In this document: positions 1-64,000 of the stretch, in pieces
Layout: every line of letters starts with the position of its first letter
Position numbering within the stretch: position 1 is the first letter of the stretch
From: Heterodontus francisci
Lineage: Eukaryota
Assembly (NCBI RefSeq): GCF_036365525.1
Contig: NC_090404.1
Span: forward strand, 45,641,544 to 45,705,543
Reading direction: 5' to 3'
Length of the DNA: 64,000 bases
Translations under genes and position numbers: made by a program
Notes under the pieces: generated by a model
Told to the model about the DNA's origin: nothing
Seen by the model: only the letters and a program-made list of their open reading frames with translations
Databases searched by the model: none

Positions 1-277
1 CAAACCTGTTCATCATTTTAAACACATCTATTAAATAGTACCTTAATCTTCTCCATTCGAAGGCGAACAAGCCCTGTTTCTCCAGTGCATCCATGTAACT
101 GCAATCCTTCATCCCTGGAATCATTCCAGTAAATCTCTTCTGTACCTTCTTCACATATCCACATCCTTCCTATAAGGTGGTTCCCAGTATTGGACACAAT
201 ACACCAGTTCTGGACAAAACAGTGTTTTACAAAGGTTCATCACAGCTTCCTGGCTTTTTTACTCTATGTCTCTATTT

Positions 278-1414
278 TGTTACGATGGAGGTGGGAGAAA
301 TGCACTGTTAATTCAGTCCCAACACTCCACAGGTCATGATATATTATTGAAGTTTCCCACATACCATAAAAATAGCCAAATTAATCACTTTATTTATTCC
401 CAGAATGAGTCCCACCAAAACAGGTTTCTTTAACAACAACAAGATTAACTATTTATTAATAAACCAAGTTTTAAACGATAACGAGATGAATCAATATGTA
501 TGAAAACTTTTTCTAAATTCTTAATCTTCCTAACCCTCATACATTCAATTCGCAACGGTTAACCAGGGAGACAGGGTAATTTGAATTTAAAACAGTTTCT
601 TAGGAATAAGAAAATAACTGGGTTGTAACTTCTGGTTGGTCATTTCCAGTTCAGTGAGGTGTGTCAGAGTAGAATAGTCAGATGCCACTCGAAGTCTCTC
701 CAGGAAAGCATGATAAACTGTCTGTGATGGGTAAGCATTCAAGGCAATCCGTCTGCAGCAGGCGCCACACAGATCTTTCAGCAACGTGTTGTAGCAACAG
801 GTCTATTTACATTTAATCGTCGCAGTCTAACAGTAGAAACTTTCTTGAGATTTAAGGAAGTTCCAAAGACACAAAAGTCACCAAGACTTATTCTCATAAA
901 TGGAGCCTTCTCCATAGAGTACAGCCACTACAGAACTCACTGTTCAGGCAGGGATTCTTGACTGGAGACAACTGTAACCTTCCGCACCCGAAACACAGGT
1001 TTCCTTTCAGTAAACCAGTTTTTCTCCACACAGTGTAGCAATTCCTCTTTTTTTCTGAGCCTTTTCCTCTCTCTTCAGGCAGGTCAAAACCTCACCTTAA
1101 ATGAAACAAGTTTTTCCTTGAAATGAAAGCTCATTTTCAGAAAGAATATATCTTTTTTCTGTTCGATCAGCAAATCACAACGCCCAGCCAACTCACAGCT
1201 CTTTCTCTCTCTTCTGTTTCACTGCAGAACTAAAACTAACAGATTTTTAAAAAACAAAAATCACATTATAGTCATAAAAGTTTCTGCTTTCTTGGCTACA
1301 ATTTATAGCCTGTACTCTTCAAAAACTAAACGTCAACTCTGGTCACAGAAAACAGCAACAGGTCTTAAACGTACACAGATCCCCCAGTTTTTTTTTTACA
1401 AAGCTCTTATGACA
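278..1414. mobile_element. Solo LTR (about 1.14 kb)
   Basis: Termini TGTTA...TGACA, with a 4-bp TSD ATTT at 274-277 and 1415-1418. It splits a contiguous CR1 sequence and has no coding capacity. Confidence 0.75.
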
Positions 1415-1511
1415 ATTTATAAAGCACAGGATCGCATAGGACTGATTAACTGCTTTGTTAACTGTCCTGCCACCTACAAGGATTTGTGCACAAGCATCCC
1501 CGAGGTCTCCC

Positions 1512-4346
1512 TTTTCTTCCACATATACACATGGACCTCGCTGTCCAGAAGCACCGCCTCACCTTATCTCAAAGCTGTTCAACTCCGCAGTTTCATTTCA
1601 TGCTTCGTGTTACCAGACACGTTAACACAAAACTTTTTTTCCCGTCTTTTCAGGTGTTAAGGAACGTAAGCTCCAACAGTTGATGGGGATAAATTCGCTT
1701 TCTGTTACTTCTTTCACTTCACTTCCCTCTGACCCCACCCATTCTGATCTGACCCCTTGCCTTGTATTCTCTGGCCTTCCCCTCTCTGGCACTGAACGTT
1801 CTGTACTCAGCAAAGGACTCAGTTTTATCCCCTTATGCCCCCACCTCAATGGATTCCGCGCTCGACAAGACGTTGAGCTCTTCTTCCATCACCTTTGCCT
1901 CCGGGCTCACTTCTTTGACCAGGAGTCCTCCCCCCGACTAGCAGACCCATTCACCCGCCTCCAGCATTTTCCTTCCACCTGGACACCTCCGTCTGGCCTC
2001 TTACCCTCTGTTGATCATTTAAAAAAAAAACTATTGGCGAGACATCGACCATCTCAATTTCTCTGCTTCCCTCACTCACTCTAGCCTGTCTCGCTCTGAA
2101 ATGTCTACACTCCGTTTTGTCAGATCTAACCTCGACATTGGCAACAAATCTGCAGACAAGAGTGGTATTGTTGTTGTCTGGCATACAGACCTCTACTTTG
2201 CAGAGGTTCACCGCCAACTCTCAGACACTTCTTCCTGCCTCCCCCGGACCATGACCCCACCACCAAACATCAAACTACTGTCCACAGGACTGCCACTGAT
2301 CTCATCTGGAGATGTTCCCTTTACAGGTTCCAACCTCATAGCCCTGTAACCCCGGACAGCCTGCTTCAACCTCCTTTCTAAAATCCACAAACAGGACTGT
2401 CCCATTAGACCCATTGTGTCAGCCTGCTCCTGCCCCACTGAAATTATTTCTTCCTATCTTGACTCTATCTTTTATCCGCTGCTCCAGTCTCTTCCCACCT
2501 ACATCCGTGACTCTTCTGATGCCCTATATCATTTTGACAATTTCCAGTTTCCTGGCCCCAACCGCTTCCTCTTCACTATGGATGCCCAATCTCTCTACAC
2601 CTCCACCCCCCACCAGGACGGTTTGAGGGCTCTCCAATGATTACTTGAACATTGGCTCAACCAGTTCCCATCCACCACCACCCTCCTCTGCCTGGCTGAA
2701 CTTGTTCTCACATTGAATAACTTCTTCTTCAACTCCACTCACTTCCTTCAAGTAAAAGGTATTGCTGGGTTACCGCATGGGTCCTAGTTATGCCTCTCTT
2801 TTTGTGGGATATGTTGAACATTCCTTGTTCCAGTCCTACTCAGGCTCCTCCCCCAATTCTTTTTCTGGTACATTCATGACTGTATCGGTGACATTTAGTG
2901 TTTGCGCCCTGAACTGGAACACAATATAAACTGTTCTTCCAATTTCCACCCTTCTCTCAACTTTGCATGGACCATTTCTGACACTTCCCTTCTCACCCTC
3001 TGCTTTTCTGTCTCCATCTCCGGGGATAGGCTGTCTACTAATATTCATTATAAGCCCAACGACTCCCACAGGTACCTCGACTGCACTCCTTCACACCCTG
3101 CCTCCTGTAAGGACTCCATTTCATTCTCCCGGTTTTTGCAGCTCCGATACATCTGCTCTGATGATGCAACCTTCCACAAAAGTGCCTCTGATATGTCTTC
3201 CTTTGTCCACAACCGAGGAATCCCCCCACTGTGGTTGACAGGGCCCTCAATCGTGTCTGACCCATTTCCCGCACCTCTACCCTCACCCCTTCTCCTCCCT
3301 CCCAGTACTGTGAGAGGGATCCCCTTGTCCTCACTTTCCACCCCACCAGCCGCCACATCAAAAGGATCATCCTCCACCATTTCTGCCACGTCCATTGTGA
3401 TGCCACTACCAAATGCATCTTCCCCTACCTTCCCCTTTCAGCATTCCAAAGGGATTGTTTCCTCCGTGACACCCTGGTCCACTCCGCTGACACCTCGTCC
3501 CCTTCTCACGACACCTTCCCATGCAATCACAGGAGGTGTAATACCTGCTATTTTACCTCCTCTCTCCTCACTATCCAAGGCCCCAAACACTCCTTTCAGG
3601 TGAAGCAGTGATTTACTTGTACTTCTTTCAATGTAGTATACTGTATTCACTGCTCCCAATGTGATCTCCTCTACATTGAGGAGACCAAACGGAGATTGGG
3701 TGATCACTTTGTGGAACACCTCTGCTCAGTCTGAAACCATGACGCCGAGCTTCCAGTTGCTTACCATTTCAACACCCCCCTTCTCTCATGCCCATATATC
3801 TGTCCTGGGTTTGCTGCAGTGTTCCATTGAACATCAACGCAAGCTCGAGGAATAGCATCTCATTTTCCGATTAGGCATGCTACAGCCTGCCGGACTGAAC
3901 ACTGAGTTCAATAATTTCAGAGCATGAAGGCCCCCCTTATGTTTTTATTGTTATTTATATTTTTCTTTTTTCTTCTTTCTTTTAATTTAGTTTTTTTTAC
4001 CACTGCTCACTGTTTTTTTAATATTTGTGCTTTGGGCGAGGGCTGTACATTTTTCTGTCAATTAACACCCCCCTGCACTAACGCATTGCCTTTCAGCACA
4101 CCATTAACCTACAGTTTGCCTTTACTCAATGACCTTCTTGTCCGTTATTCTCTGTGACCCTATGCTATCAACATCTTCCCTTTTCCTCTCTCTTGCCCCA
4201 CCCCCTCTTTATTTGTTTAAAACCTATTACATTTCTAACCTTTGCCAGTTCTGATGAAGGGCCACTGATCTGAAATGTTAACTCTGATTTTCTTTCCACA
4301 GATATTGCCAGACCTGCTGAGCATTTCAGAATATATTTTGCTTTTA
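1512..4346 (+). mobile_element. Penelope-like retroelement (RT + GIY-YIG), 5'-truncated and frameshifted
   Basis: Motifs SADKSG (PADKG-like), FTMDAQSLYTS, HYKPNDSHRYLD, and GIY-YIG VVYCIHCSQCDLLYIEETKRRLGDHF near 3630-3710. The 3' pLTR carries a hammerhead core. CTCCC flanks both ends (1507-1511, 4347-4351). Confidence 0.9.
4247..4283 (+). ncRNA. Minimal type I hammerhead ribozyme in the Penelope pLTR
   Basis: AGTT-CTGATGA-(AGG gccactga TCT)-GAAA-TG-TT-AACT: core CUGAUGA and GAAA, stem I AGTT/AACT, short stem II, and a CpG-decayed palindromic stem III. Confidence 0.65.
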
Positions 4347-5919
4347 CTCCCTGTTCTTGTGCTTGTTTTAAAATTGTATGATTTAGCAAGCATTATCTCT
4401 TCTCATTTTTCCTACCAAAATGTAACACTTCATGCTTTTCTGAGTTGAATTTCGTTGTCTTGTGTCCACATGTTCCAACAGCCATCTATGTTCTTTTGAA
4501 CATTATTACGATCTTCTTCAGTGCTCACTACTTTTTTCAGGATTTGTGCTATCTTAAAATTTCAAAACTGTGCCCTCTACCCGCAAATACAAGCCTTTAT
4601 GTATGTCAGGAACAGCAGTGGTCAGAACACTTACATGTGGCAACATCACCGTATGTTTCCCTCCAGTGCAGAAAACAGTCATTGACCCTAGTTCTGCGTT
4701 TTATCTGCCTTGCACAATCACCCCTTTTGTCCTTTAATCTCTCATGCCTTCCACCCTATCACAAATCTTCTCTTTTGGTTTATTCCTCGTCCTCTTCTTT
4801 CCTTGCCCTCTGTACTTGGTCAATATCTGTCACATCTCTTATTTTTTCTATCACTCAGTTAATGTCATCCATCTGAAACGTTAACTCTGTTTGTCTCTCC
4901 GCAGGTTCTGGCTAACTCTTTTAATTTTGGATTTCTAGCATTTTCACTATTTTGCTTTTCTCACTATTTTCTTTTACTCTACCATTTTCTATTCATTCTT
5001 CCCGTTTGTTTTATTCCATGTGCTTCAATTTTGCTAGCAAGCCTAATATATGGCAATTTATCAAGCACCATTTGAACAGACATTTACACATTAACTGCAC
5101 TGCCTTGATCAATTGTCTATGTAGCCTCATCAAAAAAGCAGCCAAGATAGTCAAAAACGATTTACCCTTAATAAACCCGTGATGAATCTACTTTGTTAGT
5201 GTTAACTTGTCCAGGTGGTTGTTAGTTCTTTCCTTGACTATTTTGTCTAAGTGTTTCCCCACCACTAATGCTGAACTGGCTGGCCTGTATGTGAAAGTCT
5301 TATCTTCCTTCCTTTTTCTCCACGAGAATGTAACATTTGCAATCCTTCAGTCGCTTGGCACCACACCAGTCTCTAAGGAGGGTTGGAATATTTTTTTTGT
5401 ATAGCTACTCCACAATTTATCTCCTTAATTCTCACAGAAACCCCCTGGCCCTGTCAAGTTAACCACTTTAAGTACAGCCACAATATCTATTACGTCCTAT
5501 TTATCAATTTTTTCTCATCAGATGTGGCAGCAACATCCTCGTTTAGGCATAAATTTTTCAAAGTCTTCTTACTTGCTGAGCACCGATTCAAAAAATACTC
5601 ATTTCGTGCCTCAGTCATACCTTCTGCCTTGACCAATACATCTTAATTTTGGTTCCTAATCGGCTCCACAACTCGTCTGACAAATCCCTTCTTTAATTTT
5701 CATACTGTTTCTTTGCATGTGTTGGTAATTTTTCACCTCTCTGTAATTTTTATACTCAGCCTGAGTCTCTCTTGCATTCTCCCTTCATTTATTTCCTCCT
5801 GCTCTCTAACATGTTCGTCAGACAGGGAGTTCTGATTTAGGTTATCCTCCCTCCCCTCTTGCGAAAATATGCTTACACTGTGCCTGAACCACTTCCTCTT
5901 TAATGCCATCCATTTATTT

Positions 5920-6350
5920 ACATACAATTTAAGATTGTCTGTAGGGCTCGCAGTGTGGCACATTTGCGGGTATTGGAATATGCATATATTAATACTCAGC
6001 GCCCTGTTCTTTGTAGATAGAAAGAACATGTACAAACATTGCGCCTGTTCAGCTGAACAAAATAACTGACAGCCATTGTCTGGTTCATTCTTCAGGGCAA
6101 TGCCTTGACTAAGCCAAGCTAGCTGGTTTAAGTTTTAAACAAAGCTCGGCAGTTAAGTGTCAGTCACCGTAAACTGGTGCATTTGCCAAGGCAACGCCTC
6201 GACCAATCAGAGTTCACTTACCAACCAATCAGCACTCTCTTCTTATGCCATATAAATTGCTGTTTTCCCTTACAATGGTTATTCTTGCGATTGTCCTGAT
6301 GAGTGCAAAACAAGAAGCTTCGAAAACATGTCTCTATTTTCAGTAATACT
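5920..6350 (+). mobile_element. 3' end of a second Penelope-like family (GIY-YIG C-terminus + pLTR)
   Basis: Translates QFKIVCRARSVAHLRVLE...PVLCR*KEHVQTLRLF. A degenerate hammerhead TGTC-CTGATGA-GT...AAGCTTC lies at 6292-6325. Confidence 0.6.
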
Positions 6351-6598
6351 AATCTTTATTCTGGAGCTGCTCCTGGATCATGACAATCCCAGCAATACCT
6401 CCTTTCTCGTTGGGCAAGAAAATTCATCTGAACATACTTCGGAAATTCCCATAATCTCTGCCCTTAAAAAAATCACTGTCCCATTCAACATTGCTTAATT
6501 AAAATCTACCATTATCACTACTTTATACCTCTTGTCCCTCTTGCTAATTTCGTTGCAATTCTGTTCCTCGCTTTACTTTGCACTATGGGAAAAAAATC

Positions 6599-7400
6599 TG
6601 GCATATGGAGTATAATGTGGGAGAATGTGAAGTTCTTCACTTTGGCAAGAAGAATAAAAAAGCAGAGTATTACTTAAACGGAGAATGACTGTAGAATTCA
6701 AAGATACAGAGGGATCTAGGTGTTCTAGAGCATGAGTCACAAAAAGTTAGTATGCAGGTATAGCAAGTGACAAGAAGGCTAACGGAATGTTATCCTTTTT
6801 TACGAGAGGTATTGAAAATAAAAGTAGGGATGTTATGCTTCAGTTATATAGGGCATTGGTGAGACCACATCTGGAATACTGTGTGCAGTTTTGGTCCCCT
6901 TATTTAAGGAAGGATGTAAATGCATTGGAGGTGGTTCACAGGAGATTTACTAGATTGATACCTGGAATGAACGAGTTGTCTTATGGAGAAAGGTTGGACA
7001 GACTGGGCTTGTTTTCACTGGAGTTTAGCAGAGTGAGCGAAGACTTGATTGAAGTATATAAGATGCTGAACGGTCTTGACAAGGTGGATGTGGAAAGGAT
7101 GTTTCATCCTGTGGGTGAGTACAAAACAAGGAACACCGTTTTAAAATTAGGGGTCGCCCTTTTAGGGCAGAGATGAAGGGATCTTTTTTTCTCTCAGAGG
7201 GTTGTGCAACTTTGGAACTCTCTCCCTCAGAAAGTGGTGGAGGCAGAGTCATTGAATATTTTTAAGGCGGGTTAGATAGATTCTTGTTAGACAAGGGAAT
7301 CAAAGGTTATCAGAGGTAGATAGGAGTGTGGAATTCGGGACACAAACAGATCGGCTCAAGGGGCCGAATGGCCGATTTCTGTTCCTAACTCGTATGTTCG
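6599..7400 (+). mobile_element. CR1-type LINE 3' fragment
   Basis: ORF 6787-7176 contains LYRALVRPHLEYCVQFWSPY...FTRLIPG; CR1 3' hairpin and tail near 7360-7400. Confidence 0.9.
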
Positions 7401-7749
7401 AATGTCTGTATTTTGTGGCCCTTAAAATGCACAAGTAACGTAATAGCTCCTTCATATCTGTTCCCAGTTGCAACTAAATAGATTCTGTCTTTGATCCCGC
7501 AACAACATTCTTTGTAGCAATGCATTTTTTCTTAATCAAAAGGGCTCCCTCTTTTTTTCCTTCCCGTTCTTTCCTGAATGAATTACATCCATCAATATTC
7601 AGTCTGTAGTGATCCCCTATTTTGAACAAGGTCTCAGACATCGCCTGAATATCATATTCCCACGGAAACATTTTTTGCCTGCAGTTCACCAATCGTATTA
7701 AATACACTTCGTGTTTTGACACACATGCGCTCGAAACATGGATGTTAAT

Positions 7750-8070
7750 GTCCAGGTAATAGAAGATTAGCTGATCAAAGAATCATCACCCTTCCTCAGG
7801 CGTTTAAAAAGAGAACAGAATGCTTGGGTAATAGAGGAATATCTGTTAAATATTTCTTTACCCTGCCTCAGATGTTTGGTCAATGGACAGAATGTACGGG
7901 TAATTGAGGATTAGTTGATTAAAAGTATCTTTAAACGACCCAAGATGTTTACCCAATGGCAAAAAAAAAAAATGTACGGGTAATAGAGGATTGACGGATC
8001 ATTATAGCTTTACCCTGTCCCAGGTGAACGGCCAGAATTCTAAGCTAATAGAAGAATAGCTGCTGAAATT
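7750..8070. repeat. Degenerate ~72-73 bp tandem repeat (about 5 units)
   Basis: The TAATAGAGGATTAGCTGATCAAAGTATCTTTA-like motif recurs at 7757, 7829, 7901, 7981 and about 8046. Confidence 0.75.
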
Positions 8071-8479
8071 AAGATCTAAGGATATTGGGAACTAAATATG
8101 CTAGGGTACTTAACATTTTGTAAAGACAGATGAAATGAAAAACGAGGTAGGATAACCCTGATAGTAAAGGATCACACACATACAGTAGTCAGGAAGGATC
8201 TTTGCTGGAAAAAGTAGGAAATGATATAAGTACGGGTAGAGATTCAAAGTAACAAGGATAAACTTAGAGGTGTGAAAGCAGTTTATATGCCTAGTAACAG
8301 CGATACTGTTGGTATGGTGTTTTAGCAAAGTCAATTAAGATGAGCAACAAATACCTGCCTTGCCAGCGATGCACATCAAGAAATAAAAGCATCTTGTAAC
8401 ACAGGTTGACATTCAATGACCGAAACTTAACTGCACCAGCCGTATAAATATTATGGCTACAAGAGCAGGTCAGAGGCTG

Positions 8480-9090
8480 ACATTCTGCCGCGTGGAACTC
8501 ACCTCCTGACTTCGCAAAGCAGGTACACACAGAATTCAACCTCATTTAACTGGATCTGTGCACACTAAATGTAACCCGGATGAACTGGAGGCCTCCACAC
8601 TGAAACTAACTGTGCAGTACTGGACTTGTATAGGCTGGCTGAAACTGTGCCCAACTAGCCATCGACAGACTACATATAAGCACGCTGGCCAAGGCAAGAT
8701 CATACTGGCAATAACCATGCTGAATTGGGTTGTCAACATTTCAATGGAACCAGGTGGAACTGAAGCTGCCCTCACTGAAAGTAGCAATACAGAACTGGAT
8801 CTGTCCACTCTGAATGTGAGTGTGCTGAACTGGAATTTTTGACGCTGAGTATTACCGTGCACACCTGGACCAGTCCACACTAAAAATCACTGTGTTATTT
8901 GGACCTGCCTCTACGAACGCAACTGTATTGAACTTGAGCAGCAATACTGAAAGCAACCATGCTGAACTGGATGGTAAACACAAAACATAAATGTGTGCAA
9001 CTGCACTAATTCATGATTAAGGTACTGTGCTGACCAAGACCAGTCCACACGGAACACAGTTAGCTGTGTTGAAGTGGATGCACCGTGTAG
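8480..9090. repeat. Degenerate short-unit (~33 bp) repeat upstream of the GPCR
   Basis: Recurring CTGTGCTGAACTGGA..GTCCACACT variants; a homologous tract lies at 22780-23320. Confidence 0.6.
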
Positions 9091-9492
9091 AGGGATTTGG
9101 ATTCAACAGCTTATGGTACAGGATCATTGACTGGAGCTGAACAATGATCAGGAGCGAAAATTTGGCTGCAGTTTCCTTCAGGAGCAGAATATCGCTGGTC
9201 AGTTTTACTTACTGTTGTGGGCACTTAACTCAACATTAAAGAGTTCAAACCCAGGATTCCTCATATGCAAAGTTCAGTTTTACCGTTGCAACCGCTTTTT
9301 CATTATTACAGCTGTATCTAGGATCATATTGTAATCTCTGGGTATTTCTATTTATAGCCATGTCAGGTCCCTTGAATAATGATCCATTCAATCAAAAGAA
9401 AAACACGTGTCTGGCCGCAGCTGCACTAATCTGTTTCTTTTGATTAGTGCAATTCATGTAAAACATCAAACCATCTAATTATCGCTCTGGAG

Positions 9493-9510
9493 CCTGACGT
9501 CAGGTATAAA
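9493..9510 (+). promoter_or_regulatory. Perfect CRE palindrome directly followed by the TATA box of the GPCR
   Basis: CCTGACGTCAGG (9493-9504; TGACGTCA at 9495-9502), then TATAAA at 9505-9510, about 50 nt upstream of the ATG at 9561. Confidence 0.65.
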
Positions 9511-9560
9511 TGTGACAATTTTTGAGTGCAGTTCAGAGTGTGCTCAGAGCTTTGATAGAA

Positions 9561-9630
9561 ATGCACGTATCAGCAAAAGGTCTGGTGTTTTCAGTTTACT
9601 ATCCCGTCCTTGCAGTCATTGGGGTTCCAG
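9561..9630 (+). CDS. GPR139/GPR142-like class A GPCR, coding exon 1
   Basis: MHVSAKGLVFSVYYPVLAVIGVP + G, then donor CAG|GTAAAG (phase 1). It supplies the first half of TM1 and joins exon 2 in frame (G+CT = Ala). Confidence 0.88.
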
Positions 9631-10882
9631 GTAAAGTATTGTATTTAGATATTAGTTATCAAAATCATTTGATTAACTGTGTCCCTGCTCTTATTTACCA
9701 CCGAAGCTTCTCCACGATGTGAATGTTCTTTTACCTCTTTAATGGGAAGATTAATTTCCTCCAATTGGTATATTTTCTCCTTTTGAAAGAATCATTTTTT
9801 TCCACTTTATTGGCATTATTCAGCCATTATAATGAGATAATTTCTCGGAAATTTACTGATGTAATATTTTGTCATAATGTTATAATTTCTCCAGTTTTGA
9901 AGTGTTGTTTCTCCTCATTATTGTCATAATTTATTTACATTAGTACCATAATGTCTCTCACTTTCTAGCATTACACTTCACTTTGGTGGCACAACTTTTT
10001 CTCTTCAGCAGCATCATTTTCCGATTAAACAGTGCAGTTTTTCCCCTTTATATGTATCATTCAGCACTTTTAAGTTCTTGACCTTATATGTGCTATTTTA
10101 TGATGTAAATATAGTTCTACTGCACTATTGACACAGTTATTGTGGATGAATTATCGCACTATTAACACTGTGCAAATGCAGTTCTATTGTGCTGTTGACA
10201 CGGTTACTGTGGATGAATTATCACACTGTTATCATGCTGCAAATGTAGCTCTGCTGCAGTATTGATATCGTGAGTGAATTATCACACTGTCACCAGGGCG
10301 TTAATATCGTGCTTTGGTGTTAGTGCTACCTTAGTTAGATTATTGCACTGTTATCACAGCTTAAATGTAGTTCTGTTATACTATTGACACTGTTACTACG
10401 GAAGAGTTATCACATGGTGAGCACGGTGTAAATGTAAAATAAAAACAGAAACTGTTGGAAATACTCAGCAGGTCTGGCAGCATCTGCGCAGAGAGAAGCA
10501 GAGTTAAAGGTCACAGATCTGAAACGTTGGGCTGAATTTTAATCGTGTAGCACATTCCTCAGTGGCACACTTTCAACTCGATGGCCTTCCAACATGGAAG
10601 GGCCGCCGAGGAGCCCCTGCAATATTTTGCGTGAGGTCTCATTTAAATAGTGGGTGTGGAAAGCTCGTTTCTGAAGATGTACAGGGGGCGTACACAACGT
10701 CCCCGGCAATGGCGTCTGCCGCCGCTATGCAGGTGCTGGCGCCATTTGTAAAGGGCTTTAAAGCCTGAGCAGCCATTTCAATTTTTAAAGGCACCAGGAA
10801 TTTAATTTTAAATAAAAAACAGTAAATTACACACAGAAACGCCACTTCATCCCCTCAATGATCACATAGAACATCGAATGAT

Positions 10883-11232
10883 GGCGGCACAGTGGTGCAG
10901 TGGTTAGCACTGCAGACTCACAGCTCCAGGGACTTGGGTTCAATTCTGGGTACTGCCTGTGTGGAGTTTGCAAGTTCTCCCTGCGTCTGCGTGGGTTTTG
11001 TCCGGGAGCTCTGGTTTCCTCCCACAGCCAAAAAGACTTGTTGGTAGGTAAATTACCCATTATAAATTGCCCCTAGTATAGGTAGGTGGTAGGGAAATAT
11101 AGGGACAGGTGGGGATGTGGTAGGAATATGGGATTAGTGTAGGATTAGTATAAATGGGTGGTTGATGGTCAGCACAGACTCGGTGGGCCGAAGGGCCTGT
11201 TTCAGTGCTGTATTTCTAATACTAAAACTAAA
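10883..11232 (+). mobile_element. HE1-type tRNA-derived SINE, full length
   Basis: A-box TGGTGCAGTGG, B-box GGTTCAATTC, V-domain-like core GGTTTCCTCCCACA, and a CR1/HER1-like 3' tail GGGCCGAAGGGCCTGTTTC. Confidence 0.85.
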
Positions 11233-11937
11233 GAACATAGAACAGTACAGGCCCTTCGGCCCACGATGTTGTGCCGAACCTTTAACCTACTCTAAGATCA
11301 AACTACCTACATACCCTTCATTCTACTATCATCCATGTACCTATCCAAGAGTCTCTTAAATGTCCCTAATGTATCTTCTTGTACTACCACCGCTGGCAGC
11401 GCATTCCACGCACCCATCACTCTCTGTGTAAAGAACCTACCGCTGACATCTCCCCGAAAACCTTCCTCCAATCACCTTAAAATTATGCCCCCTGGTGATA
11501 GCCCTTTCCGCCCTGGGAAAAAAGTCTCCGGCTATCCACTCTATCTATGCCTCTCATCATCATGCACACCTCTATCAAGTCACCTCTCATCCTTCTTCGC
11601 TCCAATGAGAAAAGCCCTAGCTCCCTCAACCTTTCTTCATAAGACATGCCCTGCAGTGCAGGCAGCATCCCGGTAAATCTCCTCTGCACCCTCTCTAAAG
11701 CTTCCACATCCTTCCTATAATGAGGCGATCAGAACTGAACACAATATTCCAAGTGTGGTCTAACCAGGCTTTATAGAGCTGCAGCATAACCTCGTGGCTC
11801 TTAAACTCAATCCCCCTGTTAATGAAAGCCAGCACCCCATACGCGTTCTTAACAACCCTATCAACTTGGGTGGCAACTTTGAGGGATCTATGGACGTGGA
11901 CCCCAAGATCCCTCTGTTCCTCCACACTGCCAAGAAT
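11233..11937 (-). mobile_element. CR1-type LINE 3' fragment
   Basis: ORFs contain ALERVQRRFTGMLP and QRDLGVHVHRSLK; (AGAACAT)n tail at the left end. Confidence 0.9.
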
Positions 11938-13391
11938 AATAGATTTATTTCCCCCTCGCTCCCCAATAACGATTCTTGACAGTCCTGACCTTTAAACCAC
12001 AAATTTTACACTCTTTGCCATTCAACCCCTTCCCACCATCCCCACAGCCAATGAAAAATGTTTACCCGCTCCTCCACCCCTCCCGCCCTGAAAATTGTAT
12101 TCCTCCGCTCTCCCCACCAGGTACGAGCTGTGTTTGGAATCGGTAAAATCTGTGTGGGACGTCTGCCGCCTGCAGGTTAGTGTATTAGCATCTAATTGAG
12201 CTTAATTTGAATATTTAGATGAAGGGCCCGCCAGTCGGTGGCGGGTGGCGGGTGGCGGGGGGTGGGGGGGAGGGGGCAGCACAGAGGTCTCCCACCGCCA
12301 GTCATATACGACGTTGAAGGGCCATAAAATTCAGCCCGTTAATTCTGTTTCTCGCTCCACAGATGCTGTTAGACCCGCTGAGTATTTCCAGCACTTACTG
12401 TTTTTATTTCTAATTTTCAGCATCTGCAGTATTTTACTTTGATGATGCGTTGTAAGTGTAGCTCTATTGTGTTATTAGCACTGTTACTGTGGGTGAATTA
12501 TCACACTGCTATCTCAATGTAAAAGTAGCTCTGTTGTGTTATTGACACTGCTGCTGTGGGTGAATTATCACACTGCTATCTCATGGTAAATGTTGATCTA
12601 CTGTATTGCTGACAATTACTGTTATCACTGTCACAGTGCACCTCCAGTTCCACTGTACTAATGATTCTGACAGTGGCTGAGTGGCAAAATTTTCAACTTA
12701 CTGACATTAATCAGCAACTAAATAATTCTTGTCAGGCATCAAGCTGTTGACAGAAATGTAAGCAATGTAACAATTGGCCATGTATGAATAAATTTGTTCC
12801 GACCCTAAGCTCACAGACTGCAGTGCTTCTCGTCCCACTCTGTAACTCGCATTGCTTCAGCCCTGCTCTCCTTTCCCACATTAGTTGCTGCTGACTGCTC
12901 TATAGTGAGTTCTAATGTTCTTTCTGCTCCAATTCCCTGGCAATGTCCTGGACTGTTCCCGTCTTCAATCTTTGCTCCATATTTTGTGTAACTGGTGGAA
13001 TCTCTCACATTTTAGTCGAAAAGTTTAAATTTCAATAGCACTATAGTACTAAGCTGGTCATCTATGACCACAGTGCAGTGCAGTATCAGGGAAGTGCTGC
13101 GTTGCAGGAGGGACCTTCATCTGAATGAGACCTCATCAACTTCCAGTTCTGCTGGTACAGATCGACACCGAAGATCCCAGGGGACTAATAGGAGACGTTG
13201 TCAGAGTTATCACTGCATCTTCAAAAACATCCCCTCCGGAAAGTGCTAAAACACTAATAGTCCTTTCAGTTCTCTCTGTTTGAATATCCTTGCGACCAAG
13301 TTGCCAGTCAAACCTACCAACAGTGAATCATTAATACAGTCATTCATTGGTTTAAGGCCTCTTAGGTCATCAGCAGGGTATAATCCGTTTT

Positions 13392-14647
13392 ACAAAAGAA
13401 CAAATAACAGTACAGCACAGGAACAGGCCATTCGGCCCTCCAAGCCTGCGCCGATCTTGAAGCCTGCCTAAACTAAAACCTTCTGCACTTCCGGGGACCG
13501 TGTCCCTCTATTCCCATCCTATTCATATATTTGTCAAGATGCCTCTTAAACATCACTATCGTACCTGCTTCCCCCACCTCCCTCGGCAGCCAGTTCCAGG
13601 CACTCACCACCCTCTGTGTAAAGAACTTGCCTCACACATCCCCTCTAAACTTTGTCCCTCTCACCTTAAACCTATGTCCCCTAGTAACTGACTCTTCCAT
13701 CCTGGGAAAAAGGTTCTGACTATCCACTCTGTCCATACTGCTCATAACTTTGTAAACCTCTATCATGTCGCCCCTCCACCTCCGTCGTTCCAGTGAAAAC
13801 AATCTGAGTTTATCCAACCTCTCCTCATAGCTAATGCCCTCCAGACCAGGCAACATCCTGGTAAACCTCTTCTGTACCCTCTCCAAAGCCTCAATGTCCT
13901 TCTGGTAGTGTGGCGACCAGAATGGCATGCAATATTCTAAGTATGGCCGAACTAAAGTTCTGTACAGCTGCAGCATGACTTGCCAATTTTTATGCGTTAT
14001 GTCCCGACTGATGAAGGCAAGCATGCTGTATGCCTTCTTGACTACCTCATCCACCTACGTTGCCACTTTCAGTGACCTGTGGACCTGTACGTCCAGATCC
14101 CTCTGCCTGTCAATACTCCTAAGGTTTCTGCCATTTACCGTATACTTCCCACCTGCATTAGATCTTCCAAAATGCATTACCGGACATTTGTCTGGATTAA
14201 ACTCCATCTGCGATTTCTCTGCCCAAGTCTCCAACCGATCTATATCCTGCTGTATCCTCTGACAATCCTCATCACTATCCACAACTCCACCAACCTTTGT
14301 GTCATCCGCAAACTTACTAATCATACCAGCTACATTTTCCTCCAAATCATTTATATATACTACAAAGAGCAAAAGTCCCAGCATTGATCCCTGCGGAACA
14401 CACTAATCACATCCCTCCATTCAGAAAAGCACCCTTCCACTGCTGCCCTCTGTCTTCTATGACAGAGCCAGTTCTGTATCCATCTTGCCAGCTCACCTCT
14501 GATCCCGTGTGGCTTCACTGTTTGTACCAGTCTGCCATGAGGGACCTTGTCAAAGGCTTTACTGAAATCCATATAGATAACATCTACTGCCCTTCCTTCA
14601 TCAATCATCTTTGTCACTTCCTCAGAAAACTCAATCAAATTAGTGAT
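13392..14647 (-). mobile_element. CR1-type LINE, 5'-truncated, in the GPCR intron
   Basis: RT motifs YMDFSKAFDKVPH, KFADDTK and LEYCMPFWSPHY; 3' tail near 13392-13430. Confidence 0.92.
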
Positions 14648-15068
14648 GAAATGCAATTGAATGCAAGTTTTTCCTACTTTCCTGTTAGTTTCCACTTTTA
14701 TTGTGGGTTATTGTATTATTTATTCTCTTACGTATCTTCTAGAATATGTCACTGATGTTACTTTTCTTGCCTGCTTGATGTTCCCATTTTGGTTTCAATG
14801 GATTTCCCATGCCTTCCTGTTCTCCATTATGTTTGATTGTATTATTATACTTTACAATGTTATTGACCTGTCTTATTTTCAATCTGGATGATTAGTTTCA
14901 ACACTGAAACAACTGATTGGAGGTTAAGTGATAGTTTTCAACTCAGGATCATGTGCCAAAGCCATAAATTTCGCACAGAATTCTGTAAAGCTACTGCTTT
15001 CGTTGGGAGTCGGATCAATAATTTTCTTGCTCTCTCTCTTTCTCTGACTCTCTCTGTCTCTCTTTCAG

Positions 15069-15976
15069 CTAATCTGGCAGTGATTGTGATCCTGTCCCGA
15101 GGAAGATGCGGTCTCTCCAGATGTATCACTTACTACCTGGTGTCCATGGCTGTGACGCATCTCCTGGTCATTATCACTGTTGTGATATTAAACCGGATTG
15201 TTGGTATTTATTTCCAAGCCAGTTTCCTGTCCATCACACCGGTATGCAGTCTCCGTGTTGTCCTGAACTTTGTGATGGTAGATTGTTCTGTCTGGACAAC
15301 GGTCGCTTTCACCTTTGATCGATGTATGGCCATTTGTTTCCACAAGCTGAAAATAAAATACTGCACCGAGAAAACAGCGGCTGGAGTTATCGGAACGGTC
15401 TGTACACTGATATGTTTAAAAAATATCTTCTTGTATTTTGTATATCAACCTCTGTATATAATTGACAATATGCCCTGGTTTTGCAGAATTAAATCAGTAT
15501 TTTATACGTCACCTGCATGGGCGGCATATGACTGGATTCTTCGCATTTCAACCCCTTGTCTCCCATTCATTCTGATTTTACTGTTCAATGCTCTGACTGT
15601 CAGGCATATTCTACTGGCCAGTAAAGTCCACAGGAGACTCCGAGCCCACAGCAATGGAGAGACTCAGAGTGACCCAGAGATGGAGAAGCGGAGAAACTCC
15701 ATTGTTTTACTTTTCTGCCTCTCAGGCAATTTCATCCTGTTATATTTGCTACTTCTCATAAATTTCCTTTATGTCCGAATTGCGAAATTTAGCTATTTTT
15801 CTGGTTCCAATTTCAATGAAGCAAATTTCATTCTGCAGGAAGGCGCACATATGCTCCAGTTTTTGAGTTCCTGCGTCAACCCGTTTATTTATGGAGGGAC
15901 CCAGAGAAAATTTAGAGAGGAGTTAAAAAATGGGGTGAAATATCCATTGAGTCTAATTGTTAAATTGTTTAAATGA
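15069..15976 (+). CDS. GPR139/GPR142-like class A GPCR, coding exon 2 (325 aa spliced product)
   Basis: CT-rich tract and TTTCAG acceptor at 15068. Motifs ANLAVIVIL (TM1), FTFDRC (DRY-like), extracellular Cys pair (TPVCS / PWFC), PFILILLFN (TM5) and NPFIY (TM7); TGA at 15974-15976. The ORF-track N-terminus 14888-15068 is intronic. Confidence 0.92.
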
Positions 15977-17329
15977 TGAAAATAGTACAAGCCAGCATGA
16001 ATTGCAGATTATATTCCATCCATTTCTGTCCTTGTGCATGCCACACATGGCACCACTCCCAGAAAAATAGTCACTCGTTTTGAGATCCTTTCTATTCTGT
16101 GAATTAAAGAATGCATAAGTAACGATGCATCACCACACAATTTCGTGTTGTAACATGCTATTGTTTAGTTTTCAGTTCTATTCTCGGTGCTGACTTAATG
16201 CTTGGTACATTTCCATCAGCCCCGAAGGCCCCAGTGTATCGCTAGATTCACGTGAGTGTGTCTGACCTCTGATCGATTACTAGATATCAATGTTAATTCT
16301 TCAATGAAAGGATATCAATATCACTGTTGGCAATGATTTGTGTCTAAAGGGAAGGATAGACTGTGAAATGGAATCTGGTAATGCATCTCCAATTCATAGG
16401 CACCACCTCATAGCCCATAAACATAGGAACAGAGGAAATGCTGAAGGAAAAAAGACAAAACACCATCTAGTTCGCCTTCTACTCTTTTCAATGGCCAATT
16501 GAGACATCACGGCTGTGTTATGAAACAAAACGAAATTATTTGAATAAAAGTTCCCCTTTTTAAAAGGGATGCCAACAATAAACAATAAAATCATAAAAAG
16601 AAACTTTATCAAATGAAATGACGGTGTTATCTTCACTTTCGTCTATGCACTTTGCCTTCTACCACCCGGGTAGTCCCATGATGAAATGTGAACAGAGTTT
16701 TAGAATAATCACATCAATCACTATAAACTAGCCTACAACAGACAAAGACATCAGGCGAGGAAAACCCCAGCGGTGAAGAGCTTTCAGAACCATATTTACA
16801 AAGTCACCTGTTCCGCTCAAGCAAGACTTCATGTAAAACATGTCATGTATCAAATTTCTCACATACTGTATCCCAAAATGGCATCCTATGAATGAAATAT
16901 GTCTAATTTGCATTGTAAAAGCAATATTAACTGCCTCTACCTTAGCTATATGGGGCTACTAGGATAGTAGAAGGAAAAGCGACTGGAGCCCATAGTCAAA
17001 AGTGAGGGTAATATCTGCAGAATGTGTCTGCTCCATTGATCGACAACTCAGTGAAATACAGTTTCAGTAGATTAGCTTTGAATTTAGCCCCTTTATTGCA
17101 GCCTGTGACTTCTGGTTCTACTGTTCCTGAAAACATGTCGAGCTCTACATCATCGAGTCGCTTTAGAATCAGGAAAACAGAAAGCATGCCAACACTGCCC
17201 CTTCCATTTTTCAGTAAAAGCATACTCAATATATAGAATTGTCCCTCCCATTCCAATCAAACCCATCCCCTTAATTATTCTGGTTATTCTCTTCGGTGTC
17301 TGATCAATAGTTGCAACATCCTGTTGTGT

Positions 17330-18060
17330 CCAGAATTCACACAGAAATCTAAATGAGGGGAGAACAATGATTTAAAAAGTGTCAGAATTCTCTTACTAAC
17401 TCAGCTCAATATTGACCTTTTTTATACATCCCAACGTCTCATTTATTTTGCTCATTGTTGCTATACTTACAGTTTGGTGTTAATCAAAAAGCACAACTCT
17501 CTTTTATATTCCATACAAATTAATTTCTTTTTATTTAAGTGATAGAACCTTTTTGAATTTCTTCTCACCATGTGACATGCTTTCCATTTCTTTACATTGA
17601 ATGTCATCTGTCACCTGTCTGCCCAATTTCCAACTAGTTTAATCCCCCTGTTGCTTATTCTCTTCAGCTTTGCAGTCCACCACCTGCATCAGCTTTGTTT
17701 CACCTGCAAATCTAGTCGTTGTCTTGTGACTCTTCGTTCCAGATCATTTAAAACGCTATTAAAATGCAGAGGTCCAAACTAGGTCTCTGTGGGACTCATT
17801 GGTAACAGTTCCCAAAGGCGATAACAGTCCCAATATCATTTGTCTTTGGATTCTATCAACCAAACAATTACAAATCCCTTTAAAAAATATTTTGACTGAT
17901 TCCTGCTTTAGTTCTTTTTAGTGTAACTAAAATATTATTTACCTTTTCTTTTCTTGCTACATTCAGTTTTTCAGTGCTAGCACTATGCTTTTTTACACTC
18001 CAGGCATGCGGTTTGATATTGAATCCATCTACACAATTTAACGTGCCACATTTTCGTGTC
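17330..18060 (-). mobile_element. Ancient CR1-like RT remnant
   Basis: Decayed RT-region signatures such as TTGAATGTCATCTGTCACCTGTCTGCCCA; no ORF; boundaries approximate. Confidence 0.5.
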
Positions 18061-18479
18061 ATCTGTAAACTTGACTCTATTTACCCTTATCTCCAGGCAT
18101 TCCTTTTGGTATTGGATCCATAATAATTCTGTGTCATTTTCCTTCATGAACTGTAATGATTTCTTTCTTTCTTTGTACTTCTGGCAGCCTGCCTTTCAGA
18201 GTCATCGCAACACAGAGGCCTTCCCAGACTATAAAAGTGGAGTCACTAGGGAGGGGTATATATGTTGGTGGAAAGACAAATTCTTTAATAATATCAGACA
18301 GTTAGATAATTGACCATAAATTGCTGTCAACCACATGCTGACTTATAGTGTTAATTCATTAAATGCTTACATTAAATTTAACAATATGTGATTCATTTGA
18401 ATTTGCCTTCGCTAAAGAGGTAAAACCCTCCAGTGGTATGGTAAAGCAGGACGGCCAGAACAACTGGACATGATGCAGG

Positions 18480-19500
18480 TAGATAAATGGCTTGGTTGCT
18501 TTCAATGTAGAAACATCACCAGGCCTTGATGGGATGGATGATTAGCTGCTGAAAGTAGTAAGAGTGGAAATTGCTGAGACTGTGGTCAAAATTTGTCATA
18601 ATTCCATGGATATAGTTGAGTTGCCAGAACACTGGACGGCTGAAAAATCTTTCTCTGCTGTTCACAAAAGCGGAGAGGCAAACACCTGGCAGTACAGGGT
18701 AATCAACGAAAGATCAGTGCAAGACAACTTTCTTGTGAGCAACATCCGGGACAAAGTTAGCTCCCCTTGGACGAACATGGATTAATAAATAATAGATAAC
18801 ACGGATTTGTAAAAAGAGCAAATTGCTTAACTGGAATAATGGAGAAGGTTGATGAAGTTTGATATGTGTATGGACTTTCAAATGTGTTTGATAAAATGAT
18901 GTGTAATAGACTTGTTGGTAACATTGAAAACGATAGGATTAAAGAGGCAGTAGCAACATTGATACAAAATTGGCCAATGAGAGACAGCAGAGAGTAGTGG
19001 TGAATGGTTATTTTCAGATTGTGGGAAGCATATGGTGCTGTCACACAAGGTATTAGGAACAACTGCCCTGTTGGATGTATGTTTATAAGTTCGGTACTTA
19101 AGTGTGACGGGTAGAATTTGAAAGTTTACATATACAGAAAACGTAGAAATGTATTTTAATGTGAAGAAGAAAGTAGCAGATCTCGGAAGGACAATGACAG
19201 ACTGGCAAAATGGACACAAACATGACTTATAGAATTTAATGCATAGAGGCGTGAAGTGATGCATTTTGGTAAGAACAATTATCAAAGATAATACTATCTA
19301 AATGGTACAATTTTAAAGTGGATGCAGGAACAGAGATTTGAGGGTGGATTTACACACCTACTTATAGGATACAGAAAAAGTTGGCAAAGTTATTAACAAA
19401 GACAGAGCTTGGGCTTTATAAGTAGAGTCACAAAATATATAAAGATAGGTCAAAATTTTACCAACCATGCATTAGGCCTTTCAAAGGTTGAATTTGACCA
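18480..19500 (+). mobile_element. Ancient CR1-like ORF2 remnant
   Basis: Decayed SPGLDG, L..VRVEIAE and MDF..FDK motifs. Confidence 0.65.
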
Positions 19501-19589
19501 ATTGCCTTTGTTTTATTTGAAAATTGTCCAGTATATCAAATAGTCCTTAATAATATCGTTAATAACAGAAGAATCTAACTTCTGCACTG

Positions 19590-19995
19590 ATAGACAGTTG
19601 GTATAAACAACTGAATCCTTCTACACCCATGGAACATTTAAATGCCTTCGCACCCTTGTGAATATACTAAGGTGTGAGCAGATGGGAGGAATGTTTCAAT
19701 TGTTTCTCACACATGGATCAGGTAAACGGCCTCTCGCCAGTCTGACTGTGTCGATAAATATCCAGCTCAGGTGAGTAAATGAATCCTCCCACAGTTCCCA
19801 CATTTCCACAGTCTCTCCATGGTACATGTGTCCTTGTGTCTCTCCACGTTGGCCAATCAGTTGAATTTCCGTCCACACACAGAAGAAATATATGGTTTCT
19901 CCCCACCATGAATGCAATGATGGTTTTCAGATGCTATAACTGGTCAAAGCTCTTTCCAGGGTAAGTGCACGAGAACACTCTCACTATAATGTGTA
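19590..19995 (-). pseudogene. C2H2 zinc-finger gene relic (about 4-5 decayed fingers)
   Basis: Minus-strand translation HCIHGGEKPYISSVCGRKF..NVERHKDTCTMERLWKCGNCG..ELDIYRHSQTGERPFT*SMCEK shows TGEKP-type linkers with stops and frameshifts. Confidence 0.8.
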
Positions 19996-19999
19996 TTTG

Positions 20000-22900
20000 T
20001 CTTGGTGCCTGTAATTGACAATCTTATCCTTCTTCCTTTATCTGAAAAAAGGAGGTAACATTTGCAATCCTCCAGTCCCTTGACAACACCCCGGTATCTA
20101 AGGAGGATTGGAAGATTGTGGCTAGGAGCTGTGTAATTTCTCTCTTTACTTCCCTCTGCAATCCTTTGCATCTGTTGACTTAACCACTTCAAGTACACCA
20201 GAATTTTAGTACGTCCTATTTATCTATGTGATCTCATGCAGGGTCCCAGCAACTTCCTCATTTTTCCATAACATTGGCAAAGTCTTCTTCCTTGGTGGGA
20301 ACCAATGAAAATGTACTCATTTAGTTCCTGAGGCATGCCTTCTGCCTTCACGAAAACATCTTCCCTTGTGTCCCTAATCGGCTCCACAACTCCTCTCACA
20401 CTCATTATTTTTGTTTTAATTTTCGTACTGTCTCTTAGCTGCTGTTATTATTTTTTCATCTCCCCTTTGTACGTTTTATATTCAGCCTGATTCTCCCTTC
20501 CATTATCAAGTTAATCTTTCACTCCAATTTACCTGGAACAGATTCCTCCTCAATTCGCTGAAATTCATCCAGCTCCTTTTCAATATGTTTTTATTTTAGA
20601 TTGTTCCTTGTGATTCTGCATAACTAATTTAAGCATTGAAATACAACGATACTATTCCTGAGGTACTTCTCGACCGTGACATTCCCCAGGACTCGATCCA
20701 GAAATGCTTCCTTCGTCGTTGGGCAGGGAACTTAATGATAAAAAAAAAATCTTCTGGACTCACATCAAAATACTCTCTTTCTCTGTTCTTAACGCAATCA
20801 CTGCCCCATTCAATATTACTTCAATTAAAAACTCACATCATCATTACTCTACACCTCTTGCCTCTCGTTATTTTATTTCGAATCTGTTCCTCTATATACT
20901 TCCTCCTATTTTGTGGCCAATTAAATGCAACAATATCTCCTTCACTTTTTTTTCCCCTCAATTTCCACTAAATAGATTCTGACTTTGACCCCTCAAGGAT
21001 ATTCTTTGTAGTACTGCAAATTTTACCTTCATCAAAACTGCTACCCCCGTATTTTCTTCCCTTCCCGTTTTTTCCTGAACGTTTTGCATCCATGACTGTT
21101 AAGCCAGGTCTCAGATATCGCCTTAACGTCATATTCCCAATGGTTATTTGTTCCTGCAGCTTGTCAACTTTTCGTGTTTTTTTTTACACGCATGCACTCC
21201 AGAAATGTATGTGAATATTCGGTTAATAGAGGAACAGCCGTTCAATGTATCTTTACCCTGCCCCAGATGTATAATTAATGTGATAGAAAGTGAGTGTAAT
21301 AGAGGATGAGATGATCAATGCATCTTTAACCGGCCCCAAGTGTTTGGTTAATAGGATAGAATATGCTGGTAATGGAGGATTACTTGATCCAAGTATACTT
21401 AACTAGCCAGAGGTGTTTGGTCAATTGGATAAGGTGTACAGGTTATAGAGGATTACCTGTTTAAAGTACTTTAAACTGGACCAATGTGCTTGGTTAATGG
21501 GGTAAAGTGTACAGGCAATAGGAGATTAGCTGATCAAATTAACTTTAACTGGCCCAAGTCAATGGGAAAATGTACACATAACATGGGGCTGACTGAGCAG
21601 CGTAACTTTACGCTGTCCTAGGTGTTTGGCCAATGAGATAGAATGCAGGGCTAATAGGGGATTATCTGATCAAAGTATCTTTAACCAGGCCCAGTTTTTT
21701 TGGTCAATGGGATAAATTGTATGGGTAATAGGGGAGTGACTGCTCAATGCAGCTTTCCCATGTTCCAGGTGTTTGGCGAACGAACAGAAATCTGAACTAA
21801 TGGAAGAATAGCTGCTGAAATTATTTTACTCACGCCTCCGTGTTTGGTGCACTGGACAGTATGCCAAAGTGTTAGGAGAATAGCTGATCAATGTAGTTTT
21901 ACCCTGCCCAGCTGTTGGTGAAAAGGACAGAATTTTTGGGGTGATAGAAGAATAACTAAGCAATGCTACCAGCTGAATGTATGGCTTAAACAGTGGTGCA
22001 GGAGACAGGCATTTCGATTCATGGGTCACCATCTCCAGTACTGGGAAAATAGGGAGCTTTTCTGTTGGGATGAGGTCCTCTTAAACTGGGCTAGGGGGAA
22101 TGTCCAGGCGAACTCAATAACTAGGGCTGTAGATGAGCTTTTATGTTAAAAGATTAGGGAGGCTTAAAGCGATGGGAATTTAAAAATATTAAGAGAAAAG
22201 TAAAGGGCACAGAGCAGTGTAGCGATTTGTGTAACGTTAAGCAGAATGTGACGAGAATGGACGGAGTGTTTAAAGGTAATAGTGTATCAGTAAATACGGT
22301 AAAATCAGTGAAAATGGCAGAAAGTTAAAATTAAAACCGCTTCAGCTGAAATCCCAGAGGATTTGTAGAAAATTGACAAGTTAATAACACACATAGAAAT
22401 AAATAGCATTATTGAGACGTGGTTGCATGGTGACCAACGTTTGAAACTAAATATTCCGGGCACTTGATATTTCACAAAGACAGACAAAATTAAAAACGAG
22501 GCAGTGTTACCCTGATAATAAATGATCACATTAAGAACAGTAGTAAGGAAGGATGTTGGCTCGAAAGAGTAGGAAATGAAATCAGTGTGTGCAGAGATAT
22601 GAAATAACAAGAAGTTAAAACATGTGAGAGCAGTTTGTTGGTCTCCTAATAGGAGCTATTCTGTTGGATACGGCATTGATTAATGTCAAAGAGGATGGAC
22701 AACAAATGCCTGCCTTGCCAGCGACGCACAGGAAGCATTAAAAGGAGCGTGAAACCGTAGTCAACTAACCATCTACACAATAGACATAGCACGCTGAGTT
22801 GAGCAAGATCATACTGGCAGTAACCGTGCAGAATTGGGCCTGTCCACCTTCAGTGGAGCAGAGCAGACCTGAAGCTGCCCTCACTGAAAGTAACAAGACA

Positions 22901-23330
22901 GAACTGGATCAGTCCACTCTGAATGCAAGTGTGCGGTACTGGAACTTTCGACACAGAATATTACTGTGCAGACCTGTCGCAGTCCACATTAAATATCACC
23001 GTGCTAATTTAACCTGTCTCGAGTGAACAGAACTGTACTTAGCTTGTCCAGTCAACCTTGAATGCAACACTGAGAATTACCGTACACAACTGGTCTTGCT
23101 CATACGGAATGCAACCGAGCTGAACATGCCAATACTGATAGTAACTGTGCTGAACTGACACTGTGCACCCTGAACGCAACCATGCTGAACTAAACCTGTC
23201 CACATAAGTTGTGATCCTGCTGAAATTGACTTCTACAAACAGCATATAAACACGCCGACCTCAATCAATCCACAATAAATGTAAATGTGCTCAACTGGAT
23301 GTGGTTTCACTGAATATAATCGATTAAAAT
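20000..23330. repeat. Diverged duplicate of the GPCR upstream cassette (about 5290-9090)
   Basis: Same order of minus-strand CR1 pieces, 73-bp minisatellite (21220-21960, about 10 units), plus-strand CR1 piece, junction ACAAAT.CCTGCCTTGCCAGCGA, and ~33-bp repeats. Confidence 0.8.
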
Positions 23331-24261
23331 CTGCATTGATATGTAATCACCAAACCAGGTTATGCAACAAGAAAAATACTTGACAGCGACAATCAATGAT
23401 ATCATAGATGAAGTGAATGGTGCTAAACACTTTTCTAAACTTAACGTCAATGTAAGCTATGATCAAGTCGAGCTTGCAGAAGAATTATGATATCTTATTG
23501 TATTCTATACTCACATCGGACTTTTATGAGACAAGAGGCTCAACTTTGGACTCAGCTCAGCAGCAGAGCATTTCAGCACTTGATTCAATCTGCACTTCAA
23601 GGACTTGAGGACACGCTGAACATCAGTGATAACATTCTAATCTATGGCCAACCGAAAAAAAGAACTCGAGAAAAGCCCACATGCAAGCCTGCAATGTCTC
23701 TAATAATGCAACCTCGCCTTGAACAAAGACAAGTACTTGTTCAATGAAAGCAGAATTGAATTCTTCAGTTATGTGTTCAGTGGTGAAGGAGTATCAAAAA
23801 ATTCACAGTAAGTTGAAACATTGGAAATGCTGCAGATCCTACAAACGTGCAAGAAGTCCAGAGTCTGCTAGGAATTGTCATAGAGAGATGCAGCACTGAA
23901 ACAGGCCCTTCGGCCCACCGAGTCTGTGCCGACCATCAACTATCTATTTATATTAATCCTACATTAATCCTCAGGGCGGATGTACGGAGGTTGTGAGTTG
24001 CCCAAGCGTAAAAACAGCCCTCTCGGCCTTCCTAGTGGGATCGAAAGGAGTACAGAGCACGACGTTTGGCACTGGTATGGCTGCAGGAACTGCTGGAAAC
24101 ATGCCAAAGGTGACACAAGACCGCCTTTGGGGTTCCGCTCCGGATTTTCTGTTAGGGCTTTCTCCCTTAGCCTTGGTGTCTCCTGAGACGACCACATGGC
24201 AGTGGGGTTGTTATGGGCCCTGCTCAGGGATGGGAGCGAAGAAGTAAGCAGTGTGATTTCA

Positions 24262-24810
24262 TGGTGGGAGAGGGAAGGGGGGACGGGGTGTGGGGGGAAG
24301 GGGGTGGGGTGGATGCCGGGGGGAGGAGGTGGGGAAGGGTGTGCAAGTGGGGAGGGGGTGCGTGGGGGAAGGGTGTGGGGGGAGGGGCTGCGAGGGGGAA
24401 GGGTGCGGGGGAGGGGGTGGGGGGAAGGGGGTGCGAGGGGGAGCTGGGAAGGGGGGTGCAGGGGGCCGGGGAGGGGTGTAGGGGAAGGGGGTGCAATGGG
24501 AAGATGGTACGAGGGGGAGGGGGTGCGAGGGGGAGGGAGTGGGGGGAAGGGTGTGCGAGGGGGTGAGCTGGGAGGGGATGGGGGGGAGGGAGTGGGGGAA
24601 GGGTTTGCGAGGGGGATCTGGGAAGGGGGTGAGGGGGAGGGCGTGGGGGGAAGGGGGTTCAGGGCCTCGGGGGGTGCGGGGGGTGAGCTGGGAAGGGGGT
24701 TCGAGGGGGAGGCGTGAGGGAAGGTGTTCGAGGGGGGAAGGGGGTGCTGGAGGGAGGGGTGGGGAAGGAGGTGCGAGGGGGGAAATTGGTCAGGGGGAAG
24801 GGGAGAGGCG
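24262..24810 (+). repeat. G-rich low-complexity tract (GGGGGAAGGGGGTGCGA-like units)
   Basis: Dozens of G4-G6 runs on the + strand inside the RTE 5' region. Confidence 0.9.
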
Positions 24811-27502
24811 GCTGGTGGGGGTCGCGAACCTGGCGGGCGGGCGAGCCCACAGCCTGCACGGCCTCCTCAATATCAAAGTCTTCCAGGCCGACGCTGTGCT
24901 CGTGGTCGCCATCCAGCTGATGGTGGAGCTTCTTTCCTGGCTCCAAGCAGTGACGGTGGAAGGACGACCGTGGCCGGATTGGGGCCCTGAGCGTCGACGA
25001 CCGCCTCATGGGCACTCGAGCCGCCATTCACGTCCCTGGCCAGCACCTTCCAGGTGGGTGCGTCGTTCACATAGTGGCTGGACCAGGACGAGTAGAACTG
25101 CACAACGCAGGCTGATGACGCGTTCCTCAGCAGATTATACTTGAATGATACGCAATGTATTAATCTGCAGTAAGGTGAGCCTGCATGTAATCTGGACTAC
25201 TTAATGCCACAAGATCTAACAGTACTAAACAGGCACATCATGAGATCAATTGCATATTACCTCCTCTTGGTGACATCAGCAGTTCAATTAATAGGTAACA
25301 TTTCTCTTTAGCTTCGAGGACACGCCTGCTATTTAACAATGTGGACAATAGCAATGTGGACATCTGCCCAGGCATGCGCCATGGAGAGGTCACTCCATAG
25401 TCGCCTCACAGCGACCAAAACAACACGGAAGGAAGCAGTTACGGGTAATAAGTCCAGCTCAATTGGCATCGAGATTGGGTGCCACGGGTTGCCTTAATTG
25501 GTGGGAGAGGTCATCGCATCCCACTGGACAGCAACCGCCCGCCTCAAACCGGGCAGCCCCCGGTTAGTAAGGTTCTGTCCCGCCACAGTCCACCTGCTTA
25601 AATGGGTGCTTGGAGCTCAGGGTCATTGCCCGACAAGTCGACTGCAACACCGCAACAAACAGCACGACAAAAAAAGGAAAGAAGGTATCAGCCCTTCGTT
25701 TTGCAAGCTGGAACGTCAGAACTATGTGCCCTGGCCTATCGGAAGACCTTACACTAATCAACGATTCTTGGAAGACCGCCATCATTAACAACGAGCTCAG
25801 TAGACTCAATGTGGACATTGCAGCACGTCAGGAGACATGCCTCCCTGCGAGCGAATCTCTAAGAGAGCAAGACTACACCTTCTTCTGGCAGGGCAGGGAT
25901 CCTGAAGAACCAAGACAGCATGGAGTAGGCTTCGCCATCAGAAACTCCTTGCTCAGCATGATAGAGCCACCTTCAAATGGCTCGGAACGCATACTGTCCA
26001 TCCGACTGCTCACTGCTTCTGGCCCAGTACACCTACTCAGCATCTATGCTCCAACACTCTGCTCCCCACCTGAAGCTAAAGACCAGTTCTACGAGTAACT
26101 CCATATCATCATTAGTAGCATTCCCAATACCGAATTTATTCCTGCTGGGGGATTTTAACGCCATGGTTGGGGCCGACCATGACTCATGCCCCTCCTGCCT
26201 TGGGCGCTATGGCATTGGAAGGATGAATGAGAATGGACAGAGACTTCGGGAGCTGTGTACCGATCACAGCCTCTGCATCACCAACTCGTTCTTTCATACT
26301 AAACCCTGTCACCAGCTGGACCTCATTGTCACAAGGCGAGAATCTTTAAACAGCATTCAAATCACATAGCTTCTATAGTGCGGACTGCGACACCAATCAC
26401 TCCCTGGTGTGCAGCAAGGTTAGATTCAAACCAAAGAAGCTGCATCACTCCAAGCAGAAGGGCCGCTCACGCATCAACACTAACAGAATGTTTCATCCAC
26501 AGCTGTTACATAAGTTTATAAATTCACTTGTAAAAGCCCTTCAAAACACTCCTACAGCAGATGCAGAAATCAAGTGGGCCCACATCAAAGGCGCCATCTA
26601 TGACCCAACAATGACAACCTCTGGCAAACGTGTGAAGTGGAATGCAGACTGGTTTCAATCTCACTTTGAAGAGCTGGAACCAGTCATAGCCGCTAAGTGC
26701 ATTGCACTGTTGAACTACAAGAAAGCCCCCCAGTGAGATAACATCCGTAGCACTTAAAGTAGCCAGAAGCGCTGCACAAAGAACAGCCAGGCGCTGCGCA
26801 AATGACTACTGGCAACACCTATGCAGTCGTATTCAGCTGGCCTCCGACAATGGAAGCATCAGAGGAATGTATGAGGGCATTAAGAGAGCTTTTGGGCCAA
26901 CCATCAGGAAGATCGCCCCCATCAAGTCTAAATCAGGGGACACAAGCACTGACCAAAGCAAGCAAATGGACCACTGGGTGGAACACTACCCAGAACTGTA
27001 CTCCAGGGAGAATGTTGTCCCTGAGACCGCCCTCAATGCAGCCCAGACTCTGGCAGTCATGGATGAGCTAGACGAATGGCCAACAAAATCGAAACTCAGT
27101 GGTGCCATTGATTCTCTAGCCAGTGGAAAAGCCCCTGGGAAGGACAGCATTACCCCTGAAATAATCAAGAGTGCCAAGCCTGCCATACTCTCAGCTCTGC
27201 ACGAACTGCTTTACCTGTGCTGGGATGAGGGAGCAGTACCACAGGGCATGCACGATGACAATATCATCACCCTCTATTAGAACAAGGGTGACGGTGGTGA
27301 CTGCAACCTATCGTGAAATCTCCCTGCTCAGCATAGTGGGGAAAGTCTTCGCTCGAGTCGTTTTAAACAGGCTCCAGAAGCTGTCTGAGCGTGTCTACCC
27401 TGAGGCAAAGTGTGGCTTTTGAACATAGAGATCCACCATTGACATGCTGCTCTCCCTTCACCAGCTACAGGAGAAATGCCGTGAACAACAGATGCCCTAC
27501 TA

Positions 27503-28633
27503 TAATAAAAGCAAAATACTGCGGATGCTGGAAATCTGAAACAAAAACAAGAAATGCTGGATTCACTCAGCAGGTCTGGCAGCATCTGTGGAAAGAGAAG
27601 CAGAGTTAACGTTTCGGGTCAGTGACCCTTCTTCGGAACTGACAAATATTAGAAAAGTCACAGATTATAAACAAGTGAGGTGGGGGTTGGGCAAGAGATA
27701 ACAAAGGAGAAGGTGCAGATTGGACCAGGCCACATAGCTGACCAAAAGGTCACGGAGCAAAGGCAAACAATATGTTAATGGTGTGTTGAAAGACAAAGCA
27801 TTAGTACAGATTAGGTGTGAATATACTGAATATTGAACATCAGCAAGTGCAAACCTGAAGAAAAACAACCTGAAAAAAACAGTGGGTAAGCAAACTGAAC
27901 AAACTAAGATGAAATGAAATAAATGCAAAAAGAGATTGTAAAAAATGTAAAACGGAATGCAAAAAAAAAAGGAAGAAAAAATAACTAAAAATGAAAGTAA
28001 AGTGGGGGGCTGTCATGCTCTGAAATTATTGAACTCAATGTTCAGTCCGGTAGGCTGTAGTGTGCCTAATCGGTAGATGAGATGCTGTTCCTCGAGCTTG
28101 CGTTGATGTTCACTGGAACACTGCAGCAATCCCAGGACAGAGATGTGAGCATGAGAGCAGGGGGGACTGTTGAAATGGCAAGCAACCGGAAGGTCATGAT
28201 CCTGCTTGCGGACTGAGCGGAGATGTTCCGCAAAGCGGTCACCCAGTCTGCGCTTGGTCTCCCCAATGTAGAGGAGACCACACTGTGAGCAGCGAATACA
28301 GTATACTACATTGAAAGAAGTACAAGTAAATCGCTGCTTCACCTGAAAGGAGTGTTTGGGGCCTGGGATAGTGAGGAGAGAGGAGGTAAATGGGCAGGTA
28401 TTACACCTCCTGCGATTGCAAGGGAAGGTGCCCTGGGACGGGGACGAGGTGGTGGGGGTAATGGAGGAGTGGACCATGGTGTCGCGGAGGGAACGATCCC
28501 TTCGGAATGCTGACAGGGGAAGGGAGGGGAAGATGCGACTGGTAGTGGCATCACGCTGGAGGTGGCGAAAATGGCGGAGGATGATCCTTTGGATATGGAG
28601 GCTGGTGGGATGAAAAGTGAGGACAAGGGGAAC
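27503..28633 (-). mobile_element. Young 5'-truncated Penelope-like element inserted in the RTE RT
   Basis: Open GIY-YIG ORF 28013-28477 (CNRRRCNTC, VVYCIRCSQCGLLYIGETKRRLGDRFAEH, GLN); 10-bp TSD TGCCCTACTA at 27493-27502 and 28634-28643. Confidence 0.93.
27604..27640 (-). ncRNA. Minimal hammerhead ribozyme variant in the Penelope pLTR
   Basis: Minus strand reads AGTT-CCGAAGA-A-GGGTC act GACCC-GAAA-CG-TT-AACT, with palindromic stem III and a GUU cleavage triplet. The core has C at U4. Confidence 0.6.
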
Positions 28634-29469
28634 TGCCCTACTACGTTGCTTTTATTGATCTCACCAAAGCCTTTGACCTCCTTAGCAGACGTGGTCTCTT
28701 CAGACTACTAGCAAATATCGGATGTCCACCAAAACTCCTAAGTATCATCACCTCATTCCATGCCAATATGAAAGGCACAATTCAGCATAGCAGCACCTCA
28801 TCAGCCGCCTTTCCTATCCTGAGTGACGTGAAACAGGCCTGTGTTGTCGCACCCACACTGTTTGGGATCTTCTTCTCCCTGCTGCTCTCACATGTGTTCA
28901 AGTATTCAGAAGAAGGAATTTTGCTCCACACAAGATCAGATGGCAGGTTGTTCAACCTTGCCCATCTAAGAGCGAAGACCAAAGTATGGAAGGTCCTCAT
29001 CAGGGAACTCTTCTTTGCTGACGATGCTGAATTAACATCCCACACAGAAGAGTGTCTGCAGAGACTCATCGAGAGGATTGCGGCTGCCTGCAACGAATAT
29101 GGCCTAACCATCAGCCTCAAGAAAACGATCATCATGGGACAGGACGACAGAAATGCTCCATCCATCAATATCAGAGACCACGCTCTGGATGTGGTTCAAG
29201 TATTCACCTACCTAGGCTCTACTATCACCAGTGACCTGTCTCTCGATGCAGAAAGCAATAAGCGCATGGGAAAGGCGTCCGCTGCTATGTCCAGACTGGC
29301 CAAGAGAGTTTGGGAAAATGGTGCACTGACATGGAACACAAAAGTCCGAGTGTATCAAGCCTGTGTCCTCAGTACCTTTCTCTACGTCTGTGAGGCCTGG
29401 ACAACGTATGTCAGCCAACAGCAAGGTCTCAATTCATTCCATCTTCGCTGCCTCCGAAGAATCCTTGGC

Positions 29470-29927
29470 TCGACACCATCCAGGACAAAGCAACCCACTT
29501 GATTGGCACCCCATCGACAAACATTCACTCCCTCCACCACCGGCGCACAGTGGCAGCAGTGTGTACCATCTACACGGTGCACTGCAGCAATGCACCAAGG
29601 CTCCTTAGACAGCACCTTCCAAGCCCGCGACCTCTACCAAGTAGAAGGACAAGGGCAGCAAATACATGGGAACACCACCATCTGCAAGTTCCCCTCCAAG
29701 CCACACACCATCCTGACTTGGAACTATATCGCCGTTCCTTCACTGTCGCTGGGTCAAAATCCTGGAACTCCCTTCCTAACAGCACTGTGGGTGTACCTAC
29801 CCCACATGGGCTCCAGCGGGTCAAGAAGGCAGCTCACCACCACCTTCTCAAGGGCAATTAGGGATGGGCAATAAATGCTGGCCTGGCCAGTGATGCCCAC
29901 ATCCCGTGAATGAATAATTAAAAATAA
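29470..29927 (+). mobile_element. 3' fragment of another non-LTR retrotransposon inserted in the RTE
   Basis: NIHSLHHRRTVAAVCTIY...SWNSLP..GLQRVKKAAHHHLLKGN with an A-rich tail. The RTE reads through (ATCCTTGGC|ATCAGGTGG) once it is removed. An older copy lies at 61380-61525. Confidence 0.8.
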
Positions 29928-32338
29928 ATCAGGTGGCAGGACTGTATCTCCAACGCAGAAGTCCTCGAAGTGGCCAACATCTCCAGCATATACACCCTAC
30001 TGAGCCAGCGGCGCTTGAGATGGCTTGGCCATGTGAGCCGCATGGAAGATGGCAGGATCCACAAGGACACATTGTACAGTGAGCTCGTCACTGGTATCAG
30101 ACCCACCGGCCGTCCATGTCTCCGCTTTAAAGACGTCTGTAAACGCGACCTTGATCGCAGGTCATGAGAGTCAGTTGCCAGTCATCGCCAGAGCTGGCGG
30201 ACAGCCATAAAGGTGGGGCTAAAGTGTGGCGAGGGGAAGAGACTTAGCAGTTGGTAGGAAAAAAGGCAGAAGCGCAAGGGGAGACCCAACTGTGTAACAG
30301 CCCCGGCCACCAATTTTATCTGCAGCACCTGTGGAAGAGTCTGTCACTCTAGAATTGGCCCTTTTAGCCACTGCAGGCGCTGCTTCACAAACCACTGACC
30401 ACCTCCAGGCGCTTACCGATTGTCTTTCGAGACCAGGAGGCCAAAGATGAAGATGACATTAATCCCATATTCCTCACCACATCCCCACCTTATCTCAATT
30501 CTTCTACCACCTAACTACACTAGGGGCAATTTACCTATCAACCTGCAAGCCTCTGGCTGTGGGAGGAAACCAGCGCACATAGCAGAAACCCATTCGGTCA
30601 CAGGGGGAACTTGCAAAATCCGCACAGGCATGAACCCAGAACCCAGGTGGCTGGAGTTATGAGACTACAGAGCCAGCCACTGCGCCACTGTAGTAGCATG
30701 CCTTCCCTGCCTACGCTCTCTTCCCCACCATGCAATCTGACAAAAGAGATTACCAATTGGACATGGACTAAATCACAATAACAGGCAGTACATCAGATCA
30801 AATGAAGTTTGTTAGCAAGTTGCACTAACCTCCCAGCCAGTTGTGGATGCAAACCTGGTTGCCATAGGTGCTGTTCTCATACAGAAACATAAGGCAGGCA
30901 AACCATCAATCTTTGCGATTACCAAGCAGATTGATAGCAGAGAAACACATGAAATTTAGAGCTGCACCAGTCAGTCTTGAGACAGAGTATTTGTGAAACA
31001 TAGTGGTCATATTGGAATGCAAACAACCCCTAATGACATCCAAACATTTGTTGTGACCAGTACAAAGGATCAATGATCACTGCTAAGCACGGGTTCACAA
31101 ATCATGATAAGAAATGCATCATTCATCAAAACACTGAAAACGCCACTTGTAAACATTGAATCTGATTCCGACATCGAAACCTCAGATGAAGTCCATGAGT
31201 CAAATAAGACTACATTAGATGGTCAGAAGATATTAAACTCATGAGAGAAAACACCCCCCATAGTTAAGTGACTATGTTGCAAAATTGACTATTTATGTGT
31301 AAGCTTATTGTTTGCATTTTTGGAAACAAACCATTGAAACATGTTCATTTACTGAGAAGGGGACAGGTGTCGTGTTGCAGTCTGCTCCAAGGAAAACAAC
31401 CCTAGCCTTTTCAGTTTCTCTTCAAAGCTGAAATTCTCCAGCCCAGGCAACATCCTGGTGAATCTTACTTGCACTCTCACCAGTGCAATCACATCCTTCC
31501 TATAGTGTGGTGACCAGAACTGTACACAGTACTCCAGCTGTGGCCTGCTCTTATATTCTATGCCTCGGCTAATGAAGGCAGGTATCCCATATGCCTTCCT
31601 AACCACCTTATCTACCTGTGCTGCTGCCTTCAGTGATCTATGAACAAGTACATCAAGGTCCCTCTGACCTTCTGTACTTCCTAGGGTCTTACCATCCATT
31701 GAATATTCCCTTGCCTTGTGAGTCCTCCCAAAATGCATTACCTCACACTTTTCAGGATTAAATTCCATTTTCCACTGTTCTGCCCATTTTACCAGCATAT
31801 CTATATCGTCCTGTAATCTAAGGATTTCCTCCTCACTATTTACAACACCACCCATTTTCGTGCCATCTGCGAATTTATTGGTCATACCTCCAATATTCAC
31901 GTCGAGATCATTAATGTACTCTACAAACAGCAAGGGTCTCAGAACCAATCCCCGTGGTACACCACTGGTCACAGGCTTCCAATTGCATAAACAGCCCTCG
32001 ACCATTACCTCCTGCTGCGAAGCCAATTTTGGATCCAATTTGCCAAATTGCCCGGATTGCATGGGCTCTTACCTTCATAACCATCTCCCATGCGGGAACT
32101 TATCAAAAGCCTTACTGAAATCCATGTATACTACATCTACTTCTTTACCCTCATCGACACATCTAGTTGCCTCCTCGAAAAATTCACTCAAGTTAGTTAG
32201 ACACGATCTCCCCTTGACAAAACCATGCTGACTATCCCTGATTAATCCATGCCTCTACAAGTGGAGATTAAACCTGTCCCTCAGAACTTTTTAAAAATTT
32301 TTTCCCTGCCACTGATGCCAGTCTCACCGGTCTGTAAC

Positions 32339-33098
32339 TTTGATTCATTTTGGAAGGTCGAATTTGAATGCGGAATACAGGCTTAAAGACAGGATTCTTG
32401 GCAGTGTGGAGGAACAGAGGGATCTTGGGGTCCATGTCCATAGATCGCGCTAAGTTGCCACCCAAGTTGATAGGGTTGTTAAGAAGGCATATGGTGTGTT
32501 GGCTTTCATTAACAGGGGGATTGAGTTTAAGAGCCGCGAGGTTATGCTGCAGCTCTATAAGGCCCTGGTTCGACCACACTTGGAATATTGTGTTCAGTTC
32601 TGGTCGCCTCATTATAGGAAGGATGTGGAAGCTTCAGAGAGGGTGCAGAGGAGATTTACCAGGATGCTGCCTGGACTGGAGGGCATGTCCTACGAAGAAA
32701 GATTGAGGGAGCTAGGGCTTTTCTCATTGGAGTGAAGAAGGATGAGAGGTGACTTGATAGAGGGGTACAAGATGATGAGAGGCATAGATAGAGTGGATAG
32801 TCAGAGACATTTTCCCAGGGTGGAAAGGGCTATCACCAGGGGGCATAATTTTATGGTGATTGGAGGAAGGTTTCGGGCAGAAGTCATAGGTAGGTTCTTG
32901 ACACAGAGAGTGGTGGGTGCGTGGAATGCGCTGCCAGCGGTGGTAGTAGAAGCAGATACATTAGGGGCATTTAAGCGACTCTTTGATAGGTACATGGATG
33001 ACAGTAGAATGAAGGGTAGGTAGTTACTTAGATCTTAGAGTAGGTTAACATCGTGGGCCGAAGGGCCTGTTCTGTGCTGTACTGTTCTATGTTCTATG
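32339..33098 (+). mobile_element. Young CR1 3' fragment
   Basis: LYKALVRPHLEYCVQFWSPHY; (GTTCTAT)n tail; same subfamily as 11233-11937. Confidence 0.9.
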
Positions 33099-33547
33099 TA
33101 ATTACCTGGTTTATCCCCGCTACCCTTCTTGAATAATGGTACCACATTCGCTGTCCTCCAGTCCTGTGGTACCTCTCCTGTGGCCAGGGAGGATTTGAAA
33201 ATTTGTGTCAAAGCCCCTGCAATCTCCTCCCTTGCCTCACATAACAGCCTGTGATGCATCTCATCTGGGCCTGAGGATTTATCCACTTTTAAGCCCGCTA
33301 AAACAGCTATTACTCCCTCCCTTTCAATGCTAATATGTTCAAGTATATCACAATCCCCCTCCCTGATCTCCATACCGACATCGTCCTTCTCCATAGTGAA
33401 CACCGATGGAAAGTAATCATTTAAAACCTCACCTCTGTACTCTGGTTCCACACAAAGATTTCCACGTTGGTCCCTAATGGCCCTACTCTTTCGCTGGTTA
33501 TCCTCTTACCCTTAATAAGCTGACAAAAGGCCTTAGGATTTTTATAA

Positions 33548-36500
33548 TTAGAACATTACAGCGTAGTCCAGGCCCTTCGGCCCTCGATGTTGTGCCGACC
33601 TGTGAAACCATCTGACCTACACTATTCCATTTTCATCCACATGTCTATCCAATGACCACTTAAATGCCCTTAAAGTTGGCGAGTCTACTAGTGTTCCAGG
33701 CAGGGCGTTCCACGCCCCTACTACTCTCTGAGTAAAGAAACTACCTCTAACATCTGTCCCATATCTATCACCCCTCAACTTAAAGCTATGTCCCCTCGTA
33801 TTTGACATCACCATCCGAGGAAAAAGACGCTCACTATCCACCCTATCTAACCCTCTGATTATCTTATATGTCTCCATTAAGTCACCTCTCCTCCTCCTTC
33901 TCTCCAACGAAAACAACCTCAAGTCCCTCAGCCTTTCCTCGTAAGACCTTCCCTCCATACCAGGCAACATCCCAGTAAATCTCCTCTGCACCCTTTCCAA
34001 AGCTTCCACATCCTTCCTATAATGCGGTGACCAGAACTGCACGCAATACTCCAGGTGCGGTCTCACCAGAGTTTTGTACAGCTGCAGCATGACCTCGTGG
34101 CTCCGAAACTCGATCCCCCGACTAATAAAAGCTAACACACCATATGCCTTCTTAACAGCCCTATTAACCTGGGTAGCAACTTTCAGGGATTTATGTACCT
34201 GGACACCAAGATCTCTCTGTTCATCCACACTACCAAGAATCTTCCCATTAGCCCAGTACTCTGCATTTCTGTTACTCCTTCCAAAGTGAATCACCTCACA
34301 CTTTTCCGCATTAAACTCCATTTGCCATCTCTCAGCCCAGCTCTGCAGCCTATCTATGTCCCTCTGTAACCTACAACATCCTTCGGCACTATCCACAACT
34401 CCACCGACCTTCGTGTCATCTGCAAATTTACTAACCCACCCTTCTACACCCTCTTCCAGGTCATTTATAAAAATGACAAACAGCAGTGGCCCCAAAACAG
34501 ATCCTTGCGGTACACCACTAGTAACTAAACTCCAGGATGAACATTTGCCATCAACCACCACCCTCTGTCTTCTTTCAGCTAGCCAATTTCTGATCCAATG
34601 CTCTAAATCACCTTCAACCCCCATACTTCCGTATTTTCTGCAATAGCCTACCGTGGGGAACCTTATCAAACGCCTTACTGAAATCCATATGCACCACATC
34701 CACTGCTTTACCCTCATCCACCTGTTTGGTCACCTTCTCGAAAAACTCAATAAGGTTTGTGAGGCACGACCTACCCTTCACAAAACCGTGCTGACTATCG
34801 CTAATGAACTTATTCTTTTCAAGCTGATTATAAATCCTGTCTCTTCTAACCTTTTCCAACATTTTACCCACAACCGAATTAAGGCTCACAGGTCTATAAT
34901 TACCAGGGCTGTCTCTACTCCCCTTCTTGAACAAGGGGACAACATTTGCTATCCTCCAGTCTTCCAGCACTATTCCTGTCGACAATGACGACATAAAGAT
35001 CAAGGACAAAGGCTCTGAAATCTCCTCCCTGGCTTCCCAGTGAATCCTAGGATAAAGCCCATCTGGCCCAGGGGACTTATCTATTTTCACACTTTCCAAA
35101 ATTGCTAACACCTCCTCCTTGTGAACCTCAATCCCATCTAGCCTAGTCGCCTGAATCTCAGTATTCTCCTCGACAACATTTTCTTTCTCTACTGTAAATA
35201 CTGACGAAAAATATTCATTTAACGCTTCCCCTATCTCCTCTGATTCCACACACAACTTCCCAGTACTATCCTTGATTGGCCCTAATCCAACTCTAGTCAT
35301 TCTTTTATTCCTGATATACCTATAGAAAGCCTTAGGGTTTTCCTTGATCCTATCCGCCAATGACTTCTCGTGTCCTCTCCTTGCTCTTCTTAGCTCTCCC
35401 TTTAGATCCTTCCTGGCTAGCTTGTAACTCTCAAGCGCCCTAACTGAACCTTCACGTCTCATCCTAACATAAGCCTTCTTCTTCCTTTTGACAAGCGCTT
35501 CAACTTCTTTAGTAAACCACGGCTCCCTCGCTCGACAATTTCCTCCCTGCCTGATAGGTACATACTTATCAAGGACACGCAGTAGCTGCTCCTTGAATAA
35601 GCTCCACATTTCGATTGTGCCCATCCCCTGCAGTTTCCTTCCCCATCCTACACATCCTAAATCTTGCCTAATTGCATCATAATTTCCTTTCCCCCAGCTA
35701 TAATTCTTGCCCTGCGGTATATACCTGTCCCTGCCCATCGCGAAGGTAAACCTAACCGAATTGTGATCACTATCACCAAAGTGCTCACCTACATCTAAAT
35801 CTAACACCTGGCCGGGTTCATTACCCAGTACCAATTCCAATGTGGCATCGCCCCTGGTTGGCCTGTCTCCATACTGTGTCAGAAAACCCTCCTGCACACA
35901 CTGGACAAAAACTGACCCATCTAAAGTACTCGAACTATAGTATTTCCAGTCAATATTTGGAAAGTTAAAGTCCCCCATAACAACTACCCTGTTACTCTCG
36001 CCCCTGTCGAGAATCATCTTCGCTATCCTTTCCTCTACATCTCTGGAACTATTCGGAGGTCTATAGAAGACTCCCAACAGGGTGACCTCTCCTCTCCTGT
36101 TTCTAACCTCGGCCCATACTACCTCAGTAGACGAGTCCTCAAACGTCCTTTCTGCCGCTGTAATACTCTCCTTGATTAACAATGCCACACCACCCCCCCC
36201 CTCTTTTACCCTCTTCTCTGTTCTTACTGAAACATCTAAATCCCGGAACCTGCAACATCCATTCCTGCCCCTGCTCTACCCATGTCTCCGAAATGGCCAC
36301 TACATCGAGATCCCAGGTACCAACCCATGCTGCAAGCTCACCCACCTTATTCCGGATGCTCCTGGCGTTGAAGTAGACACACTTTAAACCAAGTTCCTGC
36401 TTGCCAGTGGCCTCTTGCGTCCTTGTAACCTTATCCCTGACCTCAGTACTCTCAACATCCTGTACACTGGAATTACAATTTAGGTTCCCATTCCCCTGCT

Positions 36501-36710
36501 GAATTAGTTTAAACCCCCCCGAAGAGCACTAGCAAATCTCCCCCCCAGGATATTGGTACCCCTCTGGTTCAGGTGAAGACCATCCTGTTTGTAGAGGTCC
36601 CACCTACCCCAGAAAGAGCCCCGATTATCCAGGAAACCACAACCCTCCCTCCTACACCATCCCTGCAGCCACGTGTTCAACTCCTCTCTCTCCCTCTTCC
36701 TCGCTTCGCT
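33548..36710 (-). mobile_element. Young CR1 with near-complete ORF2 (APE+RT) and the 3' end of ORF1
   Basis: ORFs 36139-36345, 34614-36188 and 33617-34717 join into one ORF2 (YFNARS, ISETW, GDFN, SDH, PQGSVLGP, FADD) via two frameshifts in G runs. Confidence 0.95.
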
Positions 36711-37559
36711 ATCTTTATCTTGCCCACCAGTGTTTCTTCATGTCCCCTCTTCGCTCTCCTAATTACTTTTATAACTGCCACCTTACACTTTTAATACTTC
36801 TCTAGTGCCTCCGCTATTTTCAGCGCTTGGTATCTGCCATAAACCTCCTTTTTTCCTGATCCAATCCTCTATATCCCTTGACATCCAGGGTTCCCTGAAC
36901 CTGTTAGTCCTACCTTTCACCTTAACGGGCACATGTTGGCTCTGAACTCTCACAATTTCCTCTCTGAATGACTCCCACTGGTCTGATGTAAACTTTGCGA
37001 TAAGTAGCTGCTCCCAGTGCACATTGGCCAGATCATGTTTTATCATATTGAAATCAGCCTTCCTCCAATTCAGGACCTTTATTTCTTGTCCATCTTTGTC
37101 CTTTTCCATAACTACCTTAAATCTTACAGATTTATGGTCACTATCCCCGAAATGCTCCCCCACTAACACTTCTACCACTTGACCGGTTTCATTGCCCAGG
37201 ATTAGGTCCAGTACTGCCCCTTCTCTTGTAGGACTTTCTACATACTGGCAAGTACTACATACAAACACCAAGAACGGCAACGAGAGAGACAGGCGAATCC
37301 CTGACCATCGACTGCAATTCATAAATAGCTGCTCTTCTCAGTCACTTTTCTCCATTTTGGTTCGTTCTGAAGCATACTGTTGTGCTATGCATACCTTCCA
37401 TCACTGCCTTTGTCGATAAACTTGCAAGCTTGCAATGACTGAATGTTAGACGTGAGGATTCCAAAAATCTAAGGATTAGCAGCAGCGATTCTTTTGAACG
37501 GAAGTAGGCATTGGATTGTAATCAAAAATTTGTAGGTGAAACAATAAGCTTACAATAGG

Positions 37560-39570
37560 AAGTCTTCAAAGATGAGATGTTTTGGCTATAGGGTAGGTGC
37601 ATTTCCATGAGAGGGAAGGGAAGAGCATCCAAAGCTAGAGCTTCATGAAAGCTTAAAGCCATAGAGGTTAAAGTGATACAAAACTGGAAGCTTATGATAA
37701 TTCAGTAGAAAAGCTGGCTGAGTATAGGAAGTGCAGGAGAGAACTGAAAAAGGGAATAGAGGTGAACAGAAAGAGTATCAAATTAACAGCTAAAATAAAA
37801 GAGAACTCAAAAGCCTTTTATAAAGTTATAAGTTGTAAAATGATAGTTTAATGAAAGGTGGAACTGAGTAGGGACCAAAACATATATTTTTGTGGAATTA
37901 GAGAGCATGGCTGAGTTGCTAAACAAATAATTGCCATTTGTCTTCACTAAAAACGAGGATGCTGCCAATGTCACTGCAAATATGGAGGTAGCAAGGAATA
38001 TAGGTTAAAATAGATAATGATGTGGTAATTAAAAGGTCGATAAAGCGTCAAGTAAAAAGTCAGCTGGATGGACGGAATGCATCCGAACTTGCTAAGGGAA
38101 GTAAGGGTGGAAATAGATGAAGTTTTGACCACAATATTCCAATCCTCCTCAGATATTGGAGTGGTCCCACAGGACGGGAGCATCTCAAATGTTAGACCTT
38201 TGTCCAAAAAGTGGAGTGTGATAAACTCGACCACTACAGTCAGTCAGCCTAACGTTGGTGATAGGCAAGTTGTTAGAGGCAATAATGTGAAGCAAAATAA
38301 ATTGGCATTTTCGAAAATGAGGGTTAATAATTGGCAGCATCTCAGATTTGTTAAAGATAAATTGTGTTTAGCTAATTTGGTTCAGTTCCTTGATGGAATA
38401 ATGGAAAGAGTTGAGGGTAGTGTAAATGATGCTGATGTCAATTGAAATTCAAATGGCGTTTGATAAAGTGCCACATAATGGACTTGGTAGCAAATTTTAA
38501 GTCCACCATCTTAAAGGGGCAGTGGCTGCGTGGATACCAGATTAGGCAAGAAGCAAAAAGCGGGGAGTAGTGGTACACAATTATCTTTCAAATTGGAAAC
38601 AAGCATACAGTGATGCCAGCTAGCATTATTAATATTACTGTTCTTTTGGATATAAATAAATGACCTGGACTCGGAGATACAGGGCTAATTTCAGAGCTTG
38701 GAGATGACATAAAGCGTGCAAATGCAGTAAATAGCGAAGAAAACATAGACTGATTGTTCAAGTAGGTAGACACATGGCCTGTACAAGTAAATGCAGAGAC
38801 GTGTTAAGTGGTGCATTTCAGTAGAAGGAATGAGGAGAGACAATATAAACTAAATGATACAATTTTAAGAGGGGGTGGGGGGGGGGGGGGTGTAGGAACA
38901 CCCTGGGACTGCACGTATACAAATATCTGAAGATGGGATGCTAAGTTGAGAAGACCGTTTAAAAAATAAGCATACAAGATCCTTGGATTTATCATCAGAG
39001 ATAGAGATTGCAAATGCATGTAAATTATTCTAGATCTTAAAAATCACTGGCTAGGCCCCAACTAGAATTATGTGACTATTTTATGAACCGCACTGACGGA
39101 AGGAAGTTAAACCCTTAGGAAGGGTACAGAGGAAATTTACAATAATGGTACCAGTGATGGTGGATCTTACTTACGAGGGGGTTTTAAAGAAACTGGAATT
39201 GTTCCTTTCGGAGCAGTGCATGATAGGCAAGAGTTAATAGAGGTGCTAAAAATCACAAAGTGTTTTGAAAGAGTAATTAAGGAGAAACTGTTTTCAATGG
39301 CAGAGACGTCAGTAATAAGTGGAAAAGAGTGAAAAAAACAAGAACTGGAGGAGAGATGGGGAGCATTTTATGCATTAAGTTGGTACGATCTGAAATGCAC
39401 TGCCTGAGAGCCTGGTGGAAGCTGATTCAATTGTAACTTGCAAAGGTAAATTGGATAAAAACGTAAAGGGAGAAAATTGCAGAGCTGTGGAGGAAAAGCA
39501 GGGAGTAGGACTCATTGGATAGTTCCTTCAAAGAGCCATGGAATGATCTCCTTCTGTGTTGTATCATTTA
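37560..39570 (+). mobile_element. Old CR1 ORF2 remnant
   Basis: DGMHPNLLREVRVEI and CLANLVQF motifs; decayed 3' end. Confidence 0.75.
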
Positions 39571-40691
39571 TGATTTCTTCGCTATTTACTGCATTTGCAC
39601 GCTTTATGTCATCTCCTAACTCTGAAATTAGCCCTGTATCTCCGAGTCCAGGTCATAATCTATGATTTCAGATGCTCTAAATTTTTATTGTTGCTTCTTA
39701 TCTGGCTGCCAATGGTGGGACGATGAAAATCAGAGATGTGCGAGGGGCCAGGATTGAAGAGAGAACAGTGATCTCGGAAGGTTTTAAGGTTGGAGAAGGT
39801 TTCAGAGACAAGCAGGAACGAGGTCGTAGGGGGATTTGACCACAAGGATGAGAATTTTAAATTCGACGTGTTGTACAACTGGAAATAAATGTAGGTCAGC
39901 AAACACAGGGGTGATGCATGAACAGGACTTGGTGCGAGTTAGGATCCAGACAGCAGAGCTAAATTTCGCGGAGGATTTCGCAGTGGGAGGCCAGCCTGGA
40001 GAGATTGTATTCAGCAAGGCCTCAGATAACAAGAGCATGAATTGGGGCTTCAGCAGAAGATGGGGTGAGACAGGAGCTGTTACAGTGGTAGATGTAAAAG
40101 GCCTAAGTGATGATAAGGATACGGGGTCAGAAACTCATCACAGGATCAAATCTGTTGCCCAGGTTAGGAACAGTCTGGTTCCACCTCAGACAGTGACGTC
40201 AGAGAGATGAAGTCAATTAGGGAAGAAGTGAAATTTAGGCACATTTCATGAGAACAAACTATAACAGACATAACATTATGAGGATTTGTTATAACTTAAA
40301 TGGAAAGAAGGCTATTTGGATTGGTCCATAAACAGGGGGCATAATTTTAACATTATCAGGCAAAGAATGAAGGACGAGATTAGCAGAGTTATTTTATTAT
40401 GGAGAAAGTTGTTTGGACATGGAATGCCTGGCCAGAAGTTGATGATGTTAACAGAATCAGCGATTTCGTTTAAAAGGAGGCAGAGAAATATTTGAAGAAC
40501 AAAATATACAGAAAGCACAGGGCAAGAGAACCTAAGGGTAACATTTGTGCTGCAACACTCGTTTGTGGGAACTGGAAGCATATGGCGAAACTGTGCACTT
40601 CCAACCTCTCGCCCTCCAGCCATAATGGTGAATAGATAAAGAATCACGGGTGGAAGACGGGAAATTGCTACATGTGCGTTCCCAGCCTCCA

Positions 40692-40705
40692 CCACCAGAG
40701 GGCGC
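40692..40705 (+). promoter_or_regulatory. Candidate CTCF binding site
   Basis: CCACCAGAGGGCGC fits the CTCF core CCASYAGRKGGCRS exactly and lies in a small non-TE, CpG-containing patch. Confidence 0.55.
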
Positions 40706-41449
40706 AGCGGGGTTTCTACGACGAAGTGGTTAATCTTGCTTTTGCAAAGAACCAGCACTGGCGCCGTGAATTGAATTAATCTTCTGTGTTATAAACGCTA
40801 GGATTCTTTCAGTCTCTCAACTAACATTACCAAAACCTCAGTGCTTTCTCTGATCTCTGAAGTCTGATGTACAAACTCGCCACTCCTATAAATCCAAAAT
40901 TCACTTTCTTTTGGAAACGTCTGCTTCAAAACATTTCCCGGTAAAGTTCCAAAATCAAACTGTTCCATAAGCAGGAAAATGAATGCATATTATCGGTAAC
41001 AAACAGCAACAACAACTTATATTTAGATAGTTCTTTTTAGTGTAATAAAGCGTCCAAGGCACGTCACAAAAACGTTAAAAAACAAAATTTGACAGCGATC
41101 CACATTGCATGGCCAAAAGCTTGGTCAAGGAGGAAGGATTTTAGAAGTGTCTGGAAGGAATAAAGAGAGGCAAAGAGGCAGAGAGGATTCGGAAGGAATT
41201 CCAGAGCTTATGGTCGAGGCAGCTGAAGGCATGGCCACCAATTGTGGAACAATTAAAATCAGCGATGCTGAAGATGCCAGAAGCAGATGAACGCAGGTAT
41301 CTCGGAGAGTAGAGGGGTTGGAGAAGATTAAACAGATAGGGATGGGCGAGTCCATGAGGGATCTGAAGACAGTGATGAAGATTTTAAAGTCAAAGCTTTG
41401 GTTGATCGAGTCATAATGTAGGTCAGTCAGCCTGCACAATGATAAGGTG

Positions 41450-42028
41450 TCATAGAGTCATAGAGTTATATAGCACAGAAACAGGCCCTTCGGCCCATCG
41501 TGTCTGTGCCGGTCATCAAGCAACTAACTATTCTAATCCCATTTTCCAGCACTTGACCCGTAGCCTTGTATGCTATGGCGTTTCAAGTGCTCATCAAAAC
41601 ACTTCTTAAATGTTGTGAGGGTTCATGCCTCTACCACCTCTTCAGGCAGTGCGTTCCAGATTCCAACCATCCTCTGGGTGAATTTTCTTTCCTCAAATCC
41701 CCTCTAAACCTCCTGCCCCGACCTTAAATTTATGCCCCCTGGGTATTGACCCCTCCGCTAAGGGAAAAAGTTTCTTCCTACCTAATCTATCAATTTCCCT
41801 CATAATTTTGTATATCTCAATCATATCTCCCCTCATCCTTCTCTGCTCTAAGGAAAACAACCCTAGCCTTTTTAGTCTCACTTCATAGCTGAAATGCTCC
41901 AGCCCAGGCAACACCTTGGCGAATCTCCTCTGCACTTACTCCAGTGCAATCACATCCTTCCTATAGTGTGGTGCACAGAACTGTACACAGTACTCCAGCT
42001 GTGGCCTAACTAGCGTTTTATACAGCTG
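41450..42028 (-). mobile_element. CR1 3' fragment inserted in the L2-like element
   Basis: QRRFAKVLPGLEHFSYEVRLKRLGLFSLEQRR; (TCATAGAG)n tail. Confidence 0.88.
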
Positions 42029-43189
42029 TGAACGAGACTTGGCGTGATTAAGAAACGGTCAGCAGAGTTTTGGATGATCTCAGTTTTAGGGAGATTGGGC
42101 AAAAGTGCATTGCAGTAGTCGAGTCTCTAACACAACAAAGGTGTAAATGACGTTTTCAGCAGCAGATGAGCTGAGGCAGGGGCATGAAGGTGGAAATAGT
42201 CGGTTTTACTGGTGGGGAGTATGGACATGTGGCCAGAAGCTCATTTCCTGGTCAAATATGACACTAAAGTGGCAAACAGCTTCGTTTACCTTCAGACAGT
42301 TGCCAGGGAGAGAATTTGATTCAGGAGCTAGGGAATGGACTTTATAACAGGAACTGAAGACAATGGCTTCTGTCTTCCCAATATTTAGTTGGAGTAAATT
42401 TCTGCTCATCAATTACTGGTTGTTGAACTAACAATCTGACAATTTAGAGACAGCAGAAGAGTCAAGAGATGTGGTGGTGAGGTAGAGCTGGGAGCCGTTA
42501 GCACATATGTGAAAACTATTGTGCTTTCAGATGCTGTTGCCAAAGGGTAGCAAGTAGATAAGAAATACAAGGAGGAATAGGTGAAATAATAATAGATATA
42601 CGTCTAATATCTGACCACCACTACATGCCACGTCGAGAGTTAAGATGTTTTTACCCCAACGCATTGATCATTCTTTATTCAGAAATTATCACGCGATAGA
42701 AACATTATTTGAACGTTCGTTCAATATCTAAACTCCATTCTCCCAAAACTCCCACTGTGATATCCTACATTTCTTTCCAATTTCAATTGCCACAGCCATA
42801 CACCAACTACAAATGACAATATGATAAGCACGGAGTCATTGGGAAAGTCGCAATGGCACCTGGAAACCTTCTTTCTCAGACTGGAGTCTTGGACTTGTCC
42901 TATCCCATAAAACGTCTCCACAAGCAAGCAATCCCTATATAACACAACTCATAGAACAGCAATATTTTGTGATCTTGAATGTGAATGTATCAGTGATATT
43001 TCAGAAGCAGTTGTTTTTTTTAAGTAATCTCTTGTATGCCATCTGCACTTTGCACAGACAGTGGTTGCGAGCCAATCATATTATCTTAAGAATCAATAGA
43101 TGGCCTCTAATTTTGAAAATATTTCAAAGCAATGCTAAGGAAAATAAAACAAACGAAAATTAACTTGAGACCATGATTTCAATAAATAA

Positions 43190-43400
43190 ATGAAGACTTG
43201 AATTTCTATCGCATCGTTCACAATCTCACTGCATCCAAAACGTTTTTCGAAGAGTAGTCACTTTTGAAATGTATGAAAGGCGGCAGCTAATTTGCACACA
43301 GCAAGATCCCACAAATGGAAATGTGATAATGATGAGATCATCTGTTTCTGATGTTGGTTGAAGGATAAATACAGGCTGGGACATGAGGGAAATGGTCTTT
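43190..43400 (-). mobile_element. DeuSINE/SacSINE-like fragment
   Basis: GGCAGCTAATTTGCACACAGCAAGATCCCACAAA...GATGTTGGTTGA.GGATAAATA resembles the recalled Deu-domain SINE consensus. Confidence 0.55.
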
Positions 43401-43442
43401 TCATAATTATAGAAGGGAGTAAAACATATTTTGCAATTTTAG

Positions 43443-43753
43443 GACTTGCTCCACCAACCATCAATCTGTTCTATTCTGGAACTGATGAACTGAGAATAAA
43501 GGGGTTGGTGCAACTGTTTTGCATCATCAGTGAATACAAACCAGAAAGCATTACAGTGAGCTGGGAGAAGAATGAAAACTCCATACAGTCTTTACCACCA
43601 CATGCCCAGCTAAAACATCGATCGGAGATTTTAGCTCCACAAGCATCCTTAAAGTGCCCCTGCAGGACTGGAGCAGCGGTTCTGTGTACAGCTGCCAAGT
43701 ATCCCATTCTGCAACCAACAGTATCCAGCGGAAAGACATTCGATCAAAATCAG
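43443..43753 (+). pseudogene. IgNAR: IgNAR heavy-chain C1 domain exon, frameshifted
   Basis: TTTTAG acceptor, CAG|GTGAG donor. LAPPTINLFYSGTDELRIKGLVQLFCIISEYKPESITVSWEKNENSIQS/TTTCPAKTSIGDFSSTSILKVPLQDWSSGSVYSCQVSHSATNSIQRKDIRSKS closely matches recalled nurse shark IgNAR C1 (LLKVPLQEWSRGSVYSCQVSHSATSSNQRKEIRSTS). At 311 nt, about 4 nt are missing near 43590. Confidence 0.92.
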
Positions 43754-44399
43754 GTGAGGAAATGAAACCAATTCAGAAGGTTGCAAGGGTGAAATATGCT
43801 CACTTTTTGTATCCGTATTGGATTAGTTGGGATGCTATTGTGACCATTTATCAGTGAGGATTGATCATTCCCGAACTGGCTCAGTGAATGACATCTGTAC
43901 CAATTCATGGTGAACTGAAATTCTACGGTAAAAATCATTGCAAATATTTCAGCAGTGACGTCTGAGCTCCCTGAAGGTGCTCTTTTAAAGAGAAAGCATA
44001 GGCACGATGGACCGAATGGCCTCCTTCTGTGCTGTATCATTCCCTATTTCAGCGGCAATGACTGATCTACTGGATGGTGCTCGCTGCCAGGCAAGCATTT
44101 CAAAAGGCACTAAAATGTCTTGACATGAATATCATGTAACGCATCCAGCATAATCTTTTATGATATTGCAAACAATTCATAAAGATTCCCTCACATCCTA
44201 TTTAATTACTTCACCAAATTAATCCAGGCAAAACGGGACAGAAATACAGAACAAAAGTGTATCTTCAGAAACGAATGGATCAAATTTAACAGTGCAGTTC
44301 AGTTACTCATTACATTTGTGAGGATTTATTATATTTATTACAGGGTTCGGTACAAAATTCACTATTCATTATTTAGCTAGTTAGCCTTACATAAGTAGC

Positions 44400-46110
44400 G
44401 AGGAAAATGATAGAGTCTATTATAAAGGATGTGATAAAACCTGGAGAGCATAAAATGGATTGGGGAAAATCAGCATGGGTTTACAAAAGGGAAATCATGC
44501 TTAACAAACCGACTGCAGTTATTTTGCGGATGGAACTAGTAGAATAGATAAGGGAGAACCAGTGGATGTGGTGTATTTTGATTTTCAGAAGGCTTTTGGT
44601 AAGGTCCCGCATAAGAGGTTAGTGTGCAAAATTAAAGCACATGGGATTGGGGGTAACATAATGGCATGGATTGAGAATTGGTTGACAGACAGGAAACAGA
44701 GAGTCGGAATAAACAGGTCTTTTTCCAGGTGGCAGGCAGTGACTAGTGCGGTACCACAGGGATCAGTGCTTGGGCCCCAGCTTTTCACAATATAACTTGG
44801 GTGGGGGAACTAAATTTAACATTTCCAAGTTTGCAGACGACACAAAGCCAGGCTGCAGGGTGGGGGTGGGGGAATGTGTGCTCTGAGGAGGATGCAAAGA
44901 GACTCCAATGTGATTTGGACAAGTTGGGTGAGTGAACAAATGCGTGACAGGTGCAGTATAACGTAGATAAATGTGAGGTTATCCACTTTGGTTGTAAGAA
45001 CAGAATGACAGATTATTATCTGAATGGTAATTGATTTGGAAAGAGGGAGGTGCAACGAGATCTGCGTGTCCCTGCACACCAGTCGTTGAAAGCAAGCAAC
45101 TTAGAAGGCGAATGGTATGTTACCATGGAGAGATACAGCACTGAAACAGGCCCTTCGGCCCACCGAGTCTATGCCAACCAAAAACCACCCATTGATACTA
45201 ATCCTACATTAATCCCATATCCCCGACCACATCTCCACCATTCTCCACCATTCTCCCACCACCGACCTACACTAGGGGCAATTTACAATGGCCAATTTAC
45301 CTATTAACCTGCAAGTCTTTGGCTGTGGGCTGCACCCGACAGAAACCCACACAGTCAGAGGGAGAACTTGCAAACTCCACACAGGCAGGACCACGAACCG
45401 AACACGGGTCACTGGAGCTGTGAGGCTGCTGTGCTAACCACTGCACCACTGTGCCGCGCTTTTTGGCATTGCGGCCTTCATTGCAAGAAAATTTGACTAC
45501 AGGAGCAAGGATGTCTTACTGCAGTTATACAGGGCCTTGGTGAAGCCACATCTGGCGTATTGTGTGCAGTTTTGGTCTCCTTATCGGAGGAAAGATGTTC
45601 TTGCCATGGGAAGAGTGCAAAGAAGATTTATTAGGCTGATTCCTGGGATGCCAGGATTGAAGTATGAGGAGAGATTGGGTCGACTAGGCTTATATTCACT
45701 AGAGTTTAGAAGAATGAGAGGATATTTCATAGAAACCTATAAAATTCTGACAGGACTAGACAGGCTAGATGCAGGGAGGATGTTCCCGATTGCTGGGGAG
45801 TCCAGAACCAATGGTCACAGTCCTAGGATATGGGGTATGCCATTTAGAACCGAGATAAGGAGAAGTTTCTTCACTCAGAGGGTGGTGAACCTGTGGAATT
45901 ATCTACCACAGAAGGCAGTGGAGGCCAAGTCATTAAATATATTCAAAACAGAGATAGATATATATCTTAATGCCACAGGGATCAAGGGATATGGGGAGAA
46001 ATCGGGCACAGGGTACTGAATTAGACGATCAGCCAAGGTCTTTGTTGAATGGTGGAGCAGGACCGCAGGGCCGAATGGCCTACTCCTGTTCCTATTTCAA
46101 TGTTTCTATA
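44400..46110 (+). mobile_element. CR1 LINE 3' half in the IgNAR intron
   Basis: DFQKAFGKVPHKRL, VPQGSVLGP and YCVQFWSPY motifs; 3' tail near 46100. Confidence 0.9.
45124..45457 (-). mobile_element. HE1-type SINE nested in CR1
   Basis: Reverse complement of the SINE at 10883. Confidence 0.85.
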
Positions 46111-46349
46111 TTTCTAAAATTGCCTACATGAAATGAAATAGTTGAGAGCGGGATAGAGAATGTAAGAACGGTGAGTGAGAGAGGGATAGACTTTGAGAGA
46201 GAGCTGTCACTAAATTAAAGAGACAGATATGATCAGAAAACCAATAGAAAACAACAAACTGTTCTTTCTTTTATAGATTTTCTTTAAAACGAGATAGGCC
46301 AGAGATATATGACTAATTGTACAACAATTCTAGGGAGCCATCAAGCATG

Positions 46350-46770
46350 ATCTGCCCATTTGATTTGTCTATCTCTCTCTCTTTCTCGCTCTCTCCATCT
46401 CCGTCAGCTTCTCTCTCTGTGTCTGTCACTCTACCACTTTACAACCGGCTATCTCTCTCTCCCCCTTTGTTTCTATGTATCTGTATGTCTGTTTTTATCT
46501 CTGCTGGTGTCCGTCTCTCTGGCTCCCTTTATCGCTCTCTCTCCCCCCTTCTCTATCTCTCTGCCTCTCATTCTTTCTCTGTTTGTCTCTCCATCCTACT
46601 CTCTTTGCTGGTGCCTCTCTGTCTGCTGCTCTGTCCCTGCCTGTTTCGTTCCATCAAGTTCTCTCTCCTTTGGCCTGTTTCTGTTTCTCATTATCACTCT
46701 GTTGCTCTCTATTCTTCTTTTTATGTCCCTTTCTATCCAGCTCTCTTTTTGTCTCTCTCCCTGTCATTCA
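46350..46770. repeat. CT-rich low-complexity tract
   Basis: Degenerate (CT)n; the overlapping Ser/Leu-rich ORFs are artefacts. Confidence 0.85.
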
Positions 46771-46939
46771 GTTTAATTACATTTTTCAAATTTGTGATTC
46801 AACTTAACCTGCGTGAAAACAACAGAATTATGTTTTAAATTCAATAGTAATCAGTGAAAGATATGCTCATATCTTGCCCAGCTATCAGTTGTCACTGAAA
46901 TTACATTCTTCCGAAACAAATGGATTTATCAACATTGAA

Positions 46940-47340
46940 GCCTGGTCTGGAGGGCATTAGCTATGAGGAGAGGTTGGATAAACTCGGATTGTTTTCACTG
47001 GATCGACGGAGGTGGAGGGGCGACATGATAGAGGTTTACAAAGTTATCAGTGGAATGGACAGAGTGGATTGTCAGAAGCTTTTATCCAGGGTGGAAGAGT
47101 CAGTTACTAGGGCACATATGTTTAAGGTGCGAGGGGCAAAGTTTGGAGGGGATGTGCGAAGCAAGTTCTTTACACAGAGGGTGGTGAGTGCCTGGAACTC
47201 GCTGCTGGGGAAGGTGGTGGAAGCAGGTATGAGAGCGACGTTTAAGAGGCATCTTGACAAATACATGAATAGGATTGGAATAGAGGGATAGGGCCCCCAG
47301 AAATGCAGAAGGTTTTAGTTTCGACAGGCATCAGATCAGC
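46940..47340 (+). mobile_element. CR1 3' fragment
   Basis: PGLEGISYEERLDKLGLFSL...FKRHLDKYM; same subfamily as 13392-14647. Confidence 0.88.
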
Positions 47341-48029
47341 GCAGCATGAGAACGGGAACAATTTGTCCCAATTAAATCCCAGTCAGTGGAATTCCTGATC
47401 TGTGGAATAAATGATTGGAAATATTATTAGCACAATAATAGCCCCACCACCTCCGTGTGAAGGATGAAGAAGCAATAAACTTCCCTGGATCTGGGGTTGG
47501 ATACCATTTCCTGCTGAGTTCGTTGATTTCACCTGATGGCGTTCGGAGCCTGAAATTGGTCTTAGTGTCCCTAAATTCACGAAACAGCAATAGTGCATGG
47601 TTCTGTTCCTGATCTATGATAAGTGCATGTGTGCTATTTGTGGGAAAAACAAGAGAGGACTTGGCTGCAATATCCTCACGGCAAAACAACCTGCTCTTAT
47701 TTACTGTGTTTCACGCCTTATGAACAATAGACCATTGGCTGAGGTACCAGACGAACCAATAGATCCCGTGCAGGAGTGAGTATATGAGAGGATACAATAA
47801 GGTAAATACTGCAATCAGACACAATCATAAACATTAAAAACCGAGCCTCTAGGATTGGTGAGCACCATTGCACTGTAATAGTCAGCTATGCACACTATAA
47901 ACGTCTTATGTTCTGCCACCAGACTCCATTGAGTTAACAAATCCCAACAGGTGGCTTTTTTGAAAGATAGAATCGCCTAGGCACATCCGGGTTTCTGAGC
48001 AGAAACCCGTTGTTTCCTGTTACGTAGGA

Positions 48030-49290
48030 TTTCATAGAATATACGGCGTAGTAACAGGCCATTCGGCCCAATAAGTCCATGTGGGCGTTTATGCTACACT
48101 CAAGCCTCCTCCCATATTTCTTCATCTAACTCGGAGAGCACAATGCTCTGTTGCTATCTCGTTCATATGTTTACCCTCCATCTAAATAAATTTATACTAT
48201 TCGTTTCAACCACTCCTTGTGGCAGACAGTTCCCCGTTTTCATCTCTCTCTACGTAAAGAATCTTGTTCCGAATGCCCTATTTAATTTCTTGTTGACGAC
48301 CTTATGTTGATGGCCACTAGCTTTGCTCTTCTCCAAGTTGAAAAATTCTCTTTGTGTCTACTCTACCAAAATATTTCTTAATTTTTAAAACCTCTATTAG
48401 GTTACCCCTCAGCCTTCTCTTTTCAGGAGAAAAGAGACCTCGCCAGTTTATCCTCTCCTGAAAGGATTGCCCTCGTATTCATGGTATCATCCTTGTAAAT
48501 AATTTTTGAGCCTTCTCCGATTCCTCTGTATCATTTTTGTTATAATATGGCAACTAGATTTTATGCAGTACTCCAGGTTCGAAACATGTTTAGCATTTAC
48601 CTATGAACTCCTTTATCTTTCAATTCTATCTCAATAGAAATATACCCTAGTGATTGATTAGCTTTTGTATGGTTTTAGTTTTAGAGCACTGGAACAGGCC
48701 CTTCGGCTCACCGAGTCTGTGCCGACCATCAACCGCCCATTTATACTAATCCTACAATAATTCCATAATCCTACCATATCCCCACCTGTCCCTATCACCT
48801 ACCTATACTAGGGGCAATTTATAATGGCCAATTTACCTATCAACCTGCAAGTCTTTTGGCATGTGGGAAGAAAACATAGCATCCGGAAGAAGCCCACGCA
48901 GACGCAGGGGGAACTTGCAAACTTCACACAGGCAGCACCCAGAATTGAACCCGGGTCGCTGGAGCTATGAGACTGCGGTGCAAACCACTGCACCACTGTG
49001 CCACGCACACTTCATTGACCTGTGCTTCTACTTTTAATGATTTATTCATTTGTACTCCCAGATCCATTCGCTCCTCTTCCACATTTATATTCTTATTTTC
49101 TAGGTAATATGTACCCATTTAACTTTATTGGCACAAGGCATTACTTTGCATTTGACTATGTTAATATAATTGGCCAATTATATTCCCATTCGGCAAGTTT
49201 CTTCATATCTTCTTGCAATTTGTTTCATTCCTCCTCAACATTGACTATTCTCCGAAATTTGATGTAATTCGCAAATTTAGAAATTGGGTT
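48030..49290 (-). mobile_element. Old CR1 3' remnant with a nested HE1-type SINE (48673-49003, minus)
   Basis: CR1 3' hairpin near 48055-48075; complete SINE reverse complement. Confidence 0.75.
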
Positions 49291-51078
49291 TCTGATTTTA
49301 ACATCCGAATCATTAGTGGTCCTCCAATCTGAGGAAGTCAGGTGGAATTCGATGTGTTTGCACCTCTGCTGAGGGCAGGTCTGGACGGGGCTCTGATGTT
49401 GTTGCTGTAGGATAGGCTGTTGGCATTCATTCTTTGTAATGATCAACTCAGAATGTTCAATCATGAGCGAGACTCAAGGCAACCTTTTTCAGCGGAGCGT
49501 GTACTGGAGTAACAATGACAGTAGACATTTATAAAGCACTTCACAGAGCTGAAAATACATGGATAGGAAATGAATCGAAAGTTGCCTGTTTTCTTTGTTT
49601 TAGAAAGACGAGGAGACGATTTGAGTGTTGAAAACAGCCCAATTCTGACACATGAAATTTCTTCTTGTGGTTGTCTCAAAATACCTCAGTGTTGAAACTC
49701 AGTTTGCTGTTTAAACTTATGGAGATAATTCATTTTATTACAATCAGTCATGTAGCATTCTCATTTCTTCTTGCCTTCCTCACATTTCTTTTTGCTGCCA
49801 AAAACTTTAACCTTGGGAAATAAGAGCACTCTTGTAACATACACCGTGAAATATGCTTCACTCATTTTATGAAGAGATGGTAACTTAATGGGATGAAATC
49901 AGGGATCTCAGTGAGTCGACAAATACATGTTTACATCTGCCAATTTGGAAGGAGAGCTAATGGAAATGATTATAATCCAGCAGCAGTTTGCACAACGCTC
50001 CCCTCTGAAACATCGTTGAGAGAAATGAACCAATTTTACTGTAGATTTAAAAAGTAGCAATGTTGGACATGCACAATGAATAAGTAACTTTGACCCCTTG
50101 TAGAGATACTGAGAGTATCAGAGTTTACATCTTCACTGAATATATGAAGGTGGCTTCTATAATTGTTAGATAAATGCTTTTAACTTGCAGTGAAAACAAC
50201 GAGGGTGAATGTTCATTCTTTTAAGTTGCATGTCATGCATAAATAAAATATGATTCTTGATTCTTATGGTCAGAGCGAGCATTTTACTTTTAAAACGGAA
50301 GACGTGTTTTCCAATATCTCTCGGTACTTATCTTAATTTTGTAAAGGTACGGATACTAGAAAAAATCTTCCCACTGTTACTGATATCAATATCAAATACC
50401 TCTGGGCCAGGTATATCATCGCAACATTATAGACTTCCTCACTTTACACTCTTCACACAATGGTATATTTAACCTCAACCTTCCAGCAATGGGTCCTTCC
50501 TAGACCAGAGTGGTAGTTCTTATGTTTTCCTAAAAATATTGCACTCTCTAAGTGAAGCAGTGAAATTGGTGTCAAATGATGTCGAGCATCTACATGTTGG
50601 TTTTGAGGGCATGCTTCTGTTCATTGCTCAGACCGAGACAAGTTCATTTCTACCCAAAGTTTGGGACAGAAAAAGAGGGGAAATTGCGTTACTTTCTTGG
50701 AGGTATATTGGAACCTACCGCATTCAGGCCATAGAGCTGCAATTGACCGTCAGCACCTCAGTTAGTCTGATGGGTGAACGTTTGCAACATGAGTGCGTGG
50801 ACAATTAGTTCCAATTAAATCCAAGTTAGAGAAATTCCCGATCTGTGGAATGCATAATCGGAAATATTATCGAGGACATCGTCCAGAGAAGCCAGAGGAT
50901 GAAAACAACAAGACCAGAAGGGAGCGGCATCTTATTAGCTAAACAGAAACAATCTGAGAAAAGGCATAACCTACTCCAGTAAGTAGAATTATTTTACATC
51001 TCTTGGAGTATGTTGCTGTTGTTGTTACCCGTGAATTCAACCTGACAGCTTGAAATAACCATTCCCCCTTCTTTCCAG

Positions 51079-51335
51079 ATGATTGTCATGAGGCAGACAT
51101 TTCTGTCAATATATTGAACCCCCTCTTTGAAGAGATTTGGACACAACGAACAGCGGCCATTGTTTGTGAAATCCTTTACAGCGATTTAGAAAACGTCAGC
51201 GTGTCCTGGCAAGTGGGTGGGAGTGGGAGAACGGAAGGAATCGAGACTCAGAATCCCAAGTGGAATGGAAGCAAATTCGCCATCGTTAGTAAACTGAAAG
51301 TCACCGTAGCAGAGTGGAACAGTGGGGGTGAATGA
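51079..51335 (+). pseudogene. IgNAR: IgNAR C4 domain exon, 3'-truncated
   Basis: CTTTCCAG acceptor, phase 1. DDCHEADISVNILNPLFEEIWTQRTAAIVCEILYSDLENVSVSWQVGGSGRTEGIETQNPKWNGSKFAIVSKLKVTVAEWNSGGE* matches recalled IgNAR C4 (DCRQTDISVSLLKPPFEEIWTQQTATIVCEIVYSDLEN). Homology stops just before the second canonical Cys. Confidence 0.9.
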
Positions 51336-52229
51336 TGCTGTGCCTTTTCTCTCTCATTCTGTCCTCCTCCCTCTATCCATTCATCGATCTACTCTATCCC
51401 TTGCACGCTTCCATGTATAGAATTTCCCATGGCATTACAGAAGGAAAATCGAGAGTAAGTGTTGTCTTCACGGATAGAGAGTTGGAGATAATTAGACAAG
51501 GGTGCGAGACTGTAATTCAGTTCTTATTCCAAAGTCAGGCATTCTGCCCTTACTTTCTGATTGTCATTACAAATTCGTCATTCCTTATTTTAAATATAGA
51601 GTGTAATTCTGCATTATCACGCTGTCTTTACACAGTCATTAATAATGCTTCAATGCCTTTGGTTACCTCCCCAGACCTCTGATTGCACTACACTTAAACC
51701 AACTGCACGTCCCTACTCCCGCAATACCGGCATGTTTTACTATTTAGCTGTAATATTGCTCATTTGAAGTCAAAGTATTATCTAAAATTTGGGACATGGT
51801 GCATGACATTAAAGTCGGAAATGCATACATTTAATCACTATGTGAGAACTACACCTCTAAACACTTCACTGGAAGGCTTGAAAACCTTAAGACTATACCA
51901 GATTCGCTATGAGTTCAGCGACGATTCACATAAACCGTTGCATTTTTCTGGAAATTGAATTATTGTTGTATGATGACAGATAACAAATGATTCCCCTGTA
52001 ATTTAAACATTCGCAGAGATACACGGGTAGTGAGGCTTTCAGGACTCAGGGCTTGTGGTCAATCACTTCTAGAGGGCAACTGTGGAAATTCAGAAACATC
52101 TTCTCATTTCATAACATTAGTCAAATATTGTGTTTTTGGTTGCATGCTTTTGACTATTCAGTGTGATTATACATCATTTGCCTCACTCTGGTACTCACTG
52201 GGTTATCATCCTATCTTTTCTCACTGCAG

Positions 52230-52238
52230 GTGAACTAG
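52230..52238 (+). pseudogene. Possible IgH TM2 (cytoplasmic tail) exon, Val-Asn-stop
   Basis: Strong acceptor CTATCTTTTCTCACTGCAG|GTG AAC TAG, shaped like the IgH M2 exon (VK-stop); AATAAA at 52775-52780. Confidence 0.4.
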
Positions 52239-53856
52239 TGGCTGCTTGGCCTGGAGACACTTACGGTTTTATTCAAAGTTTGTGTGGGAACTTTTATCAG
52301 ATGCTGACGACAGACAGGATTGAATTGCTTCTCTATCTCACTGTTATCGTATGCTCCACTGTACACTTCATCTTGTATTCTTACATAGTCTCAACCAAAC
52401 CATGAAAACTGTTTGCTTCATTTTCTGCCATTACCTCAAGCCTTAACTCTTGCGTCATTGAGTAGTAGTGTTAAATAGAATTTATCGTAACTGTAACAAA
52501 CCAGTGAACTCGGGAAATTCCGCAGAATCAATTAAAATAAACTGAGGAGAAATCATTGAATATCGCTGTGTGTTAGCAGCAGCTTGAAATAGCGGGAGTG
52601 TTCCCTCTGTCTGTCATTAGCTAAATACGTGATCACGATGTCACTGGGACCAGTAACCAGATAAACTTTCCTACTACGCATGTGTGCTTGTAGACACACT
52701 GCCATGGGTGCAGATCTTCCCCGTTAATCTTGGATTGGGCAGTACAGAGGGTCCAGGTACTCCTTATGGAAAACAATAAAAATGCATTAAAATAATTCTA
52801 AAATCACGTGGTTGTGTAGATTGCAAACAACATCTGTAGAAAGAGTAAGCATTCCTCTGGTCGCGTTTAACATTGATAATCGCATTTGTGAAAAAATCCT
52901 CTGCTCAGCATTTCTTGCAGAATCAGGAAGTGGTCGCAGCTGAATGTCGTAACGATTTCATTAATGATACATAACAGAGGAAATCTTCAAGAATGTCTTC
53001 ACGCTGTCCTTACGTACAAAGCCTAGAAGAGCACAGCGATGCATCTTCCCTTATCAATGTAATATGAGGAACATCTGCATTCATTTATGACACAGTTTCA
53101 GGGCTTTACATACATGCAGAACCCCAATGGAAACTAAAGAACATCTTGACTGACTGTTAGTAACACACGTCCGTTGAAGTGTTGCAAATTCGATGCCGTG
53201 TTTCAACCCATGGTTAAGAATTCATCAGGAAGTTTGTTCCTGCGAGATCATTTGTGCCTTCAAATCAATTTCTCTGAGCCCCTATTTCTGACATTTCTAA
53301 AAATGATGCATTCACAATGTGCCAAGGAATACCAAGCAGGGCCAACGTACATCTCCCTTCTATCATATTATATTGATTATTTCCAGAATTACAATATAAA
53401 TTGAGTCAAAATGCGATATTAGGATCGATTTTGTTTCTAATGTGATATAGGAATATAAGGAACAGGAATAGGCCATTCAGTAACTTGCGCCTGCTCAGCC
53501 ATGCAAATAGATCATGGCTGATCTGTGCACCAACTCCATTGCCTCGCCTTAGTTTAAGATACTTTGGTACCTTTCCTGACAGTATTTGCACTGGTTTGTG
53601 GAAATGATTTTTAAGAAATAATGGGGACTTGTCCCAAATATTTTGGAATTTAAGTGCTTTTATCAAAGGATTTTATGTTCATCTTTGTTTTGAATGTTAC
53701 TACTGTGTAATCGTTTATTCATTACTTATAGGCTCTGTCAACACAAAGGTTTACAACGTAATCAAATAAACTGCTTCATACCGTTGTTAAATGTCCTGGG
53801 TTTAAATCGAACACTTATTTTTTGTATGCATTTTATTCACCTTTTAGTTTGATGAA

Positions 53857-54085
53857 TTTTTTTTCTTTTGGGCCTCCTTATCTCGAGAGACTGGATATGC
53901 GCCTGGAGGTGGTCAGTGGTTTGTGAAGCAGCGCCTGGAGTGGCTATAAAGGCCAATTCTGGAGTGACAGGCTCTTCCACAGGTGCTGCAGAGAAATTTG
54001 TTTGTTGGGGCTGTTGCACAGTTGGCTCTCCCCTTGCGCCTCTGTCTTTTTTCCTGCCAACTACTAAGTCTCTTCGACTCGCCAC
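53857..54085 (-). mobile_element. RTE LINE 3' fragment
   Basis: Reverse complement of about 30225-30445. Confidence 0.85.
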
Positions 54086-55244
54086 AATGAATAACTTAGT
54101 GAAATTCTCCTATAAGCATTACAAACGCTACTCCTGGAGCAAATAAAGTCATCTGGGGATTAAATTCAATCGAATCGCCAGTTAACTGAATCCCATTTAT
54201 TTACCATTGATATTGAATAGACCAGAGAATCCGAAGGATTATGTGTTACTGGAGCATGAGAAATAACCCGGACAATTAACCCAATCTCATTATTAAACGG
54301 AATAACAATTACTACGACAAGATCCAGGCATTCTAACATATTGAGTATTCAGTCTTAGCACGGTTTTCTGGTGATTAATTTGATGAATTTATTCATTCAA
54401 CACAGAAAACCAGTTACTAATTCACCGAAGTGACTCTTTCAATTCAGCACAGCTAAATATATTGCAGCCATTTCGTAGAAAACTGCAGAGAGCTAACAAC
54501 TGGAGATTGATGCTTGTGATATTCCGCTACATGGATTTACTGCCTATCTGTGGCTTTCCTTTGTTACATGATTCGAAACGTTAAGCCATTTAATTTAAAC
54601 CAGTCATGTCTCAATTGAAACAATATTCAAAGGATATCGCAGCAAGGTATTGCTGTATTAATATCACAATCAGCAGTTTCCATTGGCACATCATTAAAAT
54701 GACCAGAAAGATTAAGCATGTAAAAATTTCTTGGTATTACTTACGGCCTACTGCTTCATACCTTCCCATGGTGGACCATTTTCCCTGTTTTATGGCAAGA
54801 GTTAACATGTTTAACTTAAGTTGTTTCCATATTTTACAAAAACAATTTTCATTTATATCGCCCTGCTACGTTGTACCACTTCCCAAGGCGCCTCATATGA
54901 GCGTTATGAAACAAATATTGGCACCGAGCCACATATGAGGATTTTAGGATATAAAGTAAGGTAAATAATGGATAAAATTCAATTTAACAGCTTACTAAAG
55001 TTGCAACTTGTTTGGATCTTCTCCTGCATTGCAGGGGAATCTTTGATGGAACCACCAAAGTTATGGTGATGGAGCCAAGGGATCCTGTAATGAAATTCCC
55101 TGCATAGAGTGTCTTCAACATTTTGGAGGAAATTTGTTTGGATGCTATACTAGCTGAAGCACTGCCCTGCTAAAAGAAAAGGTTCACACGTTCTGTAAAA
55201 TTGGAATTTCAAACACACCGAGAAAGCACTGGGAAGATAATAGC

Positions 55245-56936
55245 CCAGAATAATTTGAATCAGTATTCACCAAGGAGAAGGACTTGGTGGATGATGAGCC
55301 TAGGGAAGGGACTGCAGATAGTCTCAGTCATCTCATTATCAAAAAGGAGGAGTTGTTGGGTGTCTTGCAAAGCATTAAGGTAGATAAGTCCCCAGGGCCT
55401 GATGGGCTCTACCCCAGAATACTGAGGGAGGCAAGGGAAAAATTTGCTGGGCCTTGACAGAAATCTTTGCATCTTCATTGGCTACAGGTGAGGTCCCAGA
55501 GAACTGGACAATAGCCAATGTTGTTCCTTTGTTTAAGAAGGGTAGCAAGGATAATCCAGGAAATTATAGGCCGGTGAGCCTTACGTCAGTGTTAGGGAAA
55601 TTATTAGAGAGGATTCTTCGGGACAGGATTTACTCCCATTTGGAAACAAATGGACTTATTAGCGAGAGGCAGCATGGTTTTGTGAAGGGGAGGTCGTGTC
55701 TCACTAATTTGATTGAGTTTTTTGAGAAAGTGATGAAGATGATTGATGAAGGAAGTGCAGTGGATGTTATCTATATGGACTTCAGTAAAGCCTTTGACAT
55801 GGCAGACTGATACAAAAGGTGAAGTCACACTGGATCAGAGGTGAGCTGGCACGATGGATACAGAACTGGTTCGGTCATAGAAGACAGAGTGTAGCAGTGG
55901 AAGGGTGCTTTTCTGAATGGAGGGATGTGACTACTGGTGTTCTCAGGGATCAGTGCTGGGACCTTTGCTGTTTGTAGTATATATAAATGATTTGGACGTA
56001 AATGTAGCTGGTCTGATTAGTAAGTTTGCGGACGACATAAAGGTTGGTGGAGTTGCGGACAGTGATGATTGTCAGAGGATACAGCAGGATATAGATCGGT
56101 TGGAGTCTTGGGCAGAGAAATGGCAGATGGGGTTTAATTCGGACAAATGTGAGGTAATGCATTTTGGAAGGTCTAATGCAGGTGGGAAGTATACAGTAAA
56201 TGACAGAACGCTTAGGAGTATTGACAGGCAGAGAGATCTGGGCGTACAGGTCACTGAAAGTGGCAACGCAGGTGAATAATGTAATCAAGAAGGCATAAGG
56301 CATGCTTGCCTTCATCGATCGAGGCATAGAGTATATAAACTGGCAAGTCATGCTGCAGCTGTACAGAACTTTAGTTAAGCCACACTTAGAATATTGCATG
56401 CAATTCTGGTAGCCACACTACCAGAAGGACGTGGAGGCTTTGGAGAGGGTACAGCAGAATTTACCAGGATGTTGCCTGGTTTGGAGAGCATTAGCTATGA
56501 GAAGAGGTTGGATAAACTCGGATTGTTTTCACTGGAACGACGGAGGTGGAGGGGCGACATGATAGAGGCTTACAAAGTTATAAGCGGAATGGACTGAGTG
56601 GGTAGTCAGAAGCTTTTTCCCAGGGTGGAAGAGTCAGTTACTAGGGGACATAGATTTAAGGTGAGAGGGGCAAAGTTTAGAGGGGATGTGCGAGGCAAGT
56701 TCTTTACACAGAGGGTGGTGAGTGCCTGCAACCTGATGCCGGGGGAGGTGGTGGAAGCAGGTACCATAGAGCCGTTTAAGAGGCATCTTGACAAAAATAT
56801 GAATAGGAAGGGAATAGAGGGATACGGACCCCGGAAATGCAGAAGGTTTTAGTTTAGGCAGGCATCAAGATCAAAGCAGGCTTGGAGGGCCGAATGGCCT
56901 GTTCCTGTGCTGTACTGATCTTTGTTCTTTGTTCTT
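55245..56936 (+). mobile_element. CR1 LINE, 5'-truncated (RT)
   Basis: PLFKKGSKDNPGNYRPVSLTS, QGSVLGP and KFADD motifs; (TTTGTTC)n tail. Confidence 0.92.
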
Positions 56937-57249
56937 ATATAAAGATCCAGGAAAACAAACAAAGGTGTAAAATTAAGTCCGATAGCATGAAGGCAATGTA
57001 ATTGAAGTCTAGGAGCAGGGGGATGGAATCCAATGAAATATGTTGTAAATTGATGTTATCCTCAGAACACATTAACCTGTGCCAGGTTTCACCAATCTGC
57101 TTCTTACCATTCATATAATCTGAAAAAATGCCAGGAAATTCATCCTGAGTATCTATTTCAAGTGGAAGGGTTAACAGAACAACAAAACACTACAGAAAGG
57201 AAATTAAGCAGAACGTCTTGAACTATTATTATATATTCGACCCTTGACC

Positions 57250-57552
57250 AGTGACCCGGGTTCGGTTCTGGGTACTGCCTGTGCGGAGATTGCAAGTTTT
57301 CCCTGTGACCGCGTGGGTTTCCACCAGGTGCTCCAGTTTCCTCCCACAGCCAGACTTGCAGGGTGATACGTAAATTGGCCATTGTAAATTTCCCCTAGTG
57401 TAGGTGAGTGGTAGGAGAATGGTGGGGATGTTGTTGGGAATATGGTAATAATGTAGGATTAGTAGAAATGGGTGGTAGTTGGTCGGCACAGACTCGGTGG
57501 GCCGAAGGTCCTGTTTCAGTGCTGTTTCTCTCGATGACTCTATGACTCTATG
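57250..57552 (+). mobile_element. HE1-type SINE, 5'-truncated
   Basis: Starts near the B-box GGTTCGGTTC; (GACTCTAT)n tail. Confidence 0.85.
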
Positions 57553-58329
57553 ACCGTTAAACAACACTTAAACTAAAGCCAATTTGCTGGACGTCCAGCT
57601 GAAATAATGATGTGTCATAATGTCACCAGAGCTCAATTTGTGATTTCTGGTTATTTGTGTATTTGTGTCAAGAAGCTTCATTTTCTCTGACTGCATTATG
57701 CACCATCTAGTGACTAATTGCTGATATTGGAGAAATAAAGGAGCATAGGAACATTCTGGTCCAATTTAGGCTGTTCCTGTATTCAGTTAGCTCATGACTG
57801 ATCTCTATCCCACTTGCATTTACCCGCCTAGATCTATGTCTAATACCTATCGAGCTCAGTGTTGAAAATTGCATTTTCTCAGGATCCATTAACGTTTGAT
57901 GGAGTGTTCCAGATTTCCACTACTTTATTTATGAAAAACTACTTCCTAATTTCACTCCTGAATGACCTAACACTAATTATATGATGGCGCTACCTTGTTC
58001 TAGAATGTTGCAATCAGGCAAAGTAGTTTCACCATCTATCGCCCGTCGAATGTTTTATCATTTTAATGTCTTCCACTAGATCACTGCTCATCTTCTAAAC
58101 TTAAGGGAATACAACCTAAGCTTGAGCAATTTGTTCTTGTAATTTAACTCTTTCAACATTTTGTTAAATCTGCGCAATGCACCGCTAAGCCCAATGGAGG
58201 CATGGTGCCCAGAACTGAAAACAGTATTCCACATGTATTCCGATACAACTGTAACAGAACTGACTCTCCTTTGTACTTCAGCTTCATTGAGCTAAAGGCC
58301 AATATTCATTTTAGTTTATTGATTACTTA

Positions 58330-61125
58330 TTCATAGAATCATAGAACGTTTAATGCACAGAAAGGCTACTTGGCCCATCGTGTCTGTGCCGTCCCATAAA
58401 CAATCCACCTATTCTAATCCCACCTTCCAGCATTTGGTCCATAGCCCTGCAGCTTACGCCACTTAAAGTGGATATCCAGACTCCTTTTGAATGAGTTGAG
58501 GGCCTCTGCCCCAACTACCCTTTCAGGCAGTGCGTTCCAGACAATCATCATCCTCTGGGTGAAAAGGTTTTCCCTCATCTCCTCACTAATTTTTCTACCA
58601 ATCACTTTAAATCTGTGCCCCCTTTATGGCCTCACTGGTCACTGACCTCTCTACTAAGATGAATGGACCCTTCACCTCCACTTTATCCAGGCCCCTCAAA
58701 AATATGTACATTTGTACAAACAACTCTCCCCTCAGCCTTCTTTGTTCCTAGGACAGCAACCCCAACCTCCCCAATATTTCCTCATAGCTGCATTTTTCCA
58801 GTCCTGACAACATCCTCGTAAATCTCCTCTTTACACTCTCTATTGCAATTACATCCTTTCTGCAATGAGGTAACCAGAACTGCACAAAGCACACAGGTTG
58901 TGGCCTAATCAATGAGTTAGACACTTCCAGCATAACCCCCCTGCTCTTAAATTCTATACATCGGCCAATAAAGGAAAAGATTCCATATGCCTTCCTAACC
59001 ACCTTATCGACCTGTCCTGCTACCGTCAGGGATCGGTGGACATTTACTCCAAAGTCCCTTATTTCCTCTACACTTCTCAGTATTTTCTCATTAATCGTGT
59101 ATTCCTTTGCCTTGTGTGACCTCCCCAAATACGTCACCTCACACTTCTCCAGGTTAGAACATAGAACATTAGAACATAGAACATTACAGCACAGTACAGG
59201 CCCTTCGGCCCTCGATGTTGCACCGACCTGTGAAACCATCTGACCTACACTATTCCATTTTTATCCATATGTCTACCCAATGACCACTTAAATGCCCTTA
59301 AAGTTGGCGAGTCTACTACTGTTGCAGGCAGGGCGTTCCACGCCCCTACTACTCTCTGAGTAAAGAAACTACCTCTGACATCTGTCCTATATCTATCACC
59401 CCTCAACTTAAAGCTATGTCCCCTCGTATTTGCCATCACCATCCGAGGAAAAAGACTCACTATCCACCCTATCTAACCCTCTGATTATCTTATATGTCTC
59501 TATTAAGTCACCTCTCCTCCTCCTTCTCTCCAACGAAAAAACCTCAAGTCCCTCAGCCTTTCCTTGCAAGACCTTCCCTCCATACCAGGCAACATCCTAG
59601 TAAATCTCCTCTGCACCCTTTCCAAAGCTTCCACATCCTTCCTATAATGCGGTGACCAGACTGCACGCAATACTCCAGGTGCGGCCGCATCAGAGTTTTG
59701 TACAGCTGCAGCATGACCTCATGGCTCCGAAACTCGATCCCCCTACTAATAAAAGCTAACACACCATATGCCTTCTTAACAGCCCTATTAACCTGGGTAG
59801 CAACTTTCAGGGATTTATGTATCTGGACACCAAGATCTCTCTGCTCATCTACACTACCAAGAATCTTCCCATTAGCCCAGTACTCTGCATTCCTGTTACT
59901 CCTTCCAAAGTGAATCACCTCACACTTTTCCGCATTAAACTCCATTTGCCATCTCTCAGCCCAGCTCTGCAGCCTATCTATGTCCATCTGTAACCTACAA
60001 CATCCTTCGGCACTATCCACAACTCCACCGACCTTCGTGTCATCCGCAAATTTACTAACCCACCCTTCTACACCCTCATCCAGGTCATTTATAAAAATGA
60101 CAAACAGCAGTGGCCCCAAAACAGATCCTTGCGGTACACCACTAGTAACTAAACTCCAGGATGAACATTTGCCATCAACCACCACCCTCTGTCTTCTTTC
60201 AGCTAGCCAATTTCTGATCCAAAGCACTAAATCACCTTCAACCCCATACCTCCGTATTTTCTGCAATAGCCTACCGTGGGGAACCTTATCAAACGCCTTA
60301 CTGAAATCCATATACACCACGTCCACGGCTTTACCCTCATCCACCTGTTTGGTCACCTTCTCGAAAAACTCAATAAGGTTTGTGAGGCACGACCTACCCT
60401 TCACAAAACCGAGCTGACTATCACTAATGAACTTATTCTTTTCAAGATGATTATAAATCCTATCTCTTATAACCTTTTCCAACATTTTACCCACAACCGA
60501 AGTAAGGCTCACAGGTCTATAATTACCAGGGCTGTCCCTACTCCCCTTCTTGAACAAGGGGGGACAACATTTGCTATCCTCCAGTCTTCCGGCACTATTG
60601 CTATCGACAATGACGACAGGTTGAATTGCATTTGCCACTTTTCTGCCCATCTGACCAGACTATCAATATCTTCCTGGAGCCTACAGCTTTCCTCCTCGCT
60701 ATCTGCCACAAGGCCAATCCTTGTGTCGTCCGCAAACATTGTGATTATGCCTCCCACATATACATCCAAATCGTTAATCTACACCACATAAATCCGGGAA
60801 CCGAATATTGAGCACTGTGGAATGCCAGTGGAAGCGGTCCCCCTGTCGCTAAAACAGCCATCAACGATTACCCTTTGTTTCCTGCCACTGAGCCAATTTT
60901 GCATTCACCTCGCTGCATTTCCCTGGATCCCATGGGGATTTATTTTTTTTAAACCGGTCTGGCATGTGGGCCCTTGTCAAAAGCCTTTCTAAAATCCATG
61001 TAGAGCACATCAACTGTACTACCCTCATTTATCTTCCTTGTTACTTCTTCAAAAATTTCAGTCAAGTTGGTCAAACAAGATCTTACCTTAATAAATCCAT
61101 ACTGACTAGCCTTGATTAACCTGTA
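58330..61125 (-). mobile_element. CR1 RT fragment split by a younger CR1
   Basis: Pieces 58330-59155 and 60617-61125 are collinear. Confidence 0.85.
59156..60616 (-). mobile_element. Young 5'-truncated CR1, sister copy of 33548-34990
   Basis: Near-identical to the 33.5-kb copy; 6-bp TSD CAGGTT at 59150-59155 and 60617-60622. Confidence 0.93.
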
Positions 61126-61301
61126 CCTGTGCCTTATTGTGCCCAGCCACTAACGTTTATTGACTTCTACATATGGCCACCTGCAATTCTTTGTTTCTGT
61201 TCAGTTCCTAACATGTCACATTTAACTTTCTCCTATCTGTTTTCATTCAGCAAGGAAGCTATGTTAGTTGTGACAGGTCACTCAGCAGCAAGAAGGATTC
61301 A

Positions 61302-61372
61302 TTTCCTGACTGGGAACAAACTTGGACCACAGCACTGAGAGAGCTGAATCTTAATCACTAGATCACGAGGGA
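61302..61372 (-). pseudogene. tRNA-Glu(CTC) pseudogene
   Basis: Minus strand TCCCTCGTGATCTAGTGATTAAGATTCAGCTCTCTCAGTGCTGTGGTCCAAGTTTGTTCCCAGTCAGGAAA aligns to vertebrate tRNA-Glu-CTC, with many transitions and a broken T-loop. Confidence 0.75.
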
Positions 61373-64000
61373 ATCTCCCTTCGTCACAGCACTGCGGGTG
61401 TATATACACTAGATGGACTGCAACGGTTCATGAAGGCGGCTGTCCGTTACTTTGTAAAGGGCAGTTAGGGCTGGTCAATAAATAGTGGCTTTAACAGCAA
61501 CACCCACATTCCATGAAATAATTTTTAAAAATCCATTGTGGATGCTCTGACGCTTCCTCATTGAGCTACATATTCCATAGTTTTACCCATTGACTCAATC
61601 AGTCGCTGCCCCTTTATAACATCCTGCTAAACTTACTGAGCCTTCTAACTAGCTGATGAATTAGTTAACAAAGCAGCAGTACTACAACGTATATTGCTTA
61701 TCGCGACTCTGGTCATGTAATGGAGCGCCAGAACTTTGCAGCAACCTCACGGTGGCACTTAATCCACGGATGTGCATCTATCTCCTTTAATAATAATTCA
61801 AAAAATAAGCAATCTTACCTTGGGCTTTTCACGATATTCTATATTTGGGTGATTTCGGGTCTTCTCACAAGTCCTGTCTCTGTTTCTCTCTTGCAGCAGT
61901 CTATCATTCCCACTCTCACTTTGATTGCACGTTTGCTTCTTCGTTCTTCAATTCAAGGGGATCACGAATTTGATTTATCAGTATGCTTAATTATTGAACG
62001 TAAATGGAACTTAGTAACACACAGTTACTTCAATACTCCAGCTGAGGCCGAACTAGTGTCGTAAATAAATTCAACATAACTTCCGATGCTTGTACTCTAG
62101 AACCCTATTAATAAAGCCCAGTGTATTGTATCATTTATTAACCGCTCTCTCAATCTGTCCTGCCACTTTCAATGACTTATGCACATTGTAAGTAACATTG
62201 CTTCACTGCCAAGCCACACTCACTCTATCCAAGTAAAATACAACAACAACATAAATGACAGATTCCTCCAGCTTCGAACTCCGCACCTGATTTTTTTTTA
62301 GTCCAAGGAATTTCTCTCACCAGACCAGAAAGCAAGCTGCAGTCAGTGCAGTAAGGGAACACATGTGGAGTGTGCAAGTTAATGTTGCTTATGCTTGCAT
62401 CCGTTTCCTGATTAGTTTTTTTTTGACTGAACAAATAGATCACCACGGGGATATTTCTACAGCCATGGCTCTTTCCTGCACTGTTCCTGTGGATTTATAC
62501 GAGACCACAAATCAAGGGCAATCAAAGGCCATGTGGCCCTTCTCAGCTCATCACTTATGCGTTCAAATTATCCAGCCGAGTACCTGGCTATATTTTAAAT
62601 GCCTTCAGTATCTTTCATTCCACTACCTTGCGTACATGATATTATACATTACTTCAAACGAGTTTGATCTTTGTCTGTACCTCGTTGGTGTAAAGCACCC
62701 CCTGGACATTCATTACTGTTTCCATCCAATTTTAAAATAATCTGAATTAATGGACCAAAAATCAAGCCGGATTTGCTTTGGATGGAAAATTTCCTCGTCT
62801 GATTTTCCTCCCTGTAGTAATTCAAACCGATGTAGTACAGATGAAAAATTGGCCAAGCTATTTCCATCAGCCTCATAATTATACCGTGGAATAATTGCAG
62901 TCAAGGCTTAAAGTGTCCGTGTGAATTTCCTCCACCCACTAGTACAGAGGAGAGAATCCTTATTTATTCAAATAACTGAAATTATTGTTTGTGATAACGG
63001 CAGATGAACTTTAATTGCATTCCTATGCGATGCTGCTGTTCACACGTTTATCAGAAGCTATAAACCAATTCCTTTGATTTGGTAACTTCTCCTTCGACAT
63101 ATTGGAGCGAGGAACATCATTCATCCACTATCACTATGATCTGTAATGAATTAATACTTTTTAAACTATATTAGAGGCAGCAATTTTGTACGAACTTTGT
63201 TATGCTTCGATATGCAATTGTTTCACACTGTAATTACAAAACCCCAGTGCATGACTTCGATTTACTTAGCCAGAACTTACATTCATCATCTTCAATGTGG
63301 GCCTTTACTTACCTTGGAGTCATCTGCTGAACTCAGCTTGTTCTGTAATATTTAATATTTCACATGATTAAATAAGATTCTTGTTAACATTTTCCCCTGG
63401 ACATTGAAGCTGAACTTTTAACTATCTCAACTCCTTTAAATTTCTCATCATGCAGATTCTTCCTTAAAGTTGGTGTTCGAAACTGTGCCCAAAATGTCCT
63501 GGATCTGAGGAATTCATTCAAAAATCTCAGCAGTCCCTTTACTTACATCCACTGCTCTTGTGATGTGTCCTAACATTTTATTTGCCTTTACTAATTCGTT
63601 ATACACGCAATCTCAAAATTAACAGTGACACTTCTACCTTACTTCCGAGTCCTCATTCCAAGGGGCAATTTTCAACTTCTTCATTGTACTTTTGTGTCCT
63701 TCACTTTGTTACCACAAAATGGAATACTTCACATTTGTTGCTGTTAAATATACCACAGTCCAAGAAGTAATAATACATTTCAGCAAGGCAATAGTTACTC
63801 CATGGTTACAATACCGTCTGCAGTTTCGGGCACTCATCTGTAGAAACGATATTACAGTCATCGACAGCAGGCAAGGTAGTTTCATCAGATCAGTACCAGG
63901 AATAGGAACAACTCATGTTGTGTTGGAATCAATCAGGTCTTTAAAGCCATATTGTTTTTCCAAATACTGTTTGCTTGCCTACAGTAAATTTAGTGACTTC

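What the first reader, a model, noticed from the sequence alone, without database searches (positions are those of the whole stretch)
43443..51335. IgNAR locus in which C1 is followed by C4, with no C2 or C3 exon in the genomic DNA
Seen: a C1-type and a C4-type exon 7.3 kb apart. The interval is CR1, SINE, CT-repeat and unique intron, and I find no Ig domain in it. Known: canonical IgNAR is V-C1-C2-C3-C4-C5, and from recall short transcripts lacking C2-C3 occur in some sharks. Inference: this may be a decayed copy of a gene in which the short form is fixed by genomic deletion rather than made by splicing. It could instead be pseudogene decay.
Basis: partly seen in the sequence, partly recalled or inferred. 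Interest (0 to 1): 0.7.

Follow-up and report, generated by a model that had tools for sequence, protein, structure and literature searches.

The report
Dead shark antibody gene, deletion-riddled
This shark antibody gene copy does lack two of its middle domains, but it has also lost most of its antigen-binding part and both tails and carries a frameshift, while six complete sister copies keep those domains, so it is likely an ordinary decayed duplicate rather than a working short antibody gene.

Summary
Observation confirmed: IgNAR C1 (43443-43753) is followed by C4 (51079-51333) with no C2 or C3 remnant. Interpretation mostly not supported. Six intact IgNAR clusters on the same contig all keep C2-C3, and no second C1-C4 copy was found. 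The window copy is a wreck: only 54 nt of V remain, fused to mid J-C1 intron (D and J gone, no leader within 97 kb); C1 has a 4-nt frameshift; a 10.8-kb deletion cuts C4 before its second cysteine and removes C5, the secretory tail and the TM exon. C2-C3 went in a 1.47-kb deletion running from a CR1 retrotransposon, inserted about 41 nt before C2, into the C3-C4 intron (4-nt microhomology, CR1 tail lost). Introns are 15% diverged from sister copies while dN/dS is 0.29-0.51, so the copy worked for much of its history. The order of lesions cannot be fixed, leaving about 15% for a once-functional genomic V-C1-C4-C5 gene. RNA-like runs show canonical splicing of the intact copies. Incomplete IgNAR clusters and a spliced C2-C3-less form are published for bamboo shark.

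The parts
31381..37249 (-). CR1-type LINE (with two younger nested CR1 insertions, about 32341-33098 and 33542-36790) whose 5'-truncated end sits 12 nt from the V remnant; its 3' end is cut; no leader or promoter region found beyond it
   Evidence: pieces 36793-37249 and 33099-33541 are contiguous in 3 of 3 other copies tested
37262..37315 (+). Remnant of IgNAR V framework 1 (18 codons, up to the first Cys), fused to the middle of the J-C1 intron; about 4.98 kb holding the rest of V, the D segments and J is missing
   Evidence: 52 of 54 nt identical to an intact V; V RSS, D RSSs and J lie in the missing span of the intact copy, none in the window; junction bridged by a 1,411-nt read contig with 0 differences
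37315..43442 (+). 3' half of the J-C1 intron, collinear with intact copies, with window-only repeat insertions
   Evidence: 14% substitutions
43443..43753 (+). IgNAR C1 exon, splice sites intact, 4-nt loss near 43588 that shifts the frame
44360..46115 (+). Window-only CR1 insertion with a nested SINE in the C1-C2 intron
46116..46939 (+). End of the C1-C2 intron (with CT-rich tract), stopping about 41 nt before the C2 acceptor
46940..47344 (+). 405-bp CR1 3' fragment lacking its last ~50 nt; marks the C2-C3 deletion junction (4-nt microhomology with the C3-C4 intron at 47341-47344)
   Evidence: 16 of 16 other copies run on into the 3' tail that is absent here
47341..51078 (+). Remaining C3-C4 intron, collinear with intact copies, with a SINE near 48674-49004
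51079..51333 (+). IgNAR C4 exon, acceptor intact, cut about 22 codons short (second Cys lost) by a 10.8-kb deletion that also removes C5, secretory tail and TM; new stop at 51333-51335
51328..63907 (+). 3' flank of the cluster, collinear with DNA downstream of TM in intact copies, lacking further blocks of about 4 kb and 16-19 kb that intact copies share

Best explanation
This is a non-functional duplicate of a shark IgNAR gene cluster in which C2-C3 was removed by a 1.47-kb deletion starting inside a CR1 retrotransposon, likely as one of several private decay events rather than as a selected short antibody gene. Shown: six complete sister clusters; loss of most of V, all D and J, the leader region, C2-C3, the end of C4, C5 and both tails; a frameshift in C1; short microhomologies at the C2-C3 and C4 junctions; loss of the CR1 tail. 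Inferred: the CR1 inserted first, about 41 nt before the C2 acceptor, and a later double-strand break was repaired by microhomology-mediated end joining between its 3' UTR and the C3-C4 intron; the cluster arose by whole-cluster duplication before the six intact copies radiated, was under purifying selection for a while, then died (birth-and-death evolution of shark Ig clusters). It makes no antibody now: it cannot rearrange and has no secretory or membrane exon.
For: 6 of 6 complete clusters on the contig have L-V-C1-C2-C3-C4-C5-Sec-TM with no stops in the matches. Genome searches: C4 in 7 IgNAR places (6 intact + window), C1 in the same 7, C3 in 6 intact + 1 orphan, C5 in 6 only (each scored 150 candidates). 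The window copy has four separate coding-region deletions or losses plus a frameshift and lacks two more multi-kb blocks in its non-coding 3' flank, so large deletions are common here. A second relic, an orphan C2-C3 piece, lies at C34:27.795 Mb. CR1 at the C2-C3 junction and CR1 abutting the broken V are the same age within error: 21/402 against 25/446 private differences, Fisher p 0.88. Amino-acid changes fall 12 on the window branch, 5 on the intact stem, 2 unplaced. Chance of 4 or more nt microhomology about 0.016 per junction. RNA-like runs laid on an intact copy show the C1-C2, C2-C3, C3-C4 and C4-C5 joints. Three of seven bamboo shark IgNAR clusters are incomplete (PMC8692893, passages).
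Against: Lesion order is not shown. Only 12-14 amino-acid changes on the window branch against 36 expected if neutral throughout (P 3e-6 to 3e-5; branch dN/dS 0.33-0.39, interval 0.17-0.65), which puts death late (by hand, about 0.01-0.02 substitutions per site ago, upper limit about 0.045), later than the CR1 ages of 0.04-0.056. The 12-against-5 excess is not significant (p 0.14). C1 donor and C4 acceptor are intact and in the same phase, so the C2-C3 loss is the one lesion that need not kill the gene. No listed read contig was seen bridging the C2-C3 junctions (table cut).
Confidence: 0.8

Rival explanations
1. The C2-C3 deletion came first and the cluster then worked for some time as a genomically fixed V-C1-C4-C5 gene, dying later through the V-D-J, C1 and C4-TM lesions.
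For: C1 donor and C4 acceptor intact and in phase; long purifying selection on C1 and C4, with a death estimate younger than the junction CR1; a secreted form lacking C2-C3 is reported in bamboo shark (PMC8151367 passages; PMC8692893).
Against: The CR1 age is only an upper limit for the deletion and is probably inflated (best-hit copies, subfamily differences counted as private); the V-side CR1 is equally old; no second copy or intact carrier; deletions also hit non-coding flank; one lesion of five has no special claim to be first.
Confidence: 0.15
2. The gap is an assembly collapse or misjoin.
For: The junction lies in a high-copy CR1; a bridging contig for 46940 and 47344 was not among the pieces listed.
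Against: No N, 59.5-Mb contig; both sides are 12-20% diverged from every sister copy and collinear; clean microhomology junction with CR1 tail loss; unique bins on both sides have similar read-contig depth, about 14-15, and the V junction is bridged without a difference (same sample, so not independent).
Confidence: 0.03
3. The exons belong to IgW or another isotype whose normal layout puts these domains side by side.
For: IgNAR C2-C5 are homologous to IgW domains (PMC4279169 passage).
Against: C4 is 86-88% identical to the IgNAR copies but 52% to the IgW-like loci at C34:1.5-2.0 Mb; introns and 3' flank are collinear with IgNAR clusters over about 30 kb.
Confidence: 0.01

Closest known systems
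IgNAR heavy-chain cluster (V-D-D-D-J-C1-C5-Sec-TM) of sharks; horn shark IgNAR secretory form P0001
   Same: Exon sequences, splice sites, intron and 3' flank order match the six intact clusters.
   Different: No leader, V cut to 54 nt, no D or J, C1 frameshifted, C2-C3 absent, C4 cut, no C5, Sec or TM.
Incomplete IgNAR clusters of whitespotted bamboo shark (3 of 7; PMC8692893) and the silent GcIgNAR3 of nurse shark (PMC11641339)
   Same: A non-functional or silent IgNAR cluster lying among working ones.
   Different: Which exons the bamboo shark relics lack is in a figure I could not see; here the breakpoints are mapped.
IgNARshort delta-C2-C3 secretory transcript of bamboo shark (Zhang et al. 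2020, PMID 32311460, not held; seen only as cited in PMC8151367 and PMC8692893)
   Same: C1 followed by C4.
   Different: That is a V-bearing cDNA with C5, ascribed to alternative splicing; this is a genomic deletion in a dead copy.
LINE-associated genomic deletion with microhomology (recalled from human L1/Alu literature; no paper read on it here)
   Same: A 5'-truncated LINE at the junction, flanking DNA lost, short microhomology.
   Different: The CR1's own 3' tail is lost, which points to a deletion after insertion rather than target-site loss during insertion.

Membership tests
IgNAR cluster (descent) | Constant exons closest to IgNAR C domains | tested here: met
   C1 83-90%, C4 86-88% to IgNAR; 52% to IgW-like loci
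IgNAR cluster (descent) | VNAR-type V upstream of C1 | tested here: met
   54-nt remnant, 52/54 identical to an intact V
IgNAR cluster (descent) | Collinear cluster architecture | tested here: met
   Collinear blocks from 37315 to about 4 kb past the window end
Functional IgNAR gene | Leader, complete V, D and J segments with RSS | tested here: not met
Functional IgNAR gene | Open constant exons with both Cys | tested here: not met
   C1 frameshift; C4 lacks second Cys
Functional IgNAR gene | Secretory tail or TM exon | tested here: not met
   Absent from window plus 30 kb downstream; junction skips them
Genomically fixed short IgNAR (V-C1-C4-C5) | C2-C3 absent from DNA with in-phase C1 donor and C4 acceptor | tested here: met
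Genomically fixed short IgNAR (V-C1-C4-C5) | An intact carrier or paralogue with the same layout | tested here: not met
   0 of 6 intact clusters; no other C1-C4 locus
Genomically fixed short IgNAR (V-C1-C4-C5) | Deletion older than the inactivating lesions | tested here: inconclusive
   CR1 ages equal within error; exon dN/dS suggests late death
Genomically fixed short IgNAR (V-C1-C4-C5) | Orthologue with the deletion in related species | not testable with these tools
   No related shark genomes are held
IgW | Domains closest to IgW, with VH-type V | tested here: not met

The most novel reading that the evidence does not exclude
A CR1 landing at the C2 branch-point zone, followed by a clean in-frame deletion, turned one horn shark IgNAR cluster into a working hard-wired V-C1-C4-C5 antibody gene, the genomic counterpart of the spliced short form of bamboo shark, which later died; the same spot before C2 was hit three times in this genome, so shortening of IgNAR by two-domain steps may recur.
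Probability: 0.15. Interest if true: 0.6.

Novelty: new member of a known kind. Interest (0 to 1): 0.2.

Why it matters
As a relic it matters little: it adds a mapped pseudogene to the IgNAR inventory of this shark (six intact clusters, two relics), useful for annotation and for VNAR repertoire work, and shows retrotransposon-linked deletion and gene conversion at work among antibody clusters. If the deletion proved older than the death of the gene, it would be a first case of an IgNAR isoform fixed in the germline and would show that C2-C3 were dispensable for a secreted shark antibody.

Tried and rejected
C2/C3 remnants in the interval: none above shuffles. Orphan C2-C3 piece at 27.795 Mb as the excised part of this copy: rejected, it extends 1.4 kb past the window's 3' breakpoint and in the shared intron is no closer to the window (213/1142 differences) than to an intact copy (144/1058). 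RAG-type germline joining as cause of the V-intron fusion: no RSS at the junction or between V and C1. C1-C4 splicing from intact copies: 12 joint rows listed from 3 RNA-like runs of one sample and one unlabelled run, none joins C1 to C4; contigs drop rare forms, so this is no evidence of absence. Expression of the window copy: no RNA holder on record; two RNA-like runs left 9 of 30 bins without cover and exon cover came from short pieces that also fit sister copies; not evidence either way. Protein search for short IgNAR forms: 11 hits at E<=1e-60, 371-1182 aa only; by name none is a C2-C3-less form, domain content not checked one by one. A genome-wide count of V segments was not obtained, so a displaced leader or V more than 97 kb upstream is not excluded. 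The primary IgNARshort paper is not held; supplement search of PMC8692893 gave no layout of the incomplete clusters. Five paper searches listed no description of horn shark IgNAR clusters or of a genomic C2-C3 deletion; subscription journals are mostly not covered.

Full report
Setting. The window lies at G000:C34:45641544-45705543 in a 6.0-Gb genome. The domains of the horn shark (Heterodontus francisci) IgNAR protein P0001 are 99-100% identical to two clusters of this genome, so the species is most likely that shark (inference).

Observation. The first half of C1 matches the solved IgNAR domain 4q97 as best single-domain hit; the second exon matches 2mkl at E 3e-33 and 4q9b at only 4e-15, and is 88% identical to the fourth constant domain of P0001. 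DNA and protein searches for C2 and C3 in the interval found nothing above shuffled controls.

Sister copies. Searches of the genome with C4, C1, C3 and C5+Sec (150 candidates scored each) give six complete IgNAR clusters on the same contig, near 33.80, 34.64, 37.17, 40.08, 41.75 and 43.55 Mb. In fetched 50-kb regions all 6 have L, V, C1, C2, C3, C4, C5, Sec and TM. There are two relics: the window copy and an orphan C2-C3 piece at 27.795 Mb. No other locus has C1 and C4 without C2-C3. The intact copies tested differ by 3.2-3.6% in introns; the window copy differs from them by 14.7% (1,630 of 11,067 sites, K2P 0.165), so it split off before they radiated or were homogenised.

Anatomy, against the 33.80-Mb copy. 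(1) No leader or upstream match within 97 kb; an antisense CR1 ends 12 nt before a 54-nt V remnant. (2) The remnant is fused to mid J-C1 intron; the missing 4.98 kb holds the V RSS, the D RSSs and J. (3) C1 has lost 4 nt near 43588. (4) The C1-C2 intron stops about 41 nt before the C2 acceptor, a 405-bp CR1 piece follows, and the sequence resumes about 730 nt into the C3-C4 intron; 1.47 kb is gone. The interval is still 7.3 kb (6.2 and 7.2 kb in two intact copies) because about 2.5 kb of repeats were inserted. (6) The 3' flank lacks blocks of about 4 kb and 16-19 kb that two intact copies share (direction not polarised).

Mechanism of the C2-C3 loss. All 16 other copies of this CR1 that I fetched (best hits) continue into a tail of about 50 nt that is absent here, and the CR1 and the intron share 4 nt at the junction. 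The simplest path (inferred) is insertion first, then a deletion from the CR1 3' UTR into the intron by microhomology-mediated repair. The C4 junction likewise shows 4 exact shared bases (6 by blastn overlap). Chance of 4 or more is about 0.016 per junction.

Timing, for and against. Over 186 codons of C1 and C4, dS is 0.12-0.17, matching the introns, and dN 0.047-0.060 (6 pairs). With four other shark proteins as outgroups, 12 changes fall on the window branch, 5 on the intact stem and 2 are unplaced; 36 would be expected on a branch neutral throughout. So the copy was functional for much of its separate life. The CR1 at the C2-C3 junction has 21/402 private differences (16/396 at a stricter threshold) and the CR1 next to the broken V 25/446; they cannot be told apart (p 0.88). 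Both are upper limits for the deletions beside them and are likely inflated. By hand from these numbers death falls about 0.01-0.02 substitutions per site ago (up to 0.045), inside the window in which the C2-C3 deletion happened. Gene conversion, seen as near-identical patches between the orphan and one intact type, blurs such dating. The order is therefore open. Since C2-C3 loss is one of five coding lesions in a deletion-rich copy and has no intact carrier, private decay is favoured (0.8) over a once-working short gene (0.15).

Reads. DNA read contigs cover all 30 bins, with unique bins at depth about 10-16, and one 1,411-nt contig bridges the V junction with no difference; the C2-C3 junctions were not among the listed pieces. 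These runs are of one sample that may be the assembly's source. RNA-like runs laid on an intact copy show the four canonical constant-exon joints.

Literature. Canonical layout and 2-20 clusters per species: PMC5192425 and PMC4279169 (passages). Bamboo shark: 7 clusters, 3 incomplete; a TM form lacking C4-C5 and a secreted form lacking C2-C3, ascribed to splicing (PMC8692893 passages and supplement search; PMC8151367 passages). Nurse shark: 3 loci, one silent; short forms lack C4-C5 (PMC11641339, part 1 of 4 read). Linkage of IgM, IgW, IgNAR and TCR alpha/delta, and growth of IgW and IgNAR by two-exon duplication: PMC12227049 (passages). The primary short-form paper was not available, and figures showing the bamboo shark relics could not be seen. 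Five searches listed no account of this locus.

Verdict. A real genomic C2-C3 deletion in a dead IgNAR cluster; an ordinary product of cluster birth and death, newly mapped. Interest 0.2.

Noticed in passing
about 41 nt before the C2 acceptor: window 46939/46940; L003 (G000:C34 ~40073825-40074720) and the 43.55-Mb copy; L033 (G000:C34 ~27794954): The same spot was hit three times: the window's CR1, a different CR1 subfamily (71% alike, about 895 bp) at the same base within 1-2 nt in two intact copies, and the 5' edge of the orphan C2-C3 piece 3-4 nt away. It lies at a branch-point-like motif (recalled consensus). Possible insertion or breakage hot spot.
   Followed up: partly
G000:C34:27794954-27798595 (L033): Orphan IgNAR relic holding only C2, C3 (both open, 92-97% aa) and part of the C3-C4 intron; a 400-nt patch differs from the 33.80-Mb copy at 1 base but from the 40.08-Mb copy at 22, while the part further 3' is 13.6% diverged: looks like recent gene conversion into a relic.
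   Followed up: partly
window 47341-47430 and 50700-50870: A ~175-bp element occurs twice in the C3-C4 intron (after C3 and before C4) of all copies and only at IgNAR loci in a genome search (14 matches); the first copy is unusually conserved (4/135 differences) and the deletion ends inside it. Candidate regulatory element, or a trace of the C2-C3/C4-C5 duplication; untested.
   Followed up: partly
L041:2686-6719 (C3-C4 intron of an intact copy): RNA-like contigs cover the C3-C4 intron almost throughout but the C1-C2 intron little; may reflect slow splicing at the C3 donor, where the C3-TM short form would branch. Contig depth cannot rank this.
   Followed up: no
window 14867-15973 (+): Intronless rhodopsin-family GPCR ORF (7tm_1, E 2e-16); a basking shark gene model fuses a similar GPCR to IgNAR (P0002), suggesting GPCR genes neighbour IgNAR clusters in more than one shark.
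   Followed up: no
G000:C34:33.80 and 34.64 Mb; 40.08 and 43.55 Mb: Two pairs of nearly identical clusters with matching exon spacing: very recent duplications or retained haplotypes.
   Followed up: no
G000:C34:1.47-2.01 Mb: IgW-like loci, two of them with two C2-like/C3-like exon pairs, i.e. extra constant domains.
   Followed up: no
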